This document shows, piece by piece, positions 1-64,000 of a stretch of DNA of 64,000 nucleotides. How positions within the stretch are numbered: position 1 is the first letter of the stretch; every line of letters starts with the position of its first letter. Source of the stretch: an uncultured bacterium (GTDB taxonomy: Bacteria; Krumholzibacteriota; Krumholzibacteriia; JACNKJ01); assembly GCA_964410395.1 (NCBI GenBank), contig CAYPGS010000018.1, forward strand, positions 1 through 64,000, in the 5' to 3' direction. Below the pieces are notes generated by a model. It was given only the letters and a program-made list of their open reading frames with translations, had not been told where the DNA came from and ran no database searches. The position numbers and the translations under genes were made by a program.

Positions 1-38
1 CCTGGATCGGAAGTCTACACCATGACCGTTTACACAGT

Positions 39-2042
39 TTAAATTACACTCTCGAGTGTGAAGGACCATTCCACGGTGTCGAGTAGAACCTGGTCACCCA
101 CCTGAGTGATGATTTCCTGAGAAGCCCTACACTCAAGATTCAAGAGCCTAGTCCCCGTCTCGTTCAGTGTACCGGCAAAGGTATAGTAGTAGTCCTCCGG
201 CCCACCCTCGTTGATTTCCGCCGTGAAACTCGTGCCGATGAAGTCCAGGTCGACGTAGATGCCGTCCCAGGGTGATCCGGGCATGGACACGATATTGCCA
301 TTGGGCAGGTTGTTCAGAGGCCCGATCGTGGAAGTACCATCATCGGGATGTACCCTCTGGAAATAGTGCTGCCCACCGATCAAGTTGGCGCTGTAGGAGA
401 TCCGATAACTCCTCTTCAGGGCGGATAGAATCGGGGTTCCCGGTCGGATCTTCATTTCCGTTGTGATCGTGCTGGCATCCACGTACTCATGCGCCTCGTC
501 CCTGGCATTTGACACTATGACGACGAGGTCCTCATCGGCATCCATGATCGACTTAATGCCCTCGACTCTCACCGTATTGGGATCGCTTCCGAGGAGGGCC
601 GCATTCCAAGTGGTCGAATACCGATAAACATTGATCGAACCCGGTCCCGGCCCCATGCGCGTGAAAACCGCTTCAGCGCCGGATTCCATTTCGGCATAGT
701 TCAGGAAAACATTGTAGATGCCGCCGCTCAGGGCCGGGAAGTCGTGCGTGAACTCCATGATCGTGTCGTCCACCGCCGCGACCACCCAGGAACCAAGGCT
801 GTTGGCCGTCATGATGGGAATCTCTTCAACACCATAGAGCTGTCCGAGAAAATACTCATCTAGGCATTTGTTCCACCAATTGCTGATGTCGTCGTCCGAG
901 CACACTTCCAGGGCACGCACGGGATGATCCCCGGCATCGATTCTCTGGTAGGCATAGAGCGTGGACTCATTCCCGTGCCAGTCGGCGAGATGTTTGATGA
1001 CCGCTGAGACGCCATATCCGTGCCAGTCTGGTTTGTCGCCCAATCCGGCCTGAAGCCCCTCATAGGGTTCCATAACGTTCCCGCTGCGCGAGCTGGAGAC
1101 ATAGTCGTCTTGAGTTGTGGCGAGGCCTTCACTCCAGACGGCCGTGGCTTCGTCGAGCCAGTAGTGGAGCGAGGCTTTGGTGGCTCTGTCCCAGCTGCTT
1201 CGTGGATCGTAGAATGCCTGTACGAGGTGGAAGAACTCGTGCCCCGCCGTGACGGCAATATCCTGGTAGGTATCGAATACTCGAGTGCTGATGACGATGT
1301 AGCCATAGTTGTCCCCGAAGATCGAACCGTAGGTTTCACCCTGGGTGTTCTCGTCCAGTGGCGAGATGTAGACGTGCACCGGCCATCGTGTCCGGTCCTC
1401 ATAGCTGAATCCGATTGCCGAGAACCTCAAGTAGGCGCTATCAAGTTCATTTCCAAGAGCCACGGCGTTGTTGACGGAACTGGATCCATTGTTATGAAAG
1501 TGGACTCTGAAGTATTCATGACCGCTCAACCGGCTGTCGTTGTGGTAGGACCTGATCGTCGTGGTGAAATCGGGGCGCGATCCTGTGTCGTAGATTGGAA
1601 TCGTGCCGACCACGAAGTCGCCGACTCTCTCCGCATCGATTGGCTGCCAACCGAGGGTGTTCTCCCCACGAGGCTTGCTGAAGGAATCGATACCGAGAAC
1701 CAACTCCGGGTCCAGATCCCCAGAGTAGTCGACGCCGACCTGAACCTCGAGCTCCTCACTTAGTACGGAGGGAAGACCCGAGAGTTCGAATACCCGACTC
1801 TGGCCTTCCGCATCCTCGAAGTTGTCCTCGTCCGAAAGACGAAGAACGAGATTCTGATCTCCCAGGAATGCTCCCGCGGGCACGTTGAGGATGAAGTCAT
1901 CGATCTCGAGGGTACCTCCCTCGGGGCCGATGGATACTTCGGCCAGGGGCGGTTCTGGTGGAGTCTCGACGGGATCGGTACCCCCGGAACAGGAAAGCAT
2001 GAAAACGATGGGGATAAGTGCCAGTAGCCAGAGCCGACTCAT
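39..2042 (-). CDS. Secreted lipoprotein, HExxH zinc-metallopeptidase-like
   Basis: 667-aa ORF. N-terminus MSRLWLLALIPIVFMLSCSGG is a signal peptide plus lipobox. AGHEFFHLVQ (HExxH) is followed by WLDEATAVWSE. GAGGAGG Shine-Dalgarno (SD) lies before the ATG at 2042. Confidence 0.6.
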   Translation of the reverse strand: MSRLWLLALIPIVFMLSCSGGTDPVETPPEPPLAEVSIGPEGGTLEIDDFILNVPAGAFLGDQNLVLRLSDEDNFEDAEGQSRVFELSGLPSVLSEELEVQVGVDYSGDLDPELVLGIDSFSKPRGENTLGWQPIDAERVGDFVVGTIPIYDTGSRPDFTTTIRSYHNDSRLSGHEYFRVHFHNNGSSSVNNAVALGNELDSAYLRFSAIGFSYEDRTRWPVHVYISPLDENTQGETYGSIFGDNYGYIVISTRVFDTYQDIAVTAGHEFFHLVQAFYDPRSSWDRATKASLHYWLDEATAVWSEGLATTQDDYVSSSRSGNVMEPYEGLQAGLGDKPDWHGYGVSAVIKHLADWHGNESTLYAYQRIDAGDHPVRALEVCSDDDISNWWNKCLDEYFLGQLYGVEEIPIMTANSLGSWVVAAVDDTIMEFTHDFPALSGGIYNVFLNYAEMESGAEAVFTRMGPGPGSINVYRYSTTWNAALLGSDPNTVRVEGIKSIMDADEDLVVIVSNARDEAHEYVDASTITTEMKIRPGTPILSALKRSYRISYSANLIGGQHYFQRVHPDDGTSTIGPLNNLPNGNIVSMPGSPWDGIYVDLDFIGTSFTAEINEGGPEDYYYTFAGTLNETGTRLLNLECRASQEIITQVGDQVLLDTVEWSFTLESVI

Positions 2043-2239
2043 GGGTCCTCCTCAGGAGAGCGTCGATCCAGTGGACTCCCGAGGGGAAGATTCTGGCAAG
2101 GTATTTCGGACAACCCGCTCTGAATAAGGTTCAGGCGCTTCGAATCGGACATCTACCTGGCTGGGAAGGCAAGTATCTAGCGACCGTCCAGGCCGAGACC
2201 TGCTCCGAGGGTCCGGCTTCATCCCTGCATGGCCTGCCT

Positions 2240-3535
2240 CTAGCGAAGTAGAATGATCTTCTGCGTCGCCACCGAGGATCCGTTGTGAAGTCGGGCGAAA
2301 TAGATTCCGGTGGGTAGCGCCTGCCCCGCAGAGTCGCGGCCGTTCCAGTCCAGATGGTAGTTTCCCGCTTCGCGGTGTCCGTCGAACAGTACAGCCACCG
2401 TTCTGCCCTGAACATCATGGATGCTCATGCGCAGATCCGAAACGCCATGCTGACTGAAGCTCAGGCGAGTGCCTCCACGCGCGGGATTTGGCGAGGACCT
2501 TAGAGAGAGGCCACCGGCCGGAATGCCGCCAACCGAGGTCGGCATGAGTGGATTGGCCGCGAGGACCACCTCGGTGAAGGCGCTCCCGTAGACGAAAGTC
2601 GAGCCGTCCTGGGAGAACTCGAGGTCGTAGGCCGAAGCCGAGTACCAGCGAACGAGGTCTCCGGAGGCCACGCTCCACATTCTGATATCGCCCTGGGATC
2701 CGTCACGCCCGGAGGACAGCAGGATGCCCCCGTCGGGCGCGAAGTCCAGCGCGTAGACCCAGTCGCCGTGTCCCTCGAAGGTGTTCAGCAATGTACCGTC
2801 GGCCACGCTCCAGAGCTTGATGCTGGAGTCATCGGTGCTGTCCCAACCTCCCGCACCGCTCGCCAGAATCGTGCCGTCGGGTGAGAAGGCCAGGGTGCTG
2901 ACGTCATCGTCGTGAGCCGCGATGCTTCGAATCAGGGTTCCGCTCTCCACGTCCCAGAACTTCACGGCGTTGTCTCCCCCGGCGCTGGCCACCATGCTGC
3001 CGTCGGGCGAGAAGGCCAGGTCATGGATGTAGGCGCCGGTGTAGATGGAGTGCAGCTCCTGGCCATCGGAGATGCGACAGATCCTGACGGAGCGATTGAC
3101 GCCCCCGCCGCCCGAGGCGAGCAGGGTGCCGTCGGGAGAAACGTCCACGTAGCAACCACCGGAAGTGAAGCGCTCCAGGCCGGTCTCGGTATCCCAGACC
3201 GCGGACACTCCGCCGGGAGGATAGCCGGTTACGACGTAGCCCACGGCCACGCAGGATGTGCCCGGCACATGGGCCACCGAAAGAACGGTATGGGGCGAGA
3301 GCGAGAACTCGCCGGCGGGGCTGCCGTCTTCGGCGGCCCAGAGCCGGAAGGTGCTGTCGCCGAGGTCAGCACCGGAGATGACCTGCTGGCCATCGGAGGT
3401 GAAGGTTACGCCCCGCACGCTGGAGACATGGTCGTCCCTTTGCCAGATGATGTCGGGCGAGCCCTGTGCCAGTGCGCTTGCGGCAGTCAGAAGCATCAGG
3501 CAGGTTCCCATTTTGATCATTCGCATCGGGTGCAT
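2240..3535 (-). CDS. WD40/beta-propeller repeat protein with FlgD-Ig/T9SS-type C-terminal domain
   Basis: Repeated blades (FSPDGSMVASAGGDNAVKFWDV, FSPDGTILASGA..IKLWSV, FAPDGGILLSSGRDG..IRMWSV). Signal peptide MGTCLMLLTAASALAQG. C-terminus is ...GIYFARLHNGSSVATQKIILLR. Start moved to ATG 3535, which has GGGAGGG 6 nt upstream. Confidence 0.75.
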   Translation of the reverse strand: MHPMRMIKMGTCLMLLTAASALAQGSPDIIWQRDDHVSSVRGVTFTSDGQQVISGADLGDSTFRLWAAEDGSPAGEFSLSPHTVLSVAHVPGTSCVAVGYVVTGYPPGGVSAVWDTETGLERFTSGGCYVDVSPDGTLLASGGGGVNRSVRICRISDGQELHSIYTGAYIHDLAFSPDGSMVASAGGDNAVKFWDVESGTLIRSIAAHDDDVSTLAFSPDGTILASGAGGWDSTDDSSIKLWSVADGTLLNTFEGHGDWVYALDFAPDGGILLSSGRDGSQGDIRMWSVASGDLVRWYSASAYDLEFSQDGSTFVYGSAFTEVVLAANPLMPTSVGGIPAGGLSLRSSPNPARGGTRLSFSQHGVSDLRMSIHDVQGRTVAVLFDGHREAGNYHLDWNGRDSAGQALPTGIYFARLHNGSSVATQKIILLR

Positions 3536-3686
3536 CTCTTGCCCTCCCATGGCGAGTTCGGAGTTGACCGACTGTCCCTAAGCATACACCCGCCCGCACC
3601 GATCGTGACGAAGATAGTTGCAGTTTCAAACCCTTGCAGGTGTCATTAGCGTGACCAAGTGCTATCGCATGCGTGGAAATAGAGAT

Positions 3687-3755
3687 CGGGGAGGGATGAG
3701 TCCCTCCCCGACTGACTTTCGAAGCGGAAGGAGGGGAGGGAGCTCATCCCTCCCC
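3687..3755 (-). repeat. Paired G4AG3 hairpin module (copy A), 5 nt downstream of the C25 gene stop
   Basis: Hairpin 1: CGGGGAGGGA-tgag-TCCCTCCCCG (3687..3710). A 22-nt spacer contains GAAGC. Hairpin 2: GGGGAGGGA-gctca-TCCCTCCCC (3733..3755). Probably doubles as a terminator. Confidence 0.6.
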
Positions 3756-3760
3756 AACCT

Positions 3761-6700
3761 CTATTTCAGTAGCACCATTTTCTGGTGCAGCTTGATCTCG
3801 CCCGCGCTCAGCTTGGCGAAGTAGACGCCCGAGGACACCTGCTCGCCGGCCTGGTCGCGGCCATCCCACTCGTAGGCGTGGATGCCCTCGTCCAGCGTAC
3901 CGTTCACGAGCACCCGCACCAAACGTCCGGCGGGGTCGTAGACGGCCAGTCGCGCCTTGCCCGTTTCGGGAAGGCCGAAGCTGATCGAGGTCTTCGGGTT
4001 GAAGGGGTTGGGATGGTTCCGCGAGAGGAAGACGCTCGCCGGAACCACTTCCACCTCGGTACCCGTCTCGTTGACGATGAGCGTCACCGGCACCGCGATG
4101 GAGGGACCCGCGTTGTTCACCACGAGGACCTCGGCCTCGTAGGTACCCTCCACCATGTCGGTGGCGTCGAGGGTCACGCGGATGTCGTCGGTCTCGCCGG
4201 CCTGGAGCTGTCCCTCGGTGATGTCCAGTGAGATCCAGTCCAGGGAGTTCTGGATGGTGAAGAAATCGTCGCTCTCATCGAAGACCGAAGGATCGCCGCT
4301 GTCGGCCACCTTCACCTTGCAGTTCATGTTGCCCGGCGCGTCGACGTTCCACTGGAAGCTGCCGTCATTCGCGTCCACATCGCTGGCGATGAGGTCCCAG
4401 TTGCCCAGGATGCCCCGGCGCAGGTAGATGTCCACCAGTCCCGAACCGCCGCCGGCCGAGAAGCTGATGGTCTGCTGCTCGCCGACGGTCCAGACCTCGC
4501 CGCCATTGGGCGCGAGAACGTTGACCGCGGGACCGTCCATGACAAGGGTGAAGTAGTCCTCGATGTAGTGGGGATCACCGCCGTAGATGTCGCCCTGGAT
4601 GCCGTAGAGCAGATCCAGGTCGCCGCTCACGTCGGGGAAGCTCACGTTGATGCTGGCCGTGGCGGTTTCACCGTCGTAGATGTTACCCCAGCCCCCATCG
4701 TGATCGAACCAGGTGATCAGAGCCCCGTCGCCCGTACCGCTGAAGGAGAGGCTGCCGCTCGGGCCGACGAGATCGGTACCGCTGTTGACCACGGCTCCGG
4801 GCGGGAAGTCAAGGGTGACCTCACTGAGCCACTCCACGTCCGAACTACCGTTGAAGACCGTGACGTTGAAATCCACCGTGGAGCCGACCACGTAGGTGGA
4901 AGGATCCAGCGACAGCCAGGAGCCGGCCACGCTGCGCGGCAGGTTCGGATCGATGATCTCAAGGGAATAGTTCAGAACGGATCCCTCTTCACCCTGATTG
5001 CTCACGTGGAGCATCTCCAGACTCGTGCCGTCCGGAGGCAGGATCTTGGAAATCGACTCGGGCGTCACGACGCAGCTTGGCAGAGGCACCGAGGCCACCG
5101 GCATGAAGGCGATGGCCCGGCCGGTGGTCAGGGTCGCCGCGCTGCTCGGGTAGGAGTTCCAGTAGGTATAGGTCAGGCCGTCGGTCCTGTCCTTGTTCTG
5201 GATGCCCACCGTGCCGTAGCCGTTGGTGCTGTCTGTGTTGTTCACGGTCTTGTACTGCATGAGCAGTATGCCGTCGCCCGTGCTCGTGGGATGGTAGGCC
5301 GGATCCAGAAGAATCAGCTCGAAGTCCTGGAAAGCGCTCGTGGCGCGGTTCTTCAGATTGTCCCACTGGATGATGTAGCGGTGGTTGGCCTCGTCGTACC
5401 AGGTGCTGACGATGTTCGAGGCCTGCTGGTAGAGGTCGTCCCAGAAGACGGCGATGAGATTGTCCGCGCCTCCCGCGCAGGGCAGGTTCCAGTTGCGGTA
5501 GAAGTTCATCTCGGTCTCGCCCATGGCCACCCAGCCATTGGAGCAGATGCTGATCTTGTTGTAGGGCTCGCCGTAGTAGCTGAACTCGAAAGGCAGTTCG
5601 ACGGTCTTGGTGTCGTCCTGTTCCCAACCGTAGTCGCCAAGTCCGAGATCCGTGCCCGGGCCGCCCTGGTTCGGGTTGACCTCCACCCAATCGTAGACCG
5701 GCGCGTACTCGTAGCCGGTGTCGGTGTTATCCACCGCGTAGTAACCATAGCTGTCCGGACCGGTGGGATCGCCCGCGCCGGCCGATCCCACTGTCAGCGA
5801 GAAGTTCACCACATCGGTGGCGCCACCGTTGAAGGTGAGATCCATGGTGAAGGCGGCCTGGTGTCCGGGAACGCAGTCGGAGGTCACGGTGATGCTGAAG
5901 GGGTCGGAGCTGTTCTCGCCGGAACCGCCCATGGGCAGGCTTCCGAAGCCGCCGCTGGGATCGTTGATGACGATCCAGGAGCTGCTGCTGCTGAGCTCGG
6001 CGCTGATGGCCGTTCCGGGAATATTCCCGTCGTTGCGGATCTGCACGCTCAGGGTGCCGGACTCGCCGGGCTCGGGATCGCCGCCGGCGAAGGTGAAGTC
6101 CTCGTAGGTGAAGGCCGCGCTCTGCACGTCGAGCTCCACCAGCGAGGTCCAGGACTGGAAGCCGTCGCTGGCGACCAGATCCAGTTCGATCGTGTGGCCG
6201 CCCGGCGCGTCGCTGGCGATGAGCACGTCGAAGTCCTCGGCGCACCAGACCTCGGCGCCGGAGGCTATGTTGCCGAAGGTCTCCGTGTCGTCCACCACCG
6301 TGACATAGGGATCGGCGCTGGAGAGGGTTGCGCTCACGTTGTTGGCGGTGCCGGTACCCAGATTGCGCAGCGACAGCGGCAGCTCGATGGCCTCGCCGGG
6401 ATTCACGCGATTGTCGCCGTTGCCCTGGCTGTCTCCGCTCATGTCGTCATCGATCTGAATGTTCTCCAGGGCCGCGTAGGCGCTCACGGAGCCGAGGGCC
6501 AGGGATCCCTGGTAGGGCATGTGATTGTGGGACATGACCGTCACGTAGAGCGTGCCGGAGCCGGCGGCCTCGATGGGCAGATTCACCTGTCCCGCCGCGT
6601 TCGTGTAGCCGGTCACACGGATGTCGCCGTCCTTGAAGAGAGCCACGCGCGCGCCTTCGAGAGGTCCGCCGGGATTGCTCACCGTCACGGGCACCGAGCC

Positions 6701-8464
6701 CGCCCCCGTGGGTAGGTTCGCAGGATGCACCACGGTGAGATCCTCGGGGTAGGCCGACCAGAGCTGCGTGACCGGATCGCCCATGAGGTTGTTCCACATG
6801 GACCAGATCTCCACCGTGTTCGGCTGCGAGATCTGGTAGTTGTGATAGAGCTCGTACTTGCCGCGGGTGTGGGCCGATCCGGTGCGGTGGTCCTCGCCGT
6901 TGATCGCGCCGTGCCAGGTGCCCATGTAGTAGCAGTTGTTGTAGCGGGTATGGGTGCCGATGGTGGCCGTGCCCACCGAGGCCACGCCGCCGCCGTTGGG
7001 CGCACGCAGGAAGGCCTCGGAGCGACAGTTCGAATCGCTGGCGAAGCTGCCCGTGTCGCAGGTCACGATGATGGAGAAGGGCAGTTCCTTCTGGTTGCCC
7101 AGGGCCATGATGTGGGCCGAACTCATGCCGCTCATGTGCCAGTAGCCGCGGTAGCCGAAGACGCTCAGGCCCTGGTTGATGCTGGCGGTCATGGCGCTGA
7201 GGAAGTTGCCGCTCCAGATGGTGTCGATCTGCGTGTAGTTGTGCTGCAGCAGCTGTTCCTTGAGCCACTGGTTCACGTAGATGGTGGTGATGCCCGAGCT
7301 GGACGGATCGCCCGTGAGCCCCGCGCGGGTGAACCAACCCGGATCGGTGATGGGAGGATCGGTCTCGTAGGTGACGATCTTGCTGACCACGTCCTCCAGC
7401 TCAGTGGTGCTGGTCACCGAGAGACGTCCGATGTGCACGTCGGCAAGCACATCGCCGCCCACGATGGTCGAGTAGTAGTGGTCGCCTTCGCCCCCGTAGC
7501 CGGAAACGCTCTCGAAGAAGCAGGGAACGGTGATGTAGCCGCTGGCGTCGCCGACCAGGGTGACATGCTCCAGAGGAGGATCGGCGGTGGCGTAGAAGTC
7601 GTCGATGTAGTCTTCCACCTGCCAGTTGTTGCTGCCGGTCTCGTCGGTGGAAACGGCCACCACATTGTAGCCCTGTTTCTCTCGCCATTCGATCAGGGGG
7701 CCCAGCCGGGACAACACGCCGCTGGTGTTGTCGTAGATCATCAGGTAGGAACCGGGCCCGACCTCGGTGACGCCCTCGCGGTAGTAGCCGGAGTCCTCGT
7801 AGTTCAGGACCATGTCCTTGTAGAGCAGGTGGAAGGACTCGGGAATGAACTCCGCGGGCTGAACCGTTTCGCTCGCGAACTCGATCTCGATCTCCATGCT
7901 GCTGGCCACCCGGACCTCCCTGCTCACCGGATCGTATCGCACGGGATTGATGCGCATGGCCGACACGCTCAGGCCGCGCATCATGCCGGGATCGCCGACC
8001 TCCACGTCGGGTGCGACATCGAGGCTGGGAGTCAGGTAGGCGCTTTCTTCCATGACGAAACGCTCGCCATCGTCGGGCTGCACGGGGAAGAGTCGCAGAT
8101 CTGTTAGCACCTGTTCGTTTCGCGACAGCACATTCACCCTGGCACCTGAACCTGCGGGCAAGGCGATGAGCTTGCTTATCACCGGCAGACCCGGATGTCC
8201 GTCGGCGCCGCGGATCCCGCCTCCGGGGATGCTGAGCGCGTCGAAGATCTCGCCGTCCGCCTCGAACTTCTCGAGGTTGAGCGCATCGAGTTCGAAGGAC
8301 ATCCGCAGTCCGTTTTCATCCTGCGACAGGATGCGGAACTCGGGTGCTGACGCAGCCGCGCCGCCTTCGACATCGAGCCGGTGGAGCTGCACTTCGGCGG
8401 CGGCACCAAGCGTGAACAGGCAAAGGGATACCATGGATAGAATCAGGGTGATCGGCGAACGCAT
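3761..8464 (-). CDS. Peptidase C25 (gingipain-like) giant secreted cysteine protease with FlgD-Ig/T9SS-type CTD
   Basis: 1567-aa ORF. Signal peptide MRSPITLILSMVSLCLFTLGAAAE. N-terminal region resembles the gingipain propeptide. Candidate catalytic His (GYRGYWHMSG) and Cys (IIVTCDTGSFAS). C-terminus is NPFNPKTSISFGLP...GVYFAKLSAGEIKLHQKMVLLK. GGAGG SD. Confidence 0.8.
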   Translation of the reverse strand: MRSPITLILSMVSLCLFTLGAAAEVQLHRLDVEGGAAASAPEFRILSQDENGLRMSFELDALNLEKFEADGEIFDALSIPGGGIRGADGHPGLPVISKLIALPAGSGARVNVLSRNEQVLTDLRLFPVQPDDGERFVMEESAYLTPSLDVAPDVEVGDPGMMRGLSVSAMRINPVRYDPVSREVRVASSMEIEIEFASETVQPAEFIPESFHLLYKDMVLNYEDSGYYREGVTEVGPGSYLMIYDNTSGVLSRLGPLIEWREKQGYNVVAVSTDETGSNNWQVEDYIDDFYATADPPLEHVTLVGDASGYITVPCFFESVSGYGGEGDHYYSTIVGGDVLADVHIGRLSVTSTTELEDVVSKIVTYETDPPITDPGWFTRAGLTGDPSSSGITTIYVNQWLKEQLLQHNYTQIDTIWSGNFLSAMTASINQGLSVFGYRGYWHMSGMSSAHIMALGNQKELPFSIIVTCDTGSFASDSNCRSEAFLRAPNGGGVASVGTATIGTHTRYNNCYYMGTWHGAINGEDHRTGSAHTRGKYELYHNYQISQPNTVEIWSMWNNLMGDPVTQLWSAYPEDLTVVHPANLPTGAGSVPVTVSNPGGPLEGARVALFKDGDIRVTGYTNAAGQVNLPIEAAGSGTLYVTVMSHNHMPYQGSLALGSVSAYAALENIQIDDDMSGDSQGNGDNRVNPGEAIELPLSLRNLGTGTANNVSATLSSADPYVTVVDDTETFGNIASGAEVWCAEDFDVLIASDAPGGHTIELDLVASDGFQSWTSLVELDVQSAAFTYEDFTFAGGDPEPGESGTLSVQIRNDGNIPGTAISAELSSSSSWIVINDPSGGFGSLPMGGSGENSSDPFSITVTSDCVPGHQAAFTMDLTFNGGATDVVNFSLTVGSAGAGDPTGPDSYGYYAVDNTDTGYEYAPVYDWVEVNPNQGGPGTDLGLGDYGWEQDDTKTVELPFEFSYYGEPYNKISICSNGWVAMGETEMNFYRNWNLPCAGGADNLIAVFWDDLYQQASNIVSTWYDEANHRYIIQWDNLKNRATSAFQDFELILLDPAYHPTSTGDGILLMQYKTVNNTDSTNGYGTVGIQNKDRTDGLTYTYWNSYPSSAATLTTGRAIAFMPVASVPLPSCVVTPESISKILPPDGTSLEMLHVSNQGEEGSVLNYSLEIIDPNLPRSVAGSWLSLDPSTYVVGSTVDFNVTVFNGSSDVEWLSEVTLDFPPGAVVNSGTDLVGPSGSLSFSGTGDGALITWFDHDGGWGNIYDGETATASINVSFPDVSGDLDLLYGIQGDIYGGDPHYIEDYFTLVMDGPAVNVLAPNGGEVWTVGEQQTISFSAGGGSGLVDIYLRRGILGNWDLIASDVDANDGSFQWNVDAPGNMNCKVKVADSGDPSVFDESDDFFTIQNSLDWISLDITEGQLQAGETDDIRVTLDATDMVEGTYEAEVLVVNNAGPSIAVPVTLIVNETGTEVEVVPASVFLSRNHPNPFNPKTSISFGLPETGKARLAVYDPAGRLVRVLVNGTLDEGIHAYEWDGRDQAGEQVSSGVYFAKLSAGEIKLHQKMVLLK

Positions 8465-8562
8465 GAAGGCCTCCGAGAAGGATGGGAACGAGGCCGCCCG
8501 AGCGGCGTGAAGGTCGTTAATTATACCAGATTCCGTGTATTGAGCCCAAGCCTTCGCGGCCC

Positions 8563-8590
8563 TTTACCTTGGGGAACAAGTTGCTATACT
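8563..8590 (+). promoter_or_regulatory. Possible sigma70-type promoter of the acyl-CoA dehydrogenase gene
   Basis: TTTACC (8563..8568), 16-nt spacer, TATACT (8585..8590), about 45 nt upstream of ATG 8634. Weak, pattern-only evidence. Confidence 0.3.
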
Positions 8591-8633
8591 GCCTCGGAAT
8601 ATCCCCTTTCTCAAAATGCCCTAGGAGTCCGAA

Positions 8634-9851
8634 ATGACGCCCTTTCTAACCGAAGAAAACCTGAAGTGGAGAGACAAGGCCCGCGAGATCGCCGAGAAGG
8701 TGGTCAGACCCCTGGCCGCGAAATATGACGAGAAGCAGGAGTATCCCTGGGAAGTGAAGGACGCCATGGCCGAGGCCGGACTCCTGGGCGTGTGGATTCC
8801 CAAGGAGTACGGCGGCGAGGGCGCCGGAGTGCTGGATCTCTGCCTGGTCACCGAGGAGCTCAGCAAGGCCTGCGGCGGCATCGGCGTGGCCTTCGCCGTG
8901 AACGCCCTGGGCAGCTTTCCGATCATCCTTTCGGGCACCGAGGAGCAGAAGCACCACTACCTGCCGCAGATCGCGCAGGGTGAGAAGCTCATCGCATTCG
9001 GGCTCAGCGAGAAGTTCGCTGGATCTGACGCGGGAAGCCTGCGCACGCGGGCGGAGAAGAGCGCTGGCGGCTGGACCATTAACGGTGAGAAAAAGTGGAC
9101 CACCAACGGCGGCATCGCCGAGATCTACACGGTCTTCGCGGTGACCGATCCGGAGAGCCAGCGCGCGCGCATCTCCGGATTCATCGTGGAGAAGGACGAT
9201 CCCGGTTTCTCCATCGCCAAGATCGAGGACAAGATGGGCATCCGCGCGGTGCCCGTGGTGGAACTCGATTTCGAGAACTGCGAGGTACCCGAGGATCGCC
9301 TGCTCGGCGGCAAGACCGGCCAGGGTTTCAAGCAGGCCATGATGACCCTCGACCGCGCCCGTCCCGGCGTGGCCGGCCAGGGCGTCGGACTCGCCCAGGG
9401 CGCGCTGGATTACGCCGCGGTCTACGCCAATCGTCGCAAGCAGTTCGGTAAGAGCATCGGCAGCTTCCAGATGATCCAGGGAATGCTCGCGGACATGAGC
9501 GCCCGGGTCGAGGCCGCCCGCTATCTGGTCTACGCCGCGGCGCGCAACATCGACATGGGCGCGAGCAACATCAGCGCGCTGGCTGCCCAGGCCAAACTCT
9601 TCGCCACCGACACGGCCATGAGCGTGAGTACCGACGCGGTGCAGATCTTCGGCGGCTACGGTTTCATGAAGGACTATCCCATCGAGAAGTACATGCGTGA
9701 CGCGAAGATCACCCAGATCTACGAGGGCACCAACCAGGTGCAGCGCATGGTCACGGCCCGCCACGTGCTCAAGGGCGCGCGGGACCTGAAGCACCTCGAG
9801 GAGTACATCCCCAACGAGGTGCAGCGCGAGGTGGATCTCGCTGAACTGTGA
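8634..9851 (+). CDS. Acyl-CoA dehydrogenase (short/butyryl-CoA type)
   Basis: 405 aa with the typical ACAD layout: ...AFGLSEKFAGSDAGSLRTRAEK..WTINGEKKWTTNGG...QIFGGYGFMKDYPIEKYMRDAKITQIYEGTNQVQ. AGGAG SD. Confidence 0.9.
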   Translation: MTPFLTEENLKWRDKAREIAEKVVRPLAAKYDEKQEYPWEVKDAMAEAGLLGVWIPKEYGGEGAGVLDLCLVTEELSKACGGIGVAFAVNALGSFPIILSGTEEQKHHYLPQIAQGEKLIAFGLSEKFAGSDAGSLRTRAEKSAGGWTINGEKKWTTNGGIAEIYTVFAVTDPESQRARISGFIVEKDDPGFSIAKIEDKMGIRAVPVVELDFENCEVPEDRLLGGKTGQGFKQAMMTLDRARPGVAGQGVGLAQGALDYAAVYANRRKQFGKSIGSFQMIQGMLADMSARVEAARYLVYAAARNIDMGASNISALAAQAKLFATDTAMSVSTDAVQIFGGYGFMKDYPIEKYMRDAKITQIYEGTNQVQRMVTARHVLKGARDLKHLEEYIPNEVQREVDLAEL

Positions 9852-9874
9852 ACTGAGGACTGAGGACTGAGAAC
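9844..9874 (+). repeat. Left arm of a perfect 31-bp inverted repeat (heptamer TGA ladder)
   Basis: AACTGTGAACTGAGGACTGAGGACTGAGAAC is the exact reverse complement of 10334..10364. TGA at 9849, 9854, 9861 and 9868 covers all three frames. The first TGA is the ACAD stop codon. Confidence 0.9.
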
Positions 9875-9879
9875 TCCGA

Positions 9880-10266
9880 TCAGGGAAAGGTAGGCTTTCG
9901 GTCCACCTTTCTTTTTGGCCGCAATGATTTATGCAAGCCGATGGTCTGCTTTCGAACCGAGACAAGAGCTTTTTCAACCTGGTCGACTCGGTCTTGATCC
10001 AGGAAGCAAAGCCTCTCCGCAAGCAGTACAAGGGTCTCAACTTCATTGACCGAACCCATCGCTATGTCGAGAAAGCGTCGAAACTCAGCTTCTGTATCGC
10101 GCCCGGCCCCTTCAGCGATATTCGAGGGAATTGATACTGCTGCTCTACGAATCTGATTTTGCATCCCGAATTTCTCGCTTCTTGGAAGTGCACTGCTAAC
10201 AGAGTAGACAACTTCAACGAGATCCATCGCCCTTTGCCAAACTGTATACTCTTTGTATTTCCTCAC
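9880..10266 (-). CDS. Four-helix-bundle protein (23S rRNA intervening-sequence protein / Avd family)
   Basis: 128 aa. YTVWQRAMDLVEVVYSVSSALPRSEKFGMQNQIRRAAVSIPSNIAEGAGRDTEAEFRRFLDIAMGSVNEVETLVLLAERL is the family signature. GTG start. Confidence 0.85.
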   Translation of the reverse strand: MRKYKEYTVWQRAMDLVEVVYSVSSALPRSEKFGMQNQIRRAAVSIPSNIAEGAGRDTEAEFRRFLDIAMGSVNEVETLVLLAERLCFLDQDRVDQVEKALVSVRKQTIGLHKSLRPKRKVDRKPTFP

Positions 10267-10333
10267 TTAGAGACCCCCCGCTAAGAACCCTTCAAGCTTG
10301 CGCCAGTATTGAACCATCTTTGATTTTGCCTTC

Positions 10334-10364
10334 GTTCTCAGTCCTCAGTCCTCAGTTCACAGTT
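10334..10364 (+). repeat. Right arm of the 31-bp inverted repeat
   Basis: GTTCTCAGTCCTCAGTCCTCAGTTCACAGTT is the reverse complement of 9844..9874. Confidence 0.9.
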
Positions 10365-10368
10365 GTTC

Positions 10369-10405
10369 TTGACACAGCCCAATTGAACTAGTAGACTAGT
10401 TCAAT
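10369..10405 (+). promoter_or_regulatory. Promoter with overlapping palindromic operator of the gntR-SPFH operon
   Basis: -35 TTGACA (10369..10374), 17-nt spacer, -10 TAGACT (10392..10397). The palindrome ATTGAACTAGT-ag-ACTAGTTCAAT (10382..10405) covers the -10. A further ACTAGT lies at 10411. Confidence 0.45.
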
Positions 10406-10433
10406 GTAACACTAGTACGGGAGGCATAAGCCC

Positions 10434-10838
10434 ATGAATCCCAAGGACAGCGCCACCCCTCAGCTCGATACCCGGAGCGGAGTGCCCATCTATCGTCAAA
10501 TCGTCGATTGGGTGAAGTTCCGGGTGGCCGCCGGCTTCCTTGAGCCCGGCGAGCAGTTGCCCACGGTGCGCCAACTTGCTGTGGATCTGGGGGTTAACGC
10601 GAATACCGTCTCCCGCGCCTATCTCGAACTGGAGCGTATGGACCTCGTGAACATGCTCCAGGGCAAGGGCACCTTCGTCGCGGAGAAGGAGGTGCCCATG
10701 GATCAGGTAGTCCGCGGGCTCAAGCTCAAGGAAATCGTCAGTGAGATGCTGTCTCGGGCCAGCGAGTTCGGCTTCAGTCCCGAGGAAGTCATCGACGAGA
10801 TGAACCACCGAATCTCCGTGACCAAGGAGGAATCATGA
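10434..10838 (+). CDS. GntR-family (YtrA-like) transcriptional regulator
   Basis: 134 aa. PIYRQIVDWVKFRVAAGFLEPGEQLPTVRQLAVDLGVNANTVSRAYLELERMDLV is a winged-helix GntR domain. GGGAGG SD. The stop overlaps the next start (ATGA). Confidence 0.85.
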   Translation: MNPKDSATPQLDTRSGVPIYRQIVDWVKFRVAAGFLEPGEQLPTVRQLAVDLGVNANTVSRAYLELERMDLVNMLQGKGTFVAEKEVPMDQVVRGLKLKEIVSEMLSRASEFGFSPEEVIDEMNHRISVTKEES

Positions 10839-11935
10839 ACGTGCCCAAACCCACACTGGACCTGCCCAAGGCCCCCAAGGCACCGGCCATTCGACCGGAT
10901 TTTCGCTTCGGTGCGATCAACTTCCTGATCATGGTCGCGCTGGCCAGCCTGGGCGGAGCGATTCAAAGCTCGCTAGGAGTTCCCGCTGGAACCGTATTGC
11001 CCATCGACCTCACCACCTTCGGCGTCATCGCCGGACTGGTCATGGGCGGCTCCCTCTACCTCTTCCCCAACTGGATGAAGGTCATCGCCCTGGGTGTGGC
11101 CTACTGGCTGGTGATCCACTTCGTCTTCCCGGATATCAACGCCTGGCCGCTCTATGTCGGCGGCTACCTGGGAATCTTCATCTCGTCCTCGGTTCAGATT
11201 GCCAAGCAGTGGGAGAAGGGCGTGGTGCTTCGCCTCGGCAAGTTCCGCGCGCTGAAGGGCCCCGGCAACTTCACCATCTTCCCCCTCATCGATCGGGTGG
11301 ACAAGCTCATCGACCACCGCGTGCGCGTCACCGACTTCCGCGCGGAGACCACGCTGACCCATGACACGGTGCCGGTGAACGTGGACGCCATCGCCTTCTG
11401 GCTGGTCTGGGACGCGAAGATGAGCGTGCTGGAGGTGGAGGACTTCGAGGCCGCGGTGGCCCTGAGCGCGCAGACCGCGCTGCGCGACGCCATCGGCCGT
11501 CACGACCTCGCTCAGCTTCTCAGCGAGCGCGAGCGCCTGGGCACGGAAATCCAGAAGGCCCTGGATCGGAAGACCGATCCCTGGGGCATTACCATTCAGG
11601 CCATCGAGATTCGAGACATCATCATTCCGCCCGGACTCGAGGACGCCATGAGCCGGCAGGCCCAGGCCGAACGCGAACGCCAGAGCCGCGTGATCCTCGG
11701 CACCGCCGAGACGGAGATCGCCGAGAAGTTCGCCAAGGCCAGCGAGTCTTATCGGGACAATCCCGTGGCGCTTCACCTGCGCGCCATGAACATGGTCTTC
11801 GAGGGTCTGAAGCAGAAGGGCAGCATGGTCATCGTGCCGTCCTCGGCCGTGGAGACCATGGGCCTCGGCCACCTCGGCGGCATGACCGCCCTGGGCATGC
11901 AGAAGGGTGGCGAGCTGCCGACGGTTGAGGACTAG
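10835..11935 (+). CDS. SPFH/band-7 (stomatin-like) membrane protein
   Basis: 366 aa. N-terminal TM segments are followed by GVVLRLGKFRALKGPGNFTIFPLIDRV...DPWGITIQAIEIRDIIIPPGLEDAMSRQAQAERERQ. Confidence 0.85.
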   Translation: MNVPKPTLDLPKAPKAPAIRPDFRFGAINFLIMVALASLGGAIQSSLGVPAGTVLPIDLTTFGVIAGLVMGGSLYLFPNWMKVIALGVAYWLVIHFVFPDINAWPLYVGGYLGIFISSSVQIAKQWEKGVVLRLGKFRALKGPGNFTIFPLIDRVDKLIDHRVRVTDFRAETTLTHDTVPVNVDAIAFWLVWDAKMSVLEVEDFEAAVALSAQTALRDAIGRHDLAQLLSERERLGTEIQKALDRKTDPWGITIQAIEIRDIIIPPGLEDAMSRQAQAERERQSRVILGTAETEIAEKFAKASESYRDNPVALHLRAMNMVFEGLKQKGSMVIVPSSAVETMGLGHLGGMTALGMQKGGELPTVED

Positions 11936-11946
11936 AGGTTCCGCCG

Positions 11947-11984
11947 ACACCCTCCCCGGCTTTCGGGGAGGGTGTTTCGTTTCG
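11947..11984 (+). terminator. Rho-independent terminator
   Basis: ACACCCTCCCC-ggctttc-GGGGAGGGTGT followed by TTTCGTTTCG. Confidence 0.7.
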
Positions 11985-12049
11985 CGCCAATAGTTTCCTG
12001 CCATCAGTTCCTTGAAGTAATTCCTCCGCCCCCATATCCTCTAGCGACC

Positions 12050-12937
12050 ATGTCCCAACCCATTTTCCTCATCGACGCCATGGCCTGGATCTTCCGCGCC
12101 TTCTATTCGGAGGACGAGCTCCACGCCCCCGACGGAACGCCCACCAACGCGAGCTTCGGCTTCCTGCACTTCCTGCTGCGATTCCTCTATCGCGAGAAGC
12201 CCGAGCGGGTGGCCGTGGTCTTCGACGCGGGGCCCAAGAGTTTCCGCAACGAGATCTATCCCGACTACAAGGCCAATCGGGGCGAGACGCCGCCAGAACT
12301 CCTGCCCCAGTTCGAACAGTGCGAGCGCATCGTGGACGCCCTCGGACTCGCGCGCTTCAAGGTGGAGAACCACGAGGCCGACGACATCATCGCCACCCTC
12401 GCCACGCAGGCCCGCGCAGAGGGGCTGGAGGTGACCATCCTCTCGGGCGACAAGGACCTGGCCCAACTCGTGGACGAAGGTTGCCGCGTCATCGATCCAT
12501 CGCGCAGCAAGCGTTTCACCGTGCGCACGGTGCCCAAGCACTTCGGCGTCGAGCCGAGGCAGATGGTCGACTATCTGGCCATGTGCGGCGACAGCAGCGA
12601 CAACATCCCGGGCATTCCGGGCGTCGGCCCCAAGACGGCCAGCGCCCTGCTGAACGAACTCGGCAGCCTGGACGGCATCTACGCCAGTCTCGACAAGGTC
12701 GCCGACCTTCCCATACGCGGAGCGAAGAAGCTCGGTGCGAAACTCGAGGAGCATCGGGAACTGGCCGAAACCTGTCGGGAACTCGTCTCATTGCGACGAG
12801 ACATGGACTTGAACGTGAACCTGAACGAACTGGGTTGGAAAGGCGCGAAGCGCGGCGACACCGAATCGCTGTTCGAGCAGCTGGGCTTCCAGCATTCGCT
12901 CACCGCCGTCCCCGCCTTCGCCGACGAGGAGAGTTGA
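12050..12937 (+). CDS. 5'-3' exonuclease / flap endonuclease (Pol I N-terminal-domain type)
   Basis: MSQPIFLIDAMAWIFRAFY...VVFDAGPKSFRNEIYPDYKANR...ENHEADDIIATLA...LSGDKDLAQLV...MCGDSSDNIPGIPGVGPKTA. Start set at ATG 12050 rather than the track's 11972. Confidence 0.85.
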   Translation: MSQPIFLIDAMAWIFRAFYSEDELHAPDGTPTNASFGFLHFLLRFLYREKPERVAVVFDAGPKSFRNEIYPDYKANRGETPPELLPQFEQCERIVDALGLARFKVENHEADDIIATLATQARAEGLEVTILSGDKDLAQLVDEGCRVIDPSRSKRFTVRTVPKHFGVEPRQMVDYLAMCGDSSDNIPGIPGVGPKTASALLNELGSLDGIYASLDKVADLPIRGAKKLGAKLEEHRELAETCRELVSLRRDMDLNVNLNELGWKGAKRGDTESLFEQLGFQHSLTAVPAFADEES

Positions 12938-13851
12938 TGAACTTCGGACTGGCGCTGGGAAGCGGCGGCGCCCGCGGGCTCGCCCATGTGGGAGTGTTGG
13001 AAGTCCTGGAAGAAGAGGGCCTGCGGCCCTGCTGCATCACCGGCACCAGCATGGGGTCCATCGTGGGCGCTCTCTACGCCAAGCACATCGACGCGGACGT
13101 CGTGGACGAGCGGCTTCGCAGCTACTGGGAGAACCCGGACTTCAAGGAAGTTTGGGCGCCCTTCGTCGAGGATGACGAGTTCGACGAGGACAGCAGCTTC
13201 TTCAAGGAATTCCGCCGATCCATCGAGAGGAAGGTCCTCACCTTCAAGACATTCACCTCGCCGGCCCAGCGGGGCTCGGACAAGCTCATGGAGCCCCTGG
13301 CCGAACTGCTGGGCGACACTCGCTTCGAGGAACTCGAGATTCCCTTCGCCTCCATCGCGGTCGACCTCATCAGCGGCGACCACGTGGTCTTCAAGGACGG
13401 GCCCCTCACCGAGGCCATCTACGCCAGCAGCGCCATCCCCGGCGTCTTCCCTCCCATCGCCCACGAGGGCAAGTTGCTCACCGACGGCGGCGGCAGCTAT
13501 CGCGTGCCGGTGAGCGACTGCCGCAACCTGGGTGCCGACTTCGTGCTGGCGGTGGACATCCCCACCTTCGAGAAGGATCTCGCGGGCTTCGACCGCGGCC
13601 TCGACATCGTCATGCGCAGCGACGCCATCGCGCGAAATCGCCTCAACAAGTTCGTGCTCAAGATGGCCGACTTCGTGATCACGCCCCAGGTCGGACAGTT
13701 CCACTGGGCCAACATGAGCGCGGCGCCTGAGATCCGCAAACAGGGCATTCTCGCCGCAAGGGAGGCCCTGCCCGAACTGCGGCGGGCCATGCGGCGGCAC
13801 AAGAGCATCGGTCAGCGATTCCGCCGGGCCATCCTCGGCAAGACCGCATGA
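12937..13851 (+). CDS. Patatin-like phospholipase
   Basis: MNFGLALGSGGARGLAHVGVLEVLEE (oxyanion GGxRG), GTSMG (GxSxG nucleophile), LTDGGG (DG dyad). ATG 12937 overlaps the upstream TGA. The track's 12319 start is an out-of-context Arg-rich extension. Confidence 0.85.
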   Translation: MNFGLALGSGGARGLAHVGVLEVLEEEGLRPCCITGTSMGSIVGALYAKHIDADVVDERLRSYWENPDFKEVWAPFVEDDEFDEDSSFFKEFRRSIERKVLTFKTFTSPAQRGSDKLMEPLAELLGDTRFEELEIPFASIAVDLISGDHVVFKDGPLTEAIYASSAIPGVFPPIAHEGKLLTDGGGSYRVPVSDCRNLGADFVLAVDIPTFEKDLAGFDRGLDIVMRSDAIARNRLNKFVLKMADFVITPQVGQFHWANMSAAPEIRKQGILAAREALPELRRAMRRHKSIGQRFRRAILGKTA

Positions 13852-14414
13852 CGGGCGTTCCGAGAATCGGGTGGAGCGATTTCGCTCGGGCACGCTGCGT
13901 GCCCGGACAGGGCCGCAGCTACTTTCGCGGTACCCACGAGGAACTCGTCGAACTCGTTCGCGAGAACTGGACGAGGCGACGCCCCGGCGCGGGCAGGGAA
14001 GACCTCGACAAGGTCGTACTGGTTACCTGCCCACCCGAGCGATTCGCCTGCGCAACCGTGCTCGTGAAGCGCAACACGCCGCTCTTCGCGCGTCTGGAAA
14101 ACCGGCAGGCCGGCGAGGACGCGCACATCCGCGTGACCGCCGGCGGCGAACCCGAGACCGCTCGCTTCGCCGATGTGGTCCTATATAGCGCGGCGGCGCT
14201 GCAGGAGAACGACGGCGAACGATCGGGCGATTTCGACTGGGAGATCGTGGCCATCGTGGCCGGCCCGGTGGAGGACGAGCCCATGAACCCCCTCACCATG
14301 GCTCGCAACTTTCTCGAGAAACCCGGGGGGACCTTCTGCGAGTACACGGCCCGGGAATTCGCCGAGGCCATCTACTACTGGAGCGGCCGGGCGGGCCAGG
14401 AGCCCGAGGAGTAG
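13848..14414 (+). CDS. Conserved hypothetical protein
   Basis: 188-aa ORF, ATGA-coupled to the patatin gene, with coding-like composition. I cannot assign a family with confidence (possibly a DUF). Confidence 0.55.
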   Translation: MTGVPRIGWSDFARARCVPGQGRSYFRGTHEELVELVRENWTRRRPGAGREDLDKVVLVTCPPERFACATVLVKRNTPLFARLENRQAGEDAHIRVTAGGEPETARFADVVLYSAAALQENDGERSGDFDWEIVAIVAGPVEDEPMNPLTMARNFLEKPGGTFCEYTAREFAEAIYYWSGRAGQEPEE

Positions 14415-14430
14415 TCGGCAGAGGAATGCC

Positions 14431-14817
14431 ATGCGCCCCCAACCCCTGATCGCCGTTCGCGACGTCGAAGTCAGCAGCCGCTGGTACCAGCAACTGCTCG
14501 GCTGCCGATCCGGCCACGGCGGGAGGGAGTACGAGCGCCTGTACTTCGGCGAGGAATTGATCCTTCAGTTGCACCACTGGAATGCCCACGAACATCCCCA
14601 CCTGGGCGACGAGCGGTCGAAGCCCCACGGGAACGGCGTGCTTCTCTGGTTCCAGATCGACGACTTCGATGCCGCCGTCGGCCGAATGATCGAGCTGGAT
14701 GCCGAAATTCTGCACGAGCCGCAGGTCAATCCGCGGGCCAATCATCGCGAGGTCTGGCTGCGCGATCCGGACGGCTATGTGGTGGTTCTTGCCGGCAATG
14801 CGGGTGATCTGGGATAG
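14431..14817 (+). CDS. VOC/glyoxalase-family protein
   Basis: 128 aa. IAVRDVEVSSRWYQQLLG...ILQLHHW...VLLWFQIDDFDAAV...EVWLRDPDGYVVVLAG is the typical betaalphabetabetabeta VOC pattern. Confidence 0.75.
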   Translation: MRPQPLIAVRDVEVSSRWYQQLLGCRSGHGGREYERLYFGEELILQLHHWNAHEHPHLGDERSKPHGNGVLLWFQIDDFDAAVGRMIELDAEILHEPQVNPRANHREVWLRDPDGYVVVLAGNAGDLG

Positions 14818-14890
14818 CTGCCTGGCCCGTTTGACGCGTCCGCCTTCGAGTGGTAAAATCGATGCCTATCACGAAAAGGGAGGCATCGAG

Positions 14891-17761
14891 ATGAGGCAGC
14901 TCGCAATCCTGGTATCGGTCATTCTGCTCGTCGCCGGTGGAACCGTCGCCGGCGAGATCCATCCAGCGCTGGAGGACCGGCTCGCCGAACTCGGCGAGGA
15001 CGACACCATCAAGGCCGTGGTCTTTATGGCCGAGCAGGCCCCCATCGCCGAGTTGAATCTCGAGCTGAAATCGCAGCAGGCCAAACTGCGCGACCGCCAT
15101 CGCGAGGTGGTCGAGGCGCTGAAGGATGCCGCCCGTTCCCAGTCGGACCTACTCGACTACCTCGATGAGCGCGACGGTGTGCGTGGATACACCAGCCACT
15201 GGATCGCCAACCTCATCGTCGTCGTGGCGACTCGCGCCGAGATCGAGGCCATCGCAGCCCGCGACGACGTGCTTCAGGTGGAGCCCGACTTCACACCCGA
15301 ACTCATCGCGCCAACGGGCGAGTTCCTTCCAGGCGGCGATCGCCAGATCGGCGTCACCGAGGGCCTGCGCGCCATCCGCGCGCCCGAGGTCTGGTACGAG
15401 CTAGGCTACAACGGTCTGACCACCCTGGTGGGCAGCTTCGACACGGGCGTGGACGGCAGCCATCCCGCCCTGGCCGAGCGTTGGCGCGGCAACCACGCGC
15501 CCTGGAACGAGTGCTGGCTGGATCAGGTGGACAGCGGCACCGACTATCCCTTGGACCTGGACGGCCATGGCACCCACACCTGCGGCACCATCGCTGGCGT
15601 GGCGCCGGACGATTCCATCGGCGTTGCCTGGGGCGCCGAGTGGATCGCCTGCAACGGCATCGATCAACCCGTGAGCGAGGATTTCGACAACGACGTCTTC
15701 GCCGCCCTCGAATGGTTCACCGATCCCGACGGCGACCCGGGAACCATCGACGACGTGCCCGACGTGGTGCAGAACTCCTGGGGCGTGGGCGAGCACCTGA
15801 GTTACCCGTCCTGCTACGACCTCTGGTGGACCACCATCGACAACTGCGAGGCGGCCGGCGTGGTGACGGTCTGGTCGGCCGGCAACCGCGGCCCCGACTC
15901 CCTGACCATCGGCTCTCCCGCCGATCGGGCGGCGAGTCTGACCAACTGCTTCTCGGTGGGCGCGGTGGACGCCACCAACTTCGACTGGCCCTATCCCATC
16001 ACCGACTTCTCCAGCCGCGGTCCGACGACCTGCGAGGTGGACCCGGGCCTGGAGATCAAGCCCGAGGTGGTCGCGCCCGGCGAGGACGTCTATTCCTCGC
16101 TACCCGGCGGAATCTACGGATACAACAGCGGCACCAGCATGTCCGGACCTCACGTGGCCGGCGTGGCCGCGCTCATGCGCCAGGCCGACCCCAACCTCGA
16201 CGTGGACACCATCAAGCAGATCATCATGGACACGGCCGTGGACCTGGGAGATCCGGGCGAGGAGAACACCTACGGCCACGGCCTCATCGACGCCTACGCG
16301 GCGGTGAGTGCGGTGATCGAGGGCTTCGGAACCGTGGAGGGCAGCGTGGTCAACGCGAGTTGGGGCAGCGTGCCGCTCCCCGGAGCGACGATCGAGCTCG
16401 TGGGCGACGGCTACACCTGGTTCACGGACGAGGCCGGCAATTACAGCGGGCTCGCTGCGCCCGGCGACTACACCCTGCGAGCATCGATGCCGGGCTTCGA
16501 GTCGCAGGAGATTCCCATCACCGTGATCGGCGACCTGGCCATCGAGTTCCACTTCGCGCTCACCGACATCGCCGGGCCCATCATCACCGAAGTGAGCGAA
16601 CCCATCACCCTGCCCGGCGGCGGACTCGCCGATCCCATCACCGCGGACATCCTCGACTACAGTACCGTGGCCTCCGCCACCCTGCACTTCCGACTCAACG
16701 GTGGCGACTGGAACCTGAGCTCCATGGTTCCCCGCAGCGGCATCTATGAAGGACTGCTGCCATCGGTGCCGCCCAACACGGCCATCGACTACTACGTGAG
16801 CGCTCTGGACGGCCTGGGTCAGGAGGGCCTGGCGCCCGACGGCGCTCCCGCCGAGTTCTACACCCTGCTCGCCACCGAGCAGGTCTACGCCTACGACGGC
16901 GAGGATCCGCCCGACTTCCAGTGGCGCCTGGGCATGCCCGGCGACGACGCCACCGGCGGACACTGGGTGCGCGTGGATCCCGTGGGCACCGAGCAGAGCG
17001 GCGCGCCGGTGAATCCCGAGGACGACCACACGCCCGACCCCGGCGTGAAGTGCTTCGTCACGGGCAGCGGCACGCCCGGCGAAAACGCCTTCGCCAACGA
17101 CGTGGACGACGGCTGTACCACCCTGCAGAGCCCGGTCTTCGACATCAGCGAGGCCGACGCCGCCTTCATCAGCTACTGGCGCTGGTTCGCCAACGTGCTG
17201 GTCACCGCCGACGACGAATTCGTGGCCGACATCAGCTCCGACGGCGGCGACACCTGGCTGCCGCTGGAGCGGCAGAGCGTCAACGAGAACTTCTGGAAGA
17301 AGACATTCGTGGACCTGGACGGGCTCATCCCCTTCACCGATCAGGTGGTGGTGCGCTACGTGATCTGCGACTACGGACTGCCATCGCTCCTGGACGCGGC
17401 CGTGGACGACTTCTCCGTGGAGACCTACCGGGCCACCAGCACGGGCGTGGCCGACTGGACGCCGGCCTCGGGACCGGCCCTGAGCCTGGCGGGCAGCCAT
17501 CCCAATCCCTGGCGGCCCGACGGGGGCGAATCGCTAATCGGCTTCAGCCTGAACCGCAAGGCGGAGATCAGCCTGCGCATCTACGACATCTCCGGACGCC
17601 TGGTCCGAAGCCTGGCCCGAGGTGATTTCCCCGCGGGAAGTTACGAGATCTCCTGGGACGGGCGTGACTCGCGGGGCCGCGAGGCCTCCTCGGGCATCTA
17701 CTTCTACCGCCTCCAGGGGGCCGGGCAGGAGCTGAGCAGCCGGATGGTGCTCATCCGCTGA
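14891..17761 (+). CDS. Subtilisin-like serine protease (S8) with FlgD-Ig/T9SS-type CTD
   Basis: Catalytic triad motifs FDTGVDGSHPAL (Asp), HGTHTCGTIAG (His), GTSMSGPHVAGVAAL (Ser). Signal peptide MRQLAILVSVILLVAGGTVAG after a GGGAGG SD. C-terminus is ...GIYFYRLQGAGQELSSRMVLIR. Confidence 0.85.
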   Translation: MRQLAILVSVILLVAGGTVAGEIHPALEDRLAELGEDDTIKAVVFMAEQAPIAELNLELKSQQAKLRDRHREVVEALKDAARSQSDLLDYLDERDGVRGYTSHWIANLIVVVATRAEIEAIAARDDVLQVEPDFTPELIAPTGEFLPGGDRQIGVTEGLRAIRAPEVWYELGYNGLTTLVGSFDTGVDGSHPALAERWRGNHAPWNECWLDQVDSGTDYPLDLDGHGTHTCGTIAGVAPDDSIGVAWGAEWIACNGIDQPVSEDFDNDVFAALEWFTDPDGDPGTIDDVPDVVQNSWGVGEHLSYPSCYDLWWTTIDNCEAAGVVTVWSAGNRGPDSLTIGSPADRAASLTNCFSVGAVDATNFDWPYPITDFSSRGPTTCEVDPGLEIKPEVVAPGEDVYSSLPGGIYGYNSGTSMSGPHVAGVAALMRQADPNLDVDTIKQIIMDTAVDLGDPGEENTYGHGLIDAYAAVSAVIEGFGTVEGSVVNASWGSVPLPGATIELVGDGYTWFTDEAGNYSGLAAPGDYTLRASMPGFESQEIPITVIGDLAIEFHFALTDIAGPIITEVSEPITLPGGGLADPITADILDYSTVASATLHFRLNGGDWNLSSMVPRSGIYEGLLPSVPPNTAIDYYVSALDGLGQEGLAPDGAPAEFYTLLATEQVYAYDGEDPPDFQWRLGMPGDDATGGHWVRVDPVGTEQSGAPVNPEDDHTPDPGVKCFVTGSGTPGENAFANDVDDGCTTLQSPVFDISEADAAFISYWRWFANVLVTADDEFVADISSDGGDTWLPLERQSVNENFWKKTFVDLDGLIPFTDQVVVRYVICDYGLPSLLDAAVDDFSVETYRATSTGVADWTPASGPALSLAGSHPNPWRPDGGESLIGFSLNRKAEISLRIYDISGRLVRSLARGDFPAGSYEISWDGRDSRGREASSGIYFYRLQGAGQELSSRMVLIR

Positions 17762-17948
17762 GGAGGGCCGATCGAGGACCTTCTTAACCCTTGACTTCGC
17801 GCCAGTTAGGGCTTTGATTGCCTGGGTCGCGGAGGGGGGGCGAGGCCGCCCATGCCGGTTGCATTCGGCGGGGGCCTACGCTAGACTGTCCCGGCTTTAT
17901 CATCCCCACCGGCATTTGATCAAAAGAGGCAAGGCGGAGGTGTGCCCG

Positions 17949-19178
17949 ATGGCCGATTCCCGGATCTGGGTCGAAGTTTATACCAACGGTGAGAACTACC
18001 AGGTGCGAGCGTCTTCGAAAGGCGCGAAGCTGTTCCGGGAGGGTCTCAACATCGACTCGGCCAAGGACGCCTTGGCTCGCATGGACGACTACGCCGACCT
18101 CCGCAACGACGACTACTTCACCGCGGCGAACGGCGACATCTGCTTCGCCTGCGGGTCCGGTCGGCTAGCCCTCATCGCCGAGCTGATGCGCGAGGAAGGC
18201 ATCAAGGTTCGCGAGGGCGAGAACCTTCTTCCGGACGAGGAAGAGACCAAGCGCATCCTCGAGCGCGAGGGCGCCTTCGGCGAAGAGCTCGCCCACCTGC
18301 TCGACCAGAACCTCCCCTTCTACAAGCGCGGACCCAAGGCTCTCATCGTGGGTACGGCCATGCGCCTGGGCATCCTCATCGTCATCCTGGTGGCGGCCCG
18401 AATCATCTCGCTGAGAAACTCCGACCACTACACCGCGCGCAGCTTCCCCGCGGTCCTTTCGACCCTCGACAGGGAATTCGAGCCCCAGACCTACTTCAGC
18501 TACTTCGCCAAGCCGGTTTACACCCATCGCTCCCTGCTCAAGGTGAAGAAACCCCTCTACATCCGCGGAAACAGGATGATTCTCGAAGGCGGCTACTTCG
18601 TCGAGATCGAAGGCGTTCAGAACCTGAAGGCTTCCATCGAGCGACGCGGCGGAGCGCCTCTGGAAATCCGTATCGACGCTCGCGAGGGCGAACTCAAGAT
18701 GACGAGCCTGCACGTGGGCGATGAGATCGTGGCCCACAAGGGCAAGGTGAACTTCCTCACCCGCATCCCGCTTTCGCCGCTTCCCCTGCGCATCGATCCC
18801 ACCAGCCAGCGCGTGGGCTACCGCAAGGTCAACGACGCCGATCCCCGCAACGAGGAAAGTTTCGAGTGGATGCTCGGCCAGAAGATCAGCATGATCTGCC
18901 GCGTCCAGAGCGACGGCGACCGCTTCCTGGCCTCGGGTTCGGACGGCGAGTTCAAGTTCGCCATCCCCAAGAGCGAGATCAAACCCGTAATCAACGACAT
19001 CCTGGAGATGGCCGTTGCGGCCGATGAGCGCGTCATCCTCGACATGCGCCTGGACGGCAACGCCTACCCGCTGCGCAACCGCCGCAATCCGCGCGAGCAG
19101 CGCCGCGATCTGAATCTGATCACTCGCGGCACTCTGCACTTCGCGCAGGTGCAGGGCGCGGTGATGAAGAACCTCTAG
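17949..19178 (+). CDS. Hypothetical single-pass membrane protein
   Basis: ATG 17949 with a GGCGGAGG SD. One TM segment (ALIVGTAMRLGILIVILVAARII). No recognisable family. Confidence 0.5.
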   Translation: MADSRIWVEVYTNGENYQVRASSKGAKLFREGLNIDSAKDALARMDDYADLRNDDYFTAANGDICFACGSGRLALIAELMREEGIKVREGENLLPDEEETKRILEREGAFGEELAHLLDQNLPFYKRGPKALIVGTAMRLGILIVILVAARIISLRNSDHYTARSFPAVLSTLDREFEPQTYFSYFAKPVYTHRSLLKVKKPLYIRGNRMILEGGYFVEIEGVQNLKASIERRGGAPLEIRIDAREGELKMTSLHVGDEIVAHKGKVNFLTRIPLSPLPLRIDPTSQRVGYRKVNDADPRNEESFEWMLGQKISMICRVQSDGDRFLASGSDGEFKFAIPKSEIKPVINDILEMAVAADERVILDMRLDGNAYPLRNRRNPREQRRDLNLITRGTLHFAQVQGAVMKNL

Positions 19179-19185
19179 GATTGCC

Positions 19186-19593
19186 ATGGGCGAATCCCCC
19201 GCACTGGCCATTCTCCTGACCAGCGGGACTCTCGACAAGATCGTTTCCGCATGCTACCTGGCGGCCAGCGGCATCGCCATGGGCCGCCGCGTTGACTTCT
19301 TCCTCTCCTGGGAACCCCTGCTCAGGCTCAACGAGGGCAGTCTCGGCGAAGCTCCCCTTCCCGAAACCACCATGCTGGAAGACGCCGCCGTGCGGGCGGC
19401 CATGGACGGGCAGCCCGGCCCCGACCAGCTGCTCGCCGACCTTCGCGCCTCGGGTCTGAAGATCTACGCCTGCACGGCCACCATGCAGATGCTCGGCCTC
19501 AGCGAGCGCGACCTGGAAGACAAGGTCGACGACTTCAGCGGCGCCACGGCCTTCCTGGCCATGGCAGGCGGCAGCCAGGTGGTCAACTTCTAG
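19186..19593 (+). CDS. DsrE/DsrF-like family protein
   Basis: 135 aa. LAILLTSGTLDKIVSACYLAASGIAMGRRVDFFLSWE...KIYACTATMQMLGL resembles DsrE_2/peroxiredoxin-like sulfur-relay fold proteins. Confidence 0.6.
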   Translation: MGESPALAILLTSGTLDKIVSACYLAASGIAMGRRVDFFLSWEPLLRLNEGSLGEAPLPETTMLEDAAVRAAMDGQPGPDQLLADLRASGLKIYACTATMQMLGLSERDLEDKVDDFSGATAFLAMAGGSQVVNF

Positions 19594-20540
19594 CTCGCGT
19601 GCTGTCGGCGGAAGTTGCCGGGCGAGACTCCCCACATTCGCTTGAACACCTTGCTGAACGCGGCTTCCGCCCCGTAGCCCACCCTGGCCGCGATTTCCCC
19701 CAGACTCAGCTTCTCGTTTCTGAGGTGATCGGCCGCAAGCTGCATCCTCCAGCGCGTGATGTACTTGAGGGGAGGCTCCCCGACGAGTTCGCTGAATCGA
19801 CCGGAGAATGCCGACCGACTCATTCCCACCCGCGTGGCGAGTGCATCCACGGTCCAGTTTTCCTGGGGTAGATGATGGATGTAACCCAAGGCTTCGCCGA
19901 TCTTGGGATCCTTGAGCCCCGCCAGCCAATTGGGACCGGTTTCGTCCGAGGCGGGATCGTCCAGGTAGCTGCGGATCACGCGGATGAAGAGGGTCTCGGT
20001 CAGGCGATCGATGAGCACCTCGCTACCGGGACGCGCCGCGCAGGATTCCTCGGCGATGAGGTTCAGCGTCGACTCGAGCCATGGCTGGGCGCGCCCGCCC
20101 TCACCCTTGAGCAGGATCATGGAGGGCAGCACCGCGAGAAGGGGATGCACCTGACTCGGGTCGAAGCGGAAATAGCCACAGATGAGGGTGCAGGCTTCAC
20201 CACCGCCGCCGAAGATCAGTGAGCAGGACTCGCCGCCAGACTGCATGTCCGCGAGCAGATCGCCCAGGGGCTGGGTTGGCGTGCTGGGGTCGTCCACCAG
20301 GTCGTGAGGGGAACCTCCGGGGAGCACGACCATGTCGCCGGCTTCCAGTAGCTGGGTCTCGCGGCCCTCGACCATCAGGTAGCATCGACCCCGGCGGATG
20401 ATGTGGAAGTGGGCAGAGTCGTGCTGAGGCACCTCCATGCCCCAGGGGGCACGGGGCTCGCTGCGACAGAAGAGGCTACCGCTCAGATGGACTGATCTCA
20501 GAACGTCCGATAGCGCATCCATTTGTCCGAATACCTCCAT
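19590..20540 (-). CDS. AraC-family transcriptional regulator with N-terminal cupin domain
   Basis: 316 aa. Cupin part HFHIIRRGRCYLMVEG..GDMVVLPGG. C-terminal HTH WTVDALATRVGMSRSAFSGRFSELVGEPPLKYITRWRMQLAADHL...IAARVGYGAEAAFSKVFKR. Confidence 0.85.
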   Translation of the reverse strand: MEVFGQMDALSDVLRSVHLSGSLFCRSEPRAPWGMEVPQHDSAHFHIIRRGRCYLMVEGRETQLLEAGDMVVLPGGSPHDLVDDPSTPTQPLGDLLADMQSGGESCSLIFGGGGEACTLICGYFRFDPSQVHPLLAVLPSMILLKGEGGRAQPWLESTLNLIAEESCAARPGSEVLIDRLTETLFIRVIRSYLDDPASDETGPNWLAGLKDPKIGEALGYIHHLPQENWTVDALATRVGMSRSAFSGRFSELVGEPPLKYITRWRMQLAADHLRNEKLSLGEIAARVGYGAEAAFSKVFKRMWGVSPGNFRRQHAS

Positions 20541-20645
20541 CTACATTGGATGATTGGACATGTATTATAGACGAATCACCATTGTTCCGCCAGGGGCTGC
20601 GACGCATATTGGGGAAGGAAATCGAACCCGAACCAAGGAGACACT

Positions 20646-21536
20646 ATGCGCATCGTCGTCACCACCCCCACCGGAAACATCGGATCGAAACTCAGCGAGC
20701 GCCTCCTCGAGGCCGGCCAGGACCTGGTGGTCGTGGCCCGCGACGCTGCCAAGGTCGCGGCCCTGGCCGAGCGTGGCGCAGAAGTCATCGTGGGCAGCCA
20801 CGCTGATCCCGAGATCATGAAGCTAGCGACCCAGGGCGCTGACGCCCTCTTCCTTGTCGCTCCGCCCAACATGGTCAGCGAAGACCTGGTCTCGGAGTAC
20901 AGGAACTACGCCGAAGCGGCGGCCGAGGCCATTCGCGCCAACAAGATCGACCACGTCGTCCACCTCTCCAGCGTTGGAGCGGAAAAGGACGGCGGTACGG
21001 GCCCCATTCTCGGCCTGCACCACAACGAGAAGATTCTGGCCGAGGTCGCCGAGAACATCGTGCAGCTGCGGCCCGGTTACTTCATGGAGAACACCCTCTG
21101 GCAGGCTCAGAGCATCCAGCAGGCGGGCTCCATGTTCACGAGCTTCCAGGATGATACGCCCATCCCCATGATCGCGACGGCCGACATCGCCGAGCGCGCG
21201 GCGGAGCTGCTGACGCGATCGGACTGGGAGGGTGAGAAGATCGTCGAGCTTCAGGGACCGGAAGACATTAGCTACGGCCAGATCGCCGGGATCCTGACCG
21301 AGGTGCTCGAGAAGCCTGTTGCTCACACTACGGTTAGCTCCGAGCAGCTGAAGGAGAGCCTGGCGCAGATGGGAGCGAGTGCGCATATCGGTGACCTGTT
21401 CGTGGAGCTGGCCGAAGGCGTCGAATCGAAGCACGTGGCCTTCCAAGAACCTCGCGGATCCGAGACCCGCACGCCCACGGACTATCGCCAGTTTGCGGAG
21501 ACTGTCTTCAAAATGGTCATGACCGCCAGCGCCTAA
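20646..21536 (+). CDS. NmrA-like NAD(P)-binding (atypical SDR) protein
   Basis: MRIVVTTPTGNIGSKLSERLLEAG Rossmann motif. Divergent from the AraC gene. Confidence 0.8.
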   Translation: MRIVVTTPTGNIGSKLSERLLEAGQDLVVVARDAAKVAALAERGAEVIVGSHADPEIMKLATQGADALFLVAPPNMVSEDLVSEYRNYAEAAAEAIRANKIDHVVHLSSVGAEKDGGTGPILGLHHNEKILAEVAENIVQLRPGYFMENTLWQAQSIQQAGSMFTSFQDDTPIPMIATADIAERAAELLTRSDWEGEKIVELQGPEDISYGQIAGILTEVLEKPVAHTTVSSEQLKESLAQMGASAHIGDLFVELAEGVESKHVAFQEPRGSETRTPTDYRQFAETVFKMVMTASA

Positions 21537-21555
21537 ACCGAATGGAGCCCGCCGC

Positions 21556-21580
21556 AAGGCGGGCTTTTTCATGTCTCGGC
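21556..21580 (+). terminator. Rho-independent terminator
   Basis: AGCCCGCC-gcaa-GGCGGGCT followed by TTTTTC. Confidence 0.75.
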
Positions 21581-21648
21581 GAAGCTCCCTCCAATATCGT
21601 GCTAGACTGATTGGGTAGACGATCCAGCACTGCAGCGGGGAGGAGGGG

Positions 21649-22647
21649 ATGATGCCGAGATTCGCCTTGCTTGCCCTTTTCGCAATGGCCAACGCCGTCG
21701 GTGTTTCTGCGGGGGATCTCTCGGGGGGACCGGTCCGGCAGGGCGGCGACACCATCGAACAGGCCACGATCATTCCCGGCCTGCCCTTCCACGCCACGGG
21801 CTCCACGGTGGGCTTCGAGAACGACTACGAAGAGGAATGTCCCTGGTCGGGCGGAACTGCGGCCGACGTGGTCTATGTCTATTCGCCCAGCGTGGACGTG
21901 ACCATCGACATCAGCAGCTGCGGCCCCCTCTACGACACCAAGCTCTACGTCTACGAAGATGAGTTCACGCCCGGCGCACCCCTGGCCTGCAATGACGATC
22001 TCGCCGGCTGCCCCGAGCAGCTCTACGTGGCCTGGATTCGCGGGGTCGGGCTAGTGGGCGGGCACGACTACTATATCGTCGTGGACGGCTGGGCGAATCA
22101 CTCGGGCGGCTACTGGCTCCACGTCGTCGAGTCGCCCGTCGGCGAGACCTGCGATCCGACGGACTATCCCGTGCTCCCCTTCTTCGAGGACGAGACGGAC
22201 TGTCACGACGACTACGTGGACGAGTTCAACAGCGGTTGCGAGAGCCCGCTCGAACCCTTCACCCATGTGCCGTCCACTGTGCTTATCGCGGGAAAGAGCG
22301 GAACCTTCAACGGAAACACGAGCATGGATAGCGACTGGTACCAGATCCTCGTCGAACACAGCTCCACCGTGACCTTCCTCGCCTGCGCGGGCTATCCCAT
22401 GACTGTTTGGCTCTTCGAGGGAGGGCCCTCCTGCCCGCCCACCGACGTGCTCAGCCAGGTTGGCGGCGATCCCTTCCTCGTGTTCGGGGATGGCGTCGAT
22501 GTCGAGCCGGGACCCTACTGGTTCGCGGTCCACCCCACCGAGCAATGGGGCACGCCCTGCGGCGCGGACTATCTGCTCTACATCGAGACCCACACTTCTG
22601 CATCCCGGTTGATGGACTGGGGAGCGCTGAAATCCATGTATCGGTAG
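21649..22647 (+). CDS. Secreted protein with two PPC (pre-peptidase C-terminal)-like domains and a ...DWGALKSMYR tail
   Basis: Signal peptide MMPRFALLALFAMANAVGVSA. Domain motifs are GDTIEQATII...YYIVVDGW and DSDWYQILVEHSSTVTF. GGAGGAGG SD. Confidence 0.7.
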   Translation: MMPRFALLALFAMANAVGVSAGDLSGGPVRQGGDTIEQATIIPGLPFHATGSTVGFENDYEEECPWSGGTAADVVYVYSPSVDVTIDISSCGPLYDTKLYVYEDEFTPGAPLACNDDLAGCPEQLYVAWIRGVGLVGGHDYYIVVDGWANHSGGYWLHVVESPVGETCDPTDYPVLPFFEDETDCHDDYVDEFNSGCESPLEPFTHVPSTVLIAGKSGTFNGNTSMDSDWYQILVEHSSTVTFLACAGYPMTVWLFEGGPSCPPTDVLSQVGGDPFLVFGDGVDVEPGPYWFAVHPTEQWGTPCGADYLLYIETHTSASRLMDWGALKSMYR

Positions 22648-22736
22648 CCTAAAGAATATTCGGTCAGGCAATTGCGCTCAAGCCGATCTCCCTGCTACAC
22701 TATTCAAGATTGTACACGTGTACAGGGAGGTGCGGA

Positions 22737-23416
22737 ATGCGGATCCGTTTCGCTGCCATCGGCTTGCTCATTCTTCTCGGCCCGGCCTGGGCCAGACCCT
22801 CACGAAAGATGGATTCATCAATCCCGGCTCGGGGGATCCAAATTGGCGAGATGTTCGAAGCCTGGTCAACGACGGAAGCTTCGAGTTCGGTGAGTGCGAG
22901 TCGGGAAGCGAGTGGACCTGCTGGAGCACAACTAGTTGCGAGTGGATCGTCAACCCGATCGATACGTGGGGTTATCCGGCCTACGATGGAATCAATGCCG
23001 CTTGGTTAGGAGGATTCTGCGATGGAAAGGCCAACAACAACTCCTATTGCCAGGAGTATTTTAACGCCTGCATGCATCTGAACTTCTATTTTTCAAGTTA
23101 CATAAACTCTGGATGCAGCCAGTTCACTATCACGATGCGCGGAAACACAGTCCATTCCAGGACAATGGAATTCGATGACCACAACTATGGAACTTGGGAG
23201 ACCGCGGCTTCCTACTGGGGACTAATCGATATATCAGCCTACATCGGCATGACCTCGGAACTGTGCTTTTTGTGGACCGCGTGCGGGGAAGACACAAACG
23301 GCGACGGCTACCCCGATGAGGACAATGACAACATACTCATCGATTGTATCTACGGTTCTGAGTGCCAGTTGCCAACCGAAGTCTACAGTTTCTCTTTAGT
23401 CAAAACCCTGTACTAA
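22737..23416 (+). pseudogene. Cys-rich secreted protein (paralogue of 23507..24145), -1 frameshifted after the signal peptide; tail ...FSLVKTLY
   Basis: AGGGAGG SD, ATG 22737 and signal peptide MRIRFAAIGLLILLGPAWA are in frame 3. The homologous mature domain (DGSFEFGECESGSEWTCW...) is in frame 2 (track ORF 22718..23416). Confidence 0.65.
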
Positions 23417-23506
23417 GATTATCACGATGGAAACCAGTTGTATGACTTCTACAGAGGAGACATCCCATACCATCGTGAAGACTCTGTACTAGTGTTGGGA
23501 GGAGCA

Positions 23507-24145
23507 ATGAATCCTTCAAAAGCGATTCTAATCCTACTAGTCGTCACGACTTTTCCTACGGCAGCCGCCTCGACTGTGCAACGAGACTGGACCGTCCCCG
23601 ACTACAGCTTCGAGAATGGTCTCTGCGGTGAAGGCAGCGACTGGACCTGCTGGAGCAGCACCGACTGCCAGTGGATCATCGACGCGGAAGATGTCTGGGG
23701 AGTGCCCGCGGTGCATGGCGAGAACGTCGCCTGGCTGGGCGCCTACTGCAACGGCCTCGCCAACAACAACTCCTTCTGCCAGACCCTGTTCATCCCATGC
23801 TTCCAATATGACTTTCACTGGATGGCCTACATCATGGCGGCCTGTGGCACTCTGACCATCACCCTGGACGGCGAGGTCCGTCTTCAGCACACGATGAACG
23901 AGTCCGACCACAGCTACGGCGAATGGCAGAAAGCTTCCGAGACCTGGGGCAGCATAGACACCTCCTACGAGTATGGAGGCTATGCCACCTTCTGCATCGA
24001 GTGGACCGCCTGCGGAGGAGATCTCGACGGCGACGGATGGCCCGACACCCTGAACGACAGCGTGATCATCGATGTGATCCAGGGCGATGGTTGTGAGGTG
24101 CCCGTCCAGACACTGAGCTTCTCGGCGGTCAAAAGCCTCTACTAG
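23507..24145 (+). CDS. Cys-rich secreted protein, tail ...FSAVKSLY
   Basis: GGGAGGAG SD and ATG 23507. Signal peptide MNPSKAILILLVVTTFPTAAA. Aligns along its whole length with 22737..23416 (DWTCWSSTDCQWII / EWTCWSTTSCEWIV; ANNNSFCQ / ANNNSYCQ). Confidence 0.75.
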   Translation: MNPSKAILILLVVTTFPTAAASTVQRDWTVPDYSFENGLCGEGSDWTCWSSTDCQWIIDAEDVWGVPAVHGENVAWLGAYCNGLANNNSFCQTLFIPCFQYDFHWMAYIMAACGTLTITLDGEVRLQHTMNESDHSYGEWQKASETWGSIDTSYEYGGYATFCIEWTACGGDLDGDGWPDTLNDSVIIDVIQGDGCEVPVQTLSFSAVKSLY

Positions 24146-24149
24146 CCAC

Positions 24150-24177
24150 AAAAAAAGCCCGCCGCTTCTGGCGGGCT
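24150..24177 (-). terminator. Rho-independent terminator (bidirectional hairpin between convergent genes)
   Basis: AAAAAA-AGCCCGCC-gcttct-GGCGGGCT. It reads as hairpin plus a U-run on the minus strand. Confidence 0.75.
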
Positions 24178-24198
24178 CCCGATTCGACTCAAACACAT

Positions 24199-24924
24199 CT
24201 AGCGATACAGCGCCTTGATGGTGCTCCAGTCGGTGCTCTCTGAGGCCGTGGCTTCCTCTTCCACCGAGAAAGCGTCCAGGTGGATCCAGGCCTCGTAGCC
24301 GTCGGCCACCCGCACGGTGAGATAGTCGCCGCCCACCGGCGCCACGAATCCACCGACCACGTGGGTCCAGCCGCCGGTGCCCGAGGCCGCGACGAAGGCC
24401 AGGGTTCCGAAGCTGGCGTCGCTGGCCGAGATGCCCACCTCGACCACGCCGACGTCGGGGTCAAAGTCCAGATTGGACTCGGCGTAGAACTCGATGGTGT
24501 AGGCGGTGCCCGCGACGATGGACGAGGACAGGCCGAAGGAGAAGGCGTCGGTCACGCCGCCCGTGACCGCAGTCCTATGGATGGAGATCTTCGACACGCC
24601 GCTGGCCGGCGCGCTGGCATAGCCGCAGCTGGTGCCGTCGTTCATGACGTCGATCTCGTCCGCGCCGCCGAAGGCGACGATGTCGGACATGCCTGCGGTC
24701 ACGGTCGCATTGGCCAGATTGAAGTTGCAGCCGGCGGCGATGGTGGTGGCTTCGAAGTCGCCGTTCAGGATGATGTTCGAGCGTTCGCTGGAGCTGGGGG
24801 GCGACTCCGCGGGAATCTCGATCTCGGTGCTCTCAAGCGGCGATGAAGTGCCCTCAAACGCGAAGGCCGAAGCGGTCAATCCGAAGAGTGAGAACATGGC
24901 AAACAATACGATCAGTTTCTTCAT
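24199..24924 (-). CDS. Secreted protein, tail ...DWSTIKALYR
   Basis: Start at ATG 24924. Signal peptide MKKLIVLFAMFSLFGLTASAFA. Beta-rich sequence. Confidence 0.7.
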   Translation of the reverse strand: MKKLIVLFAMFSLFGLTASAFAFEGTSSPLESTEIEIPAESPPSSSERSNIILNGDFEATTIAAGCNFNLANATVTAGMSDIVAFGGADEIDVMNDGTSCGYASAPASGVSKISIHRTAVTGGVTDAFSFGLSSSIVAGTAYTIEFYAESNLDFDPDVGVVEVGISASDASFGTLAFVAASGTGGWTHVVGGFVAPVGGDYLTVRVADGYEAWIHLDAFSVEEEATASESTDWSTIKALYR

Positions 24925-25125
24925 CTTGGACCATCCTTGTTGAGACGGGTGAGGGGAGGATGGTTTCATCCTCGCGAAACAAGGCTAGCAAGGCTATTCG
25001 AAAAGATGAAGAAAATTCGCCATACTTGATTATCGGGCCCATGGGATATCAAGGCCTGAGAAATGAAAGCCGGGCTAAGCCGTTTGAACCGAGGGAAATA
25101 CGTTCGACTCGGATGTGCAGTGGCC

Positions 25126-26010
25126 TCAGTCCACCTCTTCGGCGCCCTTCAGTTCGAAGTAGCGCCCTTCGAAGAAGTATCCCAGCTTGGGCGGACGCCC
25201 GTAGCGCGCCGCAGCGGAGTCGATGGCGCCGAGGATATCCCGCTTGAGATAGCGCCCCGACAGGTGCATGAGCACCAGGTGCTTCACGCCGGCCTCGGCG
25301 GCCGCGCGGAAACTGGCCTCGATGTGGCCGTGGCTCATGCGGCTCTCTTTCATCTCATCAGAGTTCAGAAAGGTCGAATCGATGAGCAGGGTCTCGGCGC
25401 CGCGCAGCTCGGTGACGTCCTCCACCGGCCGCGTGTCCCCGGTATAGACCAGCAGCGGATGCCAGACCGCTTCGAGGACGGCCTCCTTGCCCTTCTCCTG
25501 AACCAGGCGCCGGATCTCGTCGCCGTCCGCGCCCGCGAATTCGGTTTTGGGAGCGTGGCGCTTCTCCTCGATGCGCCAGCCCAGCGCCTGCCATCCCCGG
25601 GTGTGATCCACGGCGAAGGAACGTACGCGGGTGCGGCGTCGGGTGACCTCCACGTCCACCGTCGCCCCGGGGCCGACGGGATGCCAGTCCAGGTCGTAGC
25701 GCAGGCGATGCTTCTGTTTCTTGTCGAGGTACTCGCGGAGGTATCCGATGAAGGGATCGCCCTCGGGATAGTACACCGCGATGGGGATCTCGCGGTCGCC
25801 GTTGCTCAGGTTGCGCAGATTGACCACGCTGGGCAGCCCCGCGATGTGGTCCTCATGGCCATGGGTGAGGAAGACCTTTCGGATGCCGAAGATCTTCTTG
25901 CCCAGGGCCTGGGATATGCCCTCCCCCGCGTCCAGCATGAGCCGGGCGGGCTTGTAGTAGAACCAGGTGGAGTAGAGGGCCTTGGAGTAGCCGGTCAGCG
26001 TGTTCTGCAT
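25126..26010 (-). CDS. MBL-fold metallo-hydrolase (RNase Z/ElaC-like)
   Basis: 294 aa. LMLDAGEG...VFLTHGHEDHIAGLP (HxHxDH) and a C-terminal HLSGRY motif. Confidence 0.75.
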   Translation of the reverse strand: MQNTLTGYSKALYSTWFYYKPARLMLDAGEGISQALGKKIFGIRKVFLTHGHEDHIAGLPSVVNLRNLSNGDREIPIAVYYPEGDPFIGYLREYLDKKQKHRLRYDLDWHPVGPGATVDVEVTRRRTRVRSFAVDHTRGWQALGWRIEEKRHAPKTEFAGADGDEIRRLVQEKGKEAVLEAVWHPLLVYTGDTRPVEDVTELRGAETLLIDSTFLNSDEMKESRMSHGHIEASFRAAAEAGVKHLVLMHLSGRYLKRDILGAIDSAAARYGRPPKLGYFFEGRYFELKGAEEVD

Positions 26011-26217
26011 AGGGGCCTACCATAGTTTCCAGCCTACCGGGGCGCAAGGGTCCGACTTGAAGGATTCCGTTCCCTCGACTAAGCGGCAAAATTCAGAAAT
26101 CACAGATAACTCTTTTGTATTCAATCACTTAGGAAAAACTCCGGGTGCCCATGATCGAGCTTGTTTGGTATTATGAAGATTACTCACCCATAGACGATCC
26201 AGCACCATGGAGGCAAC

Positions 26218-26811
26218 ATGCGCACATTGCTCACGGCCCTAATCATCCTCGCCACAAGCAGCTTCGCCGCGGCCGTGGATATCACCATCACACCCCTGGA
26301 GTACGCTCCGGAAGGTCGTTGGTACGAAGGCCCCGAAAGCTTCGAGAACGCCTTCCCCCCTAGCGGGTGGCACCTGAACATCGAGAACTCGTCATACACC
26401 TGGTTCAAGGGCGGAGAGCCGGCCTTCGACGGCGTCCACAGCGCCACCATCTTCGGCGACACCCACGGCAGCTACTCGGACGAGTGGTTGGGCTTCAACT
26501 ACTCCTACACTGCCAACGAGATTCTCACCTTCGCCATGCGTGGCGACCGGACCCTCACCGGCACCTGTTACATGTACATCGGTGAAGATCTGATCCTCGA
26601 CTTCAGCGCAGATTGGCCCCTGAACTGGGACGAATGGGGACTGGTCACCGTGGACCTCGGAACCACGAACTACGTGGGCTTCCCCAACGTGGCATTCGAC
26701 TGGAACTACGTGGGCACCATGGGCCCTACCGTCCGCCTGGACATGGTCGAGATCACGCAGGGCGTCTCGACTGCGGTCGGCGATTGGAGCACGCTGAAGA
26801 CCCTCTACTAG
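26218..26811 (+). CDS. Secreted protein, tail ...DWSTLKTLY
   Basis: Signal peptide MRTLLTALIILATSSFAAA. GGAGG SD. 197 aa. Confidence 0.7.
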   Translation: MRTLLTALIILATSSFAAAVDITITPLEYAPEGRWYEGPESFENAFPPSGWHLNIENSSYTWFKGGEPAFDGVHSATIFGDTHGSYSDEWLGFNYSYTANEILTFAMRGDRTLTGTCYMYIGEDLILDFSADWPLNWDEWGLVTVDLGTTNYVGFPNVAFDWNYVGTMGPTVRLDMVEITQGVSTAVGDWSTLKTLY

Positions 26812-26832
26812 ACCGAGCGGGATTGACGCGCG

Positions 26833-26862
26833 AGGCCCCCGTCCCGGGCGGGGGCCTTTTTC
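26833..26862 (+). terminator. Rho-independent terminator
   Basis: AGGCCCCCG-tcccggg-CGGGGGCCT followed by TTTTT. Confidence 0.8.
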
Positions 26863-27005
26863 GTGGGCCTCGGGCGGCCTCCGGCCACCTTGACATTGGC
26901 CTAAGGCCTTGTATTATTTGACCCTATCCAAATAAGGATCAACTCACCCTAGCTCGGAGGAGTCCCCGTCCGCGGGTAGGACTCCGCCCCGATCAAGGAG
27001 CCGAA

Positions 27006-28424
27006 ATGGCGCGCAAGAGAATCGTCATCATGGGCGCGGCGGGCCGCGACTTCCACAACTTCAACGTCCTCTATCGCGACAACGAGGACTACGAAGTCGT
27101 CGCCTTCACCGCCACGCAGATTCCCGATATCGAAGGCCGCAAGTACCCGGCCGCCCTGGCGGGCGATCTTTATCCCAAGGGCATCCCCATTCTCGCCGAG
27201 GAGGACCTGGGCGACATCATCGTCGAGTACGGCGTGGACGAGGTCGTCTTCGCCTACAGCGACGTGACCCACGAGCATGTGATGCACGCCGCCAGCTTCG
27301 TGAACGCCATGGGCCCGGACTTCCGTCTCATCGGCACCAGCGACACGATGATCGAGAGCAGCAAGCCGGTCATCTCCATCTGCGCCACGCGCACCGGCTG
27401 CGGCAAGAGCCAGACCACCCGCGCGGTGGTCGACGTGCTCAAGAGCATGGGCCTGAAGGTCGTCTCGATCCGCCACCCGATGCCCTACGGCGATCTGGCC
27501 AAGCAGGCCGTGCAGCGTTTCGCCACCCTGGCCGACCTGAAGAAGCACAAGTGCACCATCGAGGAGATGGAGGAGTACGAGCCTCACATCGTCGACGGCA
27601 ACGTGATCTACGCGGGCGTGGACTACGAGGCCATCCTCCGCGAGGCCGAGAAGGAAGCGGACGTCATCCTCTGGGACGGCGGCAACAACGACACCAGCTT
27701 CTACCTTCCCGACCTGCTCATCACCGTGGTGGACCCGCTTCGCCCGGGCCATGAGATCGCCTACTACCCCGGCGAGACCAACCTGCTTCAGGCCGACGTG
27801 GTGGTCATCAACAAGATCGACAGCGCCAGCCTCGACGATATCGAGGACGTGCGCGACACGGTGCGCCAGCTGAATCCCCTGGCCGTGATCGTCGACGCCG
27901 CCAGCCCGGTGAGCGTGGAGGATCCCGAGGTCATCGAGGGCAAGCGCGTGCTCGTGGTCGAGGACGGTCCCACCCTGACCCACGGCGAGATGAAACTCGG
28001 CGCGGGCACCGTGGCCGCCCTCAAGCACGGCGCTCAGCCTGTGGATCCCCGCCCCTACCTGAAGGGCACGCTCATCGACACCTTCGAGAAGTACTCGGAG
28101 ATCGGCGTGCTGCTTCCGGCCATGGGATACGGCGGACAGCAGGTCAAAGACCTCGAGGCCACCATCAAGGCCACCGAGTGCGACGCCGTGGTCATCGGCA
28201 CGCCCATCGATCTGCGCCGCGTGGTGAAGATCGACAAGCCCAGCACCCGCGTGACCTATGAGCTGAACCCCATCGGCCGTCCGGATATCGAGGACGTGGT
28301 CGGCGCCTTCCTCCATCAGTACGCCGAGGAGCACGCTCCGAAGCCCAAGCCGAAGGCGAAGAAGAAGGCCGCCAAGAAAGCCACTAAGAAGACGGCCAAG
28401 AAGAAGACTTCGAAGAAGAAGTAG
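27006..28424 (+). CDS. COG2403-type P-loop protein (GTPase / cyclic 2,3-diphosphoglycerate-synthetase-like) with Lys/Ala-rich C-terminal tail
   Basis: MARKRIVIMGAAGRDFHNFNVLYRDNEDYEVVAFTATQIP... P-loop is CATRTGCGKSQTT. The last ~30 aa are PKPKPKAKKKAAKKATKKTAKKKTSKKK. Confidence 0.7.
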   Translation: MARKRIVIMGAAGRDFHNFNVLYRDNEDYEVVAFTATQIPDIEGRKYPAALAGDLYPKGIPILAEEDLGDIIVEYGVDEVVFAYSDVTHEHVMHAASFVNAMGPDFRLIGTSDTMIESSKPVISICATRTGCGKSQTTRAVVDVLKSMGLKVVSIRHPMPYGDLAKQAVQRFATLADLKKHKCTIEEMEEYEPHIVDGNVIYAGVDYEAILREAEKEADVILWDGGNNDTSFYLPDLLITVVDPLRPGHEIAYYPGETNLLQADVVVINKIDSASLDDIEDVRDTVRQLNPLAVIVDAASPVSVEDPEVIEGKRVLVVEDGPTLTHGEMKLGAGTVAALKHGAQPVDPRPYLKGTLIDTFEKYSEIGVLLPAMGYGGQQVKDLEATIKATECDAVVIGTPIDLRRVVKIDKPSTRVTYELNPIGRPDIEDVVGAFLHQYAEEHAPKPKPKAKKKAAKKATKKTAKKKTSKKK

Positions 28425-28459
28425 AACTTCGAACCTGAACTTGTACGTGAACCTGAACT

Positions 28460-28494
28460 CCCCCCACCCTGCCGGGCGGGGGGGGGTTTCTTTG
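28460..28494 (+). terminator. Rho-independent terminator
   Basis: CCCCCACCC-tgcc-GGGCGGGGG (one mismatch) followed by a G-run and TTTCTTTG. Confidence 0.55.
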
Positions 28495-28520
28495 TCCAAG
28501 TTCATGTCCACGTTCAATAG

Positions 28521-28551
28521 AAAAAGCCGGGACGCCACGCGTCGTCCCGGC
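28521..28551 (-). terminator. Rho-independent terminator of 28608..30050
   Basis: GCCGGGACG-ccacgcgt-CGTCCCGGC with AAAAA on the plus strand (a U-run on the minus strand). Confidence 0.6.
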
Positions 28552-28607
28552 CACCCTTTCCCGCCATCGAATCCACAGCTATTCGGCGGGACCCCCGAGT
28601 GAGAAAC

Positions 28608-30050
28608 CTAGAAGATCTTGCTCAGATCCATCCCCTTCCTGATCGAGGATCGCGTGGCATAGGTGCGGTCCTCCGCCTGCCCGAATATCCGGTAGAGGAA
28701 CCAGCCCGAGTGGATACCGAAGGCTTCCAGCAGCGCACGTTGGGCGTAGCGAAGGGCACCGCCCGCGCCGTGGCCGCGGAAGTACTGCTCGAAAAAAGCC
28801 ATGCGGAAGATGCGCGCCTCGCGGGCGTCGCGGAAGGCGGCCAGGGGCGATAGCACGCGGCGATAGCCGCGGGCAAGCAACCGACCCGCGAAGTCTTCGG
28901 CGTCCACGGGTTCTTCCCATTCGTTGGGCTTCTCCAGGAAGATCAGGTCGCCGCCCCCTTCGCCGTCTTCGCTAAGCAGCTTCTCCCAGGCCTCGATGCC
29001 TTCCGCGTAGAACACCGAATGGACGGACTCCGCGTCGCCATCCTCCACCAATTCGGCGCCGCCGCGATGGAGGAGATTGCGAAGCTCCTGATGAAGTCCG
29101 CTTCGACGTTCCTCTTCCGCGCGAACCTCGATGCGATAGGCCGCGTCGCCGGCCTGTGCACGTCCGCCCAGCACGTAGAAGCTCGAACCGCGAGGGAAGA
29201 TGAAGCGCTCGCCCAGGAAGGTGGAACCGTCCCGGAGCAGCTCCCATGGCAGACGCTGCAGAAGACCCGAACCGAGGACGCGAAGAATCCCCGGCAGGTC
29301 CTCCAGCTCCTCGCCCGGCTCCAGCGCGCCGGTGAAGGCCTTGGACATGGGTGCAGCCAGGAGCCCGAGGGCGTCGTCCAGGGGACGTCCGTCGCGATAG
29401 TCCTCGAGCAGCCTCTCCAGAGCCTGCTCCAGGTCCAGGCCCACGGGCAGCACCGGCCTCAGCGCCCCCTCCAGATTTCCCGCCGCGATCTCACGACCGG
29501 AATCGGGTCGAGGCGCGGCAGCGGCTCCCCGGCGCCGCTGCAGGAAACGCCGAAGATACTCGGCGCGGAGATCGTCTTCCTCCACCAGGAGGCGCAGTCG
29601 GATGCGGCCCTCGCCTTCCTCGTTCCAGCTCTCCCAAAGAGCCTCCACCAGCTCCGTGAAGTCCTCTCCCGCGTCGGCGAACTGGCCTATGGGGAACGCC
29701 AGGTCACGCAGGGCAAGGACACGCGCATGCCGGAAAGAGTCGCCCAGGCGCTTGCGTAGCAGCTTCCTGCTCGCTTCGCCCTGTGCGGGAAGGCTGAGAT
29801 GCAGAAGGAAACGCAGGGGCAGCATGCCGGCCGATGTCAGTCGGATGTCGCGATCCTCGGGATACTCCCTCAGCTGGGCGAGCACGCCGGGGGCGCCCTC
29901 TTCCAGCAAGGACGGCAGAACGCCTTCGTCTCCACGCCAGGGAAGGACGAGAGCGTCTGCAGACACTTCGCGCGGATCGCGCAGGGCGACTTCGACACCG
30001 GGTCGAGTTTTATCGAGGAGTTTCGGGCACATACGCCCGACGGAGAGCAA
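28608..30050 (-). CDS. Hypothetical protein: degenerate macro-like N-terminus plus CHAT-like C-terminus lacking an obvious catalytic Cys
   Basis: 480 aa. N-terminal pattern SADALVLP...IRLTSAGMLPLRFLLHLSLP...RDLAFPIGQF. C-terminal LQRLPWELL ... ALRYAQRALLEAFGIHSGWFLYRIFGQ resembles the end of a CHAT domain. Start uncertain (TTG 30050 or ATG 30032). Confidence 0.4.
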   Translation of the reverse strand: MLSVGRMCPKLLDKTRPGVEVALRDPREVSADALVLPWRGDEGVLPSLLEEGAPGVLAQLREYPEDRDIRLTSAGMLPLRFLLHLSLPAQGEASRKLLRKRLGDSFRHARVLALRDLAFPIGQFADAGEDFTELVEALWESWNEEGEGRIRLRLLVEEDDLRAEYLRRFLQRRRGAAAAPRPDSGREIAAGNLEGALRPVLPVGLDLEQALERLLEDYRDGRPLDDALGLLAAPMSKAFTGALEPGEELEDLPGILRVLGSGLLQRLPWELLRDGSTFLGERFIFPRGSSFYVLGGRAQAGDAAYRIEVRAEEERRSGLHQELRNLLHRGGAELVEDGDAESVHSVFYAEGIEAWEKLLSEDGEGGGDLIFLEKPNEWEEPVDAEDFAGRLLARGYRRVLSPLAAFRDAREARIFRMAFFEQYFRGHGAGGALRYAQRALLEAFGIHSGWFLYRIFGQAEDRTYATRSSIRKGMDLSKIF

Positions 30051-30256
30051 GGAAAGTGACAGGCCGCGTTCGGTTTATGGCAAGGATTCAGGACGCGGCG
30101 GTCCGCGCTGCGAGGACGATTGTCCCAAACGGAGACGGCTTCATCAGGATTGCCGCGACTTCCTCGACGGGCGGATTTCGACCAGTGACGACCTGCGAAA
30201 TCCCGCCGCAGCCAGAGGAGGGTTTCTAGGGAAAAGGAGCGCCGCTTGGCTCCGCG

Positions 30257-31066
30257 CTAGAATTCCTCTACCCGCGAAATTTCTTTGGCCGAACCGAACT
30301 CGAATCGCCGTTCACCGCAGATTTCCGAGCTCACGCGGCATCGGAAGCAGGCAGATTTTACATCGCAGATGGAAGAAAGTCCTATGCGCTCATCGCCGGT
30401 GGCGAAGATCTCGAGCAGGAAGTCCACTTCCTCCACGCTTCGTCCGGATGCGGCGGCCATGTCCACGATGGCCTTCTCGATTCCTTCGAGGTCGAGAGAT
30501 CCGTCGACGAGGTCATTCATCCGCGATACAACCCTTCGCACGGCGGGCTGGGAGCCGGGCTTGCGGCGGCCCATCTCGCGGGCGAACTCGCGGGTCGCAT
30601 CTTCGGAGAGATAGCTGAACATCTCTTCCATGCCCGCGGCGAGGTCTTCCTCGCTTTCGAAGGACTCGACGAGATCGGACAGGGAGCCGAAGTCACCCTG
30701 AAGCATCACGGCCGTGCGGGCGTTCTTGGCCACCGAGCGGATCTGCTGAAGGTTGAGTCCGAGGCTCTCGTCCGCGGCCATGACCTTCTTGTCCTTCTCC
30801 TCCATTTCCGCGAGCACCTGCAGATTTCCGAGCTTCTCCCGGATCATGGGCTGCATGGCGTGGGAATACTTGAAGCGATTGAAACCAAAGCGCAGCATCT
30901 GAAGTACGATGGACATCCAAATCTCATCGTCACTGGTCTTGGCCGCCTCCCAGCGAGCCACTTCGTCCTGCACGAAAGCCTGCGGATCGGGGGTCTCGTC
31001 GCCCAAGCTGTCTTCACGAAGGGTTTCGACGATCTCCTCATAGAGCTTCTTCAAGCGAGCATCCAT
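30257..31066 (-). CDS. Hypothetical acidic cytoplasmic protein
   Basis: Coding-like ORF. Start uncertain (ATG 31066 with a weak GGAG, or 31108). No family recognised. Confidence 0.45.
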   Translation of the reverse strand: MDARLKKLYEEIVETLREDSLGDETPDPQAFVQDEVARWEAAKTSDDEIWMSIVLQMLRFGFNRFKYSHAMQPMIREKLGNLQVLAEMEEKDKKVMAADESLGLNLQQIRSVAKNARTAVMLQGDFGSLSDLVESFESEEDLAAGMEEMFSYLSEDATREFAREMGRRKPGSQPAVRRVVSRMNDLVDGSLDLEGIEKAIVDMAAASGRSVEEVDFLLEIFATGDERIGLSSICDVKSACFRCRVSSEICGERRFEFGSAKEISRVEEF

Positions 31067-31239
31067 GACACACTCCGACATAGCGTCTTGGGTGAAAGCA
31101 AAATGCATTGGGAAATTGATGAACGGAAGGTGCGCATACTATAGGCAATTCCCCGGGCGGATGCCAGAGGAAAGCCACGGCCTTGCCAGGCCCCCTGGCC
31201 CATGCTAGATTCCGCGCGACCTTGTCCCAGAGGTGGAGA

Positions 31240-32256
31240 ATGAGCCTAAAAACGACCCTGGCCCTGCTGGTTCCACTCGCCCTGATGCTGACGGCCGGGC
31301 CCCTGGCGGCCGAGGGTAAGGTGGATGCCCACAGCCGTCTGCAGGAACTGGCCAAGAAGGCCAAGAAGAGCGGTGAGGAGGCCTCCGAGGCCCTCGAGGC
31401 CGTGGATCTGCCGGAGGGCGTGATCCGGTTCACCTCGAACTCGGCCCGCCAGTCCATGCCCGACTGGGACCCCAGCGGAGAGTGGATCTATTTCGCCGAA
31501 AAGGGCGGCGGACCCAGTCGCATCATGCGCCAGGCTCTGAGCGAGGCCGAAGCCGACACCGTAGTCGCCGCTTCCTATTTCAATTCCTCGCAGCCGGCCG
31601 TCTCCCCGGATGGCGAGTTTCTCGCCTACCAGACCCGCAAGCTCGACACGGCCAATTCGGTTTGGATCCGCCGTCTGGCGGACGGCGTCGAAGGCAAGCT
31701 CGTCGACGACCAGGAGACCATCGAGAGCGGACCGGCCTGGAACAAGCTGGGCGGGAAACTCTACTTCAACCGCAAGACCACGAACTCCGAGTATCATCGA
31801 GCCGTGAGCTGTCTCAAGAACGGTGACGCCCTCAAGGTCGTCGGTCGTGAGCAGGGCAGCTACTTCAATCCATCCGTGAACGAGGACGGCAGCGAGGTGG
31901 CCTGGCTGCACCGGCTGGGACGCGAATCGAAAATCGTGATCATGAACGTCGAACTGACCGCCCTCTCCCGCGAGGTGATCACTCCCGGCTACACGGTGGC
32001 CTCCATGGATTGGCTTCCCGATGGTCGCCGGATGGTCGTGTCCTACATGGACAACAGCAACCCCGATCACGGCTTCGACCTCGGCGTGCTGGATCTCGGT
32101 AGTGGAAGCATCGAGGCCCTGCTCGACCTCGGCCACTACGATTCGGATCCCTGCGTCTCGCCGGACGGCCGGAAGGTGGTATTCGTGGCGAATCCGAAGA
32201 AGCAGCAGGATCTCTACATTCTCAGCCTACCCGCGCAGTTCATTTCGGAGGACTAG
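31240..32256 (+). CDS. TolB-like periplasmic beta-propeller (PD40 repeats)
   Basis: AGGTGGAG SD and ATG 31240. Signal peptide [24 protein letters not shown]. Repeats [42 protein letters not shown]. Confidence 0.75.
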
Positions 32257-32257
32257 G

Positions 32258-33022
32258 GTGCCCGACTCGCAAAAAGTCATCGTGGTCATGCCGGCCTACA
32301 ACGCCGAGAGCACACTCGAGCGCACCCTGCGCGACATCCCCGCCGGCAGCGTGGACGAGGTCATCCTCGTGGACGACTGCAGCGCCGACAACACGGTGGA
32401 GCTGGCGAGAAGCCTCGGCATCACCGTCATCGAGCACGACGAGAACCGCGGCTACGGGGCCAACCAGAAGACCTGCTATCGCGAGGCCCTGGATCGTGGC
32501 GCGGACATCGTGGTGATGATCCATCCGGACTATCAGTATGACGCGAGCCTGGTGCCCGCCATCGTCGAACTGCTGCAGGGCGATCACTGCGACGTGATTC
32601 TCGGCAACCGGATCCGCTCCAGGCGGGAAGCTCTGGACGGCGGCATGCCCGTGTACAAGTATCTCGCCAATCGCCTGCTCACCATCGTCGAGAATCTCTG
32701 GACCGGCGAGAACCTGGGCGAGTGGCACTCGGGCCTGCGCGCCTACAAGCGCGAGGTCCTGGAGATGCTGCCCTGGGAGCTCAACAGCGACGACTTCGTC
32801 TTCGACAGTCAGTTCCTCGTGCAATGCGTGCACTTCGGTTTCCGCATCGGCGACCTGCCGGTGCCGGTGCGCTACATGCGCGAGGCCAGCAGCATCAACT
32901 TCACCCGCAGCATGGAATACGGAATGCTTACCCTCGAGGTCTTCGTGCGCTGGACCCTGCACAAGTGGAAATGGCGCAAGGACAGCCTCTTCACCGAGGA
33001 GGCGGCGAGCCCGCCGCTCTAG
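32258..33022 (+). CDS. Family-2 glycosyltransferase (polyprenol-phosphate sugar transferase-like)
   Basis: [23 protein letters not shown]...[15 protein letters not shown]...[12 protein letters not shown] 32258 lies directly after the upstream stop. Confidence 0.8.
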
Positions 33023-33045
33023 TTTCCTGCGATCGCGATAAATGT

Positions 33046-33051
33046 TATAAT
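33046..33051 (+). promoter_or_regulatory. Possible extended -10 promoter element (TGtTATAAT)
   Basis: aaaTGtTATAATcc lies 28 nt upstream of ATG 33079. The paralogue at 42670 also has TATAAT about 30 nt upstream and the same GGATGTGATG start context. Confidence 0.35.
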
Positions 33052-33078
33052 CCCCTCGCCCCGAGCGAGGAGGATGTG

Positions 33079-33660
33079 ATGAGGTATTTGGCGATTGCCT
33101 TCCTATTGATTCCCGCCGTCGTTCAGGCCAACTCCATCGGAGTCTACAACCTGGGCGGCCCCTACGATCCCGGCGGCGGCTGAGGCAGCGGTTGGCACTG
33201 CGGGACGGTCGTCCCCTACGTACCCACCGATCTGGTCGTCGTCGCGAATTTCACGCTTGAAGAGGGCATCACGGCCGCCGAGTTCAGAATCGACAATCTC
33301 CCCACCAATGACGGATATCCTTCCGGAACGGTCACCGTGAGCTCCACCTCCGACCTGGTCATCGGTGACTTGTGGTGGGATTTCTCCATCGCATGGTCCG
33401 AGCCCGTCGGGGCCGGCCTGGGCTACGCGGTCATCGCCGAGATCGAATTGCTCATGTTCGATCCGGCCTGGATCGGTTCGGACCGATGGCTCCAGGTTGC
33501 GCCGGGCTACGACTGCGACTGCCTGGTACTCGTCGACTCGATGTTCGATACCCATGATGCCTGGGGAGACACCATGATCCTGAACTGCAATGCCGATTGC
33601 TGGATGTGCCTGACGGCCACGGCGGAAAGCAGCTGGTCGGAAGTGAAGTTGCTCTACTAG
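33079..33660 (+). CDS. Secreted protein (paralogue of 42098..42670), interrupted by an in-frame TGA at 33181..33183; tail ...SSWSEVKLLY
   Basis: GAGGAGGA SD, ATG 33079 and signal peptide MRYLAIAFLLIPAVVQA are in the same frame as track ORF 33337..33660. A single TGA lies between them. Homology to the paralogue spans both sides of the TGA. Confidence 0.6.
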
Positions 33661-34133
33661 ATTCCGAACCAGTGTCCCATCAGAGGTGTGCCCGCGTAAC
33701 GCAGAATCAGCGTGACCAGGGCCATCGAGAAAGAGAATGGCGCGGTGAAGCGCATCAGGGGCATGAGCCGCGCCAATACCAGGGCCAGCACGAAGATCAG
33801 GATGATGGCCAGTGGCCCGACGAAGGCGCCCACCATGGCGATGAGGGCGTAGTCCTCGCCCAGCAGTTTCTCCTTTTCCGGCCGGTCCCCCGACAGTCCC
33901 CTCATGAGGCCCGGCACCAGGGCCAGGATTCCCGAGACCAGGTAGCCCGCCACGATTCCCAGGCCCGAGTGTGACCAGGCGAAATCCGGCGTACGGATCA
34001 GGTAGATGGTCGACAGCACGGCCAGCACCATGCCGAGATAGCTGATCCAGTAGGGCAGCCGCCCGCGTTTCCAGTCATTGGCCAGCAGGGCGCCCAGAAG
34101 GGCGAGGAAGACGATTTCGCGGACGAAAATCAT
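33657..34133 (-). CDS. A24-family (prepilin/preflagellin peptidase-like) membrane protein
   Basis: Polytopic membrane protein. First Asp context LANDWKRGRLPYW and second LLGEDYALIAMVGAFVG resemble the two catalytic-Asp motifs of A24 peptidases. Start ATG 34133 (GGAG SD) or GTG 34163. Confidence 0.5.
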   Translation of the reverse strand: MIFVREIVFLALLGALLANDWKRGRLPYWISYLGMVLAVLSTIYLIRTPDFAWSHSGLGIVAGYLVSGILALVPGLMRGLSGDRPEKEKLLGEDYALIAMVGAFVGPLAIILIFVLALVLARLMPLMRFTAPFSFSMALVTLILRYAGTPLMGHWFGI

Positions 34134-34313
34134 GACGGTCTCCAAGGGGGAGCAGCCAGCCACCAGCGGCCAGCTGCCAGCCAGATCATACTAAACCCAG
34201 GGATCTCGGCAATAGGGAAGACCAGTGCCCAGGAATCAAAAACCCCTTGCAGGATACGGGGCCCTCACCTAGTGTGCCGGAAGTTTAAGCGAACCCCACC
34301 CCGACTGGACTCG

Positions 34314-35429
34314 ATGCAGGCCACCATCGCTCTCGAAAACGGCCGCGTTTTCCGCGGTCGATTGCTGGGCGCGCCGCGCGAAGCGGGCGGGGAACTCGTT
34401 TTCCACACCGGGATGACCGGCTACCAGGAAATCCTCACCGATCCGAGCTACGCTGGCCAGATCGTCCTCTTCACCGCCTCCCACATCGGCAACTACGGCA
34501 TCCAGGCCGGGGATGACGAGTCCCGCCGCATCCAGCCCGCGGCCATGGTGGTGCGCGACTTCTGCCGCCGCAGCTTCCACCGACGTTCCGAGCGCGGGCT
34601 CGACGAGGTCTTGCGGCGCGCCGGCGTACCCGCCCTGTCCGACGTCGACACCCGCGCCCTGGTGCACCTCATCCGCGAGGAGGGCAACCTTCGCGCATGG
34701 ATCGGCCATGGGGATCCCGAGAATCTCGTCGAGAAAGCTCGGGCCCTGCCTCCCATGGGCGAGGTGGACTGGGTATCCCGAGTGACCAGCCGGGAGCCCT
34801 GGGCCCTGGAACCCGAGGGGGATACGTCCGAACCCTGGGAAGTGGCGGTGCTCGATCTGGGCGTGAAGAGGAGCATCCTCGACAGCCTTGCGGCGAGGGG
34901 ATGCCGCCTGCGGATCTATCCCGCCGGCACCGATATCGACTCATTGACGTCCCCTCCCACGGAGGGGATTTTCATTAGCAACGGTCCCGGCGATCCGGCT
35001 TCGCTGCCTTGGGTGGTGGCCAGCGTCGAGAAGCTCCTGGAGTCGGAACTGCCCCTCTTCGGCATCTGCCTGGGCCACCAGGTGCTCGCCCGCGCCCTGG
35101 GTGCCCGGACCGAGCGCCTGCCCTTCGGACACCATGGGGCAAATCATCCCGTGCAACGCCTGTCGGACGGACGGGTCGAGATCAGCAGCCAGAATCACAA
35201 TTACTGCGTGCCGCGAGAATCCCTGGTGGGCACCGGCGCCGAGGTGACCCACCTCAGCCTCAACGATCACAGCGTCGAGGGACTGGAACTGCCGGGCCGT
35301 CCGGTCTATTCGGTGCAGTATCACCCCGAAGCGGCTCCCGGACCCAGCGACAGCCTCTACCTCTTCGATCGATTCATCCGTGAGATGCGTGCGCGTAGGA
35401 ATGCGATTGCCCAAGGAAAGGGTGCCTGA
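34314..35429 (+). CDS. carA: Carbamoyl-phosphate synthase small (glutaminase) subunit
   Basis: [15 protein letters not shown]...[23 protein letters not shown]...[12 protein letters not shown] (catalytic Cys)...[11 protein letters not shown]. Confidence 0.95.
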
Positions 35430-38400
35430 TGCCCCGGCGTCACGATCTGAACTCCGTGCTGGTGCTGGGATCCGGTCCTATCGTGATCGGACAGGCCTGC
35501 GAGTTCGACTACTCGGGCACCCAGGCCCTCAAGGCCCTGCGCGGCGAAGGCTTGAGAACCATTCTGGTGAACAGCAATCCGGCCACCATCATGACCGACC
35601 CGGGCCTTGCCGACGCCACCTACCTTGAGCCGCTCTGTGCCTCGCGAGTCGCGAAGATCATCGAGCAGGAAAGGCCCGATGCCGTCCTGCCCACCGTGGG
35701 CGGGCAGACGGGTCTGAACCTCGGACTGGAGCTCGCGGAATCGGGTCTGCTCGAGAAGTTCGGCGTGGAGATGATCGGCGCGGGCGTCCGGAGCGTGCGT
35801 CTGGCCGAGGATCGGGAGCGCTTCAAGCAGGCCATGGAGGCCATCGGCCTGCGCACCCCGCGAAGTCTGCTCCTTCGCAGCCTGGACGAGGCCGAGGCGG
35901 CCATGGACCAGCTGGGCTTTCCCGCCATTCTGAGGGCCAGTTTCACCCTGGGCGGGTCCGGCAGCGGCATCGCCGAAAGCCGGGAGGAGTTTCTTGCCAT
36001 CCTGGCCGAGGGTCTCTCGCTTTCGCCCGTGGGAAGCGTGCTCGCGGAAGAGAGCGTGCTCGGCTGGAAGGAGTACGAACTCGAGGTGGTGCGCGACCGC
36101 GTCGGCAACGGCATCGTGGTCTGTTCCATCGAGAACTTCGACGCCATGGGCGTGCACACGGGCGACAGCATCACCGTCGCGCCAGCCCAGACCCTCAGCG
36201 ACCGCGAGTATCAGTTGCTGCGCGACGAGGCCCTCCGCGTGATGGACGCCGTGGGCGTGGCCACCGGCGGCTCCAACGTGCAGTTCGCCGTGGATCCCGA
36301 GAGCGGCGAGCACGTGGTCATCGAGATGAATCCGCGGGTGAGCCGGTCCAGCGCCCTGGCCAGCAAGGCCACGGGCTACCCCATCGCCAAGATCGCCACC
36401 CTGCTCGCCATCGGCTACACCCTCGACGAGCTTCCCAACGAGATCACGGGCCAAAGCTCGGCCTGCTTCGAACCGAGCATCGACTACACGGTGGTGAAGG
36501 TCCCCCGCTGGTCCTTCGAGAAGTTCCCCGGCACTCCAGACAGGTTGGGAACCAGCATGCAGTCGGTGGGCGAGGTCATGGCCATGGGCCGCAGTTTCCG
36601 CGAGGCCCTGCAGAAGGCCCTGCGCTCCCTGGAGCTGGGCCTGGACGGATGGTGCTCCACGGCCACCGGCCGCAGCGGCGAGGAACTGATGGCGGCCCTG
36701 GCCCGTCCTCATCCCGACCGGCTCCGCGACCTGCACGAGGCGCTCCGGCGCGGCTTCGGCACCGAGGAGATTCACCGGACCACGGGCATCGATCCCTGGT
36801 TCCTGGATAACCTCACCCGCCTGACCGAAGTGGAAGGCCGCCTCCGCAGCTTCAGCCTGGAGGAACTGCCCGAGGAGCTCCTTCGTGAGGCCAAGCGCGA
36901 GGGCTTCAGCGACCGGCGCATCGCCTCCCTGCTGCAGGGCGAGGCTCTCGCCGAAGATCTGCGGGCGAGGCGTGGTTCCCTCGGGCTCGAGCCCGTCTTC
37001 CGACGGGTGGACAGCTGCGCCGCGGAATTCCCCGCCGACACGCCCTATCTTTACTCCACCTGGGAGGACGGGCCCTGCGAGAGCCGACCCACGGATCGCC
37101 CCAAGGTGATCGTGCTGGGCAGCGGCCCCAATCGCATCGGCCAGGGCATCGAGTTCGACGCCTGCTGCTGTCACGCGGTGGAAGCCCTGCGGGAGGACGG
37201 CATCGAGGCCGTCATGATCAACTGCAATCCGGAAACCGTGAGCACGGACTACGACATCTCCGACCGGCTCTACTTCGAACCGCTGCGTTTCGAGGAGGTC
37301 ATGCAGATCGTCGAGATCGAGAAACCCCAGGGCGTGATCCCCACCCTCGGCGGACAGACGCCCCTGAAGCTGGCCGGCGAACTGGCGGCGGCGGGTGTTG
37401 CCCTGCTCGGCACCTCCGTGGAGGCCATCGACAGGGCGGAAGATCGCGATCGTTTCGGTGCGACCCTCGAGAAGCTCGACATTCCCGCCCCCGCCTTCGG
37501 CACGGCGCGATCCCCGGACGAGGCCCTGAGCGTCGCGGACAAACTCGGCTATCCGGTCATGATGCGTCCCAGCTTCGTGCTCGGTGGCCGCGCCATGCGA
37601 GTGGTCTACGATGACGCAGAACTTCGGGAGTTTTTCCACGAAGCCGCTCGGGTCTCGCCGGATCATCCCGTGCTCATCGACCAGTTCCTCGAAGGTGCGA
37701 CGGAGTACGATCTGGACGCCGTGGCCGACGGCGACCAGGTGCTCATCGGCGGCATCATGCAGCACATCGAGGAGGCGGGGATTCACAGCGGGGATAGCTT
37801 CGCCGTCTATCCGCCTCACGACTCCGGCGCCCAGGAGCTCAGGCTCATGGGCGAGTACGCGGAGCGCATCGCCGTGGAACTGGGCGTGCGGGGGCTGCTG
37901 AACATCCAGTTCGCGTGCCGGGGTGGCGAAGTCTTCGTGCTCGAGGTGAATCCGCGCGCCTCGCGCACCGTGCCCTTCCTCGAGAAGGCCACCGGCCTGC
38001 CCCTCAGCAAGATCGCCACGCGCTGCATGCTGGGACGGAGCCTCGCCGACCAGGGCGTCGCCGGGCCGCCGCCTCCCGATGGCTTCTACGTGAAGGCGCC
38101 GGTCTTCCCCTTCCGTCGATTCCCGAGGAGCGACCGGCTTCTGGGACCCGAGATGAAGAGTACGGGTGAGGTCATGGGCATGGGCCAGAGCTTCGCCGAA
38201 GCCTTCGCCAAGGCCCATCTCGCCACCGGACAGGGACTCCCCGACCAGGGTCGCGTCTTCCTCAGCGTGAACGATCTGGACAAGCCCGCGCTCTTCTCCA
38301 TCGCCCGTCAGCTGGACACCATGGGTTTCGCGCTGGTGGCCACCCGCGGCTGCGCGGCCTATCTGCGCGACCGGGGACTCGAGGTGGAAACTGTGGCCAA

Positions 38401-38668
38401 GGTCGGCGAGGGCAGCCCTCACGTGGCCGATCTCATTCGGGCCGGCCAGGTGCAGATGGTCATCAATACGCCCCTGGGACAGGCCAGTCGCTACGACGAG
38501 GTGCCCATCCGATCCAGCGCCACGGCCATGGACATTCCATGCATCACCACACTGGCCGGCGCCCGCGCCGCGGTGGACGGCATCCGCGCTCAGCGCGAGG
38601 GCCTAGGGGAAGCTCGTGGCCTTCCTTCGCGCTCCGGTTCGGGCGCTCGAGCGGCCAGCCATAGCTAA
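35429..38668 (+). CDS. carB: Carbamoyl-phosphate synthase large subunit
   Basis: 1079 aa. [33 protein letters not shown]..., duplicated ATP-grasp halves and a C-terminal MGS-like domain. The ATG overlaps the carA TGA. Confidence 0.95.
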
Positions 38669-38881
38669 GCCACAAGGCCGCCTCACAAGTCGCGTCTCAG
38701 GAAGCCACTGCGCTTCTTGTTCTGGGATTCCGTACCCGGGTGCAATCGCATAGGTGGATAGTCCACCCGGGTGGACAGAAACGAAGCGGTCCTTGCAGGG
38801 TGCGAAGCAGTACACGTGTACAGTCTCGCTCCGAAACGAAGGGGCTTTCTCCACTCGCTTCGCTTCGCAAAAATAGAAAAC

Positions 38882-38951
38882 GGGGGAGGCAGGATGCCTC
38901 CCCCGAACGATTTGCGAAGCTCTAGTGAGGGGGAGGCGTCCTGCCTCCCTC
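38882..38951 (-). repeat. Paired G4AG3 hairpin module (copy B), 5 nt downstream of the protease stop
   Basis: Hairpin 1: GGGGGAGGC-aggat-GCCTCCCCC (38882..38904). A 24-nt spacer contains GAAGC. Hairpin 2: GGGGGAGGC-gtcct-GCCTCCCTC (38929..38951). Confidence 0.6.
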
Positions 38952-38956
38952 GCTCT

Positions 38957-41839
38957 CTACTTGATGAGAACCATGGTCCGGCTCTTCACCTCTCCGTTCG
39001 CCGAGAGGCGATAGAGGTAGACGCCGCTGCCCACGGGGTTGCCCTTCTGATCGCGACCTTCCCAGATGACGCGGTGCTCGCCGGCGACCATCTGGTCGGC
39101 GATGAGGGTGCGCACCAGGCGGCCGTTGACGTCGAAGACCTTCAGATCCACGCGTCCGTCGGTCTCAAGAGCGAACTTGATCTCGGTGCGCGGGTTGAAG
39201 GGATTCGGATGGTTCTGCTCGAGGCGCAGGGGCACGCCGATGGTGAACTCGTCGTCCACGTTCGTGCCGCCGATGACCGCGTGGATCATGAGGTCATCCA
39301 GGGCGCCCTCGACCAAGGTCGGGATGGTGCCGTCCTTGACCTCGAACTTGAACTGAACCTGTCCGGGCTGTGCGAACAGATCGTGCAGGTAGAACTCGTT
39401 GTCCTTCCAATACGCTTCCATCGAACCGGTGTCGACATCCAGTTCGACCCAGTTGGACCCGCCGTCATTCGAGATGGACGCCGTCCAGGAATCACCCGTG
39501 CGACCGTAGTACCAGTACCAGTAGCTGATGTAAACCTCGCTGGCCTGGGTCAAGTCGTAGATGGGCGAAAGCAGCGTGACCGTACCGCCGGTGACGTCGT
39601 TGAAGTTGTCGGCCTCGCCGGGGGTGTGCTGACCGGTCACCCAACACAGGGTTCCGGGGTGGCTGATGTCGTCCTCGGGCTGTGCGGTGGTTCCGATGGG
39701 ATCCGCGCGCTCCCAGTGTCCCGTGCTGGCGGTGGCTTCGGTGCTCCAACCGGCGTCGATCTCCATGTCCTCGAGGCGCCAGGCCACGAAGAACTTGTGG
39801 AAGACGTTCGGAGCGCCCCAAGGCGAGGTTCCCGTGGTGCCCACGGTGTCCTCGGCGTAGATGTAGTAGTCCACCTGACCGGCCTGCTGCCCCGGAATCT
39901 GTCCGAAGAAGTAGGAACCGTTCATGGTATCCATATCCACGCTGTTCCAGCTGCCGCCGTTGTGGCGGTAGTAGATGGTGGCGGATTCGGGATCCAGCGG
40001 ACCCTCGGTGGACGAGATGGTCGCGCCCACGGTGTAGGGACCATCCATGTCGCCGGTGTCCGTCAGCGGAGTGTGCTCGAAGAGCACGCCCACGAGGATG
40101 GGCGGCACGTCGTAACCGTGATGCGTGGCCGCCGCGGAGAGAATGCTGTAGTGAGGCGTTCCATTGTCGAGGTCGCCGTCGTCGTCGTCGGCCATGAAGG
40201 TCCAGAAGACCTGGTCGGGCTGGTTGGTGGGATGCCCCATCAAACGCCCGTAGTGCCAGCGCTCGGCGGCCATGATGGTGCCCAACTCGTCACCGTAGTT
40301 GGACTGCATTCCCATCATGATGTCCCAGTGGAAGCCCGCGATGATCTGACCGTCGTGGTGGATCTGCCCGTTCATGTCTTCGGGGTAGATCAGGTCGTTG
40401 TCGGAGTTGCGGATTCCGTCGGTGCAGTTGCCCAGGTAGAAGCCGCGGCCGATGATGGACTCCTGCGTCATGAGGTTGGCCAGAACGTCGGAGTTACCTT
40501 CACCCAATCCCTGATCGCCCTGCCATCCGAGGATGGCGGCCTGCACGCCGTGACCGAACTCGTGATGCACCACTCCCTGGATCTCACCGGTGTTGGCGCA
40601 GCCGCCGCCTTCGGTGAAGAAGTTGATGCTGCCGTTCCAGTAGGCATTGCAGTTGTCGTTGAGGCTCACGTAAGCGTTCATCCGCTGGTTCGGCAGCGCG
40701 AACTCCGGAGCCCAGAGCTGGAAGAAGTCATGAATATCGTTGACGGCGTTGAAGACGTCGCGCTCGTCGTTCTGAGCGTTGAGGTCATCGTAAGAGATCG
40801 TCAGCGGAGTCCCTTCCCAGGCGGTTCCCGTGAATGTCGCCTCGGGGCCCCCCGAGTTCGTGATGTTGCAATAGGGACCATAGAGGTCGGCCGTGATCTG
40901 GGCCGTACCGCTGGGGCTGCTCCAATCACCATTCTCGTCGGTATAGACCGTTCCGCTGCCCGCAACCTGAACGCGCAGGTAGGGCACGGACTGATCATGG
41001 ATGCCGTTGCACCAGGTGTCCGGCTGCACTTCGGAGTTCGTGTCGCCTTCGATGAAGAAGTGCACATCGTTGTAGCGCCAGACGATCTCGCCGGTATGGG
41101 CGTCCACGTGGGTCACCCAGATACCGACCGGATCGGCCGTATGCACGCGCAGGCGCCAGACCAGGTGATACTCCACGCTCTCCTCGCTGAGGGGCACAGG
41201 GAGCACGACCAGTTCGGGCGCGGCTTCGACGCTGTCCTCGGCGGGATTGAAGCCGACATCCATGCGCGCGATCTGCTCAGCCTGATCGGCGGAGATGGCA
41301 GGCATGGCGGACAGATCGATATCGTTGTAGAGATCCGAGCCCGCAGCAATCAAGCGTCCATCTTCGGTGAAGGCGGCGAAGGCCTTGCCCTGCCAGACTT
41401 CGATTCCCTCGAAGGTCTGAGCGAGATGAGCGACCCACTTGCCCTTGTAGTTCACGCGATCGGTGATCTGCAACTCAACGCCGGCGGCACCGAGGTGCTC
41501 GGCCTGCTCGTCGAAGAGACGAAGCGTGGCGGCGTCAAGATCCACCGCGGAGCGCATGCCAGCGGTGTAGGCAGTGTTGCCGTAGACGATATGAGGCGTG
41601 CCGGCCTGGGAGTTCCAAGACCAGACATGCCAGTTGCCGCCCAGATCCTGGGCGAGTCCCTCTTCCACCGCGGCGCTAGCCTGGAGCGTCGCGAAGGATT
41701 CATAGATGTGGAGGTCGTAGGTGCCGAGAGGGATGGCGAAATCTTGCGAGTGTTCCGGTGCCTTGAACGCCTGGCTCGTGATGAGAACCAGCGCAAGACC
41801 GAGGGTGGTCAGAGCAAGGCTGAAGCGGGACTGCTTCAC
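38957..41839 (-). CDS. Thermolysin-clan (M36/M4-like) secreted zinc metalloprotease with FlgD-Ig/T9SS-type CTD
   Basis: VVHHEFGHGVQAAILG (HExxH) plus GLGEGNSDVLANL (EGxSD third-ligand motif). AGGAGG SD and GTG 41839. Signal peptide VKQSRFSLALTTLGLALVLITSQAFKA. C-terminus is NPFNPRTEIKFAL...GVYLYRLSANGEVKSRTMVLIK. Confidence 0.8.
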   Translation of the reverse strand: MKQSRFSLALTTLGLALVLITSQAFKAPEHSQDFAIPLGTYDLHIYESFATLQASAAVEEGLAQDLGGNWHVWSWNSQAGTPHIVYGNTAYTAGMRSAVDLDAATLRLFDEQAEHLGAAGVELQITDRVNYKGKWVAHLAQTFEGIEVWQGKAFAAFTEDGRLIAAGSDLYNDIDLSAMPAISADQAEQIARMDVGFNPAEDSVEAAPELVVLPVPLSEESVEYHLVWRLRVHTADPVGIWVTHVDAHTGEIVWRYNDVHFFIEGDTNSEVQPDTWCNGIHDQSVPYLRVQVAGSGTVYTDENGDWSSPSGTAQITADLYGPYCNITNSGGPEATFTGTAWEGTPLTISYDDLNAQNDERDVFNAVNDIHDFFQLWAPEFALPNQRMNAYVSLNDNCNAYWNGSINFFTEGGGCANTGEIQGVVHHEFGHGVQAAILGWQGDQGLGEGNSDVLANLMTQESIIGRGFYLGNCTDGIRNSDNDLIYPEDMNGQIHHDGQIIAGFHWDIMMGMQSNYGDELGTIMAAERWHYGRLMGHPTNQPDQVFWTFMADDDDGDLDNGTPHYSILSAAATHHGYDVPPILVGVLFEHTPLTDTGDMDGPYTVGATISSTEGPLDPESATIYYRHNGGSWNSVDMDTMNGSYFFGQIPGQQAGQVDYYIYAEDTVGTTGTSPWGAPNVFHKFFVAWRLEDMEIDAGWSTEATASTGHWERADPIGTTAQPEDDISHPGTLCWVTGQHTPGEADNFNDVTGGTVTLLSPIYDLTQASEVYISYWYWYYGRTGDSWTASISNDGGSNWVELDVDTGSMEAYWKDNEFYLHDLFAQPGQVQFKFEVKDGTIPTLVEGALDDLMIHAVIGGTNVDDEFTIGVPLRLEQNHPNPFNPRTEIKFALETDGRVDLKVFDVNGRLVRTLIADQMVAGEHRVIWEGRDQKGNPVGSGVYLYRLSANGEVKSRTMVLIK

Positions 41840-42097
41840 GGGGAGCCTCCTATATGGAAGGGGGACATGGGGATTGGATGAGGCGATAATTGTAAATTGT
41901 ACCACATATGAACGGAAATTGGGAACGGGGAAGGGGCCGTGCTGCGGTTCTATGGGGAAGATCGGGGCCCCAACCCCTCATCGAGGCTGACGCCCCGAAT
42001 TCAAGAAGGTGAAGATTTTCCAAGAAAATATAAACTTGCCAGGTCCGCAAGAGGCTAACAGCGTTACCCACCACTTCAAAAAACAGCCAGTTGTGGA

Positions 42098-42670
42098 TCA
42101 GAATAGCTGCTTAATGGCACTCCAGCTGGATTCATGGGTCGCTGTCGGGAACCAGGAACAGTAGCACCAGGATGGATCCGTGCAGTTGAAAGTAAACTGC
42201 CCTCCCATGACATCGACGATCTCGAAATCCGCGTCCACGACCACGAGGCACTCGCAGTCGGCTCCCTCTCCAACCGTCATGATCCAGTCATCGAGGATCC
42301 AGGTGGGATCGAACATCGTGAATTCGATGGATCCCAGGTGGATCAAGGGACCCGGCTGGGGCTCGGAGAAGGCGATGGAGAAGTCCCAGGTGATGTCGCC
42401 GATGATCAAATCGCTGTTCCAGTACTCGTAGGCAGATCCTATCGGATAACCTGGGTTACCCGGATAGTTGGCAATTCGGAATTCAGCGGCCGTGACTGCA
42501 TCGATATCCGGTACGACGGCCATCACATGCACCATCATGGGGACGTACTCTTCGATCGGAGCATGGCATTCGGAGCCCCAGACATCGTCGGCGAAGATTC
42601 CGATGAGACCCTGGGCAATGCCAGGACCGGCTACGGCGAGGCACAACATCACAAGCACGAGTTGGCGCAT
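42098..42670 (-). CDS. Secreted protein (paralogue of 33079..33660), tail ...SSWSAIKQLF
   Basis: GGGAGGG SD and ATG 42670. Signal peptide MRQLVLVMLCLAVAGPGIAQG. Lies between the two M36-like protease genes. Confidence 0.7.
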   Translation of the reverse strand: MRQLVLVMLCLAVAGPGIAQGLIGIFADDVWGSECHAPIEEYVPMMVHVMAVVPDIDAVTAAEFRIANYPGNPGYPIGSAYEYWNSDLIIGDITWDFSIAFSEPQPGPLIHLGSIEFTMFDPTWILDDWIMTVGEGADCECLVVVDADFEIVDVMGGQFTFNCTDPSWCYCSWFPTATHESSWSAIKQLF

Positions 42671-42764
42671 CACATCCCTCCCGTCGAATCGTGGAGCAGA
42701 ACAATTATACACAAATGCCCCATCCTATGGAAAGCGATGGGTAATCTATCGATGCAAATGGAAA

Positions 42765-42832
42765 GGGGAGGGCAGAGGCCCTCCCCGAGTGACATGTGAA
42801 GCTGGAACGAGGGGAGGGCCTCTGCCCTCCCC
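42765..42832 (-). repeat. Paired G4AG3 hairpin module (copy C), 5 nt downstream of the protease stop
   Basis: GGGGAGGGCAGAGGCCCTCCCC (42765..42786) and GGGGAGGGCCTCTGCCCTCCCC (42811..42832) are exact reverse complements. The 24-nt spacer contains GAAGC. Confidence 0.65.
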
Positions 42833-42837
42833 TATGC

Positions 42838-45765
42838 TTACTTGATCAGAACCATCCTCTTGCTCTGGGTGCCCTCTTCCGTGGCGAGTCGATAAAAGTA
42901 GACGCCGCTTCCCACGGGCTCGCCCTGCTCGTCGCGACCGTCCCAGATCACGCGATGCTCGCCGGCGTCCATGTTTCCGGCGGCGAGGTTCTTCACCATG
43001 CGGCCGGCCACATCGAAGACGCTCAGGTCCACGCGTCCGCTCGCCGGCAGCGAGAAGGTGATCTCCGTTCGCGGGTTGAAGGGATTGGGCGCGTTCTGCT
43101 CCAGACGCAGAGGCACGCTCACGGCGAAGTCCTCATCGAGATCGGTGCCGAAGAGCGCGGTGATGGACACGTCGTCGATGGCGGCCTCCACCAGCGAGTT
43201 GTCGCCGGAGTCGTCCGCCACGAACTTGAACTGCACCTGTCCGTACTCGGTCACCCAGTCGTTCAGATCGAAGATCACCGAGACCCAGGCGTTGGTGCTG
43301 GCAGTCGTGGACTCCAGGGCGGTCCAGCTGGAGCCGCCGTCATTGGAGAAGTAGCTGCGCCAGGTGTCCTCGCCCGGATTGGGACCCTTGTCGTTGGAGT
43401 ACCACTTCCAGTAGCGCACGTTCACGGAGCTGGCGCCGGTGAGGTCGTAGACGGGGCTGAAGAGCGTGGTCTTGCCGCCGTCCACGTCGTTGGCGCCGTC
43501 GCTGCTGCCCATGCGTCCGTCGGTGACCCAGCAATCGGTGCCCTCGCTGGTGTGATCGTCCTCGGGCTGAGCGCTGGTGCCGTCGGGATCCATGCGGTTC
43601 CACTCGCCGTCGTCGGCGGTGTCGAAGATGTCCCCCACCGTCCAGCCACCATCCTCCTCGGCCGGATCGATGGCCCAGGCCACCAGGAAACTGAAGGGCT
43701 CGCCCGGCGCGTCATCGGGATGATAGCCCACGGTACCCAGATCGTCCTCGGCGTAGAGGTAGTAATCGACCCGGCCGCCGGAGGTGGGCGGAATCGAGGC
43801 CTCGAACTGGCCGCCGCCCAGATCGCTCATGCCCGACTCGACCCAGAGGCCGCCCTCGTAGCGATAGCGCAGTTTCACGGTGGACGGGTCGATGTTGCCC
43901 TCCACGGACCAGATGGTCGCCTCGATGGGGTAAGCATTGTCGCTGTCGGTGGTGTCGTCCAGAGGCGCGTGCACGAAGACGATGCCCGCGGGAATCGGAC
44001 ACTCGAAGCAGTGGTTCTCGGCCGCCTCGCAGTAGATGTCGCCGTGGGGCGTGCCGTTGAGGATGTCATCGTCGTCGTCGTCGGCGATGAAGGTCCAGAG
44101 CACCTGGTCGGGCTGGTACTCGGGATGTCCGAGCACGCGGCCGTAGTGCCAGTTGCTCGCCGCCACGATCGTACCCGGCGAGTCCCAGGCGCTTTCGCCG
44201 CCGTCGTAGAGTTCCTGCAGCAAGACCATGGCGTCCCAGTTGAAGCCGGCGATGATCTGGCCATCATGGTGAACGCTGCCGTTGAGGTCGGAGGGATAGC
44301 AGAGATCGTTGTCCGAGTTCCGGATGCCGCTCACGCAGTTGCCCAGGTAGAAGCCCCGGCCGATCACCGAATCCTGGGTGATCAGGTTGCCGAGAATGTC
44401 GCTGTTGCCCTCGCCCAGGCCCTCTTCGCCCTGGTATCCCAGGATGGCCGCCTGCACGCCGTGACCGAACTCGTGGTGCACCACCTGCTGCAGCTCGCCC
44501 GTATTGGCGCAGCCGCCGGCGCTGTAGCAGAAGTTGATGGTGCCGTCCCACCAGGCGTTGCAGGGACAGTAGCCGTCGTCCCGGTTGATGGTCGCGTGGA
44601 TTTGCTGGTTGGCATAGGCGAACTCCGGCGCGAAGAGCTGGAAGAAATCGTGGATGTCGTTCACCGCGTCGAAGGTGTCCAGCTCGTCCTGGCGCGCGTT
44701 GCCGGAGTCGAAGTCGACGGTGAAGGGAACATCCTCGCTCACGACGCCGCTGAAGGAAGCTTCCTGCCCCTGGAAGTTGGTCACGTAGACATAGGGACCG
44801 TGAAGGTCGGCGCTGACGCTGCGATCGCCTCCGCTTCCCGCGATGGTCCAGTTGCCGTTCTCGTCGCTGGTCACCGTGCCGAGGCCGGCCACGTCAATGT
44901 CGAGGTAGGGAATCGTGGCCACGGTGATGCCGTCGCACCAGCCGTAGATCTGGGCGTCGATCTCCGTGTCGCCGCCGTAGGCAAAGTGGATGTCGTTTCG
45001 GCGCTGAAGGATCTCGCCGCTGTGGGCGTCCACGTCGGTGACCCAGATGCCCAGGGGCTCTTCGGTGCGCACCCGCACTCGCCAGACCAGGTGATGCTCC
45101 ACCTCTTCCTCATTCAGGGCAACCGGCAGCACATGGAGCACGCTCTCCCCGTCGAGGCGATCGGTGCTCGGGTCGAAGGGCAGATCGCCTCGGGCGATGT
45201 CCTCGGCCGCCAGGCGCGAGTAGGCGGGCAGGGTCGAGAGCTCGAGATCCGAGTAGACGTCCGATCCCATGAGCAGTAGTGAGCCGCTGTCGCTGAAGAG
45301 CACCACGGCCTTGCCGCCCTTGACCTCTACGCCTTCATGGACCTGCTGGAAGTGTACGGCCCACTTGCCCCTCGCATGTTCCACGGCCGCGAGGCGCAGG
45401 TTCTCACCGTTCGTGCCGAAGACCGAGGGGTGATCCGCGATGACCCGCCAGGCCGCGGCCTCGGCATCGGCCTCTCTGGACAGACTCGCGCCCATGGCGA
45501 TGGGCGAACCATAGACGTAGTGCGGCGTGCCGGTGCGCGCATTCCAGGACCAGACCTCCCAGTCCACGTCATGGCGCGCCTTGAGCTCGGATTTCAGCGA
45601 GCTCATGGCCTGCTCGACCGCAAAGGATCGGTACCCATGAAAATCGAACTCGGGAAAACGGATTTCATACTCGTCGTTCTGATCGACGGGCATGAAGGCG
45701 AAGCTGGCGGGCGCGAAGAGGGCCAGGATGGCCGCGATGAGACGTAAGGGGACGTTCGGGCGCAT
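42838..45765 (-). CDS. Thermolysin-clan (M36/M4-like) secreted zinc metalloprotease with FlgD-Ig/T9SS-type CTD (paralogue)
   Basis: VVHHEFGHGVQAAILG plus GLGEGNSDILGNL. Start at ATG 45765, with signal peptide MRPNVPLRLIAAILALFAPASFA. The track's 46095 start is an Arg-rich extension that overlaps the next gene. C-terminus is ...GVYFYRLATEEGTQSKRMVLIK. Confidence 0.8.
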   Translation of the reverse strand: MRPNVPLRLIAAILALFAPASFAFMPVDQNDEYEIRFPEFDFHGYRSFAVEQAMSSLKSELKARHDVDWEVWSWNARTGTPHYVYGSPIAMGASLSREADAEAAAWRVIADHPSVFGTNGENLRLAAVEHARGKWAVHFQQVHEGVEVKGGKAVVLFSDSGSLLLMGSDVYSDLELSTLPAYSRLAAEDIARGDLPFDPSTDRLDGESVLHVLPVALNEEEVEHHLVWRVRVRTEEPLGIWVTDVDAHSGEILQRRNDIHFAYGGDTEIDAQIYGWCDGITVATIPYLDIDVAGLGTVTSDENGNWTIAGSGGDRSVSADLHGPYVYVTNFQGQEASFSGVVSEDVPFTVDFDSGNARQDELDTFDAVNDIHDFFQLFAPEFAYANQQIHATINRDDGYCPCNAWWDGTINFCYSAGGCANTGELQQVVHHEFGHGVQAAILGYQGEEGLGEGNSDILGNLITQDSVIGRGFYLGNCVSGIRNSDNDLCYPSDLNGSVHHDGQIIAGFNWDAMVLLQELYDGGESAWDSPGTIVAASNWHYGRVLGHPEYQPDQVLWTFIADDDDDDILNGTPHGDIYCEAAENHCFECPIPAGIVFVHAPLDDTTDSDNAYPIEATIWSVEGNIDPSTVKLRYRYEGGLWVESGMSDLGGGQFEASIPPTSGGRVDYYLYAEDDLGTVGYHPDDAPGEPFSFLVAWAIDPAEEDGGWTVGDIFDTADDGEWNRMDPDGTSAQPEDDHTSEGTDCWVTDGRMGSSDGANDVDGGKTTLFSPVYDLTGASSVNVRYWKWYSNDKGPNPGEDTWRSYFSNDGGSSWTALESTTASTNAWVSVIFDLNDWVTEYGQVQFKFVADDSGDNSLVEAAIDDVSITALFGTDLDEDFAVSVPLRLEQNAPNPFNPRTEITFSLPASGRVDLSVFDVAGRMVKNLAAGNMDAGEHRVIWDGRDEQGEPVGSGVYFYRLATEEGTQSKRMVLIK

Positions 45766-45872
45766 GAACCGGAGACCTCCGATGGAGCGGGAATGGGATT
45801 CGGTGCAGGGTTTAAGTATACCGCTTCCGGCCCCCGCGACCAAGGCCGCCGGCCATCGAGGACTCCTGGATC

Positions 45873-46502
45873 CTAAAGCCCTCGCAGGAAGGGGTTTGAG
45901 GCGGCCTCCTCCACGAGACTGCTGTCGGGACCGTGTCCGCTGTGAAGAACCGTGGAAGGCGGCAGCGCATCGATGATGCGCTCCTTGATCGAGCGCATGA
46001 GCGTGTCGTAGTCGCCGCCCGGCAGGTCGGTGCGGCCGATGGATCCGGCGAAGAGGGTGTCGCCGGCGAAAAGATGACCGTTCAGGCTGAGACACACGCC
46101 CCCGGGACTGTGACCCGGCGTGTGGATGACGCGCACCTCCAGCTCCCCCACCGCGACGGTTTCGCCATCGCGAAGGGGCTCGTCCAGGCGAGGAGGCTTC
46201 GCGGGCTCGATGCCATAGAGGCCACAGATCTGCTCGAGGTTCTCGACCAGGAAGCGGTCGTCCTCATGCATGCGGAAGGGGATCTCGAGACGGCTCTGCA
46301 GCTCCGCCGCGCCCAGCACGTGGTCCACATGGCCGTGAGTGTTCAGGATGCTCTCGATCTGGAGTCCATGCTGCTCGGCGCGGGCGATGAGGGTCTCCAC
46401 CTCGCCGCCTGGATCCACCACGAAGGCCTTCTTCGTCGCGGGATCGCCCACGAGGAAGGTGTTCTCCTGGAATGCGCCCACGGTGAGCATCTCGACGATC
46501 AT
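45873..46502 (-). CDS. MBL-fold hydrolase (hydroxyacylglutathione hydrolase-like)
   Basis: 209 aa. ILNTHGHVDHVLG (HxHxDH) and VIHTPGHSPGG. Confidence 0.8.
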   Translation of the reverse strand: MIVEMLTVGAFQENTFLVGDPATKKAFVVDPGGEVETLIARAEQHGLQIESILNTHGHVDHVLGAAELQSRLEIPFRMHEDDRFLVENLEQICGLYGIEPAKPPRLDEPLRDGETVAVGELEVRVIHTPGHSPGGVCLSLNGHLFAGDTLFAGSIGRTDLPGGDYDTLMRSIKERIIDALPPSTVLHSGHGPDSSLVEEAASNPFLRGL

Positions 46503-47495
46503 CTATCCTCCGATACGGGCCAGGGAATGCAGTTCGCCGTCGTCACCGTCTTCGAGACGGTGCTTCTCGGGCTTGTGCAGGAGCGCGGCGCGGATGCCCT
46601 CCTCCAGCGCGCGCTCCCAGGCCTCGCCCTCGAGAAGATGGCGCAGGGAGAAATTCTGCGCGCCGAAGAGGCAGCCGCGCATCTCGCCGCGATGGGTCAG
46701 GCGCACGCGATTGCAGTTGTCGCAGAAGTTCTCGCCCAGGGGGTGGATGATCCCCACGCGCAGGCCGTCGGACTCGCGCCTGAACATGCGCGCCGGTCCG
46801 TCGGGACCGCGGCGTTCGAGCTCCGTCCAGTCGCCGTTCTCGCTCATCCGCGCGAGAATGTCCTCGCCGCTCATTCGCCTCGTCTCGAAGAGTTCGCGCG
46901 CCACGCCCACGGGCATCAATTCGATGAAGCGAAGTCGCAGACCGCGATCGGCGGACAGGTCCAGGAAGTCCGTGAGCTCTTCGTCGTTGATGCCGAGCAT
47001 GGGCACCACGTTGAGCTTGATGGGATCGAGCCCCGCCGAGAGGGCGGCGTCGATGCCCTCGATGACGCGGGCAAGTTCCCCGCGGCCGGAGATCTCGCGG
47101 AAGCGCTCGGCATCGAGGGTGTCCAGGCTCACGTTCACGCGGGACAGCCCCGCGCGGGCAAGATCATCGGCCAGGGGCGCTAGGTGCATGGCGTGTGTCG
47201 AAAGGCTCACCTCGCCGATGCCATCGATCTTCGTAAGCCGGCCCACGATTTCCACGAGATCTTTTCTGAGCGTGGGTTCGCCGCCCGAGAGGCGCACCTT
47301 TTCGACACCCAGGCGTGCGAAAAGGGTCACCAGTCTCTCCCATTCCAGTGGGCTCAGTTCTTCCCGCGGGCCCTCGGGCAGCACGGGGCCGCCGGGCTGG
47401 CAGTAGAGGCAGCGGAAGTTGCAATAGGGAGTCACCGAGATCCGCAGGTAGCGGATGGACCTGCCGAAAGGATCGATGAGGGGGGCCAGGGTCAC
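46503..47495 (-). CDS. moaA: GTP 3',8-cyclase (molybdenum cofactor biosynthesis protein A)
   Basis: LRISVTPYCNFRCLYCQP radical-SAM CxxxCxxC, a C-terminal CDNCNRVRLT second cluster, and a GG C-terminus. GTG start with GAGGAG SD. Confidence 0.9.
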   Translation of the reverse strand: MTLAPLIDPFGRSIRYLRISVTPYCNFRCLYCQPGGPVLPEGPREELSPLEWERLVTLFARLGVEKVRLSGGEPTLRKDLVEIVGRLTKIDGIGEVSLSTHAMHLAPLADDLARAGLSRVNVSLDTLDAERFREISGRGELARVIEGIDAALSAGLDPIKLNVVPMLGINDEELTDFLDLSADRGLRLRFIELMPVGVARELFETRRMSGEDILARMSENGDWTELERRGPDGPARMFRRESDGLRVGIIHPLGENFCDNCNRVRLTHRGEMRGCLFGAQNFSLRHLLEGEAWERALEEGIRAALLHKPEKHRLEDGDDGELHSLARIGG

Positions 47496-47532
47496 GGTGC
47501 TCCTCGGGTGGGAAGGGGTTCGGGCAGAATAG

Positions 47533-47565
47533 AAAAGGGGCCCGGCGCGGTCAAGCGCGGGCCCC
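47533..47565 (-). terminator. Rho-independent terminator of the YXWGXW lipoprotein gene
   Basis: AAAA-GGGGCCCG...CGGGCCCC. It reads as hairpin plus UUUU on the minus strand. Confidence 0.6.
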
Positions 47566-47585
47566 TCGGAGGCGTTGCCGGACAG

Positions 47586-47879
47586 CTATTTCCAGTGACC
47601 GGCCACCCAGACGTGTCCGCGGGCCGTTTTCTTCCAATGGCCCTTCACCCAGGTCTTGCCGGCCTTTCCCTTGACCCAATGGCCCTTCACCCAGACATAG
47701 CGGTGCCCGTTCCACTTCCAGTGGCCGTCCACCCAGATGTACTTGGGCCCAGGCTTGGCGGGACGCACCTCGCTCTTGGCCGGAGGCGGATCGGTGGGAA
47801 CGTAGGTCACGGTGGTGCAACCGGCGCTCAGGGCGGCCAGTGCGAAGGCGAGGATGAGGGTCTTCAATTGGCGTTTCAT
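47586..47879 (-). CDS. YXWGXW-repeat lipoprotein
   Basis: MKRQLKTLILAFALAALSAGC lipobox, then repeats YIWVDGHWKW, YVWVKGHWV, WVKGHWK, HVWVAGHWK. Confidence 0.8.
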   Translation of the reverse strand: MKRQLKTLILAFALAALSAGCTTVTYVPTDPPPAKSEVRPAKPGPKYIWVDGHWKWNGHRYVWVKGHWVKGKAGKTWVKGHWKKTARGHVWVAGHWK

Positions 47880-47951
47880 GATCGGCTCCTTGGCTGGAGA
47901 TTCGCTTCGTCCATCTCGACCCGGTCACTGCATCGTCCATGCCATATATCA

Positions 47952-49130
47952 CTAGAGCCGGCGCCAGCCCCTGGGCAGGCTCAGCTCCTTCGCGCCCAGG
48001 AATCCTGCCAGATCTCTCAACGATTCGCCCAGCGCTGATTTGAACCTGGCGTCGGCCGCAAACCCCTTCTCCAGATGGATGGCCTTGATCTCCAGCTCCT
48101 CACGGTCGCGATGGAACTTCGGGTCGAGCCGTCCCACCAGCCTTCCCTCATGGAGAATGGGCAGCACGTAGTAGCCGAACTCGCGCTTAGGCGCGGGCAC
48201 GTAGATCTCGATGCGGTAGCGGAAGTCGAGCAGTTCCTCCGCCCGTTCGCGCTGCCAGAGAAAGGAGTCGAAGGGACAGATCAGGGTCGTCCCGCGAGGC
48301 TTGGGTAGACGCCTCAGGGATTCGAGGGTTTCCGGAAGAGCGTAATAGGTGTCGGCATGGCCCGGCACCTCCACCTCCACGATGCGCTTCTTGCGGAGGT
48401 TGCGCGCGAGCACGGCCCTTCGCTCGGGAGCTTTGAGCCGGGGCGAGGTGAAGTAGAAGGACAGGTGCTTCTCGCTGGCGATGCCGTTGCCCGAAAGCCC
48501 CGTGAAGAGCCAACCGTCCTCGAATTCATGGCGTGTGGCGGCCGGTCCCTCGGGATACACGTGTTCGGCGAGATCGTAGACCCGGCGGAAGTGACGCCGG
48601 TCGGCGATGGCCAGCTCGCCCTTCCGCCAGAGGATCTCCAGGGCCATCTTCTCCTGCTTCCAGCCCCACCAGGGACCGGGACGACCCCGTGCGCTCTTGA
48701 AGTGCGCACTTTCCAGGGGCCCCTCTTCGCGGATGCGTCCGCGCACCTCGCGCATGACCCCCGCGGGCGGGCGGTGTTGTTTCCACCAGCTGCTGTGGAG
48801 GTGGAAGCTGCGAAAGCTGCGACGGCTGAGGGGCAGGTGGCGAGTAGGCAGCACGCAGGCCTCGTGTCCCCAGAACTCGTAGGCGAGCTTCTCCTCGTAG
48901 ATCCAGCGGCGGAGTTTGTCGCGGTCGAAGGCCCCGAAGCGGCTCCAGAGGGTCAGGTGATGGGCGCGGTCGATCACGTTGACGCTGTCCAGCTGCAGAC
49001 CGCCGGTCCTCTCGAGATGATCCACCAGCGCCTTGCGACTGAGCTTCACGCCGCGGGGCTTGTGCAGGCCCTGGTTGCGGAACCAGAGGCGGCGCACCTT
49101 CTCGGCATCCACGCGATAGGTCTTGGTCAT
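47952..49130 (-). CDS. Winged-helix DNA glycosylase-like protein (YcaQ/AlkZ family)
   Basis: Start at ATG 49130 (GGAGGA SD). MTKTYRVDAEKVRRLWFRNQGL...LQLDSVNVIDRAHHLTLWSRF...YEFWGHEACVLP. The track's longer N-terminus is Arg-rich non-coding read-through. Confidence 0.7.
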   Translation of the reverse strand: MTKTYRVDAEKVRRLWFRNQGLHKPRGVKLSRKALVDHLERTGGLQLDSVNVIDRAHHLTLWSRFGAFDRDKLRRWIYEEKLAYEFWGHEACVLPTRHLPLSRRSFRSFHLHSSWWKQHRPPAGVMREVRGRIREEGPLESAHFKSARGRPGPWWGWKQEKMALEILWRKGELAIADRRHFRRVYDLAEHVYPEGPAATRHEFEDGWLFTGLSGNGIASEKHLSFYFTSPRLKAPERRAVLARNLRKKRIVEVEVPGHADTYYALPETLESLRRLPKPRGTTLICPFDSFLWQRERAEELLDFRYRIEIYVPAPKREFGYYVLPILHEGRLVGRLDPKFHRDREELEIKAIHLEKGFAADARFKSALGESLRDLAGFLGAKELSLPRGWRRL

Positions 49131-49186
49131 GAAATCCTCCGGAGGCGAGGCTATCAGATCGTCGCTGGCTGTGCTAGCCTGGGGCC

Positions 49187-49906
49187 ATGAGCATCTATTC
49201 GGATCTCGCGCCCTGGTATGACCGCCTCTTCCCCGTGGGAACGGAGCAGGCAGAGCTTCTCGTGAATCGTCTGCGATCCGCCGAAGCGCGAAGCGTGCTC
49301 GACGCCGGTTGCGGCACGGGAAGGCACCTGGAAATCCTCGCCGATGCCGGCTTTGCTGTGGCCGGACTCGAACCCGAGGCCGACATGGCCGCCGAGGCCA
49401 ACCGGCGACTCGCCGAACGCGGGCGCGTGGAGGTGCTGAGCCTCGATCAGGCCGCGCAGGTTCCCGGCGCGCCCTTCGACGCGGCTCTCTGCCTCGGCAA
49501 CACCCTGGCACATCTGCTGGAAGAGGCCGATCTCTCGGCCGGATTGAAGGCCATCGCCTCGGTCCTGGGGCCCGGTGGACTCTTCATCGCGCAATTGGTG
49601 CACTTCGAGAAGGTGCTGCGCGAGGGCAAGGATCCTTTCGCCCCGAAGCGACTCGAGGACGGATCGCTCTTCCATCGAACCTACGACTTCTCCCGCGCTC
49701 CGGCTCGACTCGGCTTCGGCCTGCGTTTCGAGAGCGGCGATCTTCGCTTCGAGGAATCCTTCGACCTTCGCCCATGGACTCTCGCCGAACTTCGAGCCCA
49801 CTACTCGAGCGCGAATCTCGACATGGTCGAAGTTCTGGGGGACTGGCGGGGCGCGCCCCGCGGCGAGAAATCGCCGGCAACCATCATTCTGGCGAGTCGC
49901 CTCTAG
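49187..49906 (+). CDS. Class I SAM-dependent methyltransferase
   Basis: VLDAGCGTGRHLEILADAGFAVAGLEPEADM (motif I plus acidic loop). Confidence 0.8.
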   Translation: MSIYSDLAPWYDRLFPVGTEQAELLVNRLRSAEARSVLDAGCGTGRHLEILADAGFAVAGLEPEADMAAEANRRLAERGRVEVLSLDQAAQVPGAPFDAALCLGNTLAHLLEEADLSAGLKAIASVLGPGGLFIAQLVHFEKVLREGKDPFAPKRLEDGSLFHRTYDFSRAPARLGFGLRFESGDLRFEESFDLRPWTLAELRAHYSSANLDMVEVLGDWRGAPRGEKSPATIILASRL

Positions 49907-51438
49907 CGGAAGATGCGGCGCCCCATGGCGGCGTTGAGCCTCTCGGCTTCGGGTTCATCGAAGACGTGGAAGCGCCAGGCCAGCGCTCCGTAGACCGCGG
50001 CCCCCGCCAGGATGACCAGGAGCAGGGTCGGGATGCCTCCGATGAATCCGGAGAGCGGCCAGAGGGCCAGGGCCATGATCCCTCCGTAGAGCACCGTGCG
50101 CAGATTCGCGGCCCAGGGAATACGCACCCGTATGTGTCGCCTCAGCATCGCGAAGCTGAGAATGTATCCGAAGATCAGCGCGCTGCCCGTGGCGATGGCC
50201 GCGCCGTTGGCGCCGCCGAAGGGCCCGTCCAGGGGAATCAGGATGAAGTCCATGACGATGTTGTAGACCAGGAAGAGCCGGCTCCAGAGCGTGATCTCGG
50301 GCCGCTCGAGGATGAGCGGCAGGAAGCTCATGGTGTTCAGGAAGTGCGTGGCCACCATGGCCGCGAAGTAGATGCGGAAGGGAGAGACCGCGTCGATCCA
50401 CTTGGGGTCGTAGATGTGCACGATGAGCGGCTCGGCCAGGATCAGGGCTCCCACCAGGAGCGGAAACAGGAAGACCGTCACCACCTTGTTGTAGAAGCGG
50501 AAGACCTGGGCGAGCTGGGCCTTGTCCTTCTTCTCCGTGTACTCCTTCACGTAGACCGGCACGATCACCTTGAGCAGCAGGTGCATGGGCACCAGTGCGA
50601 TGAGCGCGGTGACGATCTGCGTGGCGATGCGATAGACCCCCGCCACGCTGGCCTGCTGGTAGTGGCTGATGATCCAGGTGTCGATGTCAGTGTAGAGCGC
50701 GATGAGGGTGAGGCTCGTGGCGTATTGCAGCAATCCGTAGCGCGCCATGCGCTTGACGGGAAGGGGTTCGTCGGCGCCGCCTTCGATCTTGCGGCTCAGG
50801 CCGAAGATGCGTCCGAGATAGGCGAGCAGGTAGACCGCGTTGCTCAGGGCCAGGAAGGTGAAGAGGTTCTCGAGAGTGCCCACGAGAGGAACATCGCCCT
50901 CGCTGGGCAGCCAGACGATGAAGAGCGTCAGTTTCATGGCCTGGAAACCCACGGTGGCCGCGTTGCGGAAGGCCTGGCTGCGGTGAGCCGTGAGCATCTC
51001 GTCGAAGACGGTGGCTTCGAATTTGAGAATGGTGAAGAGCGCGAAGTAGGGCAGCAGGCCGTTCCACTCGGACACGTTAAGCCAGCTGGAGAGCGCGTCG
51101 CGGAAGAACCAGGCCAGGAAGACGAGGATGCTTCCCCCGAGCAGATGCCCCAGTGCACCGATCATCTGCAGGCTGAGCGCGCCCCTGCGATTCTTCTTGC
51201 CCAGGAATTCGGGAAGGTAACGCTGGATGATGGGCGCGATACCGAGGGAAAGCGCCATGGCGCCCTGCATGTAACCACCCAGCATCACCGAGTAGACGCC
51301 GTAGTTGTGGTTGCTGAGCTTGCGCGCCAGCACGATGGAGATGATCAGCGACAGGAAATAGGTGGAGTAGGTTCCGAGCAACACGAAGATCGTGTCGCGG
51401 AACATCCCCTTCAGTTTGCCGCCGCCGGTCTCGCTCAT
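49903..51438 (-). CDS. Polysaccharide/oligosaccharide flippase (Wzx/MOP superfamily)
   Basis: 511 aa, about 12-14 TM segments, with a typical N-terminal LARKLSNHNYGVYSV region. Confidence 0.7.
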   Translation of the reverse strand: MSETGGGKLKGMFRDTIFVLLGTYSTYFLSLIISIVLARKLSNHNYGVYSVMLGGYMQGAMALSLGIAPIIQRYLPEFLGKKNRRGALSLQMIGALGHLLGGSILVFLAWFFRDALSSWLNVSEWNGLLPYFALFTILKFEATVFDEMLTAHRSQAFRNAATVGFQAMKLTLFIVWLPSEGDVPLVGTLENLFTFLALSNAVYLLAYLGRIFGLSRKIEGGADEPLPVKRMARYGLLQYATSLTLIALYTDIDTWIISHYQQASVAGVYRIATQIVTALIALVPMHLLLKVIVPVYVKEYTEKKDKAQLAQVFRFYNKVVTVFLFPLLVGALILAEPLIVHIYDPKWIDAVSPFRIYFAAMVATHFLNTMSFLPLILERPEITLWSRLFLVYNIVMDFILIPLDGPFGGANGAAIATGSALIFGYILSFAMLRRHIRVRIPWAANLRTVLYGGIMALALWPLSGFIGGIPTLLLVILAGAAVYGALAWRFHVFDEPEAERLNAAMGRRIFR

Positions 51439-51439
51439 G

Positions 51440-52141
51440 CTACCAGACCGTCACTGCGCCGACGGTCACATCGTAGCTGCGGTCCTCGCCCTCGGCCGGT
51501 TCCGGGCTGCGCAGCTCCAGGATGAGTTCGACTTCATTGGTGGAAGGCACGTTGAGGCCGATCGCCGTGGTGTTGTGCTCGAGCTCGTCGTCCACTTCGG
51601 CGAATCCCGCCTCCACGAAGAACTCCGCGATGCCGGCGACCGCGTACCATGCCCCGGCCGCGAGGGAAAGGGCGCTGTCTCCCTCGCCTTCGCCGTCGTG
51701 GAACCAGTTCAAGGCGGGACGTCCGTAGAGGCCGATGCCGTCCGCATCATAGTTGAGCTCAAGACCGGCCATCATGCCGCTCATGCCCAGCCCCGGTCCG
51801 AAGGCCGAGATGTCGAAATAGATGTCGAGCTTCAAGGGGGCGGTGAATCCACCGTAGAGATTCTTGAAGATGCCAAGACTCAGGAAGTCCACGCCACCCG
51901 GACCCATCTTGGGATGGCTGATGCCCGTGAAGAGATAGAGATGCGCGGTGTCATGGATGCCCCAGGCCGGTCCCAGCACGAGGCTCTTGGACCCCGCCGC
52001 GTCATCGTCGATGCCGATGCCGCTCTGGGTGAAGTAGAACTCGATGGCGCCGGGTCCCATGGGATAGGGCTCCCAGGTGTCCACGGCGAAGGCCGTCATG
52101 GGCAGGGCCAGGACCAGAAGTACGCTCGCGATGACGTTCAC
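51440..52141 (-). CDS. Putative outer-membrane beta-barrel protein
   Basis: Signal peptide MNVIASVLLVLALPMTAFA. Alternating beta-strand pattern with an aromatic C-terminus (...VGAVTVW). Stop lies 1 nt before the flippase start. Confidence 0.5.
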   Translation of the reverse strand: MNVIASVLLVLALPMTAFAVDTWEPYPMGPGAIEFYFTQSGIGIDDDAAGSKSLVLGPAWGIHDTAHLYLFTGISHPKMGPGGVDFLSLGIFKNLYGGFTAPLKLDIYFDISAFGPGLGMSGMMAGLELNYDADGIGLYGRPALNWFHDGEGEGDSALSLAAGAWYAVAGIAEFFVEAGFAEVDDELEHNTTAIGLNVPSTNEVELILELRSPEPAEGEDRSYDVTVGAVTVW

Positions 52142-52205
52142 GGATTGCCTCCCTGAAAAGGGTCGGGCGACCTGGCGGAGAGAATAGCTCCGGGGCCGTC
52201 GGGCG

Positions 52206-52997
52206 CTACATTAACGAGCGGGCCCGTCCGCCGTCCACCGTGAAAACCTGTCCCGTGATGAAGGATGCCCGCGCGCTGGCCAGGAAAACCGCCGCGGCGG
52301 CGATCTCCTCGGCCTCGCCCAGGCGATTCAGGGGAGTGGCCTCGCCCCAGCCCCGCATCACGGCATCTTCGCTCGCGCCGGAATCGGCCGACACCCGGGC
52401 GGCCAGCTCGCCGAGACGTTCGGTGCGCGTGTATCCCGGCGCCACCGAGTTTACGGTGATGCCGTAGGCACCCAGCTCGTTGGCCAGGGTGCGCGCGTAC
52501 CCTGTGACGCCCGCCCGCAGGGCATTACTGAGCAACAATCCGTCGATGGGCTCCCGAACGCTCACGGAAGTCAGGAAAAGGATGCGCCCCCAGGCCGCCT
52601 TCTTCATGGCGGGAATCACCGAATCGCTGAGCCCCACCGCGCCGTGCAGAATGAGATCGGCGGCCGAGCGCCAGGTTTCCTCGTCTAGCTGGTCGTGGGT
52701 ACCCGCCGGAGGTCCGCCGGAGTTCACGAATAGGATCTCCGCGTCTCCCAGGGCATCGCGGCAGGCGACGGTCCAGGCCTGCCGTGAGGTGGCCGAAGCC
52801 AGGTCCAGCTCATGGATGAAGGGGCGCCGTCCCGAGGCGGCTTCGATCCGGGCCGCCGCCTCATCGAGTTTCCGGGATGATCGCGACCCCATGGCCACCC
52901 TCGCGCCCTCCAGGGCGAGTTCCCTGGCCACCGCAAATCCGATGCCCGCCGATGCGCCGGCCACCCAGGCCACGCGATCCTTGATTCCAAGATCCAT
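52206..52997 (-). CDS. SDR-family oxidoreductase
   Basis: Start ATG 52997 (GGAGGAGG SD). VAWVAGASAGIGFAVARELALEGARV (TGxxxGxG-like) and NSVAPGYTRT. Confidence 0.8.
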   Translation of the reverse strand: MDLGIKDRVAWVAGASAGIGFAVARELALEGARVAMGSRSSRKLDEAAARIEAASGRRPFIHELDLASATSRQAWTVACRDALGDAEILFVNSGGPPAGTHDQLDEETWRSAADLILHGAVGLSDSVIPAMKKAAWGRILFLTSVSVREPIDGLLLSNALRAGVTGYARTLANELGAYGITVNSVAPGYTRTERLGELAARVSADSGASEDAVMRGWGEATPLNRLGEAEEIAAAAVFLASARASFITGQVFTVDGGRARSLM

Positions 52998-53044
52998 GTC
53001 CGCCTCCTCCTTGGCCTCAGTGTACACGGGTGGAGTCTTCCGGT

Positions 53045-53077
53045 AAAAAAGAAACCCCCGCCCATGGCAGGGGTTTC
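53045..53077 (-). terminator. Rho-independent terminator of the GRE/NifU operon
   Basis: AAAAAA-GAAACCCC-(11-nt loop)-GGGGTTTC. It reads as hairpin plus UUUUUU on the minus strand. Confidence 0.7.
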
Positions 53078-53108
53078 TGGCTGGTAGCTGGTAGCTTGTA
53101 GCTGGCGG

Positions 53109-53360
53109 CTAGAACATCACCGGGACGTTCTCGACCCGCGTCACTTCGGGCACCTGCTCCTTCAGCGTGGCTTCCACGCCGGCCTGCAGGGTGATGGCGG
53201 CCGAGGGGCAGCCCACGCAGGCGCCCTGAAGGCGCACGCGGACCACGCCGTCGTCGGTGACTTCCACCAGTTCGATGTCGCCGCCGTCCATGCGCAGGGC
53301 CGGACGGATCATGTCGAGGGCGCGCTCGACGCGCTGGGTGAGTTCCTGATTCACGCTCAC
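53109..53360 (-). CDS. NifU C-terminal-domain (Nfu-type) Fe-S scaffold protein
   Basis: 83 aa. IRPALRMDGGDIELVEV..VRVRLQGACVGCPSAAITLQ (CxxC). Confidence 0.85.
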   Translation of the reverse strand: MSVNQELTQRVERALDMIRPALRMDGGDIELVEVTDDGVVRVRLQGACVGCPSAAITLQAGVEATLKEQVPEVTRVENVPVMF

Positions 53361-53435
53361 GGCTCCTCCTCGGGGCCTGGGTACACCGCCAATCTAGCCG
53401 AGGGGAGCGGACTCTGCAAGGTCCCCGGATCGGGA

Positions 53436-55787
53436 TCAGGCACCCTCGTGGGCAGTACGGCGGATGATCTCGTCCTGCAGCTCCCGGCTGAGATCGCAGA
53501 AGTAGTCGCTGTAGCCGGCCACCCGCACGATGAGGTCGCCATGCTCCTCGGGCCTGGCCTGGGCGGCGCGGAGGGTGTCGGCGTCCACCACGTTGAGCTG
53601 CAGGTGATGGCCGTCCAGGCGGAAGTAGCCCCGCACGAGCATGGCCAGCTTCTCGATGCCGGCCCTCTCCTCGAGGAGCCGGGGCAGAAACTTCATGTTG
53701 AGTAGGGTGCCGCAGGTGCGGGCGTGGTCCATCTTGGCCGCCGACTTGAGTACGGCCGTCGGCCCCTGGCGGTCGGCGCCCTGAACCGGCGAGATGCCCT
53801 CGCTCACGGGAACTCCGGCGCCGCGTCCGTCGGGCGTGGCACCGAGTACGGAGCCGAAGTAGATGTGGCAGGTGGTGGGCAGCATGTCGAGGTGGTAGCG
53901 ACCGCCTCGCAGGTTCGGCCGCCCGTCCACCGCCTCGAAGAGCGCGTCGAAAACGGCGCGCATGATGTCGTCGGCCGCGTCTTCGTCGTTGCCGTAGCGA
54001 GGAGTGCGCTCGGCGAGCTCCTTGCGGCGGGCGGGCTCGCCCTCGAAATCGGAGGCGAGCAGCGAGAGCAACTCGTCCATGTCCAGCTCGCCCTCGAAGA
54101 CATGATGCTTGATGGCCGACAGGCTGTCGGTGATGGTCCCGATGCCCACGCCCTGGATGAAGCTCGTATTGTAGCGCGCGCCGCCCGCGTTGTAGTCCAG
54201 GCCCTTCTCGATGCAGTCGTCGATGAGCACCGACAGGAAGACCGCGGGCATCGCCTCGGCGTAGATGGCCTCGATGATGTCGTTGCCCCGAAGCTTGATC
54301 TCCACGAAGTGTTCGAGCTGCCGGCGGAAGGCCGAGAAGAACCCCTCGAAGGAAGTTAAGTTTCCGGGATCCCCCGTGGACAGCCCCACCCGCTCCCCCG
54401 TGCGCGGATCCATGCCATCGTGCAAGGTCACCTCGAGCACCTTGGGCGTGTTGAAGTAGCCCGTGAGGATGTAGGCCTCCTTGCCGAAGGCGCCGGTCTC
54501 CACGCATCCGCTGCTGCCGCCCTCCCGTGCATCGGCCAGGGTCTTGCCACAGCGCAGCATCTGCGTGACCACGCCGTCGGCATTGAAGATCGAGGGGTAG
54601 CCGTAGCCCTTGCGAAGTACGCGCAGGGCCGACTTGAGGAAAGCGTCGGGGCTCTTGCGGCTGAGCTGGATGTTCCCCTGGGGCTGCAGCAGATGGATGT
54701 CGTCCATCACCTCGAGGATGAGCTGGCTCAGCTCGCTCACGCCATCGGAACCGTCCGCCAGGATTCCGCCGAGGTTGATATTGGTGAAGTCGTTGTAGGT
54801 GCCGCTCTCTGCCGCCGTCACCCCGACCTTGGGCGGAGCCGGCTGGTTGTTGAACTTGATGAAGAAGCACTGAAGCAACTCGCGGGCATCCTCGCGGCTC
54901 AGGGTGCCCGCGGCGAGTTCGCGCTCGTAGAAGGGCAGCAGGTGGCGGTCGAGGTGGCCGGGATTCATGGCGTCCCAGCCGTTCAGTTCCGTGATGGTGC
55001 CCAGGTGCAGGAACCAGTACATCTGCAGGGCCTCGTGGAAATCGCGGGGAGGGTGAGCGGGCACTCGCCGACAGATTCCCGCGATGCGTAGGAGCTCTGC
55101 CTCGCGCTTCTCGTCCGGTTCGGACTCGGCCCGAGTCTCGGCCAGATCCGCGTGTCGCTCGGCGAAACGGATGGCCCCATCACAGGCCAGGTCCATGGCT
55201 CTCAGCTGCTCCCGGCGCAGATCATCCTCTTCGTCGCGTCTCAGGGAATCCAGGGCCGCGGCGATCTCGGCCTTGAAGTCGAGCAGACCCTTCTCGTAGG
55301 GCTTGCCGTCGAGGGTGGTGTGGCCCGGCGCACGCTGCTCCATGAACTCGGTGAACAGGCCCGCGGCGAAGGCCTTCTTCCAGTCCTCGGGCAGCTTCTC
55401 GAAGATGCGATCGCGCAGACTACGGCCATCCCAGAAGGGCTTCACCTCGCTCAGGTGGATGGCGATGTCCGCGTCGTTCACCGCGTAGGGAATCTTCTCC
55501 CGATCGCGGAGGATGCGAAGGTCTTCCTCGCTGTGGCAGGTGAGTTCGGGAAAGGTGGGTACGGCCCGCGGCGAAGGTCCGCGCTCTCCCACGATGAGCT
55601 CGCCCTCGCCCAGGTGGATGCTCTTGCGCTCGCAGAGATGCGCGAAGGCCCCCGCCCGCAGCATGGGAGTGGAAAGCTTCTCCTCGTTCTCACGGTAGAA
55701 TTCCGTGACCAGCAGGGCCCGCTCCATGGAGATGCTCACCGGCGTCTCGCGGCTTTCACGTCTCAGGGCTGCGACGCGTTCATTCAT
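53436..55787 (-). CDS. Glycyl radical enzyme, PFL2/1,2-eliminase clade (hydroxyproline/diol-dehydratase-like)
   Basis: 783 aa. C-terminal glycyl-radical motif LIVRVAGYSDYF, thiyl loop GGSSGCVETGAFGKE, and FTEFMEQRAPGHT and KFNNQPAPPKVG blocks. Confidence 0.85.
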   Translation of the reverse strand: MNERVAALRRESRETPVSISMERALLVTEFYRENEEKLSTPMLRAGAFAHLCERKSIHLGEGELIVGERGPSPRAVPTFPELTCHSEEDLRILRDREKIPYAVNDADIAIHLSEVKPFWDGRSLRDRIFEKLPEDWKKAFAAGLFTEFMEQRAPGHTTLDGKPYEKGLLDFKAEIAAALDSLRRDEEDDLRREQLRAMDLACDGAIRFAERHADLAETRAESEPDEKREAELLRIAGICRRVPAHPPRDFHEALQMYWFLHLGTITELNGWDAMNPGHLDRHLLPFYERELAAGTLSREDARELLQCFFIKFNNQPAPPKVGVTAAESGTYNDFTNINLGGILADGSDGVSELSQLILEVMDDIHLLQPQGNIQLSRKSPDAFLKSALRVLRKGYGYPSIFNADGVVTQMLRCGKTLADAREGGSSGCVETGAFGKEAYILTGYFNTPKVLEVTLHDGMDPRTGERVGLSTGDPGNLTSFEGFFSAFRRQLEHFVEIKLRGNDIIEAIYAEAMPAVFLSVLIDDCIEKGLDYNAGGARYNTSFIQGVGIGTITDSLSAIKHHVFEGELDMDELLSLLASDFEGEPARRKELAERTPRYGNDEDAADDIMRAVFDALFEAVDGRPNLRGGRYHLDMLPTTCHIYFGSVLGATPDGRGAGVPVSEGISPVQGADRQGPTAVLKSAAKMDHARTCGTLLNMKFLPRLLEERAGIEKLAMLVRGYFRLDGHHLQLNVVDADTLRAAQARPEEHGDLIVRVAGYSDYFCDLSRELQDEIIRRTAHEGA

Positions 55788-56697
55788 CCTTCTCGCCTCC
55801 GATGGTCACGGGCAGGCCCGCTTCCCGCAGAATCGTTGCCAGGGTTTCCAGACGTTCCGGCGAGGCCTTCATGTCCCCTGGCAGATTCCAGTCCATGCCG
55901 AATCGCGCATGCTTGTCGCGGGATCCGGCGTGGAAGGGCAGCAGGGTCACGCCGCTCAAGTTTAGCATGCCCGAAAGCCGCGCGGCAGTAGCCCGCATGT
56001 TTTCCGCGTCGTCGTTGACGCCGGGAATCACCGGCACACGCACCTCCAGGGAGCGTCCCATGCTCTCGAGCGTGTCGAGGTTCGATAGGAGCTGCCGGTT
56101 GCTCGACCCGGTGAAGCGCCGATGTCGTTGCTCGTCCATGAGCTTCAGGTCGAAAAGGATGAGCTCGGCCCGCTCGGCCACGGCCGCGAAGAGCTCGGGC
56201 TCGGCGTGGCCCGTGGTGTCCACGGCCCGATGCAGGTCGGCCTGGCCGCAGAGCTCCAGGGCTTCGATCAGGAACTCGGGCTGGGCCAGGGGCTCGCCAC
56301 CGGAGAAGGTCACGCCGCCGCCGGACTCCTCGTAGAAGACTCGATCCCGCTCGAGTTCCGCGAGCAATTCGGCCGTGTCCACCGAACGTCCCAACATCTC
56401 ACGAGCGTTTGTGGGACAGGCCGCAACGCATTCCCCCCGCAGACGACAGCCCGACTCGTCGGTAAGACTCTTGCCCGCCGCCAGCCTGATCGCCTCTTCG
56501 GGACATGCCTCGACGCATTTACCGCAGCCCAGGCAGAGTTCGGCGCGGAAGAGCAGCATGGCCTCGGCGGCCCGGCTCTCGGGATTGTGGCACCAGGGAC
56601 AGAGAAAGGGACAGCCCTTGAGGAAGACCGTGCTGCGGATTCCCGGACCGTCATGCACCGAGAACCGCTTCAGGTCGAAGATCAGGCCTCGGACCAT
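55780..56697 (-). CDS. Glycyl-radical-enzyme activating enzyme (radical SAM with ferredoxin-like insert)
   Basis: FSVHDGPGIRSTVFLKGCPFLCPWCHNPE (CxxxCxxC) plus CLGCGKCVEACP and CRLRGECVAACP auxiliary clusters. Overlaps the GRE start by 8 nt. Confidence 0.9.
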   Translation of the reverse strand: MVRGLIFDLKRFSVHDGPGIRSTVFLKGCPFLCPWCHNPESRAAEAMLLFRAELCLGCGKCVEACPEEAIRLAAGKSLTDESGCRLRGECVAACPTNAREMLGRSVDTAELLAELERDRVFYEESGGGVTFSGGEPLAQPEFLIEALELCGQADLHRAVDTTGHAEPELFAAVAERAELILFDLKLMDEQRHRRFTGSSNRQLLSNLDTLESMGRSLEVRVPVIPGVNDDAENMRATAARLSGMLNLSGVTLLPFHAGSRDKHARFGMDWNLPGDMKASPERLETLATILREAGLPVTIGGEKDE

Positions 56698-58562
56698 GGC
56701 GCCTGCGCCTTCTCCTGCTGCGAGAACTGCATCTCGTAGAGCTGGCGATAGAGTCCGCCGGCCGCCATGAGTTCCTCGTGCCGACCCTCCTGGACGAGGC
56801 GGCCACCCTCGATCACGGCGATGCGATCCGCGCCGCGAATGGTCGAGAGCCGGTGGGCGATGACCAGGGCCGTGCGGCCGGCCATGAGCCGGTCGATGGC
56901 CTCCTGCACCAGAAGCTCGCTCTCGGTGTCCAGAGCGCTGGTCGCTTCATCGAATATGAGGATCTCGGGATCCTTGAGCAGGGCCCGCGCGATGGCGAGC
57001 CGCTGCCGTTGCCCGCCCGATAGCTGAAGACCGCGTTCGCCGATGATGGTGTCGTAACCCTCGGGCGCCTCGAGGATGAAGTCGTGGGCCCGGGCCGCGC
57101 GCGCGGCCTCTTCCACCTGTTCGCGGGTCGCCGATGGACGTCCGTAGGCGATGTTGTTCAGGATACTGTCGTTGAAGAGCAGCACGTCCTGGGTGACGAT
57201 GCCGAACTTGTCGCGCCAGGCCGAGAGCGAGAACTCGCGCAGGTCCCGTCCGTCCATGGAAAGCCGTCCGCCGCCGGGCTCGTAGAAGCGCGCCAGCAGG
57301 TCGGCCAGGGTGCTCTTGCCACCGCCGCTGGGTCCGACCAGAGCCACCACCTGGCCCCTGGGAATGTCGAGATTCAGCTCGCGTATGACCGGCAGATCCT
57401 TGCGGTACTCGAAGTCCACCGACTCGAAACGGATGGCCTGCTCCAACGGACCCGGCGCATCACCCTTGTCGAGGCTTGTGCGCTCGGATTCCTCGTCGAG
57501 AATCTGGAAGATGCGCTCCCCTGCGGCCACGCCCTCCTGCACGATCTGGTTGAGCTCGGAGATGCGGCGCAGGGGACCCACGATGCTGAGCACCGCCACC
57601 ACGAAGAGCACGAGATGGCTCGCCTCCATGTGGCCCTGCAGAACCTGCACGCCGCCATACCCCACGATGATGACCACGGACAGGCTGCCAAGCATCTCCG
57701 AGAGCGGTGCGTTGAGGGCACCGAGGGCCCGCAGGCGCACGGAGCTCTTGAAGTAGTCCCAGTTGAAGTAGCCGAAGCGCTTGACCTCGTCGGCCTCCCG
57801 ACCGAAGGCCTTCACCACGCGGGCGCCGGTGACGGTCTCACCGATGGCGGCGGCCATGTCGCCCATGCGCACCTGGATGCGCGTGCTGTCCCGCTTGAGC
57901 AGTCGGCCGAGGGTGCGCAGCAGCAGGGCGTTCACCGGCACGATGAGGAAGGTGAGCAGGCTGAGCCGCCAGCTGATGGCGAAGATGATGACCAGGCCCA
58001 CCACCACCATGAGTCCGTTGCGGAAAAAGGAGGCCGTGGCGCCGACGATGGCGCCCTTGAGCGTATTCACGTCATTGACCACGCGGCTGATGAGCACGCC
58101 GGTCTGCTGCCCGTGGAAGAAGCCCAGCGGCAGGCGCTGGAGGTGCCCGTAGAGGTCGCGCCGGATATCGTAGAGGCTCTTCTGTTCCAGGAAATGAACC
58201 AGGTAAGCCTGGATGTAGTCGAAGAGGTTCTTCAGGAAATAGGCCAGCAAGATGACCAGCAGCCCGCGCAGCAACCGCTCGCGGCGCTCGCCTTGATCCA
58301 GCCAGCCGCGGGCGCTGGCGAGGGTGCGATCCTTCCAGGCGCCTGCCTTGTCCACGAAGTTCGGATCCACGGCCACCGGATCGCTCAGCTCGATCTGCAC
58401 GGGGCCGGGGGGTTCGTCCTTGAAGAGGTTGTCCAAGAAGGGGACGATGAGGGTGAGCGAGATGCCATTCATGGCCGCGAAGAGGAAGATCGCCGCCAGG
58501 GCCAGGATGCAGCGGCGCCAGTAGGGCCGCAGGTAGGACAGCAATCTCGACGTGGTGCTCAT
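56682..58562 (-). CDS. ABC transporter, fused permease/ATPase (MsbA-like exporter)
   Basis: 626 aa. Six N-terminal TM segments, Walker A GPSGGGKST, signature LSGGQRQR, Walker B ILIFDEATSALD. Overlaps the activase start by 16 nt. Confidence 0.85.
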   Translation of the reverse strand: MSTTSRLLSYLRPYWRRCILALAAIFLFAAMNGISLTLIVPFLDNLFKDEPPGPVQIELSDPVAVDPNFVDKAGAWKDRTLASARGWLDQGERRERLLRGLLVILLAYFLKNLFDYIQAYLVHFLEQKSLYDIRRDLYGHLQRLPLGFFHGQQTGVLISRVVNDVNTLKGAIVGATASFFRNGLMVVVGLVIIFAISWRLSLLTFLIVPVNALLLRTLGRLLKRDSTRIQVRMGDMAAAIGETVTGARVVKAFGREADEVKRFGYFNWDYFKSSVRLRALGALNAPLSEMLGSLSVVIIVGYGGVQVLQGHMEASHLVLFVVAVLSIVGPLRRISELNQIVQEGVAAGERIFQILDEESERTSLDKGDAPGPLEQAIRFESVDFEYRKDLPVIRELNLDIPRGQVVALVGPSGGGKSTLADLLARFYEPGGGRLSMDGRDLREFSLSAWRDKFGIVTQDVLLFNDSILNNIAYGRPSATREQVEEAARAARAHDFILEAPEGYDTIIGERGLQLSGGQRQRLAIARALLKDPEILIFDEATSALDTESELLVQEAIDRLMAGRTALVIAHRLSTIRGADRIAVIEGGRLVQEGRHEELMAAGGLYRQLYEMQFSQQEKAQAPWSEA

Positions 58563-58670
58563 GGCCGGGAATGTAGCAAATTGAGGTCGAAAACCGCCAG
58601 CCCTGTGCTAGGCTCTCACGGAAGGATGGAAATCGCCTAAGGTCCCGATTCAAGGGGAAAGGGAGGATCC

Positions 58671-58778
58671 ATGCATATTCTGGCCATTCTGGGACAGTTC
58701 TTCGTCGGCGTCCGGGTGTTGCTCATCGGCGTCGCGGCAATCTGGTTCGTGACCATGTACAACGAGAAGCAGGGCTAG
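58671..58778 (+). CDS. Possible 35-aa hydrophobic mini-protein
   Basis: Not in the track because it is under 60 aa. GGGAGGA SD lies 5 nt before ATG 58671. Product MHILAILGQFFVGVRVLLIGVAAIWFVTMYNEKQG has one TM segment. Confidence 0.35.
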   Translation: MHILAILGQFFVGVRVLLIGVAAIWFVTMYNEKQG

Positions 58779-58814
58779 AGCACTCGTCGGCAGCCGCCTC
58801 GAAAGGAATTCGCC

Positions 58815-59168
58815 TTGCCCGAGGACAGGAAGATCAACTATCTCGAGCTTCCGGCCGAGGATCTCGACGCGGTACAGAAGTTCTACGCGGCCGTCTTCGG
58901 GTGGACCTTCACGGACTACGGCCCAGACTACCGCGCCTTCAACGATGGCTTCATGGACGGCGGTTTCTATCGAGCACCGCTCTCCTCGAAGACGGGCGAC
59001 GGCGCCGCGCTCATCGTGCTCTATGCCGAGGAGTTGGAGAAGGTGCTGGCGGAGGTCCGGGCGGCGGGCGGATCCATCGTGAAAGAGATCTTCTCCTTTC
59101 CGGGCGGTCGGCGATTCCACTTCGCCGATCCCGCGGGCAACGAGTTGGCCGTCTGGACCGACCGGTAG
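58815..59168 (+). CDS. VOC/glyoxalase-family protein
   Basis: 117 aa. INYLELPAEDLDAVQKFYAAVFGWTF...RRFHFADPAGNELAVW. TTG start as given by the track, so the start is uncertain. Confidence 0.7.
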   Translation: MPEDRKINYLELPAEDLDAVQKFYAAVFGWTFTDYGPDYRAFNDGFMDGGFYRAPLSSKTGDGAALIVLYAEELEKVLAEVRAAGGSIVKEIFSFPGGRRFHFADPAGNELAVWTDR

Positions 59169-59430
59169 CCAACAGCCGTCTAAGTTGTTAATTTGTTAGG
59201 TATTGTGCCCAATCAGGATCCCTGCTCCTGCTTGCCCAGTCCGTGACTTGAGCTATACTTTTCTTACGGAATCGCCGAGTTGTCTGGATCGAGTGGTGTG
59301 GTGGATTCGGCCCATTCTGCAATCATGAATCACCTCATGTTTTCCGCTGCGCACTGATCCTGTTGATCTCATCATCGCCGACGATGGCCTCAGGGGCCGT
59401 TCGGTGATCCGATCCAATAGGAGGCGCCCG

Positions 59431-60374
59431 ATGCCCAGAACGCCGCACGTTTCGCTCGCACTCGCCCTCTTCCTGTTCCTCTCTGCCATGTCCGCGCTGG
59501 CCCACTGGGATCCTGGCGACGGGCACAGATGCACTTCCCCCAGCTTCCCTATGACCTGGTCTATCCCTCCGAATTCGGAATCGATGTGGCATTCGCGAAC
59601 ACGCGACTGGCCGATGATTGGGGCTGCATCGAGTCCGGTCCGGTCGACGAAATCCATGTCTGGGTATCCTGGCGCAACAATATCGTCATTCCAGTGGGCC
59701 TGATCGGGGTTAGAATCTGGTCCAATGATCCTGACGGGCCTGGAGGCTACCCCGTTCCTGGTCAGCTCCTGTGGGAACGCTTCTTCGACCCCTCGGAGTA
59801 CACCGTGCGGCCGATGGAAGACCATATACAGGGCTGGTTCGATTTCGTGGCCGGGAATTTCTGGGAGAACAATCACGAATCCTGGCATCAGATCAACATC
59901 GTCGACATCGTCGAGCCCTTCCATCAGGAGTATGCAACTCTGTACTGGCTCGAGCTCGAATTCGATCAGTCCGATTTCGCCATCGGCTGGAAGGTGGCGG
60001 GCGTCGCCGGCTTCCAGGGCACGGCCCTCTACTGGGACGGCGATTGGAAGGAGATGATCAATCCCCTCACCATGCAGCGGATCAGCCTGTCCTTCGTCAT
60101 CGACGGCGCCGCCCAGCCCGAGGGCTGCTGGCTCTGCTGTCCCCTGGAAGGCGACATCCTCGTGAGCACCACGGGGTCGGGCCGGACCACGCCTGACTTC
60201 AACGGAGACAAGGCTGTCACCATCGCCGACCTCGGGATCTTCGCCACCTGCCTCTTCGGCCCCTACGACCCCTGCTGCGATTTCGACTGCAACGGGGTCA
60301 CCGACATCGCCGACTTCGCCATCTTCGCCTCGCACTACTATCATAGCGGGAGCCACGAGTGCAGCTGCCCCTGA
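59431..60374 (+). pseudogene. Secreted protein with C-terminal dockerin-like repeats, -1 frameshifted after the signal peptide
   Basis: AGGAGG SD, ATG 59431 and signal peptide MPRTPHVSLALALFLFLSAMSALA are in frame 1. The domain (MHFPQLPYDL...LADDWGCIESGPVDEIHVWVSW...DFNGDKAVTIADLGIFA...DFDCNGVTDIADFAIFA) is in frame 3 (track ORF 59529..60374). Confidence 0.6.
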
Positions 60375-60393
60375 TCGCGTACTCAGACCCATG

Positions 60394-60423
60394 AAAAAAC
60401 CCCCGCCACATGGCGGGGGTTTC
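60394..60423 (-). terminator. Rho-independent terminator (bidirectional hairpin)
   Basis: AAAAAA-CCCCCGCC-acat-GGCGGGGG-TTT. On the minus strand it follows the peroxiredoxin stop. Confidence 0.8.
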
Positions 60424-60443
60424 GCATTGGGATGCTCGTATCG

Positions 60444-60914
60444 CTAGCCGACCAATTCCTTGGTCTTCGCGAGCAGTTCCATCGGCTGACGCGCGCCGTC
60501 GGGACCGACGGACTTGGACCAGAGGACCTTGCCATTCTTGTCGATCAGAATGGTGGCGCGGTCGGAGATGCCCGCTTCATCCAGCCACAGGCCGTAGGCC
60601 TTGGACACTTCGCCCTTGGGATGGAAGTCGGCCATCAGGGGAAACTTGATGCCGTCAAAGGTGCTCGCCCAGCCCTTGTGTGTGAACTTCGAATCCACGC
60701 TCATACCCAGAACCTGGGTATCGATGGCCTCGAACTCTTCGAGAAGAGCGTTGAGGCCAGGGATCTCGATGCTTCAAGTGGGCGTGAAGTCGAGGGGATA
60801 GGAAACGAAAAGCACATTCTTGGAGCCCTTGAAATCCGAGAGCTTGACGATCTCGTCCAAGTGGCTGTCCAGGCTGAAATCCGGAGCGTTCGCGCCGGCT
60901 TCGATCAGGGCCAT
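60444..60914 (-). CDS. AhpE/BCP-like 1-Cys peroxiredoxin with in-frame TGA (60774..60776) at the peroxidatic position: candidate selenoprotein
   Basis: Track ORFs 60774..61094 and 60444..60704 are in the same frame and are separated by one TGA. The joined product has YPLDFTPT-[TGA]-SIE, which matches PxxxTxxC, and the conserved Arg (DRATILID). GGAGG SD lies 7 nt before ATG 60914. Confidence 0.7.
60726..60758 (-). other. Candidate bacterial SECIS stem-loop
   Basis: The mRNA 15 nt 3' of the UGA reads GGCCUC-AACG-CUCUU-CUCG-AAGAG-UUC-GAGGCC. That is a 6-bp lower stem, an internal loop and a 5-bp upper stem. An alternative fold is CUCGAA-GAG-UUCGAG. Confidence 0.4.
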
Positions 60915-61080
60915 GGATTGCCTCCGTTTGAGGTGAAAGTGAATCGCTTGCTTGGCGACAATATCCCACAAGGCTTCGGCTTTCTCAACAGGCAGAGTGC
61001 ACTCAGGATTCCGCGATCCTGAACTCCGCATCTGAAGGGCCTTCGACGACGAATCGTGGCAGTGGGCCGGCGGCGGGCAT

Positions 61081-61116
61081 GAAAAATCCCCCACCTGCTG
61101 GCGGGGGGTTTTTTTA
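61081..61116 (-). terminator. Rho-independent terminator after the thioredoxin gene
   Basis: AAAAA-TCCCCCACC-tgct-GGCGGGGGG-TTTTTTT, flanked by runs on both sides. Confidence 0.7.
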
Positions 61117-61131
61117 TGGCTTTGGCCTTGT

Positions 61132-61500
61132 TTACAGGTGTTTTTCGAGCCGAGAGATCAAGCTGTATCGTGGTGGAACGCCGGCGATGGTGTCCACGGG
61201 GCGGCCTTTCTCGAAAACGAGCAGGGTCGGCAGGCTCTTAACCTCATAGCGAATGGCCAGGTCGCGGTCCTGGTCCACGTTGACCTTCGCGAAGCGGAGC
61301 TTACCGCCCATCAGCTCATTCATCTCCTCGAGCATGGGCTCCATGGACTTGCACGGCTGGCACCAATCTGCCCAAAAGTCAACAATGACAGGGGTTTCCG
61401 AGTCCGAGATGACTTCATCGAAGTTCTGGGCGTTCAGGGGCTGGAGCTTGTCCAAGTAAGGGTCCTCCTCAAGGGTACTCTGCGCGGCGAATGTCACCAT
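61132..61500 (-). CDS. Thioredoxin
   Basis: VIVDFWADWCQPCKSMEP (WCxPC) and ...VKSLPTLLVFEKG. Start ATG 61500 (GAGGG SD) or ATG 61521. Confidence 0.85.
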   Translation of the reverse strand: MVTFAAQSTLEEDPYLDKLQPLNAQNFDEVISDSETPVIVDFWADWCQPCKSMEPMLEEMNELMGGKLRFAKVNVDQDRDLAIRYEVKSLPTLLVFEKGRPVDTIAGVPPRYSLISRLEKHL

Positions 61501-61716
61501 AGCCCGGACCCTCAGGTCCATCACAAGGACTTTTTTGAAGAAAATTTGGGGCCTCCAGAATTAAGGTAAACGCGGAATGAAGTCGCCCAGTTTTCAAGAC
61601 TTGCGGGACCTATATCAATAAAGAGCAGGTTAGACAGATAACGGGTTGTCCACATAATCTAATAAAGATGCTCACTCGGCTCTTCGTTTCCGGCAAATCC
61701 TTTCTTCCCAACTTCT

Positions 61717-61745
61717 TGCCGAGCCCCTTTAGCTGTGCTATATCA
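61717..61745 (+). promoter_or_regulatory. Possible sigma70-type promoter of moxR
   Basis: TTGCCG (61717..61722), 17-nt spacer, TATATC (61740..61745), inside an AT-rich divergent intergenic region. Pattern-only evidence. Confidence 0.25.
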
Positions 61746-61843
61746 TGCCGGAACTTTCCCCTGCCCCCGGCGTAGATGCGCGCCCTTTCCCCAGCGGGGC
61801 AAACCCTTACAAACAGTAACCTTCAGGATCAGGGAGCCTTCCC

Positions 61844-62830
61844 ATGGAGACGAATTACGACATCGAGGTGCTCAACGAGCGGGTGGAGCGCGAGAGCCGT
61901 TTCGCGCGGGAGATCAGCGAGGAGGTTGGCAAGGTCATCGTGGGCCAGCGCTACCTGGTTGACCGCCTCCTCATCGGACTTCTCTGCGGCGGCCACGTGC
62001 TGCTGGAGGGACTGCCCGGCCTGGCCAAGACCCTGGCCGTCTCCAGCCTGGCCGGCGCCGTGAAGGCCGACTTCCGGCGCATCCAGTTCACTCCCGACCT
62101 GCTGCCGGCCGACCTGGTGGGCACGCAGATCTTCGATCCGGGCAGCGGCGACTTCCACACGCGCAAGGGCCCCATCTTCGCCAACTTCATCCTGGCCGAC
62201 GAGATCAACCGCGCGCCGGCCAAGGTGCAGAGCGCGCTTCTGGAATCCATGCAGGAACGGCAGGTCACCCTGGGCGGCGAGACCCATCCCCTTCCCGATC
62301 CCTTCCTGGTGCTCGCCACGCAGAATCCCATCGAGCAGGAGGGCACCTATCCCCTGCCCGAGGCCCAGGTGGACCGCTTCATGTTGAAGGTGAGGGTGGG
62401 ATACCCCAGCCGCGACGAGGAGAAGCAGATCCTCGGTCGCATGGGCGGATTGGATTCGCCCTCGGTGACCGCGGTGACCGATCCGGCGAAGATCGCCGAG
62501 GCGCGCAGGCTCATCCACGACATCTATATGGACGAGAAGGTGAAGGACTACATCATCGACCTCGTCTTCGCCACCCGCGAGCCGGCCAGCGTCGGACTCG
62601 GCGAGCTGATCACCTACGGCGCCAGCCCGCGTGCGACGCTCTACCTGGCCCAGGCGGCCCGGGCCCACGCCTTCCTGCGCGGGCGGGGTTACGTGACCCC
62701 CGAGGACGTGAAGAAGATCGGCCTGGACGTGCTGCGCCACCGCATCATCGTGAGCTATGAGGCCGAGGCGGAGGAAATGGACAGCGACGCGGTCATCGCG
62801 CGCCTCTTCGACGCGGTGGAAGTGCCCTAG
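61844..62830 (+). CDS. MoxR-family AAA+ ATPase
   Basis: 328 aa. VIVGQRYLVDRLLIGLLCGGHVLLEGLPGLAKT (Walker A), ILADEINRAPAKVQSALLE (Walker B), VLATQNPIEQEGTYPLPEAQ. Confidence 0.9.
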   Translation: METNYDIEVLNERVERESRFAREISEEVGKVIVGQRYLVDRLLIGLLCGGHVLLEGLPGLAKTLAVSSLAGAVKADFRRIQFTPDLLPADLVGTQIFDPGSGDFHTRKGPIFANFILADEINRAPAKVQSALLESMQERQVTLGGETHPLPDPFLVLATQNPIEQEGTYPLPEAQVDRFMLKVRVGYPSRDEEKQILGRMGGLDSPSVTAVTDPAKIAEARRLIHDIYMDEKVKDYIIDLVFATREPASVGLGELITYGASPRATLYLAQAARAHAFLRGRGYVTPEDVKKIGLDVLRHRIIVSYEAEAEEMDSDAVIARLFDAVEVP

Positions 62831-62833
62831 GCC

Positions 62834-64000
<1,167 letters not shown>

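Follow-up and report, generated by a model that had tools for sequence, protein, structure and literature searches.

A position-locked long-hairpin element directly downstream of exported-protein genes in several uncultured bacterial lineages

Results

Three protease genes are each followed by a large inverted repeat

The 64-kb stretch of DNA analysed here (hereafter, the window) carries three genes, designated A, B and C, for proteases of 980-1570 aa. All three proteins end in a FlgD_ig-type T9SS sorting domain, and each of the genes is followed by the module that is the subject of this report. Two other genes of the window, of the S8 and WD40 types, lack the module despite the presence of the sorting domain in both, as had been remarked when the DNA was first read from its sequence alone. 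The genes concerned are as follows.

3761..8464, minus strand: gene A, C25 (gingipain-family) peptidase with FlgD_ig sorting domain, ending ...QKMVLLK-TAG
38957..41905, minus strand: gene B, M4/M36-like protease (PepSY, MAM-like) with FlgD_ig sorting domain, ending ...SRTMVLIK-TAG
42838..46095, minus strand: gene C, M36/FTP-like protease with FlgD_ig-type T9SS C-terminal sorting domain, ending ...KRMVLIK-TAA
14699-17761, plus strand: S8 gene with the same sorting domain, without module
2240-3550, minus strand: WD40 gene with the same sorting domain, without module

At all three sites the minus strand reads, in order, a stop codon, a 5-nt linker, a first arm of 22-23 nt, a spacer of 23-24 nt and a second arm of 22-23 nt, and the spacer of every copy includes GCTTC (GAAGC on the plus strand). 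The parts of the three copies, all on the minus strand, are listed below.

42832..42765, minus strand: copy C, whole
42833..42840, minus strand: copy C stop codon TAA (42838-42840) and 5-nt linker GCATA
42811..42832, minus strand: copy C left arm GGGGAGGGCAGAGGCCCTCCCC (hairpin 1 of the earlier, sequence-only reading)
42787..42810, minus strand: copy C apical spacer TCGTTCCAGCTTCACATGTCACTC, of a class found again in other genomes
42765..42786, minus strand: copy C right arm (hairpin 2 of that reading), the exact reverse complement of the left arm
42755..42764, minus strand: copy C U-rich tail TTTCCATTTG
38951..38882, minus strand: copy B, whole
38952..38959, minus strand: copy B stop codon TAG (38957-38959) and linker AGAGC, both paired with the tail in the predicted fold
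38929..38951, minus strand: copy B left arm GAGGGAGGCAGGACGCCTCCCCC
38905..38928, minus strand: copy B apical spacer TCACTAGAGCTTCGCAAATCGTTC, the same sequence being present in at least 8 loci of other genomes
38882..38904, minus strand: copy B right arm GGGGGAGGCATCCTGCCTCCCCC
38871..38881, minus strand: copy B U-rich tail GTTTTCTATTT, complementary to AAGTAGAGAGC just before the left arm
3755..3688, minus strand: copy A, whole
3756..3763, minus strand: copy A stop codon TAG (3761-3763) and linker AGGTT
3733..3755, minus strand: copy A left arm GGGGAGGGATGAGCTCCCTCCCC
3710..3732, minus strand: copy A apical spacer TCCTTCCGCTTCGAAAGTCAGTC
3688..3709, minus strand: copy A right arm GGGGAGGGACTCATCCCTCCCC
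3676..3687, minus strand: copy A tail GATCTCTATTTC, complementary to GAAATAGAGGTT just before the left arm

The sequence-only reading had described one architecture shared by three minus-strand loci, and this description was borne out. The pattern GGGAGG-N(4-16)-CCTCCC matches the window six times, exclusively as three pairs (3689-3754, 38884-38949 and 42766-42831), whereas dinucleotide-preserving shuffles average 0.36 matches and never exceed 2. The coordinates given by that reading stand for copies C (42832..42765) and B (38951..38882), but its end for copy A (3687) lies one base too far and is corrected here to 3688. It was also right that the second arm is the reverse complement of the first, exactly so in copy C; copy B has 2 mismatches and copy A a 1-nt indel. 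In copies A and B the inverted repeat extends over linker and stop codon as well, so that its arms reach 34 nt at 82-85% complementarity. The interiors of the three copies differ, and only the outer G/C arms are common to them.

A covariance-model scan found no further copy in the window, and no Rfam family matched any part of the window at the gathering threshold; a permissive Rfam scan of copy B returned only generic long-hairpin (miRNA precursor) models below threshold. Coding or read-through across the module was considered and rejected, as the lengths of linker, arms and spacer vary and no reading frame is conserved.

The modules belong to a family found in several uncultured lineages

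A generic two-hairpin pattern, applied to one genome per species, found 4 true homologues among the matches listed; most of the listed matches were unrelated hairpin pairs with GGGGAGG stems, spread over many phyla. The homologous locus L018 is ~90% identical to window positions 38195-46760. A second pattern was anchored on the spacer and arm 2, with no constraint on arm 1, stop codon or tail; it was far more productive and yielded 80 metagenome loci. Scores for a reverse-complementary arm 1 at these loci were bimodal (at least 13 or at most 8) and delimited 35 true copies, of which 33 are unique. Thirty-one copies served to build a covariance model; scanned against 304 kb of related loci, together with the window, it added a few diverged copies from the related loci. 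In all, ~40 homologous copies were recovered from metagenomes and metagenome-assembled genomes (MAGs) related to Eisenbacteria/Krumholzibacteria. Because the search pattern selected arm 2 of most copies, the perfection of that arm is there by construction; the evidence free of search bias lies in the flanks and tails, in arm 1, and in those copies that only the model detected. ORF calls in the related loci are mechanical.

Proteins homologous to that of gene B and to OmpA come, where their source is named, from Candidatus Eisenbacteria or Krumholzibacteria, and three loci that carry these labels (L201-L203) lack the element. Elsewhere, the element is kept at orthologous loci across genomes, at protein identities of 47-95%. 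Judged by these sequence comparisons, the family is spread over several uncultured lineages, and the three modules of the window are members of a conserved, previously undescribed family. We came across no account of such an element, whether for T9SS genes or for these phyla, in our literature searches, and no shared post-transcriptional signal of T9SS cargo there or in Rfam.

The element is locked to the stop codons of exported-protein genes

Far from being scattered without positional preference, the motif lies in one orientation at one place: in 31 of 31 scorable copies a long ORF on the same strand ends just ahead of arm 1, whose start is 2-7 nt past the stop codon, with a mode of 5 and the majority at exactly 5. 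The stop codon before the element is always TAA or TAG, and TGA ends none of the 35 module-bearing genes, compared with 27% of the long ORFs in the same loci (P ~2e-5). The downstream neighbour is co-directional in ~19 of 32 cases, at a median gap of roughly 200 nt, and convergent in ~13 of 32.

At a distance of 2-7 nt from the stop codon, the base of the hairpin would touch a terminating ribosome or be partly melted by it, and the hairpin may affect translation termination. Escherichia coli REP hairpins located within 15 nt of the stop codon stall ribosomes and lower expression, according to the summary in PMC12306157 of the work of Liang et al. (2015). By analogy, comparable ribosome stalling is possible at the window element.

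The suspected association with FlgD-CTD genes also holds in the wider family, the upstream ORF ending in a T9SS sorting domain (...KM[VLM][LM][LI]K, then stop) in 29 of the 31 scorable copies. One of the two exceptions (L194) follows a gene for an OmpA-type outer-membrane protein. The other (L143) follows an NYN-domain gene, and there the element lies between two convergent genes, the second of which is a sorting-domain gene. An orthologue of the OmpA gene in L205, which belongs to the same MAG as L018 and encodes a protein 70% identical to that of L194, carries a B-type module directly after its stop codon. These OmpA orthologues with the element, in two genomes, have no T9SS sorting domain. 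Other OmpA orthologues lack the module and are followed by a simple terminator (L206) or by a single hairpin and U tail (L207). The sampled loci also contain 11 sorting-domain genes without the element. RNA downstream of sorting-domain genes folds more stably than that downstream of other genes (-54.6 vs -40.9 kcal/mol per 115 nt). The association with sorting domains could partly reflect co-duplication of the domain and the sequence downstream of it.

Covariation supports a single long hairpin

RNAalifold gives 31 copies a consensus structure of one long hairpin, formed by arms 1 and 2, with compensatory changes at 11 of the 19 pairs. Pair counts were made on a MAFFT alignment, which is fitted to no structure. 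On this alignment 89.7% of cells in the long hairpin are paired (77.0±0.9 in shuffles), 104 cells are changed on both sides (35±6 in shuffles), and the covariation score is 0.394, against 0.167 in shuffles and at most 0.141 in slid controls; the paired fraction, the number of double changes and the covariation score were each reached by 0 of 500 shuffles. The two local hairpins, by comparison, are 82.5% paired versus 81.7% when shuffled, with a covariation score of 0.153 versus 0.144, and 99-190 of the 500 shuffles did as well. The arms are also complementary when no alignment is used: arm cores match at 0.80 within a locus and at 0.385±0.03 between loci (maximum 0.50 in 5000 permutations). 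Complementarity has been maintained through 30 different cores among 32 copies, which upholds the earlier claim that co-variation within each locus reflects selection on structure.

Pairing is not confined to the arms. The 16-nt flanks pair better within than across loci (339 vs 287±10 positions, p≤2e-4), the linker at 81% and the stop and Lys codons at 72%, and pairing reaches ~11 nt into the flanks, stop codon included. For each window copy the minimum-free-energy fold is the long hairpin, at -64 to -73 kcal/mol (z = -6.4 to -9.5), and the two-hairpin alternative is less stable by 17-19 kcal/mol.

Two distant relatives decide the same point. A syntenic locus whose protein is 51% identical (L204) has one copy with arms GAGGCGACGAGTTCCYTCC, which are not self-complementary. 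At 47% identity and a GC content of 70%, L200 has three tandem paralogues. Directly behind the TAG of each come an arm of 26 nt, the loop GCTTCACA and a second arm of 27 nt; these arms show compensating differences between the paralogues and are not locally palindromic. As the arms of L204 and L200 are not palindromic, the 'paired hairpins' of the window are an alternative fold of one long hairpin. The picture of two hairpins at each locus, with which the sequence-only reading had begun, does not survive: the covariation belongs to the pairing of arm 1 with arm 2, and on these grounds, together with the non-palindromic arms of the relatives, we reject the two-local-hairpin model.

The chemistry of the base pairs does not decide between pairing at the level of RNA and of DNA, because G·U and A·C mismatches are balanced in the arms, with no strand bias (7 vs 7 in the cores); their asymmetry in the flanks is driven by composition. 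Evidence for a role at the RNA level comes from two other features: the element keeps one orientation towards its gene, and its U-rich tail is one-sided.

In the lineage of the window each arm is palindromic, such that local and long-range pairing can compete, and it is conceivable that the element exploits this as a translation-sensing attenuator in the manner of a trp leader. A ribosome paused at the stop codon would cover the 5' half of arm 1, the freed 3' half of arm 1 and the core would pair with the 5' half of arm 2 as an antiterminator, the terminator hairpin of arm 2 could not form, and transcription would read through into downstream genes; without the ribosome, both local hairpins would form and transcription would terminate. 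The stop spacing does place the base of arm 1 at the mRNA entrance of the ribosome, core complementarity would strengthen the antiterminator pairing, and a co-directional gene lies downstream of more than half of the copies. We nevertheless regard such a mechanism as very unlikely: covariation gives the local hairpins no support (the local helix of arm 1, unconstrained by the search pattern, is 73.8% paired), the arms of the relatives cannot form local hairpins, and in the copies that face a convergent gene read-through would have no target.

The tip of the hairpin is conserved in sequence

The 22-25-nt tip of the hairpin is strongly conserved in sequence, as TC..GCTTC.[A]..TC..TC, in which GCTTC, an A and the TC dinucleotides are invariant. 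Spacer identity is ~0.73 over all pairs of copies and nearly independent of sorting-domain divergence (r = 0.12), and among orthologues it rises to 0.92-1.0; arm cores (~0.47) and tails (~0.52) are at background level. At least 8 loci, with sorting domains at 45-75% identity, have exactly the same 24-nt B-type spacer, and at least four spacer classes recur. Between close orthologues the cores diverge roughly like neutral flanking DNA yet remain complementary. By these comparisons the stem is constrained in structure only, and the tip in sequence.

We found nothing beyond chance when the window was searched for complements of the three spacers, as possible base-pairing targets, and the 5' regions of genes A, B and C, whose start codons are uncertain, offered no obvious pairing partner for them. 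The conserved tip would most likely be the recognition site of a trans-acting factor.

Spacer types are incongruent with sorting-domain relatedness. Window copy B has a B-type spacer and L159 an A-type spacer at a sorting-domain nucleotide identity of 0.80, and L155, L163 and L167 likewise carry differing spacer types. This suggests occasional replacement or conversion between loci. It is also a point for a rival account, a selfish repeat of the REPIN/BIME kind. In that account a RAYT transposase moves two inverted REP units in the form of a single-stranded DNA hairpin, the repeat simply accumulates downstream of genes, and any effect on termination or stability is incidental. The element resembles such repeats in its two inverted palindromic units with conserved G-arms, a linker of discrete and strongly conserved types, and a long hairpin with compensatory changes; moreover, many unrelated genomes have their own families of paired hairpins with GGGGAGG stems. 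We consider this origin improbable all the same. The position and orientation of every scorable copy are fixed and nearly all copies belong to one gene class, the cores differ even within a genome or contig and give no sign of recent bursts, and the element is retained at orthologous loci. The spacer is the most conserved part of the element and the least conserved part of REPINs (PMC3116915). A weaker point is that no Y1-transposase (RAYT) family occurs among the genes called in 11 annotated loci (~0.25 Mb).

A U-rich tail follows, and ordinary terminators occupy equivalent sites

A scan for terminators detects arm 2 in each window copy; the tails are TTTTCTATTT, TTTCCATTTG and CTCTATTTCC. 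Among the 32 copies examined, all 32 have at least 5 T in the 8 nt after the right arm (T fraction 0.62), compared with 11 of 32 on the opposite strand. The module had earlier been set apart from simple terminators on the premise that no U-tracts follow it; the premise is wrong, and the exclusion of a terminator role falls with it, ordinary hairpin-plus-U terminators alternating with the module at orthologous sites. The accompanying view that the module is more than a generic terminator is supported by the many different, still complementary cores.

Like an intrinsic terminator, the element has a stable G+C-rich hairpin with a U-rich tract immediately behind it, and it lies where a gene ends. 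Intrinsic terminators typically have a stem of ~5-14 bp and a loop of 3-8 nt. The local hairpin of the right arm has 9-11 bp and a loop of 3-5 nt; the stem supported by covariation has at least 22 bp and a 24-nt apical region.

In L018 the orthologue of gene C is followed, 52 nt after its stop codon, by an arm-2-like hairpin and tail only, at the same distance as in the window, the linker, arm 1 and spacer (51 nt) being replaced by unrelated sequence. Terminators of the form GCCCCTCCC-N3/4-GGGAGGGGC with a T-run stand at the equivalent place in L151, L168, L160, L205 and L207. Since the L018 site, the OmpA sites and orthologous or neighbouring sorting-domain sites carry either one or the other, the element and ordinary terminators stand in for each other at equivalent positions. 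Canonical hairpin-plus-U terminators are used elsewhere in the lineage, for example after the window gene at 26218-26811.

The long hairpins of L200 lie between tandem paralogues and lack good U-tracts, and a separate canonical terminator follows the last one. The L200 hairpin is therefore probably not itself a terminator, and it looks more like an intercistronic stabiliser or processing site.

Discussion

Our analysis establishes the anatomy, conservation, covariation, position and gene association of a hairpin element that follows genes for exported proteins. As to what the element does, we infer termination, stabilisation and factor binding. On balance, we think it probable, if by a modest degree of confidence, that it is a strong intrinsic terminator and 3'-end stabiliser of exported-protein mRNAs, in the form of a single long hairpin whose tip is likely to bind a factor. 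The terminator and stabiliser role is suggested by the position of the element, its polarity, its U-rich tail and its interchangeability with ordinary terminators.

The mechanism that we propose is as follows. The element, of ~90-105 nt, would be transcribed as the 3' UTR of exported-protein genes (T9SS cargo and, in relatives, OmpA). Its functional form would be a single long hairpin in which two G/C-rich arms of 22-25 nt pair together, and the U-rich tail pairs with the linker and with the stop and Lys codons. The hairpin would zip while RNA polymerase transcribes the right arm and the U-rich tail, leading to release of the transcript by intrinsic termination. Once formed, so stable a hairpin (-60 to -68 kcal/mol) would block 3'-to-5' exonucleases and leave the mRNA with a long-lived 3' end. 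Inverted REP pairs of E. coli block 3'-to-5' exonucleases and stabilise mRNA 3' ends.

Some features sit uneasily with a terminator. A stem of 22-34 bp with a 24-nt apical region is atypical of one, and a terminator role leaves the sequence conservation of the tip unexplained. The arrangement in L200, of intercistronic hairpins with a separate terminator, likewise speaks against it.

A different function can be proposed for the tip. The long hairpin could display the apical sequence GCUUC-R-N-A..UC..UC to a dedicated trans-acting factor, whether an RNA-binding protein, a small RNA or RNase III, and so act as a post-transcriptional tag that co-ordinates the fate of T9SS-cargo and outer-membrane mRNAs. 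Fate would here mean stability, processing, localisation or termination-coupled translation, and by analogy the system would be a bacterial counterpart of the histone 3' stem-loop, or would act in the manner of lambda sib retroregulation. Conservation of the tip sequence whatever the divergence of the flanks, alongside conservation of the stem in structure only, is what such a tag would lead one to expect, and the loop motif GCTTCACA is kept in the distant lineage of L200 with entirely different arms. Restriction to exported-protein genes, including OmpA orthologues in two genomes, and the placement of the L200 hairpins between tandem cistrons upstream of a separate terminator point the same way. 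A perfect RNA duplex of at least 22 bp is, besides, a classical RNase III substrate. However, we found no candidate binding partner, and spacer complements in the window do not exceed chance; the sorting-domain genes without the element indicate that it is not obligatory for cargo expression; and several distinct spacer classes fit a single reader poorly. We therefore hold this proposal to be tentative, and rather unlikely to be correct.

To our knowledge, bacterial 3' UTR elements common to one functional gene class are rare. The element described here joins three properties, namely strong long-hairpin covariation, sequence conservation at the tip and constant spacing from the stop codon, and it offers a testable handle on how these secretion-heavy, proteolytic bacteria adjust the expression of the proteins that they secrete. 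Read conservatively, as a terminator and stabiliser, it is a well-defined new motif that could improve the annotation of gene ends in MAGs and serve as a strong insulating terminator.

Comparison with known systems

Intrinsic terminators, including bidirectional ones with an A-tract on one side and a U-tract on the other, are among the closest parallels. The element shares with them a G+C-rich hairpin and U-rich tract just after the stop codon, flanks that are A-rich on the left and U-rich on the right and complement each other, and interchangeability at orthologous sites. It differs in its stem of 22-34 bp and its 22-25-nt apical region of conserved sequence, and in being a sequence family of one gene class, held at a fixed distance from a stop codon that lies inside the stem.

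Several recombination-associated elements were considered and rejected. Integron attC sites are imperfect inverted repeats that follow cassette ORFs, with R''/R' core sites (GTTRRRY), in arrays beside an integrase. The ends of the element are AARTAR.../...CTATTT with no GTTRRRY, its conservation is central rather than terminal, and the genes are not cassettes. A DGR hairpin, a CRISPR and a retron were likewise dismissed, there being no core sites, template repeat, arrays or associated enzymes nearby.

Long UTR hairpins that are cleaved by RNase III are known from the Correia elements of Neisseria and from lambda sib. The element resembles them in its long, near-perfect duplex, which could be an RNase III substrate that modulates the stability of the upstream mRNA. 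It differs in having no transposon-like target duplications, and its conserved apical loop has no counterpart there. In eukaryotes, the 3' stem-loop of histone mRNAs is also a conserved, gene-class-specific stem-loop shortly after the stop codon. This is an analogy only: there is no homology, the domain of life is another one, the stem of the element is much longer, and its binding protein is hypothetical.

REP-type repeats are a close parallel in architecture, and the sequence-only reading had likened the modules to REP/BIME-like elements or to a 3'-UTR stability or regulatory element. The first likeness is apt for the inverted palindromic units around a conserved linker; the idea of a dispersed repeat fails on the fixed position, the orientation, the gene class and the conserved spacer. 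REP and BIME sequences of enterobacteria also occur in 3' UTRs close to the stop codon, where pairing of the units is expected to give a stable 3' hairpin, and the malE-malF REP is an mRNA stabiliser. With BIMEs the element further shares inverted palindromic units joined by discrete, conserved types of linker, there being at least four spacer classes. Its interiors, on the other hand, differ in nearly every copy, and it is confined to one gene class and one orientation in an unrelated host lineage. BIMEs occur as many near-identical units dispersed in a genome; the 64 kb of the window hold three copies of the element.

REPINs are distributed at random in extragenic space, have highly conserved arms and a spacer that is their least conserved part, and are associated with RAYTs (Bertels & Rainey 2011, PMC3116915). 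The element is, like them, a symmetric inverted doublet that forms a long hairpin with compensatory changes. It is nonetheless locked in position rather than random in extragenic space, although the search pattern required neither a stop codon nor arm 1; its order of conservation is the opposite one, with the spacer above the arm cores; and it is different in every copy within a genome.

The element also illustrates that a REP/BIME-like architecture can be maintained vertically as a position-locked cis element, rather than as a dispersed repeat. By its sequence features it appears to be new, being a long-hairpin 3' element that is locked in position, specific to a gene class and conserved in its apical sequence, and in function it would probably resemble known terminators and REP stabilisers.

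The protease array and the sequence near copies B and C

The genes for the M36-like T9SS proteases, two or three paralogues in tandem, make up a syntenic array (window positions 38957-46095; L199, L200 and L204 in other genomes or metagenomes), which is kept as protein identity falls from 95% to 47%. Upstream of the array lie AlkZ-like, WXXGXW, MoaA-like radical-SAM and metallo-beta-lactamase genes, and carB is convergent toward it in both the window and L199.

One ORF lies downstream of copy C, the hairpin module that follows protease gene C:

42098-42712, minus strand: ORF of 204 aa with a signal-peptide-like N-terminus

This window ORF had no Pfam match, and its counterpart is mostly deleted in the 90%-identical relative L018, where only the start and the last ~70 nt remain (L018:3932-4170).

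Two short sequences were observed close to copy B, the module that follows protease gene B. A near-perfect palindrome, TGTACACGTGTAC(A), is found ~50 nt downstream of this copy (window ~38810-38823), and also in L018 (3943-3958), where it immediately follows the gene C orthologue's stop codon; the palindrome may be an operator or a further intergenic motif that recurs. Right behind the copy B tail, window positions 38860-38871 read TTTGCGAAGC(GAAGC), a perfect 10-nt complement to the copy's own spacer core, GCTTCGCAAA. Such a complement behind the tail is absent from the other copies with a B-type spacer, and its presence here may be due to chance.

Atypical copies of the module

Several copies in relatives are unusual. 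Behind the B-locus module of L018 (7334-7540) comes a tandem duplication of ~127 nt, which contains half of the spacer, arm 2, tail and ~60 nt of flanking sequence a second time and has no arm 1; L176 contains a half-copy that resembles this duplication. The L134 module (4835-4947) carries the identical core GAACA in both arms as a direct, not an inverted, repeat, so that its cores are unable to pair; nevertheless, the stop codon of a sorting-domain gene lies 4 nt ahead of this module, whose score is 57.6 bits. Lastly, the L143 module (668-785) sits between a sorting-domain gene and a convergent NYN-domain gene, with the two stop codons 6 and 4 nt from its arms, such that the CTATTT tail, read on the opposite strand, provides AAATAG, the Lys and stop codons with which the second gene ends.

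A possible small cassette elsewhere in the window

A separate 521 bp stretch (9844-10364) lies between an acyl-CoA dehydrogenase gene and a Band_7 gene and has the appearance of a small inserted cassette. The repeats at its ends enclose a gene:

9844-9874 and 10334-10364: perfect inverted repeats of 31 nt each, built of ACTGAGG heptamers
9880-10266, minus strand: 23S rRNA-intervening-sequence protein gene, 128 aa (PF05635, E = 5.5e-35)

Similar stems in unrelated genomes

Paired or tandem hairpins with GGGGAGG/CCTCCCC stems form a separate multi-copy family in each of several unrelated genomes:

L004, L014, L047 and L089: Thermoanaerobaculia SMAG_U12005
L024, L027, L106 and L107: Roseomonas sp. 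GC11
L015, L076 and L079: Viridilinea
L022 and L028: Abditibacteriales

The spacers of these families differ and a link to stop codons is not obvious; the families look like lineage-specific REP-like repeats.

Follow-up and report, generated by a model that had tools for sequence, protein, structure and literature searches.

Two short open reading frames on the minus strand of an uncultured bacterium's DNA lie in the same frame with one TGA codon between them, and the question that they raise is whether they are the two halves of a single peroxiredoxin gene in which the TGA is read as selenocysteine (Sec) and, if so, how that codon is decoded. An earlier note on this DNA had proposed such a selenoprotein. 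The two reading frames, 60774..61094 and 60444..60704, are present exactly as it claimed in the ORF list of the window, by which we mean the whole 64,000-nucleotide stretch that was analysed. Translation of the minus strand from 60914 to 60444 agrees that a single 156-codon reading frame with one internal stop, the TGA at 60776..60774, runs through both of them. The reading that we prefer, and to which we assign a probability of roughly 0.88, is that this gene encodes a functional AhpE-like peroxiredoxin with Sec at the UGA, that SelB decodes the codon by way of a two-hairpin RNA structure downstream of it, and that the enzyme is recycled by a partner of the thioredoxin type.

The peroxiredoxin gene and its surroundings

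We compared the joined protein, with Cys written in place of the stop, to protein family models and to solved structures. It matches the Pfam family AhpC-TSA (PF00578) over residues 7-132 with a score of 112.6 bits (cut-off 26, E = 1.5e-32), and it also matches the Pfam family Redoxin. Its best match among solved structures is Mycobacterium tuberculosis AhpE (3e-30, residues 1-142), and the best seven PDB matches are all AhpE-type chains. These results bear out the proposal that read-through would yield a 156-residue AhpE-like peroxiredoxin, and the 3e-30 match to the solved AhpE structures suggests that the product adopts a thioredoxin fold.

The peroxiredoxin motif of the gene reads P40-L-D-F-T44-P-T-[TGA]47. 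When the joined protein is aligned with AhpE, the TGA falls on the peroxidatic Cys, which is the C of PxxxTxxC, as had been claimed. Pro40, Thr44, the UGA at codon 47 and Arg119 all align with the AhpE active site and are invariant in our alignment A1, in which the columns from P40 to T44 are mostly invariant as well. The catalytic Arg that had been described as retained downstream is Arg119, and it aligns with the catalytic Arg of AhpE. Since the window protein contains no Cys at all, residue 47 is its sole redox residue. With no resolving Cys, and with AhpE as its closest match, the protein is by its sequence an AhpE-type 1-Cys peroxiredoxin.

Table 1. Features of the peroxiredoxin locus in the window. 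Positions after the UGA are given with a plus sign.
Feature	Coordinates	Strand	Basis or remark
Peroxiredoxin coding sequence, 156 residues, AhpE-like, one in-frame UGA	60444..60914	-	ATG 60914, TAG 60446..60444
UGA codon 47, proposed Sec, peroxidatic position of PxxxTxxU	60774..60776	-	AhpE alignment, column conservation
Active-site codons P40 to T44 (P-L-D-F-T)	60783..60797	-	Sequence reading
Catalytic Arg119 codon, CGC	60558..60560	-	Aligns with Arg of AhpE 'NRGT'; invariant in A1
Hairpin H1, GGCCUC-AACG-CUCUU-CUCG-AAGAG-UUC-GAGGCC, +16..+48	60726..60758	-	Part of MFE fold
Hairpin H2, AUACCCAG-GUU-CUGGGUAU, 8-bp stem, G-GUN-C apical motif, +53..+71	60703..60721	-	Covariation
Shine-Dalgarno sequence GGAGG, 6 nt 5' of ATG	60921..60925	-	Sequence reading
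Promoter-like site, TTGAGA, 17-nt spacer, GATATT with preceding TG	60960..60988	-	Consensus scan, consensus match only
Intrinsic terminator 3' of peroxiredoxin gene, CCCCCGCC-AUGU-GGCGGGGG then UUUUUU	60394..60419	-	Sequence reading
Thioredoxin gene 5' of peroxiredoxin gene, active site WCQPC	61132..61524	-	Pfam Thioredoxin, 6.9e-28
Terminator of thioredoxin gene, between it and peroxiredoxin gene	61107..61088	-	Terminator scan

The surroundings of the gene are largely those that the earlier note had described. The gene has its own Shine-Dalgarno sequence, and a thioredoxin gene lies upstream of it on the same strand; the active site of this thioredoxin, WCQPC, is an unusual one. The terminator that had been placed 3' of the peroxiredoxin gene can be read from the sequence and is G+C-rich with a tail of six U residues, and a terminator scan of the region did not list it among its matches. 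The same scan did identify a terminator after the thioredoxin gene, and this terminator, taken together with the promoter-like site, suggests that the thioredoxin and peroxiredoxin genes are probably separate transcription units.

Of the relatives, only the six closest preserve the adjacency of thioredoxin and peroxiredoxin genes. In a sister clade (L137-L161, P0072 and P0079), a C-terminal glutaredoxin-like domain (PF00462) is fused to the peroxiredoxin. The adjacency and the fusion together suggest a thioredoxin-fold reductant for the peroxiredoxin family. In the proposed reaction, the selenolate of Sec47, aided by Thr44 and Arg119, would reduce peroxide and be converted to a selenenic acid. 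Since the protein has no second Cys, recycling of the selenenic acid would need an external thiol partner. This partner is most likely the thioredoxin encoded directly upstream, and the fused glutaredoxin domain probably fills the role of reductant in the sister clade.

Conservation of the UGA codon

When 5.8 billion predicted proteins were searched with the peroxiredoxin, most of the matches were C-terminal fragments of 85-108 residues, equivalent to 54-69% of the query, as is expected if gene callers stop at the same TGA in many genomes. At the DNA level, the peroxidatic column holds TGA in all 11 of the closest loci, which come from species-representative genomes and are 69-94% identical to the window gene. 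The record titles of these 11 loci name Krumholzibacteriia, Eisenbacteria, Planctomycetota and "uncultured bacterium". TGA also stands in this column in a more remote peroxiredoxin, from an Acidobacteriota (L013). A metagenome scan added 80 further loci and, when loci with the motif YPLDFTPT-x-S are counted, TGA is found in 93 of 94 related loci from several phyla, which represent 83 unique sequences at 49-94% identity. The sole locus without TGA (L081) has GGA, a Gly codon. Cys occupies the site in more distant homologues (P0072, P0079, P0100, P0150-P0152 and P0214), and the codon is TGC in five of the five homologue DNAs examined. One full-length protein annotated by NCBI (P0001) was considered as a further Cys form and rejected, as it has a genuine GGA (Gly) codon at the site.

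The in-frame UGA of the window gene is thereby aligned with the Cys of homologues, and among orthologues it is conserved with coding constraint on both sides. The ratio dN/dS is approximately 0.34 before the UGA and approximately 0.26 after it, indicating purifying selection on both halves of the gene. In addition, the exact window gene, TGA included, occurs on at least 10 independent contigs, among them contigs from two separate, unrelated sequencing runs. On this comparative evidence, the UGA at 60776..60774 belongs to a functional peroxiredoxin gene and almost certainly encodes selenocysteine. The central claim of the earlier note, that of a Sec-peroxiredoxin split in two by ORF calling, is upheld by the TGA in 93 of 94 loci, the Cys of distant homologues, the selection on both halves and the similar truncation of public annotations; its argument that the gene is not a decayed pseudogene is likewise borne out by the selection on both halves and by the conserved TGA column.

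A rival explanation takes the TGA for a nonsense mutation or a sequencing error, or for the mark of an alternative genetic code in which TGA specifies Trp or Gly. Some public protein predictions (P0062, P0126 and P0195) do have Trp at the position of the UGA, and the Gly codon of L081 might be taken in the same sense. The Trp predictions, which we rejected as Cys forms, all come from short contigs of 1-2.3 kb, and they are probably gene calls made with genetic code 4 on contigs that bear the TGA, given that P0126 falls into one cluster, at 90% identity or more, with fragments that start after the UGA. Against an altered code, TGA terminates 12 other genes of the window and occurs internally in 0 of approximately 49 other genes; apart from the peroxiredoxin TGA, no in-frame TGA of the 64-kb window is flanked by a coding signature on each side. 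Against an error or a mutation, the TGA is kept across phyla with selection on either side of it, and the identical TGA-bearing gene is found in independent assemblies. These explanations are thus exceedingly improbable: the conserved TGA, the selection, the independent contigs and the use of TGA as a stop elsewhere exclude sequencing error, pseudogene and altered genetic code for practical purposes.

Another explanation holds that the UGA is read through by a route other than Sec insertion, for example by near-cognate insertion of Trp or Cys stimulated by the structures downstream. In its favour, downstream hairpins are able to stimulate stop-codon read-through generally, and no Sec machinery was seen in the sequence covered. 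ARAGORN found no tRNA-Sec in the window and 162 locus sequences (779 kb), and no SelA, SelB or SelD domain was found by Pfam in 40 ORFs of the window, so that none of selA, selB, selD and tRNA-Sec was seen in the window or in approximately 780 kb of related loci, an unsurprising outcome for such a small sample. What supports the Sec reading is therefore the comparative evidence, together with the way in which this family is known to behave. That evidence makes non-Sec read-through highly unlikely. Trp as the peroxidatic residue would kill a peroxiredoxin enzyme, and a Cys codon is only one mutation away from TGA, yet TGA is kept in 93 of 94 loci. Hairpin H2, described below, also presents the consensus SECIS loop pattern. 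Furthermore, the UGA stands exactly on the residue at which exchange of Sec and Cys is the rule in the documented TxxU family (PMC13188914).

RNA structures downstream of the UGA

The earlier note had pointed to one hairpin (H1) shortly after the UGA as a possible SECIS. We find that this hairpin is present and stable and that it is part of the MFE fold. Its z-score is -2.8 within a 91-nt stretch and -4.3 for positions +10..+51, and across the family the H1 region has a mean z-score of -3.0, with 85% of the sequences below -2. No other 51-nt stretch of the gene is as stable: this one reaches approximately -20 kcal/mol, compared to -13 to -16 kcal/mol for stretches of equal G+C content. H1 is therefore a real thermodynamic feature of the family.

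We aligned 82 distinct sequences without gaps and examined the pairing of H1, and of a second hairpin (H2) that follows it, by comparing each helix to the same helix with its partner slid along the alignment. For H1, 57% of the cells pair; with a slid partner the figure is 37-57%. The pairing of H1 thus does not exceed the upper end of that range, which indicates that its register is not conserved, and we rejected H1 as a conserved helix of fixed register. What recurs in nearly every sequence is a long bulged hairpin of variable register at +13..+50, and nearly every family sequence folds into tandem hairpins. The sequence of H1 is free: its codons show ordinary synonymous variation, and its apical loops vary freely across the family (CUCG, GCU, UGCUC, UGGA and others). 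In the window the loop is CUCG, 30 nt from the UGA, with no G in its first two positions. The claim of a hairpin in a position compatible with a SECIS therefore stands as regards a stable hairpin and is weakened as regards a SECIS, since the register is unconserved and the loop is without the G that the published model requires.

H2, which the earlier note had missed, behaves differently in the same comparison: 90% of its cells pair, as against 17-51% when its partner is slid, and it is the only consensus helix returned by RNAalifold. All eight of its pairs are formed in 72 of the 82 sequences, and its loop starts with GU in 80 of the 82. In the window, H2 has 8 bp, a loop of the form G-GUU-C located 60 nt from the UGA, and a stability of -10.7 kcal/mol. 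The G-GUN-C apical motif fits the consensus SECIS loop pattern exactly.

The pairs of H2 covary. Pair 63-79 (alignment numbering) is U-A in 41 sequences, C-G in 30 and G-C in 8, and pair 69-73 (alignment numbering) is G-C in 66, G-U in 10 and A-U in 4; pair 66-76 changes to U-A jointly with a Gly-to-Ser change in the protein. We counted these changes on a neighbour-joining tree that was built without the H2 region. On this tree at least 16 changes fall in one column of pair 63-79 and at least 17 in the other, but the state of the pair changes only 18 times, from which approximately 15 independent double substitutions follow. These double substitutions link the synonymous third base of an Asp, Asn, His or Glu codon to Met/Ile, Val or Leu six codons later.

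H2 overlaps the codons for D-T-Q-V-L-G-M, and synonymous variation collapses there: ACC is used in 71 of 76 cases, CAG in 70 of 75 and GGT in 65 of 73, although GGT accounts for no more than 38% at Gly positions elsewhere in the gene. Two properties of H2 come with the protein that it encodes. A conserved Val codon dictates the GU of the loop, and the usual codons for T-Q-x-L-G already yield a 5-bp core (CCCAG/CUGGG); that part of H2 is consequently not independent evidence. With this qualification, the alignment identifies H2 as a conserved, covarying, Sec-associated RNA element of the family.

The association with Sec appears when the Sec and Cys forms of the gene are compared. H2 is intact in 72 of 82 Sec forms versus 0 of 5 Cys forms. 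The five Cys-form genes form 7, 7, 5, 2 and 3 of the 8 pairs, so that two of them retain 7 of 8. In one Cys form (L166) the residues TQVLG are kept and the codons CTC GGC break the helix, and three Cys forms no longer have the residues themselves, which are replaced by TQVMAC, TLVCAI and TLPVAV. Among the four Sec sequences without H2, three (L140, L149 and L152) have instead a compact hairpin, with GGA as its loop and a canonical spacing of 19-20, and these are three of the five sequences with such a hairpin (Fisher p = 4e-4 for the association with loss of H2, not corrected for relatedness). Loss of H2 thus accompanies either the loss of Sec or the presence of a canonical SECIS, as is expected if H2 belongs to the Sec-decoding signal.

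Published rules for the bacterial SECIS (bSECIS) call for a loop of 3-9 nt, a stem of 4-16 bp, a spacing of 16-37 nt between UGA and loop and an MFE of -7.5 kcal/mol or lower, with a G in the first two loop positions and usually the pattern N1-G-[G/U]-N-N2, in which N1 and N2 are paired (PMC13188914). In our own re-implementation of these rules, no single hairpin of the window gene satisfies all of them: H1, at a spacing of 30, fails the loop-G rule, and H2, at a spacing of 60, fails the spacing rule. The same re-implementation finds a rule-compatible hairpin at 42 of 76 true UGAs (55%) versus 42% of random in-frame codons, so that "SECIS-compatible" is weak evidence in this G+C-rich gene. By way of comparison, 12.6% of the accepted bacterial selenoprotein genes in BSepDB are likewise without a canonical element. 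A search of the window with Rfam release 15 at the gathering threshold gave no match, and a search of 60640..60800 with E values up to 10 gave no SECIS and only a chance miRNA match.

We also looked for similar elements elsewhere. No further selenoprotein gene was found in the window and loci, either as an in-frame TGA between two stretches that each bear a coding signature or by a scan with relaxed length limits and redox motifs. Hairpins of at least 6 bp with a G-GUN-C loop occur 20 times outside the peroxiredoxin genes in all loci. Translation of five of these that have a TGA 10-70 nt upstream gave frames that are not plausibly coding, and they were rejected.

How might the UGA be decoded? 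According to the preferred reading, SelB carrying Sec-tRNA(Sec) would decode the UGA at 60776..60774 under the direction of an RNA structure that lies within the coding sequence. This signal would consist of two adjacent hairpins, the long, bulged and variable H1 (+13..+50) and the short and conserved H2 (+53..+71). H2 may be the hairpin to which SelB binds, and the folding of H1, by joining its two ends, would bring H2 nearer to the UGA and back to the mRNA entrance of the ribosome. Measured along the RNA past a folded H1, the UGA and the H2 loop are a median of 24 nt apart, with a range of 11-28 nt, which is within or near the canonical spacing. We know of no bacterial SelB that acts from 60 nt. 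We regard the assignment of SelB binding to H2 and of a structured-spacer role to H1 as roughly an even proposition.

Alternatively, the gene may be a selenoprotein gene in which H1 itself is the SECIS, with relaxed loop rules and its loop approximately 30 nt from the UGA, and H2 is auxiliary; H2 might, for example, stack on the base of H1 against the ribosome or prevent mispairing. H1 is the most stable part of the gene throughout the family, and four sequences (L013, L140, L149 and L152) manage with only a hairpin at the H1 position. H1 also begins 13-16 nt after the UGA, which is the place of the minimal E. coli SECIS (PMC8659212). Nevertheless, the register of H1 is not conserved, its codons vary synonymously as usual and its apical loop is free to vary. 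Orthologues would be expected to preserve a motif that SelB contacts, and H2 is the only hairpin that they do preserve. The frequency of rule-compatible hairpins at true UGAs relative to random codons, given above, argues against it as well. We therefore hold this arrangement of the signal to be a tentative possibility, short of even odds.

Implications and comparison with known systems

Sec-peroxiredoxins with the motif TxxU or PxxxTxxU are an established and common family of bacterial selenoproteins (PMC13188914, PMC1088965), and the window gene is a further member of it. Selenoprotein genes are recognized in this field by a conserved UGA/Cys pair together with a downstream stem-loop, and the window gene has both. 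The earlier note had called Sec-peroxiredoxins rare, which is contradicted by the 43 such genes in Sargasso Sea data (PMC1088965), by the 91 genes from 78 organisms in a 2016 survey (PMC5029168) and by our own search, in which post-UGA fragments of the family make up well over 100 protein clusters among the matches listed. It was right that these proteins are misannotated in pieces: public records are truncated at the same UGA, and NCBI records the relatives as a truncated "redoxin domain-containing protein". The clade of the window peroxiredoxin is without a dedicated NCBIfam model.

As a result, the window gene and well over 100 related clusters (among the matches listed) are on record as fragments of 85-108 or approximately 201 residues or with a spurious Trp, and an antioxidant selenoenzyme that is abundant in uncultured sediment and marine lineages is largely hidden by truncated records. 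The gene itself is of modest note, and the two-hairpin arrangement, with a SECIS-like hairpin 60 nt out, is the part worth following. The 82 distinct sequences form a clean natural data set in which the only conserved, covarying, Sec-associated RNA element is 60 nt from the UGA. If H2 is the SelB site, then the distance rule derived from E. coli would not be general, and SECIS searches limited to 37 nt would overlook the signal or assign it wrongly. This large clade of Sec-peroxiredoxins would then have a bacterial SECIS made of two hairpins, at odds with the 16-37 nt consensus, and such an architecture would explain some of the approximately 13% of bacterial selenoprotein genes without a canonical SECIS. 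Five residues of a protein strand (T-Q-V-L-G) would, moreover, be fixed by an RNA element. The Sec forms keep both TQVLG and the rare GGT codon, and the Cys forms let them drift, which makes this a clear case of an RNA structure that constrains protein sequence.

The TxxU Sec-peroxiredoxin family (PF00578) has in common with the window peroxiredoxin its domain, Sec at the peroxidatic site, Cys in homologues, a recoding signal inside the coding sequence and an annotation that is routinely truncated. The window clade differs from the model of that family in being AhpE-like and in having the loop of its conserved hairpin at 60 nt, outside of 16-37 nt. The peroxiredoxin PrxU of Eubacterium acidaminophilum (NF040737), which is thioredoxin-dependent and has a peroxidatic Sec, is the best NCBIfam match to the window protein (5e-24). 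However, the score of 85.3 bits lies below the cut-off of 270 for NF040737 (peroxi_PrxU), and the model spans 233 positions as compared to 156 residues; the window protein is thus not a PrxU equivalog. We also rejected the window protein as the thiol peroxidase Prx-SUH (NF045827), with 28.1 bits against 298 and a TxxU rather than a CxxU motif.

M. tuberculosis AhpE (Rv2238c; 1XVW, 1XXU, 4X0X and 5ID2) resembles the window peroxiredoxin in size, in being of the 1-Cys type without a resolving Cys and in having the same Pro, Thr and Arg active-site residues. It differs in having Cys rather than Sec and SAALAIS instead of TQVLG, and its gene gives no sign of the RNA element. The fusion seen in the sister clade has a counterpart in the Haemophilus influenzae Prx-Grx hybrid, which is a fusion of peroxiredoxin and glutaredoxin; the window peroxiredoxin has no fused glutaredoxin-like domain and instead has a separate thioredoxin gene upstream.

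For the RNA, the closest likenesses are the SelB-bound SECIS elements of E. coli fdhF and Moorella thermoacetica fdhA, which resemble H2 in being short hairpins with a loop G-U next to the closing pair. H2 differs from both in being without the bulged U. In E. coli, the upper SECIS hairpin of 17 nt has to start 11 nt after the UGA; its key positions are U17 and the conserved loop positions G23 and U24, of which G23 is a contact for SelB (PMC8659212). H2, on the other hand, begins 53 nt after the UGA, with another hairpin in between.

Codon choice and RNA structure around the UGA

Immediately 3' of the proposed selenocysteine (Sec) codon of the peroxiredoxin gene lies a serine codon (60771..60773 in the window), for which 72 of 76 sequences use AGC. 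At the remaining serine sites of the gene, a mixture of AGC, TCC, and TCG is used. A U following UGA constitutes a strong termination context, and one possibility is that the preference for AGC reflects avoidance of a U next to the UGA. The RNA upstream of the codon is also distinctive: throughout the family, 51-nt stretches that start 33-51 nt 5' of the UGA (about 60809..60825 in the window, and the equivalent positions in relatives) are unusually unstructured, with a mean minimum free energy of -6 to -8 kcal/mol versus -11 to -16 kcal/mol elsewhere.

Sec forms with other hairpins or an added domain

A sister clade (loci L137-L161; public protein predictions P0134-P0251) joins the peroxiredoxin to a C-terminal glutaredoxin-like domain (PF00462), and its peroxidatic codon is likewise TGA. 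Among these predictions are more than 100 protein clusters of approximately 201 residues each, named "hypothetical protein" or "glutaredoxin", which appear to be the post-UGA fragments of the fused proteins. Full-length Cys forms, at approximately 250 residues, are rare.

The hairpin that follows the UGA is not the same in all Sec forms. Three metagenome loci encoding Sec forms (L140, L149, and L152) have lost H2, the conserved hairpin overlapping the TQVLG codons, together with part of the TQVLG residues. In each of them, a compact hairpin whose loop is GGA or UGGAU lies 19-20 nt 3' of the UGA. Two other loci, L151 and L157, possess both H2 and the compact hairpin. Taken together, this pattern looks like a switch in the position of the SECIS, the RNA hairpin directing Sec insertion, within the peroxiredoxin family. 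A peroxiredoxin approximately 42% identical, from a Pyrinomonadaceae MAG of the Acidobacteriota (L013), also has TGA at its peroxidatic codon (3130..3132; FTGG-U-TKEL). Inspection by eye reveals a hairpin, UAUC-AGGCU-GAUA, approximately 22 nt 3' of this UGA, as well as a weakened H2-like sequence at the same position as in the main family.

Exceptions at the Sec column

Only one of the 94 loci lacks TGA at the peroxidatic codon. In L081, from the Planctomycetota MAG JAWKUH010000009.1, this codon (10133..10135) is GGA, encoding Gly, and NCBI annotation of the locus contains a full-length protein, P0001. All of H2 is intact in L081. The GGA codon may have arisen by a recent inactivating change, or it may represent a variant within the population or an artefact of assembly. 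Three further full-length public predictions (P0062, P0126, and P0195) show Trp at the Sec column and come from contigs of 1.0-2.3 kb. We suspect that genetic code 4 was adopted during gene calling on these short contigs, thereby masking the UGA; P0126 falls in the same cluster as post-UGA fragments at at least 90% identity.

Gene neighborhood and other features of the window

A FlgD_ig domain forms the C-terminal end of five window proteins, which are 436-1567 residues long; this domain is suspected to be a C-terminal tag for secretion or sorting. One of the five is a WD40-repeat protein, another is a C25 peptidase (1567 aa), and a third is an S8 subtilase (1020 aa), whereas two (982 and 1085 aa) have no further Pfam match. 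The glycyl-radical enzyme, its activase, and the MoaA-like gene suggest an anaerobic lifestyle. TAG is the commonest stop codon among the 50 called genes (30, versus 13 TGA and 7 TAA), which is unusual for a genome of approximately 63% G+C.

Positions of genes in the window
Feature	Positions	Strand
FlgD_ig-ending protein	2240..3550	
FlgD_ig-ending protein	3761..8464	
FlgD_ig-ending protein	14699..17761	
FlgD_ig-ending protein	38957..41905	
FlgD_ig-ending protein	42838..46095	
MoaA-like gene	46503..47495	
Glycyl-radical enzyme (PFL-like, 783 aa) adjoining its own radical-SAM activase	53436..56697	-
DUF7901 protein (281 aa)	59529..60374	+
Thioredoxin	61132..61524	-

The DUF7901 gene is convergent toward the peroxiredoxin terminator, and this neighbor is also present in the related loci L001 and L082. 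The thioredoxin gene lies 5' of the peroxiredoxin gene, an adjacency shared only by relatives with 85% identity or more, and the active site of its product is WCQPC rather than the usual WCGPC.
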